This document shows, piece by piece, positions 1 through 64,000 of a DNA stretch of 64,000 bases. Each line of letters begins with the position of its first letter. Position 1 is the stretch's first letter. Location of the stretch: NCBI GenBank assembly GCA_964016885.1, contig OZ024742.1, positions 190,030,001-190,094,000 on the forward strand, given 5' to 3'. The stretch is from Eledone cirrhosa. Its lineage: Eukaryota. A program made the position numbers and the translations under genes. The notes beneath the pieces were generated by a model that made no database searches, was not told the DNA's origin, and saw only the letters and a list, made by a program, of their open reading frames with translations.

Positions 1-171
1 TAGATTTCCAAGCTGTAGCATCAATTCTTCATAGTCAACTTGTGAATTTTTCAGCCGACACTCGTATATCGTTGATTCCTGATCTAGATCGACCATTTTG
101 ATACTAAACTGTCTAAAACTGCCGCTGATCTTACGATACTAAGCTGTTGATTTTAAAATATTTACATTTAA

Positions 172-830
172 CTAAAAAATTATTCTGAGTTCGCAGTATC
201 GGTAGAGGGTCTGACATGCTAAAAAAATATTCTAAGTTGGCAGTATCGGTAGAGGGTCTGACATGCTAAAAAAATATTCTAAGTTGGCAGTATCGGTAGA
301 GGGTCTGACATGCTAAAAAAATATTCTAAGTTGGCAGTATCGGTAGAGGGTCTGACATGCTAATAAAATATTCTAAGTTGGCAGTATCGGTAGAGGGTCT
401 GACATGCTAAAAAAATATTCTAAGTTGGCAGTATCGGTAGAGGGTCTGACATGCTAATAAAATATTCTAAGTTGGCAGGATCGGTAGAGGGTCTGACATG
501 CTAAAAAAGTATTCTAAGTTGGCAGTATCGGTAGAGGGTCTGACATGCTAATAAAATATTCTAAGTTGGCAGGATCGGTAGAGGGTCTGACATGCTAAAA
601 AAATATTCTAAGTTGGCAGTATCGGTAGAGGGTCTGACATGCTAAAAAAATATTCTAAGTTGGCAGTATCGGTAGAGGGTCTGACATGCTAAAAAAATAT
701 TCTAAGTTGGCAGTATCGGTAGAGGGTCTGACATGCTAAAAAAATATTCTAAGTTGGCAGTATCGGTAGAGGGTCTGACATGCTAAAAAAATATTCTAAG
801 TTGGCAGTATCGGTAGAGGGTCTGACATGC
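172..830 (+). repeat. Tandem array, ~14 x 47 bp, made of a SINE 5' head plus flank
   Basis: Unit GCTAAAAAAATATTCTAAGTTGGCAGTATCGGTAGAGGGTCTGACAT (period 218->265); the last unit runs into a full SINE body. Confidence 0.95.
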
Positions 831-980
831 TTTCCAGCATAGCCACGTCCCTTTACAATCTGAGTTCAAATCCCGCCGAGGTTAACTTTGCCTTTCATCC
901 TTACGGAGTCGATAAAATAAAGTACCAGTAATGTACTGGGATAATTGCTGGCGTTGTGCCAAAAGAAGAAAACAATTATT
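801..980 (+). mobile_element. tRNA-derived SINE (main family in this window)
   Basis: A-box TGGCAGTATCGG, B-box GTTCAAATCC, central GCCTTTCATCCTTACGG.GTCGATAAAATAAAGTACCAG, and an ACAATTATT tail. Confidence 0.9.
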
Positions 981-1004
981 ATTTTAAGTTATAAGGTCGG
1001 TGGA

Positions 1005-1445
1005 TTGGCAGTATTGGTAGAGAGTCGGACACAATGCTTTACAGCAGAGTTACGTCCCTTTACGGTCTGAGTTCAAATCCTGCCGAGGTTAACTTTGCCT
1101 TTCATCCTTACGGGGTCGATAAAATCAAGCACCAGTAACGTAATGGGGTCAATTTAATCGACTTTCCCCTTCCCCCAAATTACTGGCCTTGTGCATATAC
1201 TAGAAATCATTATAATTCTAAGCACAAGGTCAATAATTTTGGGTGAAGGGAAAGTCGATTACATCGACCCAGTACGTGACTGGTACTTTATTTTATCGAC
1301 CCCAAAAAGATGAAAGGTAAAGCTAGCCGTGACACGATTTGAACTCAGAATGTAAAGGGACGTAATTTTAAGTAGGTTGTCCGACGCTCTTATTATATTT
1401 GTTTCTACTTTAGGCACAAGGCCAGCACTTACCCAGTTCATTACT
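1005..1445. mobile_element. Tail-to-tail SINE pair (+ 1005-1213, - 1215-1390) plus a tail fragment
   Basis: Same SINE motifs present in both orientations. Confidence 0.85.
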
Positions 1446-1497
1446 TGCTAATCCATCAGAATGGTAGTTGCATTATTAAATCCCTCCAGAGCAGCGG

Positions 1498-1710
1498 ATT
1501 GGTAGTATTGGTAGAGCGTCGGACAAGATGCTTCGCAGCATAGAGTTACGAGCCTTTACTTTCTGAGATCAAATCCTGCCGAGGTTAGCTTTGCCTTTAA
1601 TCCTTACGGGGTCGATAAAATAAAGCACCAATAATACACTGGGGTTGATTTAATCGACCCCCCCCCCCTCCCTCAAATTTCTGGCCTTGTGCCTAAAGTA
1701 GAAACAATTA
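1498..1710 (+). mobile_element. SINE copy
   Basis: A/B boxes, central domain and tail are all present. Confidence 0.85.
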
Positions 1711-2378
1711 AACTCCTCCAAAATATTCGTTTTAAATTTTATTTGAAACACAGACAGTGAGGTTCCTAGCAATAATCCATCGTATTTATTATATATGTTT
1801 ATATTTGTGTTTATATTTTCATTCTGTAAGAATTATAAACAATTTGTAATGTTATTTATTTAATAAAAATTATTGTAAACAGTGTATTTCATTTGAAATA
1901 TGGTGATGAAAGCATTTAGAAGTTTACGTTTATGTAACAACTTTGCATAATGAAAATCTTGATAATGAGAAAATTAGTTATATCATTAAATTTTTCTAAA
2001 TACTTGATTATTTTCAAAATGATTTGAAAATCAAATGCATTGTATTTCATTAGAAATATGGCAACCACTGGATTAAACTCACCATGTCTGATTTAGAGAT
2101 GCAAACTGATATGAGGTGTAAAACTCCTCAGATATGAAATATTTCCATACCTAGAGCCTCCTGTATATTACAGCAGCTTGTACCCCAATACTTCTGAAAT
2201 ATTACCCCACCATTAGAAATGAAAGACTTGATTTTGTATGTTTGTTTTATTATAAATACAGTTAATTATTGGTAGGAACCTCGCAAATGTAATGCATAAG
2301 AATGTATGATCAAAGCGAGAGGAAAAGAAAAGGAAGGTAGAAAAAAACAAACAAAAACAACCACTAATTCACCACCAA

Positions 2379-2512
2379 GTGCGACATCGGTCGCACACTA
2401 CACTACATGGGTGAACGGAAATTTTTTAGGCAAGCCAATACGCTCGCAGCATTATCGCGGGTGATGGCGAGGCTAAGGCTGTGAAACCGGGCACACTCAC
2501 GGGCATCACCTG
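2379..2512 (-). mobile_element. 3' end of a CRE-like RLE non-LTR retrotransposon
   Basis: Minus strand translates GDARECARFHSLSLAITRDNAASVLACL..., similar to the C-terminus of the element at 4250-5120, followed by the hairpin GTGCGACCGATGTCGCAC. Confidence 0.6.
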
Positions 2513-2617
2513 TTTTATTAATTCACTTTTTTTTTTAAATTAGGTACTTTATTTTTGAATGTGCATATACTATTATATTGATTTAAAGTTGGGTCCTTTA
2601 TTTCTAAACTAACTAAA

Positions 2618-3207
2618 TAATTGTTTCTACTTTTGGCACAAGGCCAGCAATTATCCAGTGCATTACTGGTACTTTATTTTATCGATCCTATAAGGATGAA
2701 AGGCAAAGTTAATTAAATGATAATTGTTTCTACTTTTGGCACAAGGCCAGCAATTATCCAGTGCATTACTGGTACTTTATTTTATCGATCCTATAAGGAT
2801 GAAAGGCAAAGTTAATTAAATGATAATTGTTTCTACTTTTGGCACAAGGCCAGCAATTATCCAGTGCATTACTGGTACTTTATTTTATCGATCCTATAAG
2901 GATGAAAGGCAAAGTTAATTAAATGATAATTGTTTCTACTTTTGGCACAAGGCCAGCAATTATCCCAGTGCATTACTGGTACTTTATTTTATCGATCCTA
3001 TAAGGATGAAAGGCAAAGTTAATTAAATGATAATTGTTTCTACTTTTGGCACAAGGCCAGCAATTATCCCAGTGTATTACTGGTACTTTATTTTATTGAC
3101 CCCGTAAGGATGAAAGGCAAAGTGAACCTCGGCGGGATTTGAACTCAGACCATAAAGGGCTGTAACTCTTTGCTGCAAAGCATGGCGTCCGACACTCTAC
3201 CGATACT
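2618..3207 (-). repeat. SINE with its 3' half tandemly repeated (4 x 103-104 bp plus one full copy)
   Basis: TTGTTTCTACTTTTGGCACAAGG recurs at 2621, 2724, 2827, 2930 and 3034. Confidence 0.93.
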
Positions 3208-3272
3208 ATAATGCCAGTGGCCTAGCAGATAAAACCCTTACTATCGATAGTTTAAGCAGATATAGATTTATA

Positions 3273-3570
3273 TACTCTCGGGTCTCGTAGAAACGTCCCC
3301 CCACCCCACTTATTAATTTTTCAGATTTTTTCCAACCCCTCCCACTTTTGCTACTCTATCTCTGGCGAAATTTCATTTTAAGTGGTAGCATTCCTGCGAT
3401 ATTTAATTTTCGTTATACATTAAAAACACATTGTGTATGACAAAAAGAGAACTTTGCTAGAAATCCCATACATTATAAAATAAGTAGGATGTTTTTTTTT
3501 TTAAATCAACGGCGACAACCTAGAAAAATTACCGATTTCCCGCCCTTCTATTATTTGGGACCTGAGAGTA
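3273..3570. mobile_element. MITE with TA-flanked TIRs (Tc1/mariner/pogo-type); related copies at ~6440-6779 and ~52239-52624
   Basis: Ends TACTCTCGGGTC / GACCTGAGAGTA; internal TTTAAGTGGTAGCATTCCTGC is shared by all three copies. Confidence 0.7.
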
Positions 3571-4249
3571 CACAGATTGTTGAAATTATATAGATTTGAA
3601 CAAAACAAATATTTCGACAACAATTTGGCACCTCTGGATTCTTGTCCAAAGTTACGTGAAAGAATTTGTTTGACCCAACCTAATACAAAACAAACTTAAT
3701 CCATTTTGTTATTCTATTTTAACGATTCCTAACATTTGACTTGTAAAGGTGTATTTCACGTTGGTTTGAATACAAATCAAATGAGTTGCTTCCCCTTATA
3801 TTTCTTTCGTAGCTAAAATGTTTGTGACATGGAAAGAAAGGAACAACAATGTTTTCCTTACAACTAGCTACACCAAGTAAAAGTGCAAGGCACAGTGGTT
3901 AGTGTATTGTAGTCACAAAGGTTGTGAGTTCGATATTCAGGTGAAGGGTTGGGTGCTTGGTAGAACCTGATTAAGAACTTTCTGGGCTCTAAATACTGAA
4001 AAGATTATGGTACACGCATATATAGTTTAAGTAAAAAAAAAAAAATACTGTACAGGAAATTAAAAAGTAACAGGGGCTCCAAAGCACGTAGTTATTTTGT
4101 TTAATCGTTAATCTGTGGTTGGTCTGTGCGTAAAGAACTTCATATGTTGTTCCGAACAAAACAATACATTCAACGTAAGAGTGTTAATAAAAGGGGAAGC
4201 AACTCGTCGGCTTTTCCCGTTTGATATTTTACCGAATATTTTACAGAAC

Positions 4250-5120
4250 CCGCTGTGTTCAGAGAACGTGAGACCGCCTGTGAGACGTGGGACCGTCTGG
4301 GACTTAGCCCAGTAGACGTTCCTCCTCCTTATCCCCCTGTTGACATCAAGTCCCCCAACGCACTTGGGATGCCATCCAGTGCAGCCAGGCTCACGCGCCA
4401 GCTCATCCAGCACTGCCTTGCTTGTTTTCGTGCGGCCTCCAAACCCCACAGTGGTGCCTGGCTCCATGCTCTGCCCTCCTTCTCCACAGGCACGCAGCTA
4501 GACAACCATAGCTTGCGATCGGCTTTCCTGAGGCTCGGCCTCCGGATCTGCCAGCCACACCAATGTCGCTGCAGTTCCACTGTGGACACTTTCGGCCTCC
4601 ATCCGCTTTCCTGTCGCCACAGTGCCGGCCGAATTCCACGAGGTCATTAAGCATGGCTTGGACGCTGCAGGCTTCCCTTCCCAGCTCGAGCCGGTGGGGC
4701 TGGATCGAGGGGATGGTAAAAGGCCAGATGGCATGACCATCTTCCCGTTCCGCGGTGGCAAACCCCTCGTCTGGTATGCCACTTGCACCGACACTTTCTG
4801 CATCCGCAACCTGGTGCAGTCTGCGACTGACCCAGGTTCTGCTGCACGTCGGGCTGAGGGGGCCAAACTCCTCAAATACCGGTCGCTCTCCGACAGGTTT
4901 GCGGTGCGTTCCCCTGGCAGTGGAAACTTCCGGTGTCCTAGGCCCCAGGGCTACCTCCTTACTCACCACCATTGGCGCTGAGCTGGCCAGCCGTAGGTGT
5001 GAGCCCCGCGAGTTGGAGTGGCTTTTCCAGCGCGTCTCTCTTGCCGTCCTCCGGGGAAACGCTTTCTCCATTCTGTCCGCCGGGGCTGTGGGTGGGCCCC
5101 ATCGCGTACCATTACATTAG
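4250..5120 (+). mobile_element. 5'-truncated, frameshifted CRE-like non-LTR retrotransposon (Zn finger plus restriction-like endonuclease region)
   Basis: GC-rich island. Three overlapping frames give [33 protein letters not shown] / LEPVGLDRGDGKRPDGMT..GKPLVW.ATCTDT / PLAVETSG..WLFQRVSLAVLRGNA. Confidence 0.85.
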
Positions 5121-5324
5121 TTAAATACCATTCTTTCACACTGCTACACTTAAACGGAATGTAAATGGTACAAATAGATAAGAACTTTTTCTAAACAACG
5201 ACATTTTTATTTTGTTATTTGTTATACATAAACAAATATCAACTATATTTTCAAAGGGAAGTTATACAATGATGGAAATAGGAAAAGAAAAATTAAACAC
5301 AAAATTAAGTAATGAAATAAAAGT

Positions 5325-5573
5325 GGGGAAGAGTTAATGAAGGACAGATCTGGGTGTATAGAAAAGTAGGGGAAAGGACTATAAATACCCAAACTTCCGA
5401 GCCAGTGTTGATCAGGTTGTGATTTGCTTCCTAGCAGCAGTCAACCCCTTTTATCCAAATCCACCTGGTTGTTTTCTCTGCGAACGAAGCAAGAGACGAA
5501 TGGCTCTTCCCGTCTCTATTCCTGTAAAGCCCAATTGGCTGAAACCTTGCTGGGTGAGCGCCCCGCAAAACGT
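5325..5573 (-). mobile_element. 3' end of a HERO/NeSL-like RLE retrotransposon
   Basis: With two frameshifts it reads FAGRSPSKVFSQLGFTGIETGRAIRLL..FAEKTTRWIWIK, resembling the HERO-type C-terminus (GFA..SL...LG.TG...AI....AE..SRWLW.KR). Confidence 0.6.
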
Positions 5574-5587
5574 TTACATATAATAAT

Positions 5588-5733
5588 ATAATTGTTTCTA
5601 CTTTTGGCACAAGGCCAGCAATTACCCAGTGCACTACTGGTACTTTATTTTATCAACCCCGTAAGGATGAAAGGCAAAGTCAACCTCGGCGGGATTTGAA
5701 CTCAGATCGTAAAGGGACGTAACTATGCTGGAA
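5588..5733 (-). mobile_element. SINE copy
   Basis: Reverse complement of the SINE body. Confidence 0.9.
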
Positions 5734-5744
5734 AGATGATTCTT

Positions 5745-6120
5745 CTTCACCTACATATTCCAGCGAGTCCTGTCAGAAGCAACCGTCGTCATCTGATCCA
5801 ACAGGAACCCCACGAGACCAGCCAAGCTCATGGTTGTTATCCAATCATCATGCTCGGGGGGTCTACAACTGGATCTCCTGCCAGTTGATCTTGCTTACAA
5901 AATCTGTCCAGCGATTCTTTCCTCATATTTAAACCACATGCCCATAGTATCGGAGAAGTAGCAACTCTACCTGGAGCGATTTTCTGATCTCCGAGCTACG
6001 CGCTCTATCGAGTAACGTTACTCCAAAGACGCTTCGGACGAATCCCGTTTCGGCCACTTGTATTCGCGATCGTATTCTTTCGGTCGTTATTCATGACAAT
6101 GGGTAAGTGTTGGCACGACT
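5745..6120 (-). mobile_element. RTE-clade (Rex3/Expander-like) LINE 3' fragment; same family at ~16205-16700, ~28620-29200, 36060-37580 and ~55555-55670
   Basis: Shared motifs GCTCATGGATGTTATCCA, CTCTACCTGGAG.GA and GGCCACTTGTATTC. Confidence 0.7.
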
Positions 6121-6827
6121 AGCAAACTGAAGATAATTCCTAAAATATATACATCGCAAAAAAAAAAAAAAAAATAAAGTAGCAAGTAAAAATAACTATA
6201 ATTTCTTGCATACAAATTTCGTAGGCTTGGATAGTTCAAGCAATCGCGAACAACGTTATAAAGTAAAGTAGCCCAAATAGCTGTAACTGCGAGATAGAAT
6301 TTGATATATTGTAAATTAATTGGAAATTGCTTTTGAAAAATGGCAAACAGGGGAGACAACTGTACCATTATCTTTTTTCAACAATTCGTTTTGCTACTGT
6401 TCTTTAGCTATTGCTGACATTTACATTTACTTTGGGGTTTCGAATAATTGTCACCACCCCAAATTAATCATTTTTAAGACCTCTCTTTGTCTCTTACCCC
6501 CCCCCCCCCCCACTACTGCTTATTAAATTTTGCTGAATTATCTCCGGTGAAATTTTATTTTAAGTGGTAGCATTCCTGCGACAATTTTCGTTATACATTA
6601 AAAGAAATATTATGTATGACAAAAAAGTACATTATTAGAAATCCCATACGTTATAAAATATACAGGATCGGTAGGGGTTTTAATATGTAAACTAAACGAC
6701 TAGTTCCGGCTTAAAAAAACAATGGAGACAACTTAGAAAAATTACCGATTCCACCCCTGTTATTTGAGACCCGAGAGTAAAAGTCCTTTTATTATTTTAT
6801 TTTCGTGTTATAAAAAAAAAATATTTC

Positions 6828-6985
6828 ATTTCACGTTGCTCCTGTATACCCAACTGAAAATGAAAATGAGTATCAGTAATAGCTGGGGGATTTAACCCTG
6901 TGATGGACTGACATCCTGTCCGGGGGGGGGGCATGAAGTCTCAGTAGCTTAACGCCATGAAACCGGGATAAACATCAACCTGACT
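6828..6985 (+). mobile_element. Fragment of a second SINE family (another copy at ~47210-47370)
   Basis: Shared CCCT.TGATGGACTG.CATC.TGT ... GCTTAA.GCC.ATGAAACC..GATAAAC. Confidence 0.55.
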
Positions 6986-7130
6986 TTTGAGAGACTTTGG
7001 AATAGACAAATAGATCATGATTGTGTGAAAGAAAATAACTTAAATGTGAGGAAATAAGAAAGCTAAGACAGTATATTAAAAAAACAAGCTCGACAAAAAT
7101 GTGTACAAATTATTTTTTTTGTATTTAGAC

Positions 7131-7293
7131 CAGGTATGTGAAACTGAGCATCCCTCGAGGGCTACACTCGACAACTAATTGCACGCATTACAACTAATTA
7201 TACGAAGATAAAACATGCTCGCGTGGTAAAAACTTTTGTGCGGGCCGCAGGTGTGCTTGTAAAGGGCCGCGAGCCACATGTTTGACATGACTG
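7131..7293. mobile_element. hAT-type MITE with 8-bp TSD
   Basis: CAG...CTG imperfect TIRs; TSD ATTTAGAC at 7123-7130 and 7294-7301; internal GGGCCGC repeats. Confidence 0.85.
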
Positions 7294-8239
7294 ATTTAGA
7301 CTACACATGGTCACCTTAACATTACTATGTAGAAATACACAATAACTCGAATATTTTTTACAATACAAAAAAAAAAAAAAAAAATTTAAATGAAGAAGGG
7401 ATTTTAAGTCGCATACAGTCATACTTTTGTACGTAGAGAGAAGTCTTTTGTAGTTAACCGTATATATTTACTACTGGGATGATGTAATTGATCTTCCCCT
7501 CCAAATTGATGACCTGTGCTTAAATTATAAACCATTATATTACTCCAATATAATTTCAGTGATATATAGGTATAGGTTTAATATATGTAAACCTTATGAT
7601 CAGGCTTAAACCACGTGTGTTGTAGATATAAGAATATCAACAAACATTTAATGTGGTGTGCAGGGATTTTAAGTCCCGAAATATTAGGACGAAAAAAGAA
7701 AACAGGTAAACCTTTTCTTTGTCTTCATTTTACCGTCCATTTCGCAATGTCTTAGCCTTCTTAAACATCATTTTCTACATTATATATAATAAATCAATTC
7801 AGTTGTCATCGTTACGTCGCTTTACGGTCTGAGTTCAAATCCCGCCGAGGTTAACTTTGCCTTTCATCCTTACGGGGTCGATAAAATAAAGTACCAGTAA
7901 CGTACTGGGTAATTGCTGGCCTTGTGCCAAAAGTAGAAACAATTATTTAACGTCTATTTTCCACGCTAGCATGGATTAGACGGGTTTGTCCCTCTCGAGG
8001 CAAGTTGGGTCGGGTGACCGTGTCTTGCTCATATAGGACAGTGTTTTGATAGATTTCTACGGCTGGATGCCTTTCCTAACACCAACCACATTTACAGTAT
8101 GTGCTGGGTAATTTTTGCCGCGTCTCCTACACGACCACTTTACAGTGTACACTGGGTGGCTTTTATCATGGCACCTACATAACATTACAAATATTGATGG
8201 AAATATGAAAGAAAAAGAAAAAGAGGATGCAACAGCGAA

Positions 8240-8512
8240 CATAAGGGAAGGGGTAAAGAAGGGCAGATCTGACTTTATAGGAAAGTAAGAGACAAGGCTA
8301 TAAATGCCAAAAAATGAGAGGAAAAGGTGGCCACAGAAGAAAGAGTGAGGGAAAGGTGATAGGCTCTATGCCTAGAGCGGAGAGGTGTTTGGGCTGCGCC
8401 CTGCGGATGAGACTGCAAAGGCATTTAAACGTACAATTGGCCAGCGACACCCGCTGCAACAGCCACCCCACCTTGCGGGGTTCCTTCCTCAGGCGATGCT
8501 CAATGCTTCAAG
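8240..8512 (-). mobile_element. CRE-like retrotransposon 3' end plus tail (duplicated at ~10495-10770, +)
   Basis: Reads EHRLRKEPRKVGWLLQRVSLA then, after a frameshift, IVRLNAFAVSSAG; homologous to EPRELEWLFQRVSLAVLRGNAFSILSAG at ~5000-5085. Confidence 0.7.
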
Positions 8513-9109
8513 CAAACTACAAAATTATATTTTAAAAATAATTTACTATATGTCTTTGTTTTGCTGCGAGTTCTAATGAATGTTAGTTAAATGATAAATA
8601 CCTGATAAATGTCTAATTCTTTTGTTTTAAATGAAGACTCAAAACGTGTCTTGAGTGAGTTGTTAGCTTGGCTGATTAACTTATATACAGGATGAATTTT
8701 AAAGATTTTTCGAAGAGTTGAAATTTTCATTGAGCTTATTACATGCTGTCACATGACCGAACATTTCTACATTTTCTGGAAAAAAACCAAAGTGGGGTTG
8801 GACATATAATTTTGATTTGGGAGATGAAGGCGTCAATCAGGATATCAGAAAAGATTGCATGGGTCAGGAAATGACAATGGAAGGCGTCAATCAGGATTAC
8901 AGATGTTCAATAGGCCAGGCGAATCTACTTCCTTAATATGTCCAAAGGTAGGGTGAGTCTATTCTTCAAATATCAATTCTCGGGACTGGTGTCTTACAAG
9001 TTACAATTTACAAGTTACGCTCATGGCTGATTCGCAGGTGTTTTGCGTAACAATTAATCGAAGGGAGATAACTATAGAATTATTTCAAGTGAAATTTTCA
9101 TTCACATGT

Positions 9110-9816
9110 CATCATCATCATCACCGTTTTACGTCCGTTCTTCCATGCTAGCATGGGTTAGACGGGTTGTCCTGTTGTGGGCAGTGTCTGGTCGGCTGAC
9201 CATGCCTTGCTCATACAGGAACTGATTTGGCTTGATTTCTACAGCTGGATGACCTTCCTAAGACCAACCTCATTTACAGTGAGTGCTGGGTGCTTTTTTC
9301 CGTGGCGCCTACACGTCCACTTTACAGTGTGGGCTGGGTGCTTTTTTGCCGTGGCACCTCCACGACCACTTTGCAGTGGGAGGGTGTGGGGGCATATTGT
9401 CTATATGCTTCAGCTTGTACCCATGGGAGGTTGGGTACTCTGTATTACTGAGTGACGTCAGAGGTCACGGTCGTGTCATCGCCTTTGAGAGGTGCAACTG
9501 GGTAAGGTTGGCCCCTATCACCTCATCCCAGGTCTTCTTGGGTCTCCCCACTCCGCGGTTTCCATCGACTTCTACTGCTCTGCACTTTGTTATGCAGCTG
9601 TCATCCTTCCTACGCATCACATGTCCAAACCAACGCAACCACCTCTCCTGCACACAGCATTTGATTCCTCTTATGCTCAGTCTCTCTCTCAATTCATTTA
9701 TGCTTTGCCGTTCGCGTATATTACTATTACACATCCATCGGAGCATGCAGGCTTCGTTTCTATCTAATCTACGTAAGTCTTCCACCTTCAGCGCCCAGGT
9801 CTCACTACCATGTAAC
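9110..9816 (-). mobile_element. RTE-clade LINE 3' end with (GAT)n tail
   Basis: ORF 9465..9854 LHGSETW..RLDRNE..MLRWMC..RLRWFGHVMR..GRPKKTW, followed by a CCCATGCTAGCATGGAA..GACGT..GATGATG tail. Confidence 0.9.
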
Positions 9817-11486
9817 ACATTATATATTTGTATTTTGTGTTCATAATTTGACATTAATAATATACTGGTTGCATGCCATTACTATCAGCAGCATTATATA
9901 TAGAATATTTTAAAATATTAATCAAGACAGCATGCAAGGAGTTTCCCCATTAATAAATCATCATCATTTGTTTACGTCTGTTTTTCCACGCATGTATGGG
10001 TTGAACGGGTCCTTCTCAACACAGCATCTCCCCATCTGCTGTGTTTCGTCTCAGGGATTTAAGGTCAGTTCTCACCACCTCTGCCCAGGTCTTTCTGGGT
10101 CTCCCTCTACTGCGGCTTCCTTCCATTGTCATTTCCTGACCCATGCAATCTTCTCTGATATCCTGATTGATGCCTTCATATCCCAAATCAAAATTATATT
10201 TCCAACCCCACTTTGGTTTTTTTCTAGAAAATGTAGAAATGTTCGATCATGTGACAGCATGTAATAAGCTCAATGAAAATTTCAACTCTTCGAAAAATCT
10301 TTAAAATTCATCCTGTATATAAGTTAGTCAGCCAAGCTAACAACTCACTCAAGACACGTTTTGAGTCTTCATTTAAAACAAAAGAATTAGACATTTAGCA
10401 GGTATTTATCATTTAACTAACATTCATTAGAACTCACAGCAAAACAAAGAGACATAGTAAATTATTTTAAAATTATAATTTTGTAGTTTTCTTGAAGCAT
10501 TGAGCATCGCCTGAGGAAGGAACCCCGCAAGGCGGGGTGGCTGTTGCAGCGGGTGTCGCTGGCCAATTGTACGTTTAAATGCCTTTGCAGTCTCATCCGC
10601 AGGGCACAGCCCAAACACCTCTCTGCTCTAGGCATAGAGCCTATCACCTTTCCCTCACTCTTTCTTCTGTGGCCTCATAGTCCCCCATTTTCCTCTCATT
10701 TTTTGGCATTTATAGCCTTGTCTCTTACTTTCCTATAAAGTCAGATCTGCCCTTCTTTACCCCTTCCCTGATGTTCGGTGTATTTTTTTTGTATCCCTTT
10801 TCTTTTTCATTCATATTTCCATCAATATTTGATATGTTATGTAGGTGCCATGACAAAAACCACCCAGTGTACACTGTAAAGTGGTCGTGTAGGAGACACG
10901 GCAAAAATTACCCAGCACATACTGTAAATGTGGTTGGTGTTAGGAAAGGCATCCAGCCGTAGAAATCTATCAAAACACTGTCCTATATGAGCAAGACACG
11001 GTCACCCGACCCAACTTGCCTCGAGTGGGACAAACCCGTCTCACCCATGCTAGCGTGGAAAATAGACGTTAAATGATAATTGTTTCTACTTTTGGCACAA
11101 GGCCAGCAATTATCCAATACATTACTGGTACTTTATTTTATCGACCCCGTAAGGATGAAAGGCAAAGTTAACCTCGGCGGGATTTGAACTCAGACCGTAA
11201 AGGGACGTAACATGATGACAACTGTGAATTGATTTATTATATATAATGTAGAAAATGATGTTTAAGAAGGCTAAGACATTGCGAAATGGACGGTAAAATG
11301 AAGACAAAGAAAAAGTTTACCTATTTTCTTTTTTCGTCCTAATATTTCGGGACTTAGAATCCCTGCACACCACTTTAAATGTTTGTTAATATTCTTATAT
11401 CTACAACACACGTGGTTTAAGCCTGATCATAAGGTTTACATATATTATACCTATATATCACTGAAATTATATTAGAGTAATATAAT

Positions 11487-11650
11487 TGTTTCTACTTTAG
11501 GCACAAGGCCAGCAATTACTGGTACTTTATTTTATCGACCCCGTAAGGATGAAAGGCAAAATCAACCTCGGCGGGATTTGAACTCAGATCGTAAAGGGAC
11601 GTAACTATGCTGGAAAGCATGGCGTCCGACCCTCTACCGATACTGCCAAT
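11487..11650 (-). mobile_element. Full SINE insertion with 9-bp TSD TAATATAAT
   Basis: TSDs at 11478-11486 and 11651-11659; the paralogous site in arm A (~7533-7542) is empty. Confidence 0.92.
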
Positions 11651-11744
11651 TAATATAATGGTTTATAATTTAAGCACAGGTCATCAATTTGGAGGGGAAG
11701 ATCAATTACATCACCCCAGTACTAAATATATACGGTTAACTACA

Positions 11745-12080
11745 AAATGCTTCTCCCTACGTACAAAAGTAAGACTGTATGTGATGTTGCATGGTAGTAA
11801 AACATGGGCTGTGACTGCAGGGAACTGTGTAGATTGGAGAGAAATGAAGCAATCATGTTCCGTTGGTTAGGACATGTGATTCGCATGGACAATGATCGTT
11901 GGGTTGAAAAGTGCCAGTGGAAGGAAGTCACAGTAGAAGTAGATCAAGATCTGACTTCAAATCAATGAAACTCACAGAGGCAAAGATAAAGGATCTGCAA
12001 TGTGTGGAGAGATGCCCTTCTGTGGACCCACTTAATCTTTCCAAGCACAGAAAAGCGGATATAAAAATGGTGATGATGAT
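11745..12080 (+). mobile_element. Degenerate RTE LINE fragment
   Basis: TKVRLYVMLHGSKTWAV; GATGATGAT tail. Confidence 0.7.
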
Positions 12081-12587
12081 GATAACAGAACAGATTTCAG
12101 TCTACTGCATTCACTCACGAAAAATTGGTCAGCAGGTTAGTCGTCACACAATGGGACTGGGCCCATAATCAATTTTTTAGTGGAACAGCTATTTTAAGGA
12201 TTTGGCATCAACCACTTCTACAATTATCTTTCCACATCTCTTACCAATGCTAATATAACTCTTTCAATACTAAGCCAACGTGGATCCCATGATATAAAAC
12301 TGATTTTATTAGTAAAAAGTCATAATTTCACATGAGCCTTTTATTTATGTTGTAAACACCAATGTAATGAAAAAGCAACATTGCTGAATCCTCTCAATCT
12401 TGATTGCTAAGTGGTTGTTGTTAGGAAAGACATCCAGCTGTAGAAACCAAGCTGAAAAGGAAACATGAGGCATGGTCACAGAATACATACAACCCATGCA
12501 AACACGGAAAATAGACTTTCGCGATTATATCTCAAGAATTGTTAGAGGTTTAGTGGAATAATCCAACTATTGAAATCTAATGCCAAG

Positions 12588-13690
12588 TCATCATCATCGC
12601 CGTTTAACGTCAATTTTTCCACGCTAGCACGGGTTAGACGCGTTATCCTGTTGTGAGCAATGCTAGGCCAGGTGATCCGGTCATGCTTATGCAGAACCGG
12701 CTTTGGCTCGATGCTCTTCCTAGGGCCAACCTCATTTAGAGGTGAGTACTGGGTGCTTTTGCCGCGTCCACTTTACAATGTGGGGTGGTGCATATTATAC
12801 GTATCCTTCATCTTCAGCCTATGCCTATGGGAAGTCGGATCTTCTGTATTACTGCAGAACGCTAGAGATCCCGGTGCTGTGTCATCGCCTTTGAGAGGTG
12901 CAATTGGGCAAGGTTAGCTTTTATCACCTCATCCCGTCTTCCTGGGTGTCCCCACTCCACTAAACAGCTATCACATGTCCATACCAGTGCAATCTCCTCT
13001 CCTGCACCTAATTCCTTTTGTGCTTACTTTCTCAGTACGCTTATGCTTTGCCGTTCACATATATTACACATCCAATCTACGCAAGTCTTCTGCAATGCCA
13101 GGGTTAGCTACCATGCAACATTGCTGTTTGTATGCAAGCATCATTCTGCCTTTCCTTTTGTAGCTAGTGGTAGTAGCTTACTCTGGCTACTATACTTTCA
13201 GAACACACACCTCTGCTGTTTATTTGGTCACCTAGGTAGCAGCTGACTACTGAGCCTTCCCAGAATTTGAGTGTTTGATTCCTGTGGTTGTCTGGCTGCC
13301 TAGTCCCAATACAACCACTACATTTCATGTACCCATAGTTTGCATTTGGGACAGAGAATGAATTTCTACTACATACCAAGCAAGGTCATTTACCTGATGG
13401 GATCAGGGTTGTTTTCTACTTATTAGGACCTGCTTCCATGTTTCGACTTTCCTCTCCAGTCACACCATAGATTCTGTTGAGTGTGAGATCATCTGCATAC
13501 AGGAGTTCCCATGGGCAGCTGGTCTTAAAAAACTCCTGTAACTGCCTCACCAGGAAGTCTGTGGTTGTTTTGCCTGGTACAAATCTAAACTGCATCACAT
13601 TTAGATTTATCTGGTCTCTTAATCAGCCGTGCTCGAACTCTTTCTGTTACTTTCATGACCAGGTCCATCAGCTTGATGCCGCTATAGTTT
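12588..13690 (-). mobile_element. Degenerate RTE LINE (RT fragments plus 3' tail)
   Basis: MQFRFVPGKTTTDFLVRQLQE..PWELLYADDL and CYLGDQI..GVCSESIVAR. Confidence 0.85.
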
Positions 13691-13694
13691 CCAC

Positions 13695-13845
13695 ATTTGG
13701 CACAAGGCCAGCAATTACCCAGTTCATTACTGGTACTTTATTTTATCGACCCCGTAAGAACGAAAGGCAAAGTTAACCTCGACGGGATTTGAACTCAGAC
13801 CGTAACTATGCTGGAAAGCATGGCGTCTGACCCTCCACCAATACT
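13695..13845 (-). mobile_element. SINE copy
   Basis: Reverse complement of the SINE body and head. Confidence 0.88.
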
Positions 13846-14080
13846 GTGCAATATCAGTAAAGGAATTGTATGAAAACTTGAACTCTAACGGTTCCCTGTA
13901 ATGATTTAGCAGAAAATGTCTAAAATTTGCAGTGAACTAAAGGAGAGTTTTCCACTTGATGCAGTCGGTTTTGTATTTTTTAAAGAATGTCTTGCCAATG
14001 AGGTTTGACAGTTTCAGGTGAGTTAATTATAAATAAACCTAAGCAGTAACATAAAAAAAAAACAATATCTTATTTAAACA

Positions 14081-14086
14081 TTTATT
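14081..14086 (-). terminator. RPL35 polyadenylation signal AATAAA
   Basis: tttatt on the plus strand, 20 nt after the stop codon; short 3'UTRs are typical of RP genes. Confidence 0.75.
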
Positions 14087-14106
14087 TGCAGCTATGAAAC
14101 ACAAAC

Positions 14107-14338
14107 TTATGCTTTGACAGCAAACTTTCTGATTTTCCACAACATACGTCTCTTAGTTTGCCTATGTGTCATCAAAGATTTCTCTTTTGGTGTCAGCTCT
14201 CTTCGCATGGCACGTGTCTTTTTTGGGCGCAGATCTTTAGGCTTGAATTTCTTGTTGCGGTAAAATTTGCGCAAATTCTCTTTCTGGGTCTGGTTGATGA
14301 CTGTCAATACTCGGGCAATCGATTTACGTACAACACGA
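14107..14338 (-). CDS. RPL35: RPL35 coding exon 4 ([16 protein letters not shown]...KFAVKA*)
   Basis: Acceptor cctttcag; corresponds to ORF 14107..14361; conserved [19 protein letters not shown] and [12 protein letters not shown]. Confidence 0.98.
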
Positions 14339-15543
14339 CTGAAAGGTGAAAAGAAATACATTTAAAAAGCAACTTTACAAAACCCAATAAGGATCATTAT
14401 CGTTTAACATATATTTTTCCATACTAGCATAGCTTAGACGAATTATCCCACTTGAGGCAAGTCATGTGTCTTGCTCATACTGAACTGTTTCTAGCTTGGT
14501 TTCTATGGCTAAATGCCCTTCTTAACACCAACCATATTTACAGTGGGTGCTTTTTGTTGCGAATACTTTGTATTTATAACCAAGCTAGTTACCTTTTCTT
14601 TTAACATATAATTATAACAAAAATGCCTTTGGGTCTGGGAATAAAGTTACACATGCCAAAAACAAAAATGACAGGCCACCTTGCAATTGCACTCGTCCTT
14701 ATAAAGCATTCCATTGGTTTTTTTATATTTCTGCCATAAAAATGTTTACAATTGTTATTCACTTTGCAGCATATTGTGTTCTTATGCAAGCTGTTTTGTG
14801 ATAAGACTATGTCCCTTAACAGGAAACCTATCAGATGCAACCTCGTAGTAGACCAGGTAAACTTGCCTAGTGTAAAGCTATAAATTTATTTCATTTACAC
14901 AGAAAAACAAATTGTCTGATCCACAGCTCTTGTGAACAATGAACAACAGAATGGTCACATATTTAAATTATAAAATGTAGTTATACCTACAATAAATATT
15001 CTCACAATTTAAAACACTAAACATTTTAAACTGTTTTTTTTTTTGCTAAATCACGACAGCATATCTGAGTTATGATTATAATGATGATGAATAAAGTCAA
15101 AATATCATCACCACCATTGTCGTTTGAACGGATCCATATAGACCAAGTCAGTACTGAAGCAGAGCCACAGAATTCCCAAGCAGACCAGGGACCTGTGTTT
15201 TTACGTACTCTCCTATGTATATTACAAGCTCATTTATTCAGACTAGTGTCCCGTTGGTTGTTATAACCACATTTCAACCAGTTTCTCCCGGACATGCTTG
15301 TATGCTATGATTTCAGAGGTAGGGACACCAGTCCATCATCACCGTTTAACGTCCATTTTCCACACTAGCAGTCCTGTTGCGGGACAAGCCAGGTTGGATG
15401 ACTGTGTCTTGCTCATACAGAACTGATTTTGGTTTGGCTTCTATGGCTGGATGCCTTTCCTAACGCTAACCACACTTACTGTATTCAATTTACAATAGAC
15501 AAGATATTCCAATGAGATATTTAAGAAACTATAATATACTTAC

Positions 15544-15605
15544 ATTTTAGATAACTTTGAAGCTTGTCCACCAGTCACTTTAGCAACTCGAAGATGAGCA
15601 AGTTC
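15544..15605 (-). CDS. RPL35: RPL35 coding exon 3 (ELAHLRVAKVTGGQASKLSK-I)
   Basis: Acceptor ttccag, donor gtaagt, 62 nt; contains the conserved LRVAKVTGG motif. Confidence 0.96.
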
Positions 15606-17088
15606 CTGGAATAATCACAAGATATCTATCAATGGTGAGATTTAATCATGTATGAAACATTAAAAAAAGCAAAGAGAAAGCATTATAACAAATATGTCAG
15701 TATGAGAGAAATGAAGTACTAGTAGAATCAATAATACTTTAGACACGGAGCCTTTCAGTATTCATTCTAGCTCTACCACATTCTCAGCTGAAAACCCAAT
15801 GTGGCCTACATGGATACCACCAGCAAAATCACTCTGATGTTAGCATGCGGTTAAGATCATAAGCAGTTGACCACAGTAATGTCAATAGCTAGCACACTTT
15901 TTTCTAGATATGCCCCTCTATGAAATCCCTGGCATTGAGGCATGCCCCAACCACCATGAGAGGCCAGAAGCGCTGGCATAGCTAGTGATAACCCACCCAT
16001 CCAGCCCTTGCTAACAAGGAAAACCATGTTAGATAACGACTTAACTGGATGAGATTTTAGACAATGCTGGCTACTTGAAAACCTACTGAAAATTCCTAAT
16101 CCTCTTTGCACCAACTTGCCTGTTTCTTTGAAACAAAACCACCCAGTTTAATTAGTTCATTGCCTCCAGAGAGTCATGGACACCACCACTCCAATCAAAA
16201 ATTTCTTTTTTAACCACTTATTCCTGGGAGAGTCAGAGGTAAAATCCTTAAACACACCTTCCAGCAGATCCTATCAGAAGCAAGACTAACCAGACTCATG
16301 GATGTTATCCAACTATCTGAGTTAAGAGTCAACCCTGGGTCTCCTGCCTGTTGGTTTTGTCCCTAAGTTTGCTCAGCGATTCCTTCCTGGGACACTCTAA
16401 CTACATGTCTGCAGTATCAAAACTGTAATTTCTCAATTTGGAGAATTAGCAGCTCTACCTCGAGCGACTCTGGCCTGTGGGCTATGCACTATCAAATAAT
16501 GTTAATCCAAAAACCCTTCGACGAACCCCATTTCGGCCACTTGTATTCCTATGATCATGACCAATGACCACAGGTTGGCTAGGAAATAGTGAGTTTGGCT
16601 TCTACACCTATTTCTGATGAGTGAATGCTGAAGCTGGCCCATTACTACGCCAGGTTATGTAATTCTTGCACTTAACTGCTGCATTCCATCACTCATAAAC
16701 ATGGTGATTAGCCAAATTAAAATGAAGAATAAATAACCCAAGTAGTATGTCAGGCGTTTGGTATTGGAAAAGCTTCTCAACAGTAGAAACTATGTAAAAA
16801 TGGAATGAGAAGACCCTTCAGCCACAACACTGGTGGCATGAAAAATGTACACAGTACCTACTGTGAGGTGTTTAAAGACAAGACATCTAGCATTAGGAAA
16901 TTCGCCAAAGAAGGAGAAGCCTTTAATTGTATCAAAGATATGACGACCTTCCTAAAGCCAAACAAGATGCAATGCCCAGCCCATCTAAGAGTTTAACGAC
17001 CCCAATAAAATGCTGATATGGTCTGTGTCCAACACTTGATAACAGGGAAAACTGAGAATAAAGTGACAATATTGTGAAAAATACTTAC

Positions 17089-17163
17089 ATTTTTAAGCTC
17101 CTTGACTTGTGTCAACAACTCCTCCTTCCTCTTGCCTCGGAGATCCTTAGCTTTCACTTTAGT
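17089..17163 (-). CDS. RPL35: RPL35 coding exon 2 (TKVKAKDLRGKRKEELLTQVKELKN)
   Basis: Acceptor gttgcag, donor gtaagt, 75 nt; matches the uL29 N-terminus. Confidence 0.95.
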
Positions 17164-19833
17164 CTGCAACAATAAAATTAAACATTTTTACTTGTAAATA
17201 AATCGCACCCCAGATATATATTGATTGCATGGAAAAGACTGCACAAAACTTTCATATAAAAAAATGTATAGAGAATGAGACAAGTGAGTTTTATGCAAAC
17301 TTAGTTATGTTCGATTATTTTATAACCTTGTGTTGTATGTCGCATTCTGTGGAAAAAAAGTGTAAGGTATTTGACTCAAGTCGAAGTAATGAGGTCAGGT
17401 CTTGAGCAAAGGACTATTTCACATGACTCTTGTCCACTCAACTGGCAAAAAATAAGTTATACCTGTAATCCAAAGGACCAGTCCTGCCACACTATCTCTT
17501 TGAGAATTTATATTATGGATACACATGCACGAGGAAAGCTAAGCAACTTGTACGAATAGGCTGTTCTGATGTTCGAATAACTGGAGCTCATCAGCAATGA
17601 GTCCAATGCAGATATAACTCACCCCAAACTCTTCTATTAAGCTCGTTATATTGAATTATAAATTTCCCAATTATGAACACAACTTAGAGACCTGTAGGCA
17701 TTTAAACTTTGCTTGTATTGTGAAAACAATCCTTTAATGTACGTTTACCAAGTAATGGTTGGGAGAGTGCATTTATCATAGCATTAGCACAAGGGAGGCA
17801 GGTTGAAGAATCCCACCTACCTTTCGTCTCATAAGTCCCTTTACAGGATGTACTGGGTCTATCTGTGGCACTAGCACTAAAAAGGCTGTGTCATTAATGA
17901 AGGGACCTCTTTATCGTACATAAAGGGGAATATGATGGTGAGGTAATCAGTAACTTCATTTGTGTTATTACAAAGCATACAATTCATTAGTGTGCCAACA
18001 CAGCAACACCACAGTCCTAATGAGCAGGTTTTTGAATGGCCACAAAATATTGTGGCAAAGCATATGTAATAACTTTGATGGTAATTGGCAGTATAAAGGT
18101 GAAGTGAAGTGCAGAGCAATTACAAATTATACTTAACACCCTGCAATGATTTAGCAGAAAATATCTAAAAACGGTTTCTTTACAAGGGGACAGATCAACT
18201 GATTACTCTAATACGTGTTCCAAGCCGTCATGAACATTCGCAATATCACAGAAATAGGTTTTAATGTGTCGTGATGCAGTCATTGTGCTGTTTAGTACTT
18301 TTCAAGAATGTCTTCCTAATATACACGACCACCCCAAAATTATTTTTAAAATGTTCTTGACACGAAATCTACACACCAAGTATTCTCAGTAAATAATCGA
18401 CCCCTTTATAATTAACGAATTTCTCAAGGGAATACATTTTCAGCCTGTAAGACCACTACACCAAAAAGTAACAATACGGTTTCACACGTAAGATTTAACA
18501 AGTTAATGTACCGTACCATAACTGCATCACGTTAAAGTTTTCACAAGGTATGCATATATACACACATATGGTCCAGTTTAAAATAGGGTATCCCTGTAAA
18601 ACATTTGCCTGAACAAATCAGCATGGAAAAGACGACGTAAAAATTGTTTTGTATAAGGGAGGCATGAGACATAACTCGGGGTGAATCGGATGTGATATTA
18701 AGATATCATTTTAAAATTCTACTGTTAACAATAACCTATAAATTCAGTTCTTTAATTACAAACAGATTAAAATTAATATTTTCTGTTTCACTCATTCCGC
18801 TTCGCGAATTTAAACAATTCGTATTTCGAAAATGTGGGAGCATCTACATAATAGGTGGACTTGCTAGAAATGACAACCAAATCCTGCCCATAGCACAGCA
18901 CAGGGATTAAATGTCGGAGATACCAATACTCTTATATTCCACACGTTAGATAGATTTGCGGCGTAGTAATTTAATTGCCGAAACGAAAAAATGCTTTTTC
19001 ACGCACACCTCACAGTTTAATATACCTATTCGAGTTGTAATTAAATTTTCGTCTTTGCAAACTGCTTCATCTAAGTATATATAGAGAGCATTCTTTAAAA
19101 AAAAGCACGTGTATTTAAAAGCAGTTAGCTTATAAGTATAAAATTAGAAATGAAACTACTATAATTTGTGTATAAGAAAGTGTATATTAGATTTAAGATG
19201 CATTTAGTAGACATTCAGCTTCAGATTTTTTATTAGAAACCTCCCTATGAAACCACAAAACAACTGAAGATGAATACAGTAGTTTATTCCGCACAGCAAT
19301 TGCCCATTTTAATTTAATGTTTAACTACACCATAAATCACTTTTACCTGTACATTTAACATCTTTCTCTATAAATGATTAACAAAACAAACACGAATCTA
19401 TATTATAGGAGTATTATATTTATAGAACCAGTAATCAGCGAAAAATCTGAAGACTCAGAGTAATATGTAATGGAGTGCATAAAATTATAGTAAATTAAAA
19501 TTGTGAAAATTATTAAACCTAAACAACTTTATATTATAACAAAAGAAAAAAAATCTAAATTTAATTGTTTTTAAGAATCTATTCATACATTATTTATTAT
19601 CATACTGATAAATTTTATTAAATGAAGATTTGATCAGAATACAACTAACGTGGTTGATACATGAAAATATTGATGTAAAAAAACTGTATAAAATATCCTT
19701 ATTTATTAGTAAAATGTAGATAAACAATATCACTGATAACGTAGGAATAGATATAACAGAAATATGTTAGTGAAATTGCAGAATTAGTATCAAGATTGAT
19801 TGAGATAATTTTTTAGAAGAAATTTTAACTTAC

Positions 19834-19836
19834 CAT
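19834..19836 (-). CDS. RPL35: RPL35 coding exon 1 (ATG only)
   Basis: Minus strand reads ...cacaaagATG|gtaagt, ~30 nt downstream of a pyrimidine-tract start. ATG-only first exons are typical of ribosomal protein genes. Confidence 0.88.
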
Positions 19837-19856
19837 CTTTGTGAAGGTCTAATCCC

Positions 19857-19866
19857 TAAAAGGAAG
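19857..19866 (-). promoter_or_regulatory. TCT initiator / 5'TOP motif of RPL35 (CTTCCTTTTA)
   Basis: C-initiated pyrimidine tract 30 nt upstream of the ATG. Confidence 0.75.
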
Positions 19867-20431
19867 TAACAATATCTGTTACTGCGAACCTAACTGTACA
19901 TCCGGTTTTAGTAACTGAAGTACTTCAAAAACATCAAATATGTTTGTATTCTAATTAATTCTAATATCGATAAATACATAAATGAGAAGTTGATTCTTCG
20001 ACAAAAAATAAAATAGTAATTTTTAAAAATTATGTCTTTGAATAATTTTTCTTAATCCTTTACCGGAACTAGTATGAGGAATGTTATATAATCTTATTTT
20101 TATATCGTATTTCCCCGTACTAAAGTTGCTATAACTCAGTAGAAAAACGTTAAAATATAAACTAACGTTTAAATATATTTATCTCAAATAAAACAAATTA
20201 ATTTAAAAAAAAATGTATAATATTAGAATTTTAAAAATATTTTTATCATTTTTTTTTTATTTTTAATCGAATTCGAAACTAAGTTATTTCAAAAGTAAGT
20301 CATTTCCGGGGCGTGGAGCAGACATAATAATATCGTAACCGGTGGATTGGCTTAATTCTACCTCGTTTTATTAACTAAATTCTCTGGAATTTTTATATAT
20401 TATATCTATATATAACTTTTTAAAAAAGACC
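19867..20431. promoter_or_regulatory. Putative bidirectional promoter of RPL35/ARPC5 (includes ARPC5 5'UTR)
   Basis: Lies between the divergent genes and is free of transposon fragments. Contains a DRE-like TATCGATA at 19965-19972, ETS-like CCGGAA at ~20064, and TTCCGG followed by GGGCGTGG at ~20304-20317. Confidence 0.65.
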
Positions 20432-20571
20432 ATGTCAAAAAACACAGGTGCCAGTCTATTTCGTAGTTTCAATGTCGATGATTATGACGAGGACAAATAC
20501 CAAGACGATCTAAAAGAAGACCAGAAAGAACAAGGACTGAATTACAGCGAAGTGGTGAATTTTCTCAACGC
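20432..20571 (+). CDS. ARPC5: ARPC5 coding exon 1
   Basis: MSKNTGASLFRSFNVDDYDEDKYQDD... resembles the ARPC5 N-terminus (MSKNT..FR..DVDEYDE). Ends in phase 2 at the U12-type donor GTATCCT. Confidence 0.93.
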
Positions 20572-20855
20572 GTATCCTCATATATAAATATGTTTGTGAG
20601 TGTGAAAACGTCTGTGTTAGTGTATTTATTTATTTATTTATTTATTTATATATATATATATATAAATAAAGAGAGAGAGAGAAAGACATGTAATGTGTTT
20701 ATGTATGTGTGTAATGTGTTAGTGTCAACCACACCTTTTTTTTCTCAGACCTAATTTCTGACTGTTTGTGGACTCTTATAATTACAAATCTTAACTTTTC
20801 TGTTGTCTTTACATACACACTCACACACAAATCGTATCTTGATTAAAGCACTAAC

Positions 20856-20898
<43 letters not shown>

Positions 20899-21074
20899 CT
20901 CCCGAATGAAACAGATATATATAGTTATAAAATATTTCTTCTTTTAAATTACTATGTTGTTAAGCCTTGTTTTACTGAAATAACAGTTTTAATTATATAA
21001 AATGACAATATAAAGTTCCGAGTTCTTTTATTAGTTATATCTCCCAATCTACCGCCACCCCGTTCATATTCCAC

Positions 21075-21628
21075 CGAAGTTGACTTTGCCTTTCATCATC
21101 ACGGGGTCGATAAAATTAAGTACCAGTAACACACGGGTCAATATAACTTATTTTCCCCTCCCTAAAAATTGCTGGCCTTGTGCTTAAAAATGTATATTAT
21201 TATAGGCTATTATTTATATTGTATCGGTAGAGGGTCGGACGCCATGCTTTCCAGCATAGTTACGTCCCTTTATGATCTGAGTTCAAATCCCGCCGAGGTT
21301 GACTTTGCCTTTCATCCTTACGGGGTCGATAAAATAAAGTACCAGTAATGCACTGGGTAATTGCTGGCCTTGTGCCTAAAGTAGAAACAATTATTTATAT
21401 TGATCGACTATTATTTTGCTCATTTGTATTGGCACGAATAGTTTTCAATCTTTATAAGGCTGTGTAACATGTTATGAAGTATCTTAACTACATTCTAAAG
21501 TTAAGTTCTCTCCGGCACATCCCGACAAGGTTAACTTTGCCTTTTATCCTTACGGGGTCGATAAAATAAAGTACCAGTAATGCACTGGGTAATTATTTAG
21601 CTTTGTGTTAAAAGTAGAAACAATTATT
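21075..21628 (+). mobile_element. Three tandem-oriented SINE copies/fragments in ARPC5 intron 1
   Basis: Central domain at ~21083, ~21303 and ~21535. Confidence 0.88.
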
Positions 21629-21925
21629 GTATTATTATACTGAACTGCTTTCATAAGAAATATCTCAACATGCATGTCACACACACACACACACACACAC
21701 ACACATTTATCTGTCAATCCGTCTGTCGGTCTCTCTCTCTCGTTCTCTTTCTATATATATATAACCCCCCCCCCCCCCCTCACTCTCAAGCGTGAAACTA
21801 ATATTAACATTTTGTACTGCCTCTTCGCTTCCTCGTTGTTGTTTTTTTGTTCCAACTATTATATATATAATATATATATAAAACCCTTTTTGTACAGCCG
21901 ACAATGTTAATCTTCACTCTTTCAC

Positions 21926-21965
<40 letters not shown>

Positions 21966-22046
21966 TCCGTATGTGGTTGGCGGGGCTGAGAGAAAAGAAT
22001 ATTCAATAGAGTTTTAATATTCATTTTATTATGGCTAAATAGTGAG

Positions 22047-22094
22047 TCTTATTACTCTGGAGTTTCGCCCGTTTATCACGGCCATCAGACAAGA
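22047..22094 (-). ncRNA. Minimal hammerhead-ribozyme-like motif (degenerate; probable Penelope-like pLTR)
   Basis: UCUUGU-CUGAUG-GCCGUGAUAAACGGGC-GAAA-CUCCAGAG-UA-AUAAGA. Stems I, II and a short stem III pair; the core lacks one A of CUGAUGA. Confidence 0.65.
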
Positions 22095-22714
22095 ACTGTG
22101 TGCATGATTACATATATACAAGCGAAAGAAAGGAGCACTAATACTTTTTTTACAATATATATATATATTTATATATAAATAGTTGAAAATGAACAAACAA
22201 AACACAGGAGGCAATATTATACAGTTATATTAGATTCACGCCTGGAAGAGATTTCGATATATATAATGTGTGTGTGTTTGTGTAAACTTAAACATTGAGG
22301 TACTTAAAGTTTAACCGGTGTGAGAAAAACCCATTTCTGTGAAACTATTTATACAAATGTACATATCACAGCATCTCTTGTCGAGTTAGAATTGGTATTC
22401 AACTGACATTAAGTTTGTGATGACACTCTTTATAAACTTTGTAGGGCTTAGTAGAGATTCTTATCACATTGGTGGACAAGTTCTGTTATAATTCCCTTAG
22501 CATATTGGATGCCTTGTTTTAAATGATAGCTGTTTTGTGTGTGACTCTTCTTAGCCACACTTATTTAACTCTCATGTTTTCAGTTGTTTGTGGGATGGGA
22601 CTCATTGACGTATGCCAAGAGTTAAAGGTCTCCAGTTTTAGTTTTGTTGCAAGTTAGTTTTGGGTTGAATTCCTTGCTCTTTTGTATCTTTCATTACTAA
22701 GCGGAATGAATAAT

Positions 22715-22748
<34 letters not shown>

Positions 22749-22755
<7 letters not shown>

Positions 22756-22890
22756 AGATTCGACCTGGTCGACCGGCCTGAGCTCAGCCGTCGGAGTCCT
22801 GAATCTTTTCATATTACCCACTCTAGTACCCCAAGTATCGAGTACTCTTGTGCGTTATGGTCCACTTTATATCTTACCACACCCTGTATA
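22749..22890 (+). mobile_element. (TA)n-associated short element, family A (other copies 59227-59447 and 62192-62300)
   Basis: Shared TACCC.AAGTA..GAGTACT..GTGCGTTAT.GTCCAC....TCTTACCACA; each copy starts with an inverted self-duplication. Confidence 0.8.
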
Positions 22891-23504
22891 TTTAACAATA
22901 TACAGGATGTTTATGAAATACAAATTATATATATCTTTGACTAAGCTGTAGTAATCAGGATGTTTGTGTGTATATATTTATATAAACATCCTGGTTACAG
23001 CAGCTTTACCAAAGAATCTGTTATTTCTTCAATAACTATTATAAAGAATTATGTATGCTTTTTTTTTTCTAGTTTTCCACGATTTCTTGACCATTTAAAC
23101 ACGTTGTCATCCACATTCATTCTTCCTCTCTTTCTCTCTCTCATTCTCTCTTCACGTTCCATCCCTGTCAAACACCTGACGTAGTGTCAACGAGACTGAC
23201 TCATTGATAGTACATTACTCAATTAGTTGACGGCGACAGCTCATTATCTAGGCAACCATCTCTCAACTACCTTTGTATATATATCATCTGCTAAAAACCT
23301 TCGGCCATTTTTTTTTCTCTCCTTTTATATAACGAGTTCAACGCCCTCCTTTTCTCATCTCATCGATTTTATCACGTATCGATTTCTGAAGTGGTTAATG
23401 ACAGTTGTGAATTTGAAACCTTAATGTGTGGATATAAGTGTATGCTATTTATCTATCATCATCATTTATCGTCCGTTTTCCAAGCTTGCAAGGATGGGTG
23501 GGTG

Positions 23505-23554
<50 letters not shown>

Positions 23555-23556
<2 letters not shown>

Positions 23557-23762
23557 TTATTAAAATAATAGATTAAAGTTTAAGCAAAGAATCGCTGCTT
23601 TCACCCTTAAGATCCCGTTAAGGGTGAAAGCAGCGATTCTTTGCTTAAACTTTAATCTGTTATTTTAATAAATTTTTGCTCTACGGTTCTTATATATTTG
23701 ATATATATTTATCCTTATCGAGCCCTCTTTGGATTTTAGTCTTCAAATTTATTATTATTACT
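23555..23762. mobile_element. (TA)n-embedded fold-back element, family B (related pieces at ~50141-50198 and ~63519-63602)
   Basis: 56-bp arms at 23555-23610 and 23618-23673 with 1 mismatch and a 7-nt loop; TA repeats on both sides. Confidence 0.85.
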
Positions 23763-24461
23763 ATATATATATATATATATAGTAAAAATAACGGAGAAAA
23801 AGACTCGCGTATAATCCTGTAATTAAATAGTTTTCCTGGGCACTTTAAAATACAATATATAGAGGGGAAAGACAGAAGAGTGTGTTTTTTTCATTCCTGT
23901 AATGAAAAACACACTCTTCTGTGTCTTTCCCCTTTACATATATATATATATATATATCATCATCACGTCCGCTTTTCCATGTTTGCATGGGTTGGACTAT
24001 ATATATAAACAAGTATATCGATGGAAAAATCAACTTCTATCATTTAAAGAAACATTTATTTCCTTACTCATGTTTCGATGAACATCCAATTATTTGAAAT
24101 GTTATATGAAACATTGCGCATAATAAATAAATAAATATATTATGGAATACTGTTGGCTTCTTGCTACAATAATTTCTATACTTTTCATTTATATATATAT
24201 ATATATATATATTCGTTCTTGTCCTTGACACGAGGATTTGTGTCAGTAGTGCATGTGATCAATACATTCTGTTATCTCTCAACTTCTAGTGCACGTAATA
24301 GTGAATAGTAGTTTAGTTTTGTTAATTGGTAATTAATCTCTTTAGGTCAGCCTTGATTGGGCTGACCTATGATGAAAAGCATTCTAACCGTAACCATCAT
24401 GTTTTTTCCCCTCTGTGTAGAGAGAATCCAGGACTATATTATCGACATTATAATTGGTGGA

Positions 24462-24643
24462 TTGGCAGTATCGGTAGAGGGTCGGGCGCCATGCTTTGAA
24501 GCATAGTTACCTCCCTTTATGACCAGAGTTCAAATCCCGCCGAGGTTAACTTTGCCTTTCATCCTTACGGGGTCGATAAAATAAAGTACCAGTAATGCAC
24601 TGGGATAATTGCTGGCCTTGTGCCAAAAGTAGAAATAATTATA
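24462..24643 (+). mobile_element. SINE copy
   Basis: Full head, body and tail. Confidence 0.9.
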
Positions 24644-26977
24644 ATCAATTTCTAAAACAGTAGGGTGTGATTTCAGGGCGATATAGCTGCTATTTCTAGC
24701 AAACTTAGTGACCACGATGAACTCCTACTTTGACAGGACGACAATGAATGTTTCTTGTAGATAGCTTGTTATTGCTATTGTTTAGCCCCCAGGTCAGACT
24801 TAAGTAAGCTGACCTATGATCAAAGGTATTCGTACCATGATCATCATGTAGTTTTCTCATGTGTAGGAATCCGAGACTACATTATCCACAATGTGTTCAT
24901 TTGTAAGACCGTAGGGGGTGATTTGAGGGAGACTTGGCTGCTAATTTCTATCAGCATATTTAAATGAAGTTGTTTAGTCCCACTCAGGTTAGCCATGATT
25001 TCTATCAGCTCCTGTGACCATGAAGAGGTTCCCACATTGACAAGGCATTACATTTGTTATTGTTTAGACCTAGGTAAGCCTTGACTTTGAACCCAGAATA
25101 CTGAGAGCCTGAACATATGCCACAAAACATTTAATAGGAATTAGAGAGAGAGAAACAATGCAACACGTACTCTCATTGATACAACGATAGACTATGAGGT
25201 GTTTATGCGTGAGTGTGTCCCCGTGAAACATATATGTATATACCCCGGGTCTGAACACTAGAGAACAAAACTCTCACTGCCTCTGTCTCTCCCACTCTCC
25301 TCATCTCTCAATATTATGAGCAAATGGGGGCCCACAGGCTTGTTGCCCCGCAGTCCCAGTGGACAGAATGGAAAAGGCGTTTCTTCGGAGGATGTTGAGG
25401 GAGACGCGCTAGAAGAGCTATTTCAGCTCATGACGCTAAACATTTAACCAGACCCTAATGACTCTACTAATTTGCAGCCTTTTTGCTATAATACATAACT
25501 TTTATTCCTCATCTTTAAAATGCTGTAACAGCTAGCAAGTATTTAGCTTTTATATCATTAATTATTTATCTTTTAATTATAACCTAATTAGATGAGCTAA
25601 TTAGGTCATAGCAGTGACTCTTTTACATTTCATGCTGTTTTTCAATACATCCCCTCTTTAAGAGGATTCTTCAGTTGTGTCAAGTACAAGGCAACCTCCC
25701 TAGTGTTGATACCATGTAAAATGCGCCCAGTACACTCTGTAAAAGAAAGGAAAAAAGGGGGTAGGGGAGAAGGTGACAGACTGTACAGCTAGCTAGCAAT
25801 CAGCGACTGTAGGATTGATAAGCTGTGGCATAACTAAAGTGTGTGCTGCCCTTGAATTTGCCTACCACCCCTCAAATATATACAACAGACCCAAAAGTAT
25901 CACCTTGGCTGGACTGTCACTCTTTCATCCTTCTTTAGCTACACTACTGTTCATGGGACCCTTTAGTCCTGCTGAGAACATGACAACTTCTTTAGTGCTG
26001 GTGCCATATTAAATGGGGTCTTTTAGGAACAGCATCCAGCCATAAAAAACACATTCCAAAATATGAATGTAAGTCTTGGTCGTCTGTTCTGTCTTGGAGG
26101 TCTGTAATGACTTGTATAACCCATACTGGTAATGTAAAACAAATGCAAAGTTTGGTGATGATAATGATGATAGTGGTAGTAAAAAACTGATGGTGGTGGT
26201 AAAAAAACTGATGGTGGTAGTAAAAAAACTGATGCTGTTCAAAACTATTAATGTTCTTAATGCCAAACTTTCTGAAACTATTCTTGGTTCTACTATACAA
26301 AACTGTTTGTTTTAAAGAGTTTATATAAAACCTCCCTTCATAATTTCATGTAAAAATCTTTGTTCCAGACACTAGGTAAAAAATGAGAAAATGAGTTATA
26401 TTAGTAAACCCTTCTGAATTCTTTTTTATTTGCAAGATTATTTGAAAATTACAAGTATTTTTTTCATTTAGAAATGCCTCACAAAAAGTTATTTATATAA
26501 AATCTTCCCACAATTTAATGTAGGCTTCAAGTTCTGTTCCAAACACCAAGTAAAAAATGAGAGAAGTAGTTATATTACTAAATCTTTCCAAATTCTTGTT
26601 TATTTTCAAAATATAACAAGTATTATTTATTTATGGAATATATCATGTAAATATAGTTTAATAGAAAAAGAAAGGAAGAAAATTTAGATTGAGAAGAAAG
26701 AATGGAATGAAAATCATAGGCATTGTCTTTCATTAGGTATATGGTAACAAAAGAGCTAAAATGTTTATATTTATATAAAAACCTCCCATAATTTTATGTA
26801 AGAAGCTTTGTTATGTTTCAAACATTAGATAAATAATCAGAATGTTTGTAACTTTTATTAAATCCTTCTAAATACTTAATTACTTCAAATATTATTTGAG
26901 AATCACAGGTAGTGTATTTTCATTAGAAATATAGTAAAGAAAGAATTAATAGTGGTTGCAAAATATGTATATATTTA

Positions 26978-27160
26978 ATAATTGTTTCTACTTTTGGCAC
27001 AAGGCCAGCAATTATCCAGTACATTACTGGTACTTTATTTTATCGACGCCGTAAGGGTGAAAGGCAAAGTTAACCTCTGCGGGATTTGAACTCAGATCAT
27101 AAAGGGACGTAACTCTATGCTTCAAAGCATGGTGTCCGACTCTCTACCAATACTGCCAAT
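26978..27160 (-). mobile_element. SINE copy
   Basis: Full length, reverse orientation. Confidence 0.9.
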
Positions 27161-29618
27161 CCTCTATTTAATGATATTAGCTGCAAATGTTGCAATAAAG
27201 AGAAGTAGGAGGAGAATGGAAGGATGAGGAAGAGATTTAATTAGATGTTTATTTTCTTTTAGATAAGTTTGTTTAGATGATGAATTACACCCACTCACAT
27301 TCTGCACAATGGGGGTTTGTTTTGCCAGTAATTTGGTCTACTTCCTACCCTTCTATTTTGGTTGGAGTTACTGTCAGTCTGTATAGTTTTCTTTCCACAT
27401 CTATTTACACTGATTATTAACCCCTTTGGTTATTTCTTTTAAAAAAATGCTGCCTAATATTTTCAAATCAATTTGAAAATAATAAAAAATTTGGAGGTAT
27501 TTAGTAATATAATTAACTTTTTCGCTATTTAGCTGGTGTTTGGAACATAACTTAATCCTTTAGCATTTAAACTGTTCAGACCAACTGTTCAGACTGGCTG
27601 CTCACACTGATGTATTGTTCTTAAAATAAATAATATAAAAATCTCATTGATTCAATATTATGTGAGATAAAAAATACAATAGTATATATAATGTAAATGT
27701 TAAACGGTTAACAAAGGTTCATACATAAAATTATGATTGAAGGTATTTAGATAAATATTTAAACCCTTCATTAACATAATTTTGATTATTAGCTGGTGTT
27801 GGGAACATAATTTAAAAAAAATTCTTACATAAAATTATAATGGAATATTTTTAGAAAAATTTTTAAACAGTTTTGTATCTTAGAACCAGGTTTTAGATGA
27901 TTTGGTATAAAAAAAAGATTTAAAAGATGTGTGTATGATGGAGAAATGTCAGAATCGTTAGAGCATCAACTGGACCTTGTATTCTGAGTTCAAATCCCAC
28001 TGAGGTCAACATTACCTTTCATTCTTCCAATGTTGTACCACTGTCTAACCCATGCTAGCATGGAAAATAGACGTTAAACGATTCTGATGATGGTGAAATC
28101 ATTAGAGCCTCAGACAGGATACCTTGCAGTATTTGTTCTGAGATCAAATCCTGCTATGCCATGTTTGGGTTACCTAATCCATCGCTCAGTTTAATGCTAC
28201 CAACTGACCCTTGGGTGCCTTTAGTAAACTCTATACTGTTGCAAGCCTTCAAATCAGGTCTCTAGTTTGACTATATCTTCTTCTGTTCCTCTCATCTGTC
28301 TTCCTAATTAAAGGTCATGGCCCTTGCTCTTCCTCCTAATTGTTATTGCTACTGCCCTTTATCCTAAATGTTATGGCCTCTGTCCTTTGCCCTAATGGTC
28401 ATGGTCTCTGCTCTTTGTTTTAACTAAGGCTCATGGACTCTAACTAACCAATACTTAGGTAATTCCCACTTTCTTCTGATAAGTCATTCATATGAGTCAG
28501 TGTTTCCCAACGTTGGTTCCAACGTGCCACAGTGTTCTGCCAAAAATGTTGAGGTTTTGTGAGATAAAGTGTCTTTTAATGAAATTTAATTTAAAAAAAA
28601 ATATGAGATAATTCTTTTCCTTTTCGCTCACTTATTCCTGGGAGTATCATGGAAGCAGAGTCCTCAAACATGTCTTCCAGCAGGTCCTGTCAGAAGCTAC
28701 TGTCTCCAATTGATCTGGCTGGATCCCTAAGTGAGACCATCCAAACTCTTGGATGTTATCCAGCCATCTTGCTCAGTGCCTACCTTTTGTCTCTTGCCAG
28801 TTGGTTTTGCCCATAAAATCTCTCCAGTATTTCTTTCCTGAGACATTTTAACCACATGCCCATAGTATTGGAACTGTGATCTCCCAATTTGGAGAAGTAG
28901 TGGCTCTACCTGGAGTGACTCTGATCTGTGCTAAGCACTCTATTGAGTAACATTACTCCAAAGACCCTTTGGAAGAACCCCATTTTGGCTGCTTGTATTC
29001 ATGATCGTATTCTTTCGGTCATTACCCACGACTCATTACCACAGGTTGGGGTTTGCATGAATACAAAATTGAAGCTAGCGAGTTTAGCTTATATATCTTC
29101 CCCAATTCTGATGGCTGAATACTGAAGCTGACACATTACTGCACTAGATCCTGCAATTCTTGCACTTAATTTAGCCTCTTGCTGTCCATCACTTGTGAAA
29201 AAAATAACACAATTCAAATTTCAAATTTTCTCGATGCTTCTGAAACCAACCCCTTTGTTTACACTTCTAATAAAAATTTATATTCTTTATATATGAATAA
29301 ATTTTCTGCACAATTGTGTATCTGTAGGAAGTAGAAAACCTTGCCACCTACACCATATCTGCTATCCTAACCATATGATACTGCTAATGTTTTAATATGT
29401 CAAACAATGGCAGGTATATAATATAATATATATATCATCATCATTTAACGTCTATCTTCCATGCTAGCATGGGTTAGACGAGAATTGTCCCATTTGAAGT
29501 GACCGTGTCTTGCTCGTATAGGACTGTATATATAATATAATATATATATTTGTATAATATATATAACATATATACATATATACATATATATATTGTTTAT
29601 CCTATTTGCATTCACCCC

Positions 29619-29654
<36 letters not shown>

Positions 29655-30029
29655 CATGCTAGCGTGGAAGATAGACGTTAAACGATGATGATTATAAGAT
29701 GAATATAAAGCTAATAATTTTCCCCCTGAGTCAGCCTCTTTCTAAAGCGTGTCACACATTGTTGTGTCAGTTACTAGGTTTCTGTTGTCTATTCTTTATT
29801 TTACCCTCTGTTCATCTAGGTGACATCCATTATATATTATAAACTGACATCATATATTCAGTTAATTACTATGCCCAACCCATCTACGTATAGACGCTTA
29901 ACAACATAGCCAAATCCCAATTACAGATATAGAATGGTTAAGTAGTGCATGTATCAGAAGTGTGAGACTGTCTGGTAGTCAATAATAAACACTGGTCAAA
30001 TGTATAGTTTAGGCCTCTAGAAATGGTAA

Positions 30030-30325
30030 GTCTCATGTCAGTTGTAAAATATACGTCTTCAAAACTGGTATTGTATCCAGATATAATGTAAACTGTAACC
30101 TCGCCCTCAAAAACAAAACAAAAATGCTGTTTATATATGGAGACCAATTTAAAATGTAGGTCTCCAATGCTGGTAATGTAAAATGTAGCCCTCCAGTTCT
30201 GGTAATAGGTCCAGGCCAGATGTAAAATGTATGTCCCCAAATGCTAGTAATAGATTCAGGCAAAATGTAAAATGTTGGGTCTCCAAAGCTGGTAATAGAC
30301 CCAGGCTAGATGTAAAATGTAAGTA
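30030..30325. repeat. Degenerate ~44-bp minisatellite
   Basis: Recurrent TGTAAAATGT....CTCCA..GCTGGTAATAG..CCAGGC.AGA. Confidence 0.65.
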
Positions 30326-31516
30326 GAGGTCCAAGATAATTTCGTTAAATTAATAGAACATAATTAGTAACAATGATATCAAGAGAATGCTGACAACATT
30401 CTGGCACTCCCCTTTTAATAAGTATGTCATATGGCTGCTGTTGATCCTGGAATGAAATATAACCATTCTTGTGTTCTCTTTTCTCTATCTCTCACTGTTC
30501 CATCTGATTTCTCCTTTGGAAAATCTATACTCTATTATTCTTTTTCATTCATTCTCACTTTCCTGACATTCCCACATTCTTTTATTCTCTCATCACTCTC
30601 TCTATAATATTTATGCGCTTACTCTGGCTGTTTAAGTGTTGGATAAAATACATGGTGATATTTGTTCTCGCTCTGGCTTTCTTTACTCTGAATTCAAATC
30701 CTATCAAGATCCACTTTGCCTTTCATCCTTTCAGGTTAGCAGAGGATGGGGATGGGCATGATTACTTACCATATATACTCAAATATAAGCCAAGGAATAT
30801 GTGACCAAAAAAAATCGATGGTGAAATGGTTGGAGCCTTATATACGCCATCTAAACAGTGTGTTGATTAGCTGCCATTTTGGATTTTTGCTCATTTTTAT
30901 CAAACATAAGATAGGGAGTCAGCTTCTATTCTGATTGGCTTATATTTGAGTATATATGGAAGTACTTGCATAATGCCGGTGTAGCTCTTTTTACCTCCAG
31001 CTGTCACATTCTGGAAATTCCACAGGATCAAGTGTCAGAGTTGAGAGGTCTGCATATGTGTCTGTCACCCTGGCTATATGTCTTCCACTATAGCCTCTTC
31101 CTAACCAATACTGTGAGGAAGCCTGTTATATAGTAGCTAGTTAACTAAGTGTAATCGTAACACAGCTTTCCAGCATATAGACAGATGTGAGTTCACTTCT
31201 CACAGGCAATTATCCACTTTTTTCCACCTCAAGGTCTTATATCTCTGTTTTATTCACAACTATTTTATAATGATAATCCATGTATTATGGTTCTTTGCTC
31301 AATAGCAAAAGCATATCATCATCATTATCATCATCTTTTTATGCTGTCATGGTTTGGCTGGGACGTTTTGAGGCAGTGTTTAACGGCCAGAAGACTCCCC
31401 TGACACTAACCCTTTTAGTCACTCCTTATGGCATGTTGGGATGTGAACTACCTATTCTAAATCAAATAAACACAATCATTGTGTATATATGTATATATAT
31501 ATATATATATATATAA

Positions 31517-32168
31517 GAGGGATCAGATGTTGTTTACTCGAGAGAAGGCTACGTTGGTATGGACACGTGATGCGCATGAAAGTCGATAGCTGTATAACAA
31601 AGTGCAGGGCAATAAAGATAGACGGTAGTCACGGAATAGGCAGACCTAGAAAAACCTGGGACGAGCTGATAAACTCCGACATCACACACTTACACCTCTC
31701 CAAGACAATGTCACTGGACCGAGACCTTTGGCGGTACTCAGTAACAGAGAAGACCCGCCTTACCTAAATATATAGTAAAACCTACTCCAGCCAGTAGGCA
31801 TCTCTAACAAACTACACCCCGTCCCGCCACCACCCCCACCCGATCCACACCACCCCGTTCTATGTAAAGTTATGTTGGTGCCGCGCCATCGAGGCCGAAA
31901 CAAATGAGATCGTGTAGGTGTCACGACAAAAAAACACACAGTCCACGCTGTAATGTGGCCGTGTAGGCAACACGGTAAAAACCTCCCAGACCCACACTGT
32001 AAATGTGGTTGGTGTTAGGAAGGGCATCCAACTGTAGAAAACCTGCCAGACAGTCCTATGCGAGCAAGACAATCACTCTTGCCTCAAGTGGGACTACCCC
32101 CGTCCAAACCCATGCAAGCGTGGAACACGGACGTTAAACGTTGATGATGATGATGATGATGATGATGA
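31517..32168 (+). mobile_element. RTE LINE 3' end with (GAT)n tail
   Basis: RGIRCC..ERRLRWYGHVMR..GRPRKTW..DRDLWR; tail GATGATGATG. Confidence 0.9.
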
Positions 32169-32248
32169 TATACAAATGGAAGTACAGCATAATCGAAGCT
32201 CTGGCTGCAGCTAAGCTAACGAATGCAATCGGAATGTGCAGATATATA

Positions 32249-32905
32249 TCATCATCATCGTTTAATGTCCATCTTCCATGCTAGCATGTGTTAGATGGTT
32301 TTGTTTCATTTGATGTGAGAATGGTCGGGAGACCATGTCTCACTCGTACGGAAGTGTCTCTGGCAGGATTTTTTACAGCTGGATGCCCTTCCTAACACCA
32401 ACCACATTTACAGTGTGGACTGGGAGCCTTTTTACTGTGTCTCCTACATGGCCACCTTACAGTGTGGACTATTGTGTCATTGACACAGTGAATGGAACGG
32501 AAAAGGGAGGATGGGCGTGGGGTGTACATTGGCTTAAGAGGTGCCTACTGACTGTAGGTTTGTATGCAATGGCAGTCAGGTCTTCTGTACAACTGCATGG
32601 TGTCAAAGATCTTGATCCAGTATCATTGTATTAGGGAGGTGTAAGTGAGCAGTGTCAGGTTTTATCACCTCGTCTCAGGTTTTACTTGGTCTACCCATTC
32701 CGTAGCTTCCATCAATTTTCATTGTTCTGCACTTTTCTATACAGTTGTCGTCCTTCATACGCATCACATGGCCATACCAATGCAATCTCCTCTTCAGAAC
32801 ACAACATTTGATAGCGCTTATGCTTAGTCTCTCTCTCAATTCGTTTATGCTTCGCTGTTCACGCACATTATTATTACACATCCATTGGAGCATGCAAGCT
32901 TCATT
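32249..32905 (-). mobile_element. RTE LINE 3' end, inverted relative to the 31517 copy
   Basis: MLQWMC..ELRERLSI..RLHWYGHVMR..GRP. Confidence 0.88.
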
Positions 32906-33667
32906 TTCTTTCTAGTCTAACTATCTGTAATACAAACTTATAGTAACATGACAAAAGAACACCTAACCCTCACAGCAAAAGCATCCAGTCCACACTGTGT
33001 ACAGGTCATTTTGGAACCGTGACAAAAATGCCCAGCCCACACTGTAAAGTGGTTGACGTTAGGAAGGGCCTCCAGCCATAGAAACCAAGCCAGAAACAGT
33101 TGTGTGAGCAAGACATGGTCTTCTGAATTGACTTGTCTTACAATGGGACAATTTGTCTAACCCATGCTAGCATGGAAAAATAGACATCAAATGGGGGTGA
33201 TGATGATGGTATATATATATATGTGTGTGTTTGTCTCTTCTCTTTGCCTTAAACATTACAATCAATGATATTCATATATATTCTGCATAAAAAAGATTCT
33301 TCTCATTGGTTAGACATTTGAAGATCTGTACTGTATTTAAAAAATAAAATAATCATGTGGAGGGTTGCATGTTGACGTCAGGAAGGGAAAACAACCAGTG
33401 AGTTATGCTCAAAAATATTTCATCCAACCCACAACATGAGGCAAAGTGCAAATAAGAGCAGCAGCTACAAACTCCCCTTTGCATCAATGGCCAACCAGGG
33501 AAGGCTCGCTATAGAAAGTGTAGCATGAATGGCAGTGCCCCAGCATGGCCTCAGCCCTTTAGTTGGAACACGTAATAGAGTAATAGTCCAATCCAAGCCT
33601 GCATGGAAAATAAATGTAAAACTGATATTGATTATGCAGAGTATCTTCCTTAATATTGTTCTTTCAG

Positions 33668-33734
33668 GGGTAAGAATGCAGATGCCTTGATTCACATCCT
33701 TAATAACCCACTTGCTGACACAAAAACTTCCAGG
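33668..33734 (+). CDS. ARPC5: ARPC5 coding exon 2 (GKNADALIHILNNPLADTKTSR)
   Basis: Preceded by a U12 branch site and ctttcag, followed by gtaagt. Aligns to vertebrate GNMTAALQAALKNPPINTK, and the phase is compatible with both neighbours. Confidence 0.85.
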
Positions 33735-33764
33735 GTAAGTAGTAGTAATATGTATTTATTTGTA

Positions 33765-33983
33765 TTAACCCTTTAGCATTTACATTACTCTATATTTTCT
33801 ATTGTATTTTCATAGCAAACACTTCATTTCACATAAATATCTCACATAATATCGAATCTATATGATTTCGAGATTATTTATTTTGAGAACAATACCTTAA
33901 CATTAGTGTGAGCAGCCAGTTACGGCCAGTTTGAACAGAAAGAGGTGAGAGAATTATGGCTGGTTTAAATGCTAATGAGTTAA
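33765..33983. mobile_element. piggyBac-type MITE with TTAA ends (related copy at ~54410-54620)
   Basis: TTAA-CCCTTTAGCATTTA ... TAAATGCTAATGAG-TTAA; begins 30 nt after the ARPC5 exon 2 donor. Confidence 0.75.
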
Positions 33984-34999
33984 AGATTAAAGTAAATAGC
34001 ACAGATTTGGACACTGTTGTTGATGTTGTTGTACATGCTTGATTTCTTAACACAGACAGTCCCCCCAAGTTAATTATAATCTTTCATTAGTATACAGCAG
34101 TCCATTCCTTCTTGCAAGGATAAGCTTATTGTAGGTGTTGAATAATGCAACTGACCAGTTAATGCTACCAAGCTAACATGATGCTCACTGACATTTTTAT
34201 CAACTTGCCTTGCTTTAGGGGTTGGGAGTTTGTAAGTGGGCTCGATTCCTGGACTGGGTGGCATGTGTTCTTAAGTGAAATGCTTCATGTTACTCTAGTC
34301 CACTCAGCTGAAAATGAGGACCAACTGTGTGTCATCTTAGGCAAGTGTCTTCTGCTATAGCCTTGACTTAACCGATGCCTTATGAGTTGAAGTTGGTAGA
34401 TGGAAAATGTGTAGTAATTCACTGTATGTATAAAGTAAATAAATTTACAACTTGGACCCTAGATAGGAGGGTACTTCTCATAGTTTAAATGGTTGGGTCT
34501 CCCAGTCATGTCATGAAAAGCAGTTTGAAATGAAGAATCATGCTCAAAAATACAGCCCAACACCCAGTCTGGAAATCAAAACCATAACATTATGCTGTGC
34601 TGAGAAAAACTTGTCCAATCCATGCAGGCATGGAAAAATGGACGTAAAAATGATGATGATGATATGATCATGAGCCTAAAACTAATTACTCAGCCACATG
34701 CCTTCACCCATATGTGTGTGTTTGTATCTCTTTTTACTGTTTATTTATGTCCCGTATCATAGCAATTCAACCATCAAAGATTCATGTAATAAGTACCACG
34801 CTTTTAAATAAACCATGCGGTTAATATCTTCGATTATATCCCTTGAAGATGGTGCTTCAGCATGGTCAAAGTCTAATGACAGAAACCAGTAAAAGAATAA
34901 TTAAATATGGCCAATTAATTAACACTTCTGATTCTATGATACTAATCTGTTTATTTTATCCAAACTTCATCCATTATTCTATGTTAGAACTTCTATGTT

Positions 35000-35158
35000 A
35001 GGACGCCATGCTTTCTAGCATAGTTACGTCCCTTTACAGTCTGAGTTCAAATCCCGCCGAGGTTAACTTTGCCTTTCATCCTTACGGGGTTGATAAAATA
35101 AAGTACCAGTAATGTACTGGGTAATTGCTGGCCTTGTGCCTAAAGTAGAAACAATTAT
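35000..35158 (+). mobile_element. 5'-truncated SINE copy
   Basis: SINE body; ATTATTCTATGTTAGAACTT occurs on both sides. Confidence 0.88.
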
Positions 35159-35843
35159 TCTATGTTAGAACTTTTATGATCCAAACATTAAATAAATAAT
35201 GAGAAAATTAGTTACATTAAGAAGTCTTTCCAAATTCTTAATTATTTTTCAAAGAGATTTGAAAATCATAGGCAATGCCTTTAATTAGAAATATGTTAGG
35301 GAAATGGTTAACCAAAAGGTAAGGAGACTTATCATGTTAAAGGGCTGCTTTAAGTTACTTGTAATATAATAAGGCTGCATTCAAGAAACCATAATTATAT
35401 ATTCTTAAAATCTACATTATTTTGTAAGAATCTAATTACCTAAATTTTAAAGGTAACTACCTTTTAATGACTTTGTTGTGACTGCTTATTGGAGGAAAGC
35501 ATTTTGATATTTGGTTGCAACATGGAGGTCTGAAATTTCAACTGAACTTCTAGATGAGCATTCACCATTTGTGATCTCAAAGGCATCTTGATTTTGGTTA
35601 GGTAGGAGAATGTAGATTCACAGCAATAAGTGGTTGAAAAGCATGAGAGTATTTTTCGTGCATGTTACCGAAGGTATGGGTATTCTATTGCATTTTTCAA
35701 TATCTCAATTGGATCTTACTTAGCATCAAATAAAGCCACACAGAATGGCATTGAAGGCTGCATGCAGCCTTAAGGCCACAGGTTCCCCATCTCTGGGTTA
35801 ACCTGAAGTCTGTAATATCTTTTCTTTATTTTTATTTTGATAG

Positions 35844-36020
35844 GACAAAACTTCCCAACTGACAACGAAAGTTCTCACATCATTCCGAGGCAATGATATA
35901 GACACGGCAGTGGATGGTCTGACTTCAGTACAGATTGACATGTTGATGAAATACATTTATATAGGTTTTGAGTTCTTCTCAGAAGGTAGCAGTGCCATAT
36001 TGTTGACATGGCACGAAAAG
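35844..36020 (+). CDS. ARPC5: ARPC5 coding exon 3 (DKTSQLTTKVLTSF...LLTWHEK)
   Basis: Acceptor ttgatag, donor gtaagc, 177 nt; contains the signatures DMLMKYIYIGFE and [11 protein letters not shown]. Confidence 0.97.
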
Positions 36021-36059
36021 GTAAGCAATTTGTCTCCCTTTTGTTTTATTGTTGTTGTT

Positions 36060-37580
36060 CTTTTTCTTCAGCCACTTATTCCTGTGAGGGTTGGTTGTGT
36101 GGGAGGAATCCTCAAACATTCCTTCCAGCGAGGCCTGTCAGAAGTAACTGTCTCAAACTGATCTGGCTGGATCCCCAAGTGAGGCATGCCAAGCTCATGG
36201 ATGTTATCCAACCATCTTGCTTAGGGTCTATCGCTGAGTCTCCTTTCAGTTGGTTTTGCCCGTAAAATCTGTCCAGCGATTCTTTTCTGAGACATTCTAA
36301 CCACATACCCATAATATCAGAGCTGTGATCTCTCAATTCAGAGAAGTAGCAGCTCTATCTGGAGTGACTCTCTGATCTCTGAGCACCACACGAGTAATGT
36401 TACTGCAAAGAGCTTTCAGAAGCGCCTCATTTTGGCCGCTTGTATTCACGATTGTATCTTTTCAGTCATTACCCAAGATTCATGACCATAGGTAAGGGTT
36501 GGCACAATACCGAATTGAAGATAGTGATTTTGGCTTTTACACCTACCTCCCTTCTTTTAATTACCGAATGCTGAAGCTAGCGCATAACTGCACTGGCTCT
36601 TGCAATTCTTGCACTTAATTCAGCCCTCTGTCTTCTATCACTTGTCAACACAGCCTTGAGATCTTGAGATACTTGAACTTCTCCACCTGCTTCAGAATGC
36701 ACTGTGCTGCAAACTTCCTTGAGAGGACGAGTATCTCAGTTTTCGCAGCACTGGTTTTCATTCCAGCTTTTCAGCACTTGACATCAAATCTATCAAGTGC
36801 AAGTCGGAGATCATCTTCTGTTGAGTTAAGTAACACCATGTCATTTGCAAATTCCAGCTGACTGATTTTACACCCACCAGTCATGATACCACTTCCAGCT
36901 CGGTTGCGCATGTCAATCTTGTTCATAAAAATAATGAACAGGAAAGCTGATAGTACGCACCCTTGTCGGAGTCTAACTCCCACATTGAATGGTTTCGATC
37001 TAGTACCATTTATCCAAACACAAATACTAGGGCATTCACATAGAGACATCAGGCCAGCAAGAAACTGACCATCAATCCCATACTCCAGCACAAACCTCCA
37101 CAGCAAGTCCCGAGGAAAACGGTCATAAGCCTTTTTGAGGTCTACAAAGCAAGAATATATCTCTTGGCAATACACCAATATCTCGAAGACCTGCTGTCCT
37201 GTCTCTGGGGTGAAAACCGTATTGTTCATCAACTTGCTTGGAATTGACAATCTCCCTGTATCTCTTTGCCAGACACTCAGCATAGACTCTCTAATTAGAA
37301 CAATCTCCCTTGTCTCCCTTTTTGAAAATTGGGATTATCACTCCTGATTGCCATTGCTTAGGTCCCTTTCCAGAATGCCACATGAGTCGGCCAGAGAATG
37401 CCACACGAGTCGGCCAGAGAATGCCACACGAGTCGGCCAGAGAATGCCTTCTTTATTTAAGGCTTTTAACATCTTGGGCCGGATTTCATCTTGCACAATT
37501 GCCTAGCCATATTTGAGCTCTTTAACTACTTTTGTGACTTCAACCTCTGAAAGATTAGTCACCGCTCCAAGATGCACCTT
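36060..37580 (-). mobile_element. RTE-clade (Rex3/Expander-like) LINE remnant with RT domain, in ARPC5 intron 3
   Basis: ORF 36771..37283 CFVDLKKAYDRFPR..EYGI..VGVRLRQGCVLS..LF..EFANDMVL; an internal 23-bp x3 tandem lies at 37373-37448. Confidence 0.9.
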
Positions 37581-37726
37581 GTGTACAGCAGCAAATGCTG
37601 TTGTTCTCTTTGAAATTCATCTGGTGTTAAATCCTAATGAAAAGTAAAGAAGAGCTGAGTGTCACTCATTGTCTGTGTAACGTGACGAATGTGTCCAGTA
37701 TGTCTTGAAACTACACTTATAATCTA

Positions 37727-40700
37727 CAAACTGGTCTAGTGAGTCTATAAACTAGACTGATGTATCTAAAAAATAGTCTAGCGAGTCTAGAAACGAGTCT
37801 AGCAAGTCTAGAAACTAGTCTAGCAAGCAGAAACTAGAATGGTGTATCTAAAAACTGGTCTAGCGAGTCTAGAAACTGGTCTAGCGAGTCTAGAAACTGG
37901 TCTAGCGAGTCTAGAAACTGGTCTAGCGAGTCTAGAAACTGGTCTAGCGAGTCTAGAAACTGGTCTAGCGAGTCTAGAAGCTGGTCTAGCGAGTCTAGAA
38001 GCTGGTCTAGTGAGTCTAGAAGCTGGTCTAGTGAGTCTAGAAGCTGGGCTAGTGAGTCTAGAAACTGGTCTAGCGAGACTAGAAACTAGTCTAGTGGGTC
38101 TAGAAACTAGTCTAGTAAGTAGAAACTAGACTGATGTATCTAGTCTAGCGAGCCTAGAAGCTAGTCTAGCGAGCCTAGAAGCTAGTCTAGCGAGCCTAGA
38201 AGCTAGTCTAGCGAGGCTAGTCTAGCGAGCCTAGAGGCTAGTCTAGCGAGCCTAGAGGCTAGTCTAGCGAGCCTAGAAGCTAGTCTAGCGAGCCAAGTAG
38301 CTAGTCTAGCGAGCCTAGAAGCTAGTCTAGCGAGCCTAGAAGCTAGTCTAGCGAGCCTAGAAGCTAGTCTAGCGAGCCTAGAAGCTAGTCTAGCGAGCCT
38401 AGAAGCTAGTCTAGCGAGCCTAGAAGCTAGTCTAGCGAGCCTAGTAGCTAGTCTAGCGAGCCTAGAAGCTAGTCTAGCGAGCCTAGAAGCTAGTCTAGCG
38501 AGCCTAGTAGCTAGTCTAGCGAGCCTAGTAGCTAGTCTAGCGAGCCTAGTAGCTAGTCTAGCGAGCCTAGTAGCTAGTCTAGCGAGCCTAGAAGCTAGTC
38601 TAGCGAGCCTAGAAGCTAGTCTAGCGAGCCTAGAAGCTAGTCTAGCGAGCCTAGTAGCTAGTCTAGCGAGCCAAGAAGCTAGTCTAGCGAGCCAAGAAGC
38701 TAGTCTAGCGAGCCAAGAAGCTAGTCTAGCGAGCCTAGAAGCTAGTCTAGCGAGCCTAGAAGCTAGTCTAGCGAGCCTAGAAGCTAGTCTAGCGAGCCTA
38801 GAAGCTAGTCTAGCGAGCCTAGAAGCTAGTCTAGCGAGCCTAGAAGCTAGTCTAGCGAGCCTAGAAGCTAGTCTAGCGAGCCTAGAAGCTAGTCTAGCGA
38901 GCCTAGAAGCTAGTCTAGCGAGCCTAGAAGCTAGTCTAGCGAGCCTAGAAGCTAGTCTAGCGAGCCTAGAAGCTAGTCTAGCGAGCCTAGAAGCTAGTCT
39001 AGCGAGCCTAGAAGCTAGTCTAGCGAGCCTAGAAGCTAGTCTAGCGAGCCTAGAAGCTAGTCTAGCGAGCCTAGAAGCTAGTCTAGCGAGCCTAGAAGCT
39101 AGTCTAGCGAGCCTAGAGGCTAGTCTGGCGAGCCTAGAGGCTAGTCTGGCGAGCCTAGAGGCTAGTCTAGCCCGCCTAGAGGCTAGTCTAGCCCGCCTAG
39201 AGGCTAGTCTAGCCCGCCTAGAGGCTAGTCTAGCCCGCCTAGAGGCTAGTCTAGCCCGCCTAGAGGCTAGTCTAGCCCGCCTAGAGGCTAGTCTAGCCCG
39301 CCTAGAGGCTAGTCTAGCCCGCCTAGAGGCTAGTCTAGCCCGCCTAGAGGCTAGTCTAGCCCGCCTAGAAGCTAGTCTAGCCCGCCTAGAAGCTAGTCTA
39401 GCCAGCCTAGAAGCTAGTCTAGCGAGCCTAGTAGCTAGTCTAGCGAGCCTAGTAGCTAGTCTAGCGGGCCTAGTAGCTAGTCTAGCGAGCCTAGTAGCTA
39501 GTCTAGCGAGCCTAGTAGCTAGTCTAGCGAGCCTAGTAGCTAGTCTAGCGAGCCTAGTAGCTAGTCTAGCGAGCCTAGTAGCTAGTCTAGCGAGCCTAGA
39601 AGCTAGTCTAGCGAGCCTAGAAGCTAGTCTAGCGAGCCTAGAAGCTAGTCTAGCGAGCCAAGAAGCTAGTCTAGCGAGCCTAGAAGCTAGTCTAGCGAGC
39701 CTAGAAGCTAGTCTAGCGAGCCTAGAAGCTAGTCTAGCGAGCCTAGAAGCTAGTCTAGCGAGCCTAGAAGCTAGTCTAGCGAGCCTAGAAGCTAGTCTAG
39801 CGAGCCTAGAAGCTAGCCTAGCGAGCCTAGAAGCTAGCCTAGAAGCTAGCCTAGCGAGCCTAGAAGCTAGCCTAGAAGCTAGTCTAGCGAGCCTAGAAGC
39901 TAGCCTAGCGAGCCTAGAAGCTAGTCTAGCGAGCCTAGAAGCTAGTCTAGCGAGCCTAGTAGCTAGTCTAGCGAGCCTAGAAGCTAGTCTAGCGAGCCTA
40001 GAAGCTAGTCTAGCGAGCCTAGAAGCTAGTCTAGCGAGCCTAGAAGCTAGTCTAGCGAGCCTAGAAGCTAGTCTAGCGAGCCTAGAAGCTAGTCTAGCGA
40101 GCCTAGTAGCTAGTCTAGCGAGCCTAGAAGCTAGTCTAGCGAGCCTAGAAGCTAGTCTAGCGAGCCTAGAAGCTAGTCTAGCGAGCCTAGAAGCTAGTCT
40201 AGCGAGCCTAGAAGCTAGTCTAGCGAGCCTAGCGAGCCTAGAAGCGAGCCTAGAAACTAGTCTAGCGAGCCTAGTAGCTAGTCTAGCGAGCCTAGTAGCG
40301 AGCCTAGAAGCTAGCCTAGCGAGCCTAGAAGCTAGCCTAGCGAACCTAGAAGCTAGCCTAGCGAGCCTAGAAGCTAGCGGAAGCGAGCCTAGAAGCTAGT
40401 CTAGCGAGCCTAGAAGCTAGTCTAGCGAGCCTAGAAGCTAGTCTAGCGAGCCTAGAAGCTAGTCTAGCGAGCCTAGAAGCTAGTCTAGCGAGCCTAGAAG
40501 CTAGTCTAGCGAGCCTAGAAGCTAGTCTAGCGAGCCTAGAAGCTAGTCTAGCGAGCCTAGAAGCTAGTCTAGCGAGCCTAGAAGCTAGTCTAGCGAGCCT
40601 AGTAGCTAGTCTAGCGAGCCTAGAAGCTAGTCTAGCGAGCTTAGTAGCTAGTCTAGCGAGCTTAGTAGCTAGTCTAGCGAGCTTAGTAGCTAGTCTGGCG

Positions 40701-43700
40701 AGCTTAGTAGCTAGTCTGGCGAGCCTAGTAGCTAGTCTAGCGAGCCTAGTAGCTAGTCTAGCGAGCCTAGTAGCTAGTCTAGCGAGCCTAGTAGCTAGTC
40801 TAGCGAGCCTAGTAGCTAGTCTAGCGAGCCTAGAAACTAGTCTAGCGAGCCTAGAAACTAGTCTAGCGAGCCTAGTAGCTAGTCTAGCGAGCCTAGTAGC
40901 TAGTCAAGCGAGCCTAGTAGCTAGTCTAGCGAGCCTAGAAGCTAGTCTAGCGAGCCTAGAAGCTAGTCTAGCGAGCCTAGAAGCTAGTCTAGCGAGCCTA
41001 GAAGCTAGTCTAGCGAGCCTAGAAGCTAGTCTAGCGAGCCTAGAAGCTAGTCTAGCGAGCCTAGAAGCTAGTCTAGCGAGCCTAGAAGCTAGTCTAGCGA
41101 GCCTAGAAGCTAGTCTAGCGAGCCTAGAAGCTAGTCTAGCGAGCCTAGAAGCTAGTCTAGCGAGCCTAGAAGCTAGTCTAGCGAGCCTAGAAGCTAGTCT
41201 AGCGAGCCTAGAAGCTAGTCTAGCGAGCCTAGAAGCTAGTCTAGCGAGCCTAGTAGCTAGTCTAGCGAGCCTAGTAGCTAGTCTAGCGAGCCTAGTAGCT
41301 AGTCTAGCGAGCCTAGAAGCTAGTCTAGCGAGCCTAGAGGCTAGTCTAGCGAGCCTAGAGGCTAGTCTAGCGAGCCTAGAGGCTAGTCTAGCGAGCCTAG
41401 AGGCTAGTCTAGCGAGCCTAGAGGCTAGTCTAGCGAGCCTAGAGGCTAGTCTAGCGAGCCTAGAGGCTAGTCTAGCGAGCCTAGTCTAGCGAGCCTAGAG
41501 GCTAGTCTAGCGAGCCTAGTCTAGCGAGCCTAGAGGCTAGTCTAGCGAGCCTAGAGGCTAGTCTAGCGAGCCTAGAGGCTAGTCTAGCGAGCCTAGTGGC
41601 TAGTCTAGCGAGCCTAGAGGCTAGTCTAGCGAGCCTAGAGGCTAGTCTAGCGAGCCTAGAAGCTAGTCTAGCGAGCCTAGAAGCTAGTCTAGCGAGCCTA
41701 GAAGCTAGTCTAGCGAGCCTAGAAGCTAGTCTAGCGAGCCTAGAAGCTAGTCTAGCGAGCCTAGTAGCTAGTCTAGCGAGCCTAGTAGCTAGTCTAGCGA
41801 GCCTAGAAGCTAGTCTAGCGAGCCTAGTAGCTAGTCTAGCGAGCCTAGTAGCTAGTCTAGCGAGCCTAGTAGCTAGTCTAGCGAGCCTAGTAGCTAGTCT
41901 AGCGAGCCTAGTAGCTAGTCTAGCGAGCCTAGAAGCTAGTCTAGCGAGCCTAGAAGCTAGTCTAGCGAGCCTAGAAGCTAGTCTAGCGAGCCTAGAGGCT
42001 AGTCTAGCGAGCCTAGAGGCTAGTCTAGCGAGCCTAGAGGCTAGTCTAGCGAGCCTAGAAGCTAGTCTAGCGAGCCTAGTAGCTAGTCTAGCGAGCCTAG
42101 TAGCTAGTCTAGCGAGCCTAGTAGCTAGTCTAGCGAGCCTAGAAGCTAGTCTAGCGAGCCTAGAAGCTAGTCTAGCGAGCCTAGAAGCTAGTCTAGCGAG
42201 CCTAGAAGCTAGTCTAGCGAGCCTAGAAGCTAGTCTAGCGAGCCTAGTAGCTAGTCTAGCGAGCCTAGAAGCTAGTCTGGCGAGCCTAGAAGCTAGTCTG
42301 GCGAGCCTAGAAGCTAGTCTGGCGAGCCTAGAAGCTAGTCTGGCGAGCCTCGTAGCTAGTCTGGCGAGCCTCGTAGCTAGTCTGGCGAGCCTCGTAGCTA
42401 GTCTGGCGAGCCTAGTAGCTAGTCTGGCGAGCCTAGTAGCTAGTCTGGCGAGCCTAGAAGCTAGTCTGGCGAGCCTAGAAGCTAGTCTGGCGTGCCTAGA
42501 AGCTAGTCTGGCGAGCCTAGAAGCTAGTCTGGCGAGCCTAAAAGCTAGTCTGGCGAGCCTAGAAGCTAGTCTGGCGAGCCTAGTAGCTAGTCTGGCGAGC
42601 CTAGTAGCTAGTCTAGCGAGCCTAGTAGCTAGTCTAGCGAGCCTAGAAACTAGTCTAGCGAGCCTAGTAGCTAGTCTAGCGAGCCTAGAAACTAGTCTAG
42701 CGAGCCTAGTAGCTAGTCTAGCGAGCCTAGTAGCTAGTCTAGCGAGCCTAGTAGCTAGTCTAGCGAGCCTAGTAGCTAGTCTAGCGAGCCTAGTAGCTAG
42801 TCTAGCGAGCCTAGAAGCTAGTCTAGCGAGCCTAGAAGCTAGTCTAGCGAGCCTAGAAGCTAGTCTAGCGAGCCTAGAGGCTAGTCTAGCGAGCCTAGAG
42901 GCTAGTCTAGCGAGCCTAGAAGCTAGTCTAGCGAGCCTAGAAGCTAGTCTAGCGAGCCTAGAGGCTAGTCTAGCGAGCCTAGAGGCTAGTCTAGCGAGCC
43001 TAGAGGCTAGTCTAGCGAGCCTAGAGGCTAGTCTAGCGAGCCTAGAGGCTAGTCTAGCGAGTCTAGAGGCTAGTCTAGCGAGCCTAGAGGCTAGTCTAGC
43101 GAGCCTAGAGGCTAGTCTAGCGAGCCTAGAGGCTAGTCTAGCGAGCCTAGTAGCTAGTCTAGCGAGCCTAGTAGCTAGTCTAGCGAGCCTAGTAGCTAGT
43201 CTAGCGAGCCTAGAAGCTAGTCTAGCGAGCCTAGTAGCTAGTCTAGCGAGCCTAGTAGCTAGTCTAGCGAGACTAGAAACTAGTCTAGCGAGCCTAGTAG
43301 CTAGCCTAGCGAGCCTAGAAGCTAGCCTAGCGAGCCTAGTAGCTAGTCTAGCGAGCCTAGGAGCTAGTCTAGCGAGCCTAGAGGCTAGTCTAGCGAGCCT
43401 AGTAGCTAGTCTAGCGAGCCTAGTAGCTAGTCTAGCGAGCCTAGTAGCTAGTCTAGCGAGCCTAGTAGCTAGTCTAGCGAGCCTAGTAGCTAGTCTAGCG
43501 AGCCTAGTAGCTAGTCTAGCGAGCCTAGTAGCTAGTCTAGCGAGCCTAGTAGCTAGTCTAGCGAGCCTAGTAGCTAGTCTAGCGAGCCTAGTAGCTAGTC
43601 TAGCGAGCCTAGAAGCTAGTCTAGCGTGCCTAGAAGCTAGTCTAGCGTGCCTAGAAGCTAGTCTAGCGAGCCTAGTAGCTAGTCTAGCGAGACTAGAAGC

Positions 43701-44490
43701 TAGTCTAGCGAGACTAGAAGCTAGTCTAGCGAGACTAGAAGCTAGTCTAGCGAGACTAGAAACTAGTCTAGCGAGCCTAGTAGCTAGTCTAGCGAGCCTA
43801 GAAGCTAGTCTAGCGAGCCTAGAAGCTAGTCTAGCGAGCCTAGTAGCTAGTCTAGCGAGACTAGAAACTAGTCTAGCGAGCCTAGAAGCTAGTCTAGCGA
43901 GCCTAGAAGCTAGTCTAGCGAGCCTAGAAGCTAGTCTAGCGAGCCTAGAAGCTAGTCTAGCGAGCCTAGAAGCTAGTCTAGCGAGCCTAGTAGCTAGTCT
44001 AGCGAGCCTAGTAGCTAGTCTAGCGAGCCTAGTAGCTAGTCTAGCGAGCCCAGAAGCTAGTCTAGCGAGCCCAGAAGCTAGTCTAGCGAGCCCAGGAGCT
44101 AGTCTGGCGAGCCTAGTAGCTAGTCTAGCGAGCCTAGAAGCTAGTCTAGCGATCCTAGAAGCTAGTCTAGCGAGCCTAGAAGCTAGTCTAGTGAGCCTAG
44201 AAGCTAGTCTAGCGAACCTAGAAGCTAGTCTGGCGAGCCTAGGAGCTAGTCTAGCGAGCCTAGAAGCTAGTCTAGCGTGCCTAGGAGCTAGTCTAGCGTG
44301 CCTAGGAGCTAGTCTAGCGTGCCTAGGAGCTAGTCTAGCGAGCCTAGGAGCTAGTCTAGCGAGCCTAGGAGCTAGACTTATGTATCTAAAAACTAGTCTA
44401 GTGAGTCTAGAAGCTAGTCTAGTGAGTCTGGAAACTAGACTGATGTATCTAGAAACTAATGTAGAATCCTGACTAGTGAGTCTAGAAACT
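37727..44490. repeat. ~6.7-kb tandem array of a 21-bp CTAG-rich unit (about 320 units)
   Basis: Consensus GCTAGTCTAGCGAGCCTAGAA with GTA/GAG/GGA variants; diverged units at both edges. Confidence 0.98.
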
Positions 44491-44924
44491 TGTGTAACTA
44501 GTGACTAAAGAAATTAAACTTAAACAGTCTTGCCTTTTATATAACATATTATCATTTAATGGGTTTTCCCTGCTAGCTAAGGTTGAGTGGAATTTCATAG
44601 ACCTTGTCAGTACTTAATCAGAGCTAGGCCAGGGACTGCATCACTTAAGTACATTCCTGAACTCTGCAGGGTGCACTGGGTGCATTTTATCATGGCACCA
44701 ACACCAGGGAGGTTGTCATGTCTATGATACAACTGACGAGTCATCTTAACCTTTTGTTTGGTGAATTTTCTATGGTTTGATGCTCTTCCTATCACAAACC
44801 ATTTTATAGGGTGTAGTGAGTGTTTTATCGTGTCAATATCATCAGTTGAAGACACTTCTTGATTTTTTTTGGCATGGTTTCTACAGCTAGATGCCCTTCC
44901 TACCACCAACCCCATATATATACC

Positions 44925-45500
44925 ATCATCATGTCCGTTTGCATAGTTGAGAAAAATTCTAACACAGTATTTGTTTATTTGTCTTTTTCTATTGTCATCT
45001 GGTCTGTGAGGTTTAGCATCCTCAGATAAGCTTTAGCCACTTCTACTCAGATCTCCTTGGATTACCTCTAACATCCTTCCTTGGAACTTGTGTCACTTTT
45101 TTACCCCATGTTCATCATCCATGTACATTATATGTCTATGCCAACACAACCTTCTCTGCTCTTATTCCCTATTTTTCTCTCAGTTCAACCATACTTCATC
45201 ATTTTACAGCCACTGAACATGCTTCAATTATTTTTCTCCAGCCTTCACATCACCTCTGCATTTACTGCACATGTCTCAATGCCATGTAGCATTTTATCAG
45301 GCATCATTTAATTTACTTTTCATTCAGAGAGAGAAACACTTCATTACCAACAGAGGCAGTAGCTTACTGTACTTCTTCCACCCTGTTCTTATTCTAGCTA
45401 TTATACTTTCAGAACAACCCCCTCCACTGCTAATTATGTCACCTAGGAACCCATAGCTATCAGCTACTTCTATGGAACCTTCACTGGATTGGAAGAAGTC
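44925..45500 (-). mobile_element. Degenerate RTE LINE fragment
   Basis: IEVADS..FLGDIISSGGGCSESIIARIRTGWKKY..LLPLL. Confidence 0.8.
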
Positions 45501-45834
45501 TAACCCTTTCATGACTGTATTTCTAATGAAATACACTCTATTTCAATCAATTAATGAAGAATTTTGAGGCTTTTACTAAAATTATCAATTATTTCAATAC
45601 TAAGATAGTAACTTGATGTATACTTCTTATATAAAATTATGTTGGAAGATTTTAATTTAAAATGGATGGTTTTATTTGATAGAACTAGAGCCAGTTTTGG
45701 CTGGGTTGGTAATTAAAGGTCTAAGTATTGAAACTAGTGTTATCCATACATGCTAGATGTCAGTGACAGCTCAGTCTTCTCACTTACACACTATCTCTAA
45801 TTCCTCTGAAGTATGTATTCTCATTTATTTATAG

Positions 45835-45897
45835 GTTTTTGCCGTCGGTGGTTTGGGCTCAATAATTCGTGTGCTGACAGATCGCAGTAGAGTGTAA
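45835..45897 (+). CDS. ARPC5: ARPC5 coding exon 4 ([20 protein letters not shown])
   Basis: Acceptor tttatag; conserved C-terminal GGxGSIxRVLT.R..V; a candidate AATAAA lies at ~46209. Confidence 0.95.
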   Translation, partial: [20 protein letters not shown]

Positions 45898-47974
45898 CAG
45901 CAAGCCCTGTAAGTTGTTGCTAGCACTGAAACAAACAAACAACAGTTCTTCAGATGACTAAAAAAAAATTATATGTGATCTTTCTGTTGCTTGGCCAACA
46001 TCCAGGATTTGTGCAAGGAAAACCAACTACATAGTGAGAAACAAAAGTACAACAATATAAACACACACATACTACACAAAACAACACATAGGCACACAGG
46101 TATTTTCATTTTATATCATTAATCATGGCAGTTGCTTGTAGGTTTCTTCACCTTCATGCAGGCTTGGTGAAATTTATAAGTAACTTTTAGACCTTAATGA
46201 TACTAACTAAATAAAAATATCTGTCTCTGCATTTCATATAGTTCTAATTCAGATAATGCTTTACCAATATATATATATACCTATATATGATACACAACTA
46301 CAACATTACTATATATATATATATACACATGTATGTATAAGTGAGAATATATGTACAGAAGCCCCCCTGTGTAAATCTTTTCATAAAAAATTCTCTCAAA
46401 CTGAAAGCCTAGTAATTTTGAAACATTTATTAAAAATACACCAATTGTATTTTCTCTTTTTTTTTGGTACATTTTATTTCGTTTTTATTTATATTTAATT
46501 TTTATTTTCTTTGTTATAGGTTTGCTTGGTTTACCCCCCCCCCCCCCCCCAAAAAAAAAGAAAACTACATGTTACATTAGATATAATTTCTTTTTAAGTG
46601 TCCTGGCATATTTTTTTTAGTTAATTAATTTTCATTTATTTGTTTTTCTATTAAGCATTCTTTTCATTTCACATTGCTCTTGTCCACCCACCTAAAATAA
46701 AACAAATTGGTACCAGAAACAGTATAAGGTGGCAAATTAGCAGATTTGTTAGGGTATAGGATAAAAAATGACTTGGGAATTTGTTCTGGCTCACTACACT
46801 CTATAAGTTCAAAACTCACCAAAGTCAACTTTGCCTTTCATCCATTTGAGGTTGATAAATAAAATACCAATCCAATATTGGGGTCAATTCTTTCTCTTTC
46901 TTTCTCTGGAAAGTATTGGCTGTGTTCTGACCTTGAGAGGGATGCACTTCACCAGGTTTAAAATACCTGATACCCAATACTGTTTATCGTAATGGTACCC
47001 TTATAATTCCATCAGGAGCTAAGGGTCCTTTATCTTTACCTTATTTTTAGCTGGGTGGAGTTAAACCTGCCACATATTGGTATCTCACTTAACACCACAT
47101 TAAATCAGGACAAGCAAGCCCTGAACTGATAAGTATCCTTTTTTTCCCCCTTTTGTTAGCTATCATAGATATTTTAAATTATTAATTTTTCCATTCTCTA
47201 TTCTTTATATTTCACATTACTTCACTACACTCAGCTCAAAAATAGAAGAAAAAAACGAGTAGTTGCAGCTGTGTATTATCCCTATGATGGACTGGCATCT
47301 TGTACTCTTCTCAATCGCTTAATGCCAATGAAACCCAGATAAACTCAGGGCTGATGAGGCTCTAGGCTCGAGAGAGAGAGAAACTTCAACTTCTCTTGTT
47401 TTTTTTTTTTGTTTCTTTTTTTGTTTTTCCCTCCATTAACTATCATTTAATTTGGTTTGTTAATGGATGATTGTATGGTCTGGGTGGAATGATGATTTCA
47501 AACAAGAGAAATATAAAAAAAATAATTACAATCTAAAAACGACTAAAATATTAAAAATCAAATGCATACAAACAACTAAAACCAAAGATGTACCTTTTTT
47601 GCACTGGAATGGACTGGAGATGTTAGAAGAAAAAAAAGTCATTTTTATTTTTTTAAATAAAAAATTATATATAAAAAAAATATAAAAAAAAAAAAGGAAA
47701 GAAAATAGGAAAAAGACATAATAAGCGGATTGCATATTCAGCGTTGTTCTAACATATTTTACGTCACCAAAGACACGCACATGGAGAAAAAATAAAGAAA
47801 AAGAAAAAAAATTGTGAAGATTCAATGTTTCCTTGACAACAAATTACCAATTTGAACTGGGTGATGGTGAAGTGGGGAAAAATGTTTTTTCCATCATTGA
47901 TGATGATGATGATGATGACAATGATGCAAGATTTTTTAAAAAAAATTTATTGTAATTATTTTCAAATAGCAGTG

Positions 47975-48960
47975 GGATTGGCAGAGTATTGGACACAATG
48001 TCTTGTGGTATATAGTTATGTCTATGTTCTGAGTTCTAATTCTGCCAAGGTCAGCTTTGCCTTTCATCCTTCCAGGATTGATAAAATAAAGTAGCAGTCA
48101 AGTATTGGGGCCGATTTAATCAACCAACTACTCCCACCATGCTAGAAGTAATTATTATAAATTTCTTCAATGGCAGTGGATTGGCTGAGGTTAACTTTAT
48201 CTCTCAACCTATTAAGATTGATAAAATATAATACCAGTCATGTACTGGGGTTGGTTTAATCGACTAGAACCTCCTGCCAAATTTCTGACATTGTGTCTTT
48301 GTTAGAAACAATTATTATTATTCAATGGCAGTGGAATGGCAGAATTGTTAGAGCTTTGCAGCAATTGTTCTGTCTGTTTACATTCTAAATTCAAATTCAG
48401 ACACACTCAACTTTGTTTCTTATCATTTAGAGAGTGATAAAATACAGTACCAGTCAATATAATCAGCCGTTCTTCTTCACCCCAAATTTCTGGCCTTGTT
48501 AAAAGCAATTATTATAAATTATTTGATGGTCATGGATTGGTAGTGTGTCACAAAATGCTTTGTGGTATTTGTTCTGGCATTTTATGTTCTAAGTCCAGAT
48601 TTCACTATAGTTAACTTTGCCTTTCATCCTCCAAAGATCAATAAAATATAGTACCAATCAAGTACCAGGTATGATTTGATCGACTTGTTTCCTGTCCCTA
48701 AAATTGCTGGCCTTGTGCCCATGTAAGAAATTATTATATTAAGGGCAGTGAATTGGCAGAATTGTTAGAACATCAGAGAAATGCTTTGTGGCGTTTTGTT
48801 GAAGCTGAGTTTAAATCCCACTGAGGTCAAACTTGCCTTTCATTCCTCTGGGGGTGATACAATAATTAAACTCCAGTCGATTTAATGAATGTTCCCCTTC
48901 ATGCAGAATTGCTGGCCTTATGCCTAATTTAGAACCCACTATTATTATTATTATTATTAC
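47975..48960 (+). mobile_element. Cluster of about 5 old, co-oriented SINE copies
   Basis: Repeated degenerate TGGCAG..., ACTTTGCCTTTCATCC, GATAAAAT..AGTACCAGTCA and GGCCTTGTG. Confidence 0.75.
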
Positions 48961-49602
48961 TTTCCTCCATAGCATTAGATTCCACATTAATAGTCGATCA
49001 GCAAATTGTCTTAAAACACAAGGAAGACCAATAACTGGTTTGCCCCCTTTTTTTTTATCAACTACTTTTAAAAAGTATCTTTATCAAAGTAAGATAAGTT
49101 TACAAGGTAATACTGTTGCACCAAAGATGTATTTAAAAAAATTTTTAAATCTATCTTCAGTGAAACAAAGATACTCTGTATGTTCTTTTACTTGTCTTAC
49201 TTTAATAAAGATAGTTCTCTTTACAATTTCTGTATACAACTTTATATATATAATGCATGAGAGAATAATGTTTTACAGATGGCTGACTTTAGGTCTTAAC
49301 TAATGATATCAATATCATATCAGTTAAGATATAGAGCCAGTAATCTGCAAAATGTCTTACATTCACTAATGAATAAAAATTATTTAAAGTGAAACACCGT
49401 TCACTCATGCATAATGTAAACACTGCTGACTACAAACATATAATACACCGATATCAAGTGAAGATCACACTTTCTATTGTAATACTCACCCCTTATATAT
49501 ATAAATATATATATAAGGTAGTGTCAAGAGTTTCCATAGAATAGATAAAAGAAAAAGAGTGCTCTATGTTAAGTACAGAGCTAAAGTATATAAATAAATA
49601 AG

Positions 49603-49801
49603 TTCTCAACACAGCTGTATACTACCTAAGTTTTAAAAGTCTACTCTAGCATAAGTCATAGAGACACTATATCTGCTAGTGTTGCTTATGTTTCAGCTAT
49701 CTTGGCATTGCCTGAAAAAAAGCAATGCTAGATATAGCATCTTAATGATCTATGCAAGAGTAGGCTTTGAAACATTAGGTAGCATGCAACTATTTTGAGA
49801 A
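49603..49801. repeat. Old fold-back element / MITE with ~80-bp degenerate arms
   Basis: TTCTCAA.A.AG.TG.AT.CTACCTAA...CTACTCT.GCATA...CTATATCT is mirrored on the opposite strand. Confidence 0.65.
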
Positions 49802-49829
49802 ATAATACTAATTATTATATATATGTATG

Positions 49830-49867
<38 letters not shown>

Positions 49868-49871
49868 CACA

Positions 49872-49971
49872 CAGGGTGTCCCCCCATCAAAAAAAAAAAT
49901 GTATACACACTTTCATTACCTGTACAGGCAATATTTATTAGAATGGTGTATACATTTTTTGGGACACCCTG
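49872..49971. mobile_element. 100-bp Tc1/mariner-type MITE
   Basis: TIRs CAGGGTGTCCC..AAAAAATGTATACAC / GTGTATACATTTTTT-GGGACACCCTG, within a TA/CA microsatellite. Confidence 0.8.
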
Positions 49972-50715
49972 TGTATATATATATATATATATATATAATC
50001 ACTTAGAAAATGTATAACCACAGTTGATTGCTATAGATAATAGCTTTAAAAAATTGGGTAAAATAACACTATAGATGTTTGGGACATCTACATTTTCTCA
50101 GAATTTTGTGTGTGAGTGTATATATATATATATATTTATTATTAGTACAGATTAAAGTTTAAGCAAATAATTTCTGCTTTCACCCTATACAGGATCTTTA
50201 CATATATCTATATGTAAATTACAGAAGTTATTGTTGACTTCGGTTTCTCTGTTCATTACGTCCTCATGGATTGTAATGTTAACCTTTTTCTGCATCTAAG
50301 TTTCACATTTAAATCTTCAAAACTATGTTGTAGAAGAGACTTGAATATTGAAGCTGCCAGGTCTTTTCTCTTCTACCTTCCTCCTTTTCTCTTCTACCTT
50401 CCTCCTTTTCTTGATTCCTTCACTTAGTAAATAATAGAAAGACTTGTTAATTGAGTATGTTTGTTATGTGTATGTATGTGTAATAAACACACAGGTGATA
50501 TTAAGCATTCGTTCTCTATTTCTAGTCTATAAACTATTACTAACTCTATTAATATTTACATTAATGTGGTAAAAAAAAAAAATGTATTGTGGCAGTCTGT
50601 AAACCAATTATTAGACTGTTTCTGAAAACCATCCTCAGTTTCATTTCCCAGTTTGGAAAACATCCCTTATATAAAATTTGCTGAGGCCTTTAGAGGGAAA
50701 GGACCTCAAAATTTC

Positions 50716-50946
50716 TTAACCCTTTTGTTATCATATGTTTATTGAAAGACACTGCCTATGATTTTCAAATAATTTTGAAAATAAGGAATTTGGTTATACA
50801 ATTAACTGGTGTTTGGTGCAAAACTTAACAAAGGTTATTATATAAAATTATGATGTAAAGTCTTTAAATAGATATAAACACTTTAAAACAGATTTGTATT
50901 GTAAAACCAGGGGCAGTTGTAGGTGGTTTGGTATCAAAAGGGTTAA
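50716..50946. mobile_element. piggyBac-type MITE with TTAA TSD (relatives at ~45500-45724 and ~54678-54913)
   Basis: TTAA-CCCTTTTGTTATCA ... TGGTATCAAAAGGG-TTAA. Confidence 0.78.
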
Positions 50947-53094
50947 TGTCGCCTTTCTTAAAATCTCGGGTTTCATGTCAATATAAAAATAAATAAATAA
51001 AACAAAACAGCATTATTATTACTACATTCATGTAATACTATTTAAAACAAACTAAAGTATAATTTTTTTTCTTCACAACAAAACCTGTAAAATGTCATGA
51101 AACAAAAAAAAAAAAAAAATTCAATTTCATGGAATATTCTGGCATTAAAAAAAATTACAAAAGAAGGTATCTTCTATTATATTGTTTTTTTTTCTTTTTT
51201 CATATTTTTAAAAAAATTAACTTCATGGATTATCTCGCTATCAAATAAATTCTTATTGTCGTAATTGGATTGAATAAATTTAAATTCCTTTCTTCAAATA
51301 AAAATGGAATTTTATTTGGGGGAAATTTTTTTGAAATTTTAATGGCTGTTTCAGCGCTCAGATAAAGTTACCTCCCTTTATTTCCCTCTTTTGTAACATT
51401 TAAAGCTTATTTTAACAATTAGATTTTTTCTTTTTCTATCTCCCATTTCTATTTCATATATCCCTCTTTCTATCCCCCCCCCTCTATATATTTCTATCTC
51501 CCGCTCTCTCTAACTCATCCCACATTTTTTTCTTTAAAAAAATACTTGTATATTTTTAGCTTTTGTTTCTCAATTTAAAAAATTTTTTTCAAATACTTTA
51601 TATGATATTGATTATAATTAATTTTGTTTAAACAATATAATTATTGTTGATGCAACAATGTTTTACTTTCTTTTACAGTTATTTATCTTAATTTTTTTTT
51701 TTATCTTTCTCTTCTTTTTAAGCTTAATTCAATCTAAAGAATTTTTTTTTTGTAAATTCTATAATCATTTTATATTAAAAGAAATTATGGAAAATTATAC
51801 AAAATGTTTGGTTTTGTGTGAATTGATTAAAATTATTTTTTTTTTTCTTGCTACTGAAACAATGTTTTATGGTTGAGTTTTGGAAATTGAATTTTACACA
51901 AATTTCCATTGCAGAAATCATGTTACAAATGGGTAGGGAAAACAAGACAACCTCTTTCATATTGGTGAGTGACATTATAAAATGTGTCCAGTATACTCTA
52001 TAAGGTGGTTTGTATGAGGAAGAGTATCCAGCTGTAGAAACTATGCCAAAACAATGTATCTGAACAAGACATGATCCACTGACATCAAGGAGAACAGGAA
52101 CTCCAATTAACTGTTTATGGCCAGAACTACATGAAATTAAATTAGCAAGAAGTTCTTGAAATGTCTAAAGCAATACTACTATTTTATCACATTAAAACTG
52201 AAGGTCTTTAGTTTAAAGCTGCAAAGTTTTACAATAATTACTCTTGGCTCTCAAATACCCCCCCCCTCCTCCTCACCATTACTTTTTAGAGATTTTTTTT
52301 CCAAACCTCCTTATGCCCCCCATTAAATTTTGCAAATCTATCTCCAGTGAAAATTTATTTTAAGTGGTAGCATTCCTGCAACAATTTTCTTTCGACATTC
52401 AAAAACATACTTGACAAAAAAAGTACATTACTAGAAATCTCATGTTATAGGATAGGTTGGGGGTCTCAATATATAAGCTAAATGACTAATTCTGGTTTTT
52501 AAAAAAATCAAAGGTAACAACGTAGAAAAATTATCGATTTTCCATCCCCCACCACTTATTCCAACTTCCCTGCATATTCCAGTCCTCTCACTTATGCCTC
52601 CCCCCATTATTTGGGACCTGAGTAATAATACTAGTTTTAGATATTCTCAACTGTATCATTACTGTATGTTAAGAGTTAAGTACTGATTTGGTCTATAATG
52701 ACCTCTCAAACTCATGCCTGCATAGAAACATGGAAAATGAATACAATGACTTTGGTTTAAGTTGTATCTATTTTTACAAAAATATGTGAAAAACCAGTGT
52801 GTGATTGATTATCCATATTCCAGGAGTTTGTAGTTGAAGGTGGTGATCAGGATGATAAAGCTAAAATAAGAACTGGGAATGATTATCACAATGGAAGACT
52901 GTATCTCAGTCAACTGAAACAACTAAAATTACATTTGGACTTTATATGTTCGTATATACATGTATGTGTATAATTTTTACTTTTGGCAATGAAAATATGA
53001 CATGAAAAACCAGCATGTGACATATAAAACCAATTCAGAATATATGATATATTATAAATATTGCAAGTAAATTGGAAGTGTGATCTTCTAAGGT

Positions 53095-53320
53095 CACATA
53101 TGACTATGGTTTTGCACCTAGAAAATTTCTCTCCAAGGCACAAGCCTGGGCAAGGTTTGTTTTGTGGAAGACCAGTAGTCGCCCATGCATATCAGTTTCC
53201 CCTCTCCATGCCACCGATGTTGTCCAAGGGAAAGGCAATGACCGATACAGCTTGGCATCAGTGACGTCGCAACTCATTTCTACAGCTGAGTAAACTGGAG
53301 CAATGTAAAATAAAGTGTGA
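53095..53320 (-). mobile_element. Probable fragment of another octopod SINE family
   Basis: GC-richer block ending CATTTCTACAGCTGAGTAAACTGGAGCAATGTAAAATAAAGTG, whose reverse complement resembles the TCACATTGCTC...CACTCAGCTG motifs seen elsewhere in the window. Confidence 0.5.
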
Positions 53321-56272
53321 TCTACACAGAAGTATATATTTTTAGGAAAGAGATATTGACTGTCAGAGAAAATGCCTTACAGTATTTGTTCTGGCTTTCT
53401 GCACTCTAAGTTCAAACCCTGCCATGGTCAACTTTGTTCATTCTTTCAGAGTTGATAAAATAATACAAACCCAGAATGATGAATTGGCAGAGTTATTACT
53501 GCTGGATGAGATTCTCTACAATGTTGGGGTTCTTTGCATTGTGAGTTCAGTTTCTGCTCTGGCCCACTTAAGTAGACTTTATCCATCACTCAGTTTAACA
53601 TCACTACTTGAGGAGTTCACTTTGTTGCAAACATTTGGGCCAGATTATTCAGTTTGAGGATCTTATTCTCTCACATCAGACTTGGAGGCCTTGAAAAGCA
53701 TTATGGTTGTTATTCTTTCCTCCACTACTAAAGAGTAATATAAGAATGTAACAATATTTTTTGTGAGACTAGGTCCTGCTGACTTACCTATGAAGGTAGT
53801 AACTTCTAGGATGAGCTATCTTAGACTTTGATAACTGCTCCAACTCATGTTAGCATGGAAAACTGTCATATGATGATGGTGATGGACTGTGACACTAAGC
53901 CATAAATTTGTAGTAAGTGGGTATAATTGATTGAATTGCCCCTAGTGTATTACTGATATTTGTTTTACTAAAATTATCCATTTACTAAAATTATCCATTG
54001 CCTGGTTTAACACCACCAGATGGCCCTTGGTGCATTTATTTGAGTCCATTCTGTTAAAATCATTCAAGTCAGGTCCCTGCTCTGGAAATACCTTGTCTTT
54101 TTGACCAGGTTGGTAACAAAAAGGTCAGTTTGTAAAATTTTGCAAACATTTTTAGTTAATCAAGAAAATATATTTATACTTATATGTGTATCATCATCAG
54201 TGTGTGTCCATAAAACATATATTGTTCATAAAACATATACATATACACCAGGTCCCAATACTCCATCTCTTTCACTCTCCCTCCTCATATCTCACTCAAC
54301 AACCTAGCAGCCATTGGAAAAAGTCATGGACTCTTCCCTTCCCTCCTTGATGAAACTGTAAAAACAAAACAACAACAACAAATAAAACAAAAACAAAACA
54401 CTTAACTAATTAACTCTTCAGCATTTACATTACTCTATATATACTATTGTATTTTTGTGGTAAAGGCTTTATCTCGCAATATTGAATCTATGAGATTTTG
54501 ATATTATTTATTTTGAGAACAAAACCTTAATATCAGTATGAGTGGCCAGTTATGGCTGGTTTGAACAGAAAGAGATGGGAGAGTTCTTGCTGGGTGTGGC
54601 CGGTTTAAATGCTAAAGGGCAACACACATCACATCAGAATGTTCAAGAATTCTTGCCTCTTAATCTGTTTGCTTGTGTAACTCTTTCATTACCACATTTC
54701 TAATGAAATACACCCTATTTCAATTCAATGTATAATTTTGAGGGATTTACTAAAATTATTAATTATTTCATTACTAAGATAGTAACTTAATGTAATGTTC
54801 TTATATAAAATTATATTGGAAGATTTTAATTTAAATCAGAAATCTTTAAAATAGGTGGCCTTATTACATAGAACCAGAACCAGTTTTGGCTGGATTGGTA
54901 ACGAAAGGGTTAAGAGCTGGAGCTTCACTAGGTCTGTGCATGTTACCCTTAGCAGTAAATGCATTTCTTTGCTGACCCATCTGAGATAGTGAAGGTATTG
55001 ATACATCCTCTATGTACATTCCTCCACATGTATCAAATAATAAAATCATATGTCTCTGCCCACTATATTCCAAGTGGGTCATACAGTTGTTACAGGCAAA
55101 GCATGTTGCTTAGAACACCTCCGAGAGTCACATGAAAAATTCATAGGCTGATCAAGATGGAATGACCAAATGTTTATTTTTCAACATAATCTTTGGAAAG
55201 AAACAATGCAGTTATTAATAAAAACAGTTGAAATTAAGCATGCAAGATTTCACAGTTTTAGCACCACTCCTTCATAATCAAACTATGAACCTTTCAGCCT
55301 ACTTCTGCAAACGAAGATGGTCCACCATTATCACGCAATAGGTATATGCCTAATATAATAAAAGTTTCCTAATTAGACACAAGGCCGGCAATGTTTTGAA
55401 TAAGAGGGAAAGTCTATTATACTGACACCAGTATTTTACTGGTACATTATTTTATTGACCCAGGAAGGATGAAAGACACTTGACCTTGGCAAGATATGAA
55501 CTCAGAACATACGGCACTGATAAAAATACTAGAAAGTATTTTATCCAATCCTCAAACAATTCTTTCCTGAGACATTGTAACCACATGCCCATAGTATCAG
55601 AGCTGTGATCTATCAATTCAGAGAAGTAGCAGCTCTACCTGGAGTAACTCTCTGATTTCTGAGCTATAGATTTATAGAGCTTGGAGATCAGAAAGTCGCT
55701 CCAGGTAGAGGCGCTACTTTTGTGGATTTGTCCACCATTACCAAGGATATATTCCTGGATATATTCCAGGCCAGTATCCAACGATTGATAACATATGCAA
55801 CAAGGTGTCCATCATGCTTTTCTATTCTGGTTTGTAGAACCCATAGGCCCATCTTTGACACTTCCTCTTCAGTATACAATGTTCCAATAGATAGAATTGA
55901 CATTATCTAATCTTCTTACTTACGGGAGTTTTCTACAGAGGCATTTATGTGTTATCTCCTGCTGCCACTTTGCAAATATGGCCACACGTAGTATCCATTA
56001 GCAGCTTCTGTGTGTTTCGTGTGTGTCTACGTAATGCTGCAATACAACAGCACCGATTCACAGTGACTAAAAACAAACTTATCTCTCTTCCACTTGACAG
56101 TTTAGATTTTCTACAGTTTATGGAACACTGAGAGACAGATATGGATAAATAAATAGATAGACAAACATGTAGGCGAACTGAGATAGATAAAGGATAGAGT
56201 GATTGACAGATAGAGAGACAGGTAGATGGAGGGCCAGGCAGATGGACATACATACATACATACATACATACA

Positions 56273-58440
56273 TTGCATGCCAGAACCTGATGTATAAGAT
56301 GTATACAGCCTGCCTGAACCTATTCCTCCAAGATCACTGTGAAAATAATAACATCATCACAGATGAACAAGCAGCTGGAAAGAAAGGGGTTTGGGGATGT
56401 GCTGAACAACTCCTAATCAACAAAACTGCGATGTCGGAGGTGCGACAATTTAGGTGGAATATGGCTACAGTCTGGCTGGACTACAGGAAAGCTTTCGATT
56501 CTGTTCCCCACTCTTGGATGATAGAGGCCCTCCAACTTGCTAAAGGGCCATAGAGAAGCTGTCTTCTTCTTGGGCTACTATCCTAAAGTTAAAGACAGAG
56601 AAGGTGGACTCTATTTTCACTGATAAAATAAAATATCGCAGGGGTATATTTCAGGGAGACAGTCTCTGTGTGTGTGTGATCCTGTCATTAAACTCCTTGT
56701 CTTTTCTGCTCAAGAAATGTGAAGGATACATCATTGGCTCACAGGATTGCAGAAATACGAACCTAACCCAAAATTTCTTTGATGATCTGAAACTCTATGC
56801 CAAGAACATGGATGTGATGAAGAAAAATTTTGACCTGGTTGCAATATCAAAGGATATAAGAATGGAGTTTGGCCAAGATAAATGCTCATATATGGCCTAA
56901 CTGTTTCACAGATATCTGATGAGGACTGCTACAGATACCTGGGGATAGATGAGAACATATCCTATAATGGTATCTGTAATAAGAAACGTGTAACCAGGGA
57001 ATACTACACCCAATTAAGAAAGATATGGTCATCGGAACTCTCTGCACAAAACAAAACTGACTCGCAATGTGTTTGCTGTGCCTGTCCTAATGCCAACTTT
57101 TGGAATACTCAATTGGACAATGGACGAAATCCAAGCGATTGATGTTAGAACTCGAAAAATACTAAACAACACCGGGAACTTCCACATTAACAGTGACATA
57201 GACCGCCTTTACTTGAAACGTAAGCAGGGAGGCAGAGGCCTAACATCAGTCCAGACAGCATTTAAATGTCGCATCATATCCCTCCGACAACATATACGGA
57301 CCTCAAAACATAGGAGCCCGTCTCTTGAAACAGATAAGATCATGCGAGTTGGGAAGGAACTCCTCAAGAGGTATTCCCTGTGTGATAATCAAAAACTTAC
57401 ACCCAGGGAAGTTGCTCAGCAGTATCGCAGTGAATCCATGGATGAAAAACTGCATGCTTATCAGCAAAAAATTATGTATGGATATGTTGCCAGGAAGCTC
57501 CAGAGTGAGAGTAATATAAATAAGGAAAGTAGTCTATCTTGGACCAACAACCGCTATATTGGTTCCCACTTTGAAGGTTATGCTTTTGCAATCCAAGAAG
57601 AGGAAATCAACACAAAATACCTGATTCACAAAAGAGATAGGGATGCAGGCAAAACACCTAGATGTGATAACCAGTGCAGACTCTGCAGAATTAACATCGA
57701 AGATGTCACCCATGTCATAAGCAGCTGTCCAAAGATGTCATTGCGGTACTATCTACCTATGAAGCATGAAGTAGTGGCCAAAACACTGTACAATGCAAAG
57801 ATAGTCTGATATTAAACACATTAAAAGCTACAGCAATGTGGAAGACATACATATACATAATAGGTCCACTAAAAACCCCAATAAAATGCAGGCATAACAG
57901 ACCAGATATTATCATATGGGACAGGGAAAAGAAGGCATGCATAGTAGTGGAAGTTAGCTGTCCAGCAGATGCCAATATAATATCAAAGATTAGCAAAAAG
58001 GAGAATATTTATGCAAAACTAATGAGAAATCTGCAGATACTCCACCCTGATTATACCTTCAGATTTATGCCTGTGATTATTGGGGCACTGGGAATGTTAG
58101 TAACTGCCTCAATACAAACCTTGAGAAGCTGGGCTTCACAGGAACAGAAAGAACGCAACTAGTTAGGAAATTACAAGTACAATCCATTAATGGAACAGTA
58201 AAAATATGTAAAACATTCCAAAAATGTTGCATCTAATAACTGCATATACACATGTACAGATACTAAGCATATACGCATGCACACATACAACTTAAAAATG
58301 CACATCCACACATACAATAACATCCATATCTACAGATGCAGACATGCATACATATCTACCTAGTTGATGTGTAAATTCGAATGAAAAAATTTGTGAAATT
58401 ATAAAACCAGAAAATTTGTGAAATTATAAAACCAGAAGAA
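56273..58440 (+). mobile_element. 5'-truncated, decayed R4/Dong-clade non-LTR retrotransposon inserted in (CATA)n
   Basis: RT motifs WLDYRKAFDSVPHSW, RGIFQGDSL, FDDLKLYA, FGQDKC, YRYLGI and RLYLKRKQGGRGL; Zn knuckle CRLC...HVISSC; RLE motif RPDIIIWDR..IVEVSCP; CATA repeats on both sides. Confidence 0.92.
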
Positions 58441-58730
58441 CATACATACATAAATACATACATACATACATACAGGCAGACAGACAGACGAAGGTTCATT
58501 CATAGAGATAGATTTGTTCGCTCAGTGAAGTATAAATAATGGCAAACCTTTCTTTTTTTCGTTCAAGTTGCAATATTTTGCCAAGGGCACTAACTCCTGA
58601 ATAGAGTTATTTCCCTTGAAAATCTTTGGATATAATGCGTTATAAAATTCTTGGCATAAGTTGCTATTTTGTGTATCGCTAAACTATGACACTTCAATAT
58701 TTAGAATTAGTTTGATTCTGTTTCAGTGTG

Positions 58731-58805
<75 letters not shown>

Positions 58806-58862
58806 GTGTGTGTATATATATATATATTAAAAAAAAATAGAGGTGTGACACACGAGTTGTGA

Positions 58863-59179
58863 TATATTAGTAAAAAGGAAAAGAAAATGCTGACAAATGT
58901 TTCCTAGCGAAAAATAGTTTAATTAGGAATAAGTATAAATTAGTAATAAGTATTGGTTAGTATTCAGTTTTAGTTTTAAGTTTTTACCGATTGCGCATTT
59001 CTAATGCTTTTCAAAAATAATTTTGAGATAGAGCGCTCGTGATGTTTGCTCTAATCTAACCAGATTAAACTTAAAACTAAAACTGAATACTAACCAATAC
59101 TTATTACTAATTTATACTTATTCCTAATTAAACTATTTTTCACTAGGAAACATTTGTCACCATTTTCTTTTCCTTCTTA

Positions 59180-59187
<8 letters not shown>
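58863..59187. mobile_element. (TA)n-embedded fold-back element with ~120-bp arms and an 83-bp spacer
   Basis: Arms 58863-58983 and 59067-59187 are near-perfect reverse complements. Confidence 0.88.
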
Positions 59188-59226
<39 letters not shown>

Positions 59227-59231
<5 letters not shown>

Positions 59232-59447
59232 AACGAGTAGGACCCCGACGGCTGAGCTCAAGCCGTTTCGACGGCTAATTCTGGACTAAATAGTTTTAGT
59301 CCAGAATTTAGTCCAGAATTAGCCGTCGAAACGGCTTGAGCTCAGCCATCGGGGTCCTACTCGTTCCTATTACGCACTCTACTACCCTAAGTATTGAGTA
59401 CTTTGGTGCGTTATAGTCCACCTGGTTCCTTACCACATTTCCTTCGT
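59227..59447 (+). mobile_element. Family A (TA)n-embedded element with inverted duplication and a hammerhead-like 3' half
   Basis: Palindrome 59227-59370; contains GACGGC...GCCGTC-GAAAC-GGCTTGAGCTCAGCC-(G/A)TC-GGGGTCC. Confidence 0.82.
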
Positions 59448-59529
<82 letters not shown>

Positions 59530-59670
59530 TAAAATGACAGGAGGCCGGATTGTTGCGTTTCATTGAGTGATTTTTCTACTGTTGCATCATGGTTAACTTT
59601 ACGGAACGACCAGTTCTATCCAGTGTTGAACCACCAACCTCAATGTAAAAAAATACATATATATATGTGT

Positions 59671-59731
<61 letters not shown>

Positions 59732-59732
59732 C

Positions 59733-59797
<65 letters not shown>

Positions 59798-59798
<1 letters not shown>

Positions 59799-60050
59799 TT
59801 AGAAATGTAAGCTATCGCCGTATTTTGACTAAAGAAATTAAAGAAATTATTTAGCCTGATAGTGGGGTTAAGAACCCTCGGAGAAATGGAAAAAGATACG
59901 TTAATACTCATCTTTTTCCATTTCTCCGAGGGTTCTTAACCCCACTATCAGGCTAAATAATTTCTTTAATTTCTTTAGTCAAAATACGGCGATAGCTTAC
60001 ATTTCTAATAATTTCAAACCCTCTCGCTGTTTCGAAAATATTCTTACTTG

Positions 60051-60054
<4 letters not shown>
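59798..60054. mobile_element. (TA)n-embedded fold-back element with 100-bp perfect arms and a 12-nt loop
   Basis: Arms 59798-59897 and 59910-60009, plus a short unpaired extension. Confidence 0.9.
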
Positions 60055-60145
<91 letters not shown>

Positions 60146-60213
60146 ACGTAAAATAAGAACATTTCTTTAAAAAATAAAAAAATAAAAAATTAACTTACTT
60201 ACTTAAATTTTCA

Positions 60214-60295
60214 CTCTAACTAATTAGTTTCTGCAATGGGATAAAGACAGTTACGTAATGAACTGTTGAGAATTTCATTGCGTCATCAGGGAGGT
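60214..60295 (-). ncRNA. Degenerate hammerhead-like motif
   Basis: CUGAUGA-cGCAAUG...CAUUGCa-GAAA-CUAAUUAG(palindrome)-UU; stem I only partly paired. Confidence 0.55.
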
Positions 60296-61453
60296 CATTC
60301 TCAGCCGAGTCTCCAGGCGATGCGCGGACACTGGGGACTCATATAAAAATAATAATAATTTGGCAACTGGAACAGCTATCGAGGACTGGATTCCAGCCAC
60401 TGAAAATTCTCACTGCCACTGATCATATGGCCGATTCTAAAGAATCAATCACGTGACACAGAGGCTAGTCAGTAGGAATGGGATGGTAAGATGACAGACG
60501 CCTACTAACACCCCCCCCAAAAAAATTTAGAAGTGGTTTTGGCAGGTTTGCTCTACAAATCAGTGATTTGGAGATAAATATAGATAATTTAATATATCTA
60601 CTAACATAAGCGCACAGGGATACAAGTGTTATCCAACCGTATGCCAATGTGGTTCTATGGGAGGTTAATAAATTAACTATCCAGAACATATAAAATCAAG
60701 GTTTAGCAAATAGAGAAAAAGTTTAAAAATAAATTTTAAAAAGTTCGCTGTACTTACTATATGTACCCTTACCGCGCGGTTTCAAATCCCAAAATAAATG
60801 GATAATCTAGGCGGACCACCATTGAGAAGGGGATATATATATATATATACCCCAAGGGGATATATATATATATATATATATAGATAGATATATACCCCAA
60901 ACGCAGAATATAGCGACACCACATTCGAGATCGCTATAAATAATAGCTTAAAAATTACAAGACCAACGACTAGTTATGTCCCTTGGTGAACCACAAAACA
61001 TAAATGAACACACATAAGTTTAATTATAAATTCATATGATGTTTGTTATAACAGATCACTGTAATTTACAGTAAATCAAAATAATATTTTTATATATTAT
61101 GGAATGGAAAATTCATGAAATAAATAAATAATTTGATAAATCATATTTCATTTCCTCCTTTTTTAATTTTCTTGAAACTAATACAATTTCAAAATAAAAT
61201 TAATAATATTATAAATGAGGAAAGGGTTAAAAAGGGCAGATCTAGTTGTGTGGGAAAGTAGAGGAAAGGGGTATAAAAGCCATAAATGATAAAATCACAA
61301 ATTATAAATTACATACGATTTATCAAAGAAACAATTCACAAAAAATGAGTATCGATCATCAAATCATTTTTGTGAAATTCAATTGAAAGATATGTATTAT
61401 TAAAAAATATGAAACAATCAACAATAAATAAATAAAGAGATGCGATGGCATGG

Positions 61454-61605
<152 letters not shown>

Positions 61606-61731
61606 GTGAGTTTTTTTTACAAAATCAAAAAAAAACCGAGGTGTCCGACACGAATGAAAGTATAAGGAAAAAAGATGAAATCGAAAATGCAACTGGAGTC
61701 TTTTTAAAAAAGAATATACATTCATTTGGTT

Positions 61732-61769
61732 CCTTTACCGGTTTCGCAGTTCTTCTGCTTTTCAAAAGT
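61732..61769 (-). ncRNA. Variant minimal hammerhead-like motif
   Basis: cUU-UUGAAAA-GCAG-AAGAA-CUGC-GAAA-CCGG-UA-AAG; non-canonical core (UUGAAAA in place of CUGANGA). Confidence 0.4.
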
Positions 61770-62105
61770 ACAATTGAGATGGAGGGTCTGTGGTTTTTCT
61801 CACATCTGGTTGGTCTTTGAATGTTACTTTTTTTATATGGAAAAAAGTGGCTCGAAATGCTAGGTTTTTAGAGAAGTGATTTGGTTGGTTGGTGAATATG
61901 TATAATAAATTTCGCGCCAGTTCGCGTTACAAAGTTCTTATTATATTTACCTTCAAAAAAAGGTGTGTGGGTGGGATTGGGGGTGTTGGCTCAGGTTGTT
62001 TTTTCATATATGAGTGAAGTTTGTTGGTTGGTGCAGTCACGTGAATAATCACATCAGCTTTCGCGCCAGTTTGTGTAAAAATTTCTTTTAACTTAAAAAA
62101 GGTGG

Positions 62106-62192
<87 letters not shown>

Positions 62193-62298
62193 AAGAGTCA
62201 GGACCCCTGACTCTTTTCCTATTACCCGCTTTCCTACCCTAAGTATCGAGTACTCTGGTGCGTTATGGTCCACCTGGTTTCTTACCACACTTTCTTTG

Positions 62299-62378
<80 letters not shown>

Positions 62379-62409
62379 TGAATAGGATGGGTGTGTAGTT
62401 GCTAGTTAA

Positions 62410-62920
62410 GGTAGGCTTAAAAATAAGAATAAGAATAACCAAGAACGGGGCGGGAGGGAGTCCTCATCAGTTGTCTACTGGGGGTCTCGGATATTTCAAT
62501 AACTAGGTAAGTTATTTGGAAAACGGAGGAGGGAGGGAAGTAAAACAGAAGGGAAAAGGGGAAAAAGGGAGAAAAGAGAAAAACAGCGGAAAAAAACGAA
62601 AAAACAACAAACCTAAGAATGTGCGACCAACTTGAAGAAAGAAAATCCAAGGCCCCGTCGGTGGCTGAACATAAGTTCTAGAGCGTGTGGACGAACGAAA
62701 AGAGACGTCTGATCCCAGAGAGTGTAATTGAGAAAAGAACTGCTAGAGGGTCAGGCGAGGGAAATAATGAGGTGGCTGGCAGAGGGAGGGTGAGTGAATG
62801 CTCTGGGGGTAGATATATTATCTTTAAAGCGTTGAAATATCCGAGACCTCAGTAGACAACTGATGAGGAAGAGTCCCCCTCCTCCCGTTCTTGCTTCTTA
62901 TTCTTATTTTTAAGCCTACC
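62410..62920. mobile_element. (TA)n-embedded element with ~90-bp inverted repeats
   Basis: 62410-62500 vs 62832-62920; both arms contain AGTAGACAACTGATGAGG. Confidence 0.75.
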
Positions 62921-62922
62921 TA

Positions 62923-63050
<128 letters not shown>

Positions 63051-63355
63051 ATATATATATATATATATGTATCTATATATATATGAATATGTCATTTATT
63101 TTGTCTGACCTGTTTAGCTTGACTTGTTTTTTGGCTTAGGTGGTTAATGGCTTCTTGACCGCCTTCTCAGTTTGTATAGCCTTTATAACCTATGTTTATT
63201 ACTCTGGTCTTTTTAGCCCATGGAGCGCTTGCCAGCATGACTCGGAATTTGCCTTACGTTTCGCTTTTTCTACCCGCCGAAATGCGATTCTCGCTGAATT
63301 TATATTTATATATATGTATATATATATATATATATATATCATTAAATTAAAAATC

Positions 63356-63393
<38 letters not shown>

Positions 63394-63397
63394 ATAA

Positions 63398-63510
63398 TAA
63401 TTGTTTCTACTTTAGGCACAAGGCCAGCAATTACCCAGTGCATTACTGGTACTTTATTTTATCGACGCCGTAAGGATGAAAGGCAAAGTCAACCTCGGCG
63501 GGATTTGAAT
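63398..63510 (-). mobile_element. 5'-truncated SINE copy
   Basis: Reverse complement of the SINE body. Confidence 0.88.
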
Positions 63511-63619
63511 TCATATATAGTAATAATAATAAATTTGAAGACTAAAATCCAAAGAGGGCTCGATAAGGATAAATTAAACTTTAATCTGTTATTTTAATAA
63601 ATATATATATATATATAAA

Positions 63620-63784
63620 ATAAACACATCAAACAATTTCAGGGGATAATTTGTAAGGAGTGTAAACACACATTGTTACGTAGGTAACATTAAAAATTAA
63701 CGTGAACCTTGAATATAGATACCTTACAATATTAATTAATCTCCTTTACAAATTATCCCCTGTAATAGTTTGATGTGTTTATTT
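63620..63784. repeat. Inverted repeat with ~40-bp arms
   Basis: ATAAACACATCAAAC..CAGGGGATAATTTGTAA.GGAG at 63620-63660 is mirrored at 63741-63783. Confidence 0.7.
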
Positions 63785-64000
63785 ATCTACCTATCTATCT
63801 ACATAAGCAACTCCAAACAAATGTTGACCGATGCAAAACAATTCATAACCTTTGAAGAAAAGGGTGGGTTTCATATAAACTCACCTTTGCAAATTAAACG
63901 AGAAACAGTTCGAAGGACAGTAACCTTCAGAACTGTTTCAAATCAAACGAAAAATCCGGTATTCCTCAGTCAAGGGGAAATTGAAACCACCTTGAAAGAG

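Follow-up and report, generated by a model that had tools for sequence, protein, structure and literature searches.

The 64,000 nucleotides of the Eledone cirrhosa genome analyzed here (the window) contain the gene for the ribosomal protein RPL35 and the gene for the Arp2/3 subunit ARPC5, placed head-to-head, one on each strand (Table 1). The ATG of RPL35 occupies positions 19836–19834 of the reverse strand, with GTAAGT directly after it, and the ATG of ARPC5 starts at 20432 on the forward strand. As read from the window, the two codons are 596 bp apart from A to A and have 595 bp between them. Both genes were modelled with four exons that remain open up to a single terminal stop. RPL35 codes for 123 amino acids, 120 of them identical to those of Octopus vulgaris and Octopus sinensis, and ARPC5 for 148, of which 136 are identical in Octopus bimaculoides. 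A search of the 3.0-Gb E. cirrhosa genome, the proteins of which have their nearest matches in Octopus and Argonauta, found a single locus for each gene. The segment 18145–20612, which includes both ATGs, was recovered as one read-derived contig at single-copy depth in three out of three runs (these share a single sample, possibly the one used for the assembly). Since this contig crosses both ATGs at single-copy depth the junction is not a misassembly, and the divergent geometry given in a preliminary description of this sequence is confirmed. As to gene structure, the RPL35 intron after codon 26 is found at 15606–17088, a position at which human RPL35 presumably lacks an intron.

By its open reading frames the pair appears to lie in a gene-poor stretch. 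A Pfam scan of 81 out of 131 ORFs of at least 80 amino acids, located in the outer window and in 40 kb at each side, found retroelement pieces, one low-complexity repeat and nothing else (short exons escape this kind of scan). A search against Rfam over 13.9–46.5 kb gave no match, and a sigma-70 scan, the model of which is irrelevant to a eukaryote, gave nothing above shuffles. Fragments of retroelement reverse transcriptase/endonuclease are found in ARPC5 intron 3 (36774–37334) and downstream of the window (L087:1443–4747). The same intron contains a 21-bp minisatellite of about 316 copies (37774–44438, 6.7 kb, 93% matches), whose unit length, a multiple of three, leaves both strands with open frames that reach up to about 1000 codons. 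Two more tandem arrays, at 172–831 (47 bp, 14 copies) and 2617–3123 (103 bp, five copies), have units that resemble pieces of a dispersed repeat recurring at 21100–21620 and 24460–24640.

Table 1. Features of the RPL35–ARPC5 locus, in window coordinates.
Feature	Positions	Strand	Remarks
RPL35 exon 4, coding part with stop	14107..14338	-	AATAAA at 14086-14081
RPL35 exon 3	15544..15605	-	gene model
RPL35 exon 2	17089..17163	-	gene model
Stretch without self-repeat matches	18171..21061	.	2.9 kb, wider than the spacer; self-repeat comparison
RPL35 exon 1	19834..19862	-	predicted 26-nt 5' leader beginning in the pyrimidine tract, plus the ATG alone
ATG-to-ATG spacer	19837..20431	.	595 bp, 24% GC, CpG obs/exp 1.82, no repeat match; likely shared promoter region
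TCT-like / 5' pyrimidine tract TCCTTTTA	19857..19866	-	7/8 to YYCTTTYY
DRE-like palindrome TATCGATA	19965..19972	.	one of two in the window; ~100 bp upstream of the TCT-like tract
ETS-like CCGGAA	20063..20068	+	motif scan
Very AT-rich centre	20180..20279	.	10-12% GC, A9 and T10 runs; composition
Second ETS-like CCGGAA, 20309-20304 (-), overlapping GC-box-like GGGGCGT, 20308-20314 (+)	20304..20314		motif scan
ARPC5 exon 1, coding part	20432..20571	+	gene model
ARPC5 intron 1, putative U12-type	20572..33667	+	13,096 nt, GT-AG, 5' GTATCCTC, branch site TCCTTAAT at 33647-33654
ARPC5 exon 2	33668..33734	+	gene model
ARPC5 exon 3	35844..36020	+	gene model
ARPC5 exon 4, coding part with stop	45835..45897	+	gene model

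Composition and motifs of the spacer

The most prominent property of the spacer is its CpG content, with 16 observed where 8.8 are expected. The ratio of 1.82, over a window median of 0.56, is the highest in the window and was attained by only three of 635 sliding windows, all of them overlapping the spacer. Unmethylated promoters usually leave high values of this kind, and the peak seems to us a stronger promoter sign than the TCT, DRE and ETS motifs pointed out in the preliminary description. CpGs occur throughout the spacer except between 20170 and 20265. What we find is a CpG-rich, unmethylated-looking stretch with ETS/GABP-type sites (CCGGAA, with an uncorrected P value), as expected for a bidirectional promoter. 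GABP, an ETS factor, is bound at more than 80% of human divergent promoters (PMC2077898).

The spacer is also devoid of self-repeat matches, which agrees with its description as transposon-free. The claim that its surroundings are otherwise saturated with repeats was overstated: the repeat-free stretch extends well beyond it (Table 1), self-matches are likewise lacking in 20% of all 595-bp windows and, between 13.9 and 21 kb, 22 of the 30 depth bins are at background and six at repeat depth (run X1, 95% likeness).

Ten motifs were tested against 2000 dinucleotide shuffles of the spacer. The DRE palindrome (one in the spacer, P 0.027), CCGGAA (two sites, out of four in the window, P 0.019, uncorrected) and the GC box (P 0.011, for a motif picked after being seen) were mildly enriched. 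The DRE-like and ETS-like motifs described before are therefore present but weak, at P values of about 0.03 and 0.02 with ten motifs tested. Among four copepod-like spacers DRE was found in none and CCGGAA in one, only at the RPL35 pyrimidine tract, so that no shared element is visibly conserved. With regard to the TCT start, the tract upstream of RPL35 agrees at seven of eight positions with YYCTTTYY, the Drosophila consensus (PMC5580651), but the strict patterns, YYC(+1)TTTYY or YC(+1)TYTYY, have no match upstream of this gene. In three copepod-like RPL35 genes the tract that aligns with that of the octopus scores 8/8 and is located 30–36 nt before the ATG. Because of this the octopus tract likely works like a TCT element and marks the start; the beginning of the RPL35 leader in Table 1 was placed from these matching tracts. 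Given the ATGs at 596 bp, the divergent starts are likely less than 1 kb apart, although ARPC5 could have an upstream non-coding exon.

A putative minor intron in ARPC5

Judging from its splice signals the first intron of ARPC5, a feature absent from the preliminary description, would be of the U12 (minor) type. The consensus for this class is RTATCCTTT at the 5' end and a branch site TCCTTAAC located 10–20 nt before the 3' end (PMC8199999). In the octopus gene the first seven of the nine nucleotides of the 5' splice site GTATCCTCA match, and the branch site TCCTTAAT agrees at seven of eight positions, with the branch A located 14 nt before the intron end. The other five introns of the two genes all begin with GTAAG. 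The E. cirrhosa genome contains a full U12 snRNA (128 bits), as the use of such a branch site by a minor spliceosome would require. Its gene (L082:1501–1650) is on the same contig as the window and has a branch-pairing region complementary to TTCCTTA of the ARPC5 intron.

The same U12-type 5' signal was detected at this position of ARPC5 in seven of the 16 related loci examined, with a variant in one more, and the intron is absent from five. The loci sharing the signals with the octopus are insect-like and annelid-like. The copepod-like ones are without the intron, and the three copepod-like contigs that carry RPL35 (see below) are among the five, in line with the loss of minor introns reported in copepods (PMC10639083). 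In one arthropod-type ARPC5 (L038:866–870) the place of the minor intron is apparently taken by a GT donor of the major type; a U12-to-U2 conversion may have occurred. We also considered that the minor intron and the gene pairing formed a single module. This idea is weakened by copepod-like loci that have the pair without the intron and by insect-like ones that have the intron without the pair; as the two were lost independently, they are probably not one module.

The pair in other genomes

We have looked for the pair in database genomes by using the length of the source contig that protein matches carry and their accession numbers. By convention, consecutive accession numbers correspond to neighbouring genes and we took them as such, although they give no orientation. 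RPL35 and ARPC5 came from contigs of identical length in 13 of 13 comparable entries. The accession comparison covers the species among the matches listed, 14 in all; echinoderms, Capitella, Priapulus, the limpet and the squid fall outside. Accessions were consecutive in seven: three octopods (O. bimaculoides, XP_014782799/800; O. vulgaris, CAI9726500/501; Argonauta hians, GAB1606448/449), two bivalves (Mactra antiquata, KAL4229905/906; Dreissena polymorpha, KAH3838385/386) and two tubeworms (Ridgeia piscesae, KAK2192312/313; Lamellibrachia satsuma, KAI0227521/522). In the oyster Saccostrea cucullata they are two apart, with both genes on one 216-kb scaffold. They are far apart in five species, namely O. 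sinensis (49), Liolophura (325), the brachiopod Lingula (1332, both genes on one 572-kb scaffold), Mercenaria (different annotation rounds) and Pinctada (locus tags 004292 and 009677, 5385 apart). The fourteenth species, Tachypleus, is without numbers. Gaps between RefSeq accessions were rejected as a sign of breakage, given the gap of 49 in O. sinensis when its close relatives have consecutive numbers. The separation in Pinctada may be a real break of the pair. In cattle the published order is WDR38, RPL35, ARPC5L and GOLGA1 (PMC8624223).

Metagenome contigs provided loci in which the orientation can be read. We kept 80 of 207 confirmed ARPC5 loci and then left out 69, either for want of exon 1 or because the sequence upstream of the ARPC5 start was shorter than 1.8 kb. 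Nine of the remaining 11 fall in the arthropod clade of the tree (with rough support values); the other two, L049 and L072, have long branches, are probably non-bilaterian and are without RPL35. Three of the nine arthropod-type contigs, all copepod-like, carry RPL35 upstream of ARPC5 on the opposite strand, with the ATGs 643 bp (L050), 762 bp (L057) and 2906 bp (L041) apart. A protein named after a scaffold that groups with these three is presumably from Tigriopus, to go by its identifier. In L041 (7095–10001) an intact RRP8-type methyltransferase gene (PF05148) is located between the two and is divergent to RPL35, the ATGs of RRP8 and RPL35 being 852 bp apart, with ARPC5 next in tandem behind about 660 bp of upstream DNA of its own. 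By family, the RRP8-type methyltransferase is a ribosome biogenesis factor.

The pair is breakable. RPL35 is absent from the available flank of 2–10 kb in six of the nine informative arthropod-type contigs (at least 1.8 kb upstream), one of which is copepod-like and has ARPC5 head-to-head with a DnaJ gene instead (L062:339–2188). Three of these six loci are intronless and could be retrocopies.

The human genome has a similar arrangement, which the preliminary description had pointed out and which is borne out by a published catalogue. Wong 2020 (PMC7530604 Table S2) tabulates 52 head-to-head human pairs that are ancient and co-expressed, and RPL35=ARPC5L occupies row 27. The entry (CoReg_ID 27, '81.0 [RPL35=ARPC5L]') gives as its source Irimia 2012 (PMC3514665), and conservation in three non-vertebrate species, out of at most eight for that source. 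High co-expression in comparison with matched neighbours was the selection criterion for the human pair (PMC7530604, PMC3514665). Altogether, adjacency of these orthologous, non-paralogous genes is found in several major animal lineages (molluscs, annelids, copepod-like crustaceans and vertebrates), and the 5'-5' orientation in the window, in all three contigs with both genes and in human.

An ancient pair

A bilaterian origin is the simple explanation for an adjacency that human, molluscs, annelids and copepod-like crustaceans have in common, and we consider it very likely that the arrangement was inherited from the bilaterian ancestor. The opposite view, that the octopus and human arrangements have separate origins or that the octopus junction is an artefact of assembly, deserves next to no credence. 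Apart from the losses in some arthropod-type loci we have found nothing that speaks for it, and it is effectively refuted by read-derived contigs that cross both ATGs and by an adjacency that recurs in four phyla, the orientation being the same in every readable case. The human catalogue entry, the mollusc and annelid accessions and the copepod-like contigs thus support the bilaterian microsynteny proposed in the preliminary description; this is, however, already published, and the RPL35–ARPC5 pairing is a catalogued ancient animal pair and not a new one. Our data widen it with cephalopods, bivalves, tubeworms and copepod-like crustaceans.

The octopus is unnamed in the entries for the pair of both catalogues, as far as these are available (PMC7530604, PMC3514665), and a literature search with the gene names plus synteny or octopus found no publication naming the octopus case. 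Neither did we find the pair in the accessible part of the supplement of PMC7817982, in that of PMC9023564, where blocks need three genes, or in that of PMC2871058, in which other identifiers were possibly used.

Its survival in an octopus had been presented as remarkable in view of the reshuffling of coleoid genomes. This is not supported by the published counts of ancient microsyntenic blocks still present, 275 in squid and 216 in scallop (PMC9023564), by which retention in a coleoid is ordinary. The octopus pair leaves views on the reorganisation of coleoid genomes unchanged.

What keeps the genes together

From the observed geometry, CpG peak, repeat-free spacer, motifs and adjacency in other phyla, we infer that the pair has probably been held together because a single short stretch of DNA, open and unmethylated, would serve two one-way core promoters. 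The standard model of a divergent promoter has two unidirectional core promoters placed around sites, or an open region, common to both (PMC5580651). Specifically, a TCT/TOP-type start at the left end of the spacer would fire leftwards into RPL35 and a GC-box/ETS-type start at the right end would fire rightwards into ARPC5, with the AT-rich centre remaining nucleosome-poor. Insertions or breakpoints anywhere in these 0.6 kb would usually damage one of two essential genes, which may be why the spacer stayed at 0.6 kb while the ARPC5 introns grew to 2–13 kb. The outcome would be broad housekeeping co-expression without a functional link, and lineages giving ARPC5 a promoter of its own would loosen or break the pair. 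In other words, retention was likely due to the dependence of both genes on one short promoter region, not to cooperation of their proteins.

Ancestral adjacency could also have persisted with two independent promoters that share nothing, simply because breakpoints seldom hit so short a spacer between two essential promoters. The intact RRP8-type gene in L041, where ARPC5 has its own upstream DNA, the DnaJ gene in place of RPL35 in L062 and the motifs that are not conserved across spacers fit this possibility, and the CpG gap is compatible with two separate halves. Human ARPC5L apparently has more than one promoter as well (PMC7836456). Still, we consider independent promoters rather unlikely. 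A neutral middle should have taken insertions, and the spacer measures 0.6–0.76 kb in a 3.0-Gb octopod genome and in two copepod-like contigs, next to introns of up to 13 kb; besides, the high co-expression by which the human pair was chosen speaks against them (PMC7530604, PMC3514665).

The preliminary description went further and proposed a functional coupling of RPL35 to Arp2/3, by which selection would keep ARPC5 on the RPL35 promoter so that the supply of Arp2/3 scales with ribosome production in growth. A single subunit is unlikely to determine the level of the seven-subunit Arp2/3 complex, and in related lineages the divergent partner has given way to RRP8 or DnaJ, or lies further off. 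In vertebrates only one of the two ARPC5 copies is still linked, the human ohnolog ARPC5 being unlinked to RPL35 according to the catalogue (PMC7530604), and among the publications listed as naming both genes none has a title or an opening of the abstract that concerns a link between the ribosome and Arp2/3. Our analysis, too, yielded no evidence for a regulatory connection of ribosome and actin. We therefore regard this coupling as very improbable, even if the pair persists across vertebrates, molluscs, annelids and copepod-like crustaceans and is highly co-expressed in human by the criterion of the source study (PMC7530604). A bolder version, distinctly unlikely too, would make the spacer a truly shared promoter, selected for more than 600 million years to match the supply of Arp2/3 (through ARPC5/ARPC5L) to the output of ribosomes; the minor intron that directly follows ARPC5 exon 1 would then serve as a throttle. 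If this were true, the octopus locus, which fits into 0.6 kb of a 3-Gb genome, would represent the arrangement at its most reduced, and the RRP8 insertion in a copepod-like lineage would indicate that a ribosomal-protein promoter has, on its divergent side, a slot in which growth-coupled genes are captured.

Between a shared promoter region and the mere persistence of a small target, the natural breakages found here (RRP8 inserted, DnaJ swapped in) make the locus a tidy test case for head-to-head pairs in general.

Comparison with known systems

The closest known system is the human RPL35=ARPC5L pair, made of the same orthologues, adjacent and head-to-head, and catalogued as likely sharing a bidirectional promoter. 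The octopus has one ARPC5 gene and human two ohnologs. In addition, the octopus ATGs are 596 bp apart whereas human ARPC5L seemingly has an additional, more distant promoter, at a distance that we take to be greater than the octopus spacing. A promoter of a human ARPC5L isoform is located within 2 kb of the start of a pan-essential gene (PMC7836456). An early compilation of human and mouse genes whose starts are separated by less than 1 kb does not include RPL35–ARPC5L (PMC1487180 supplements), from which it would seem that a main start of human ARPC5L is at a greater distance; this absence counts against a strictly shared promoter. Human ARPC5L also contains a U12-type intron (PMC3958305). 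The octopus gene thus has a minor-type intron like a human member of the same family, in its case one of 13 kb and of the GT-AG kind. Both are presumably located at the same codon.

More generally, RPL35–ARPC5 resembles HSPE1–HSPD1 and other 5'-5' microsyntenic pairs in being divergent, with a short spacer, housekeeping and conserved across phyla (PMC3514665). The class is common, 5'-5' pairs making up 54.8% of the conserved pairs in human and 68.6% in Lottia (PMC3514665). HSPE1–HSPD1 differs in that its partners act in one complex, its bidirectional promoter has been tested and the pair goes back to Capsaspora and fungi (PMC3514665). RPL35 and ARPC5, in contrast, are functionally unrelated genes, and their pairing has been lost in several arthropod-type loci.
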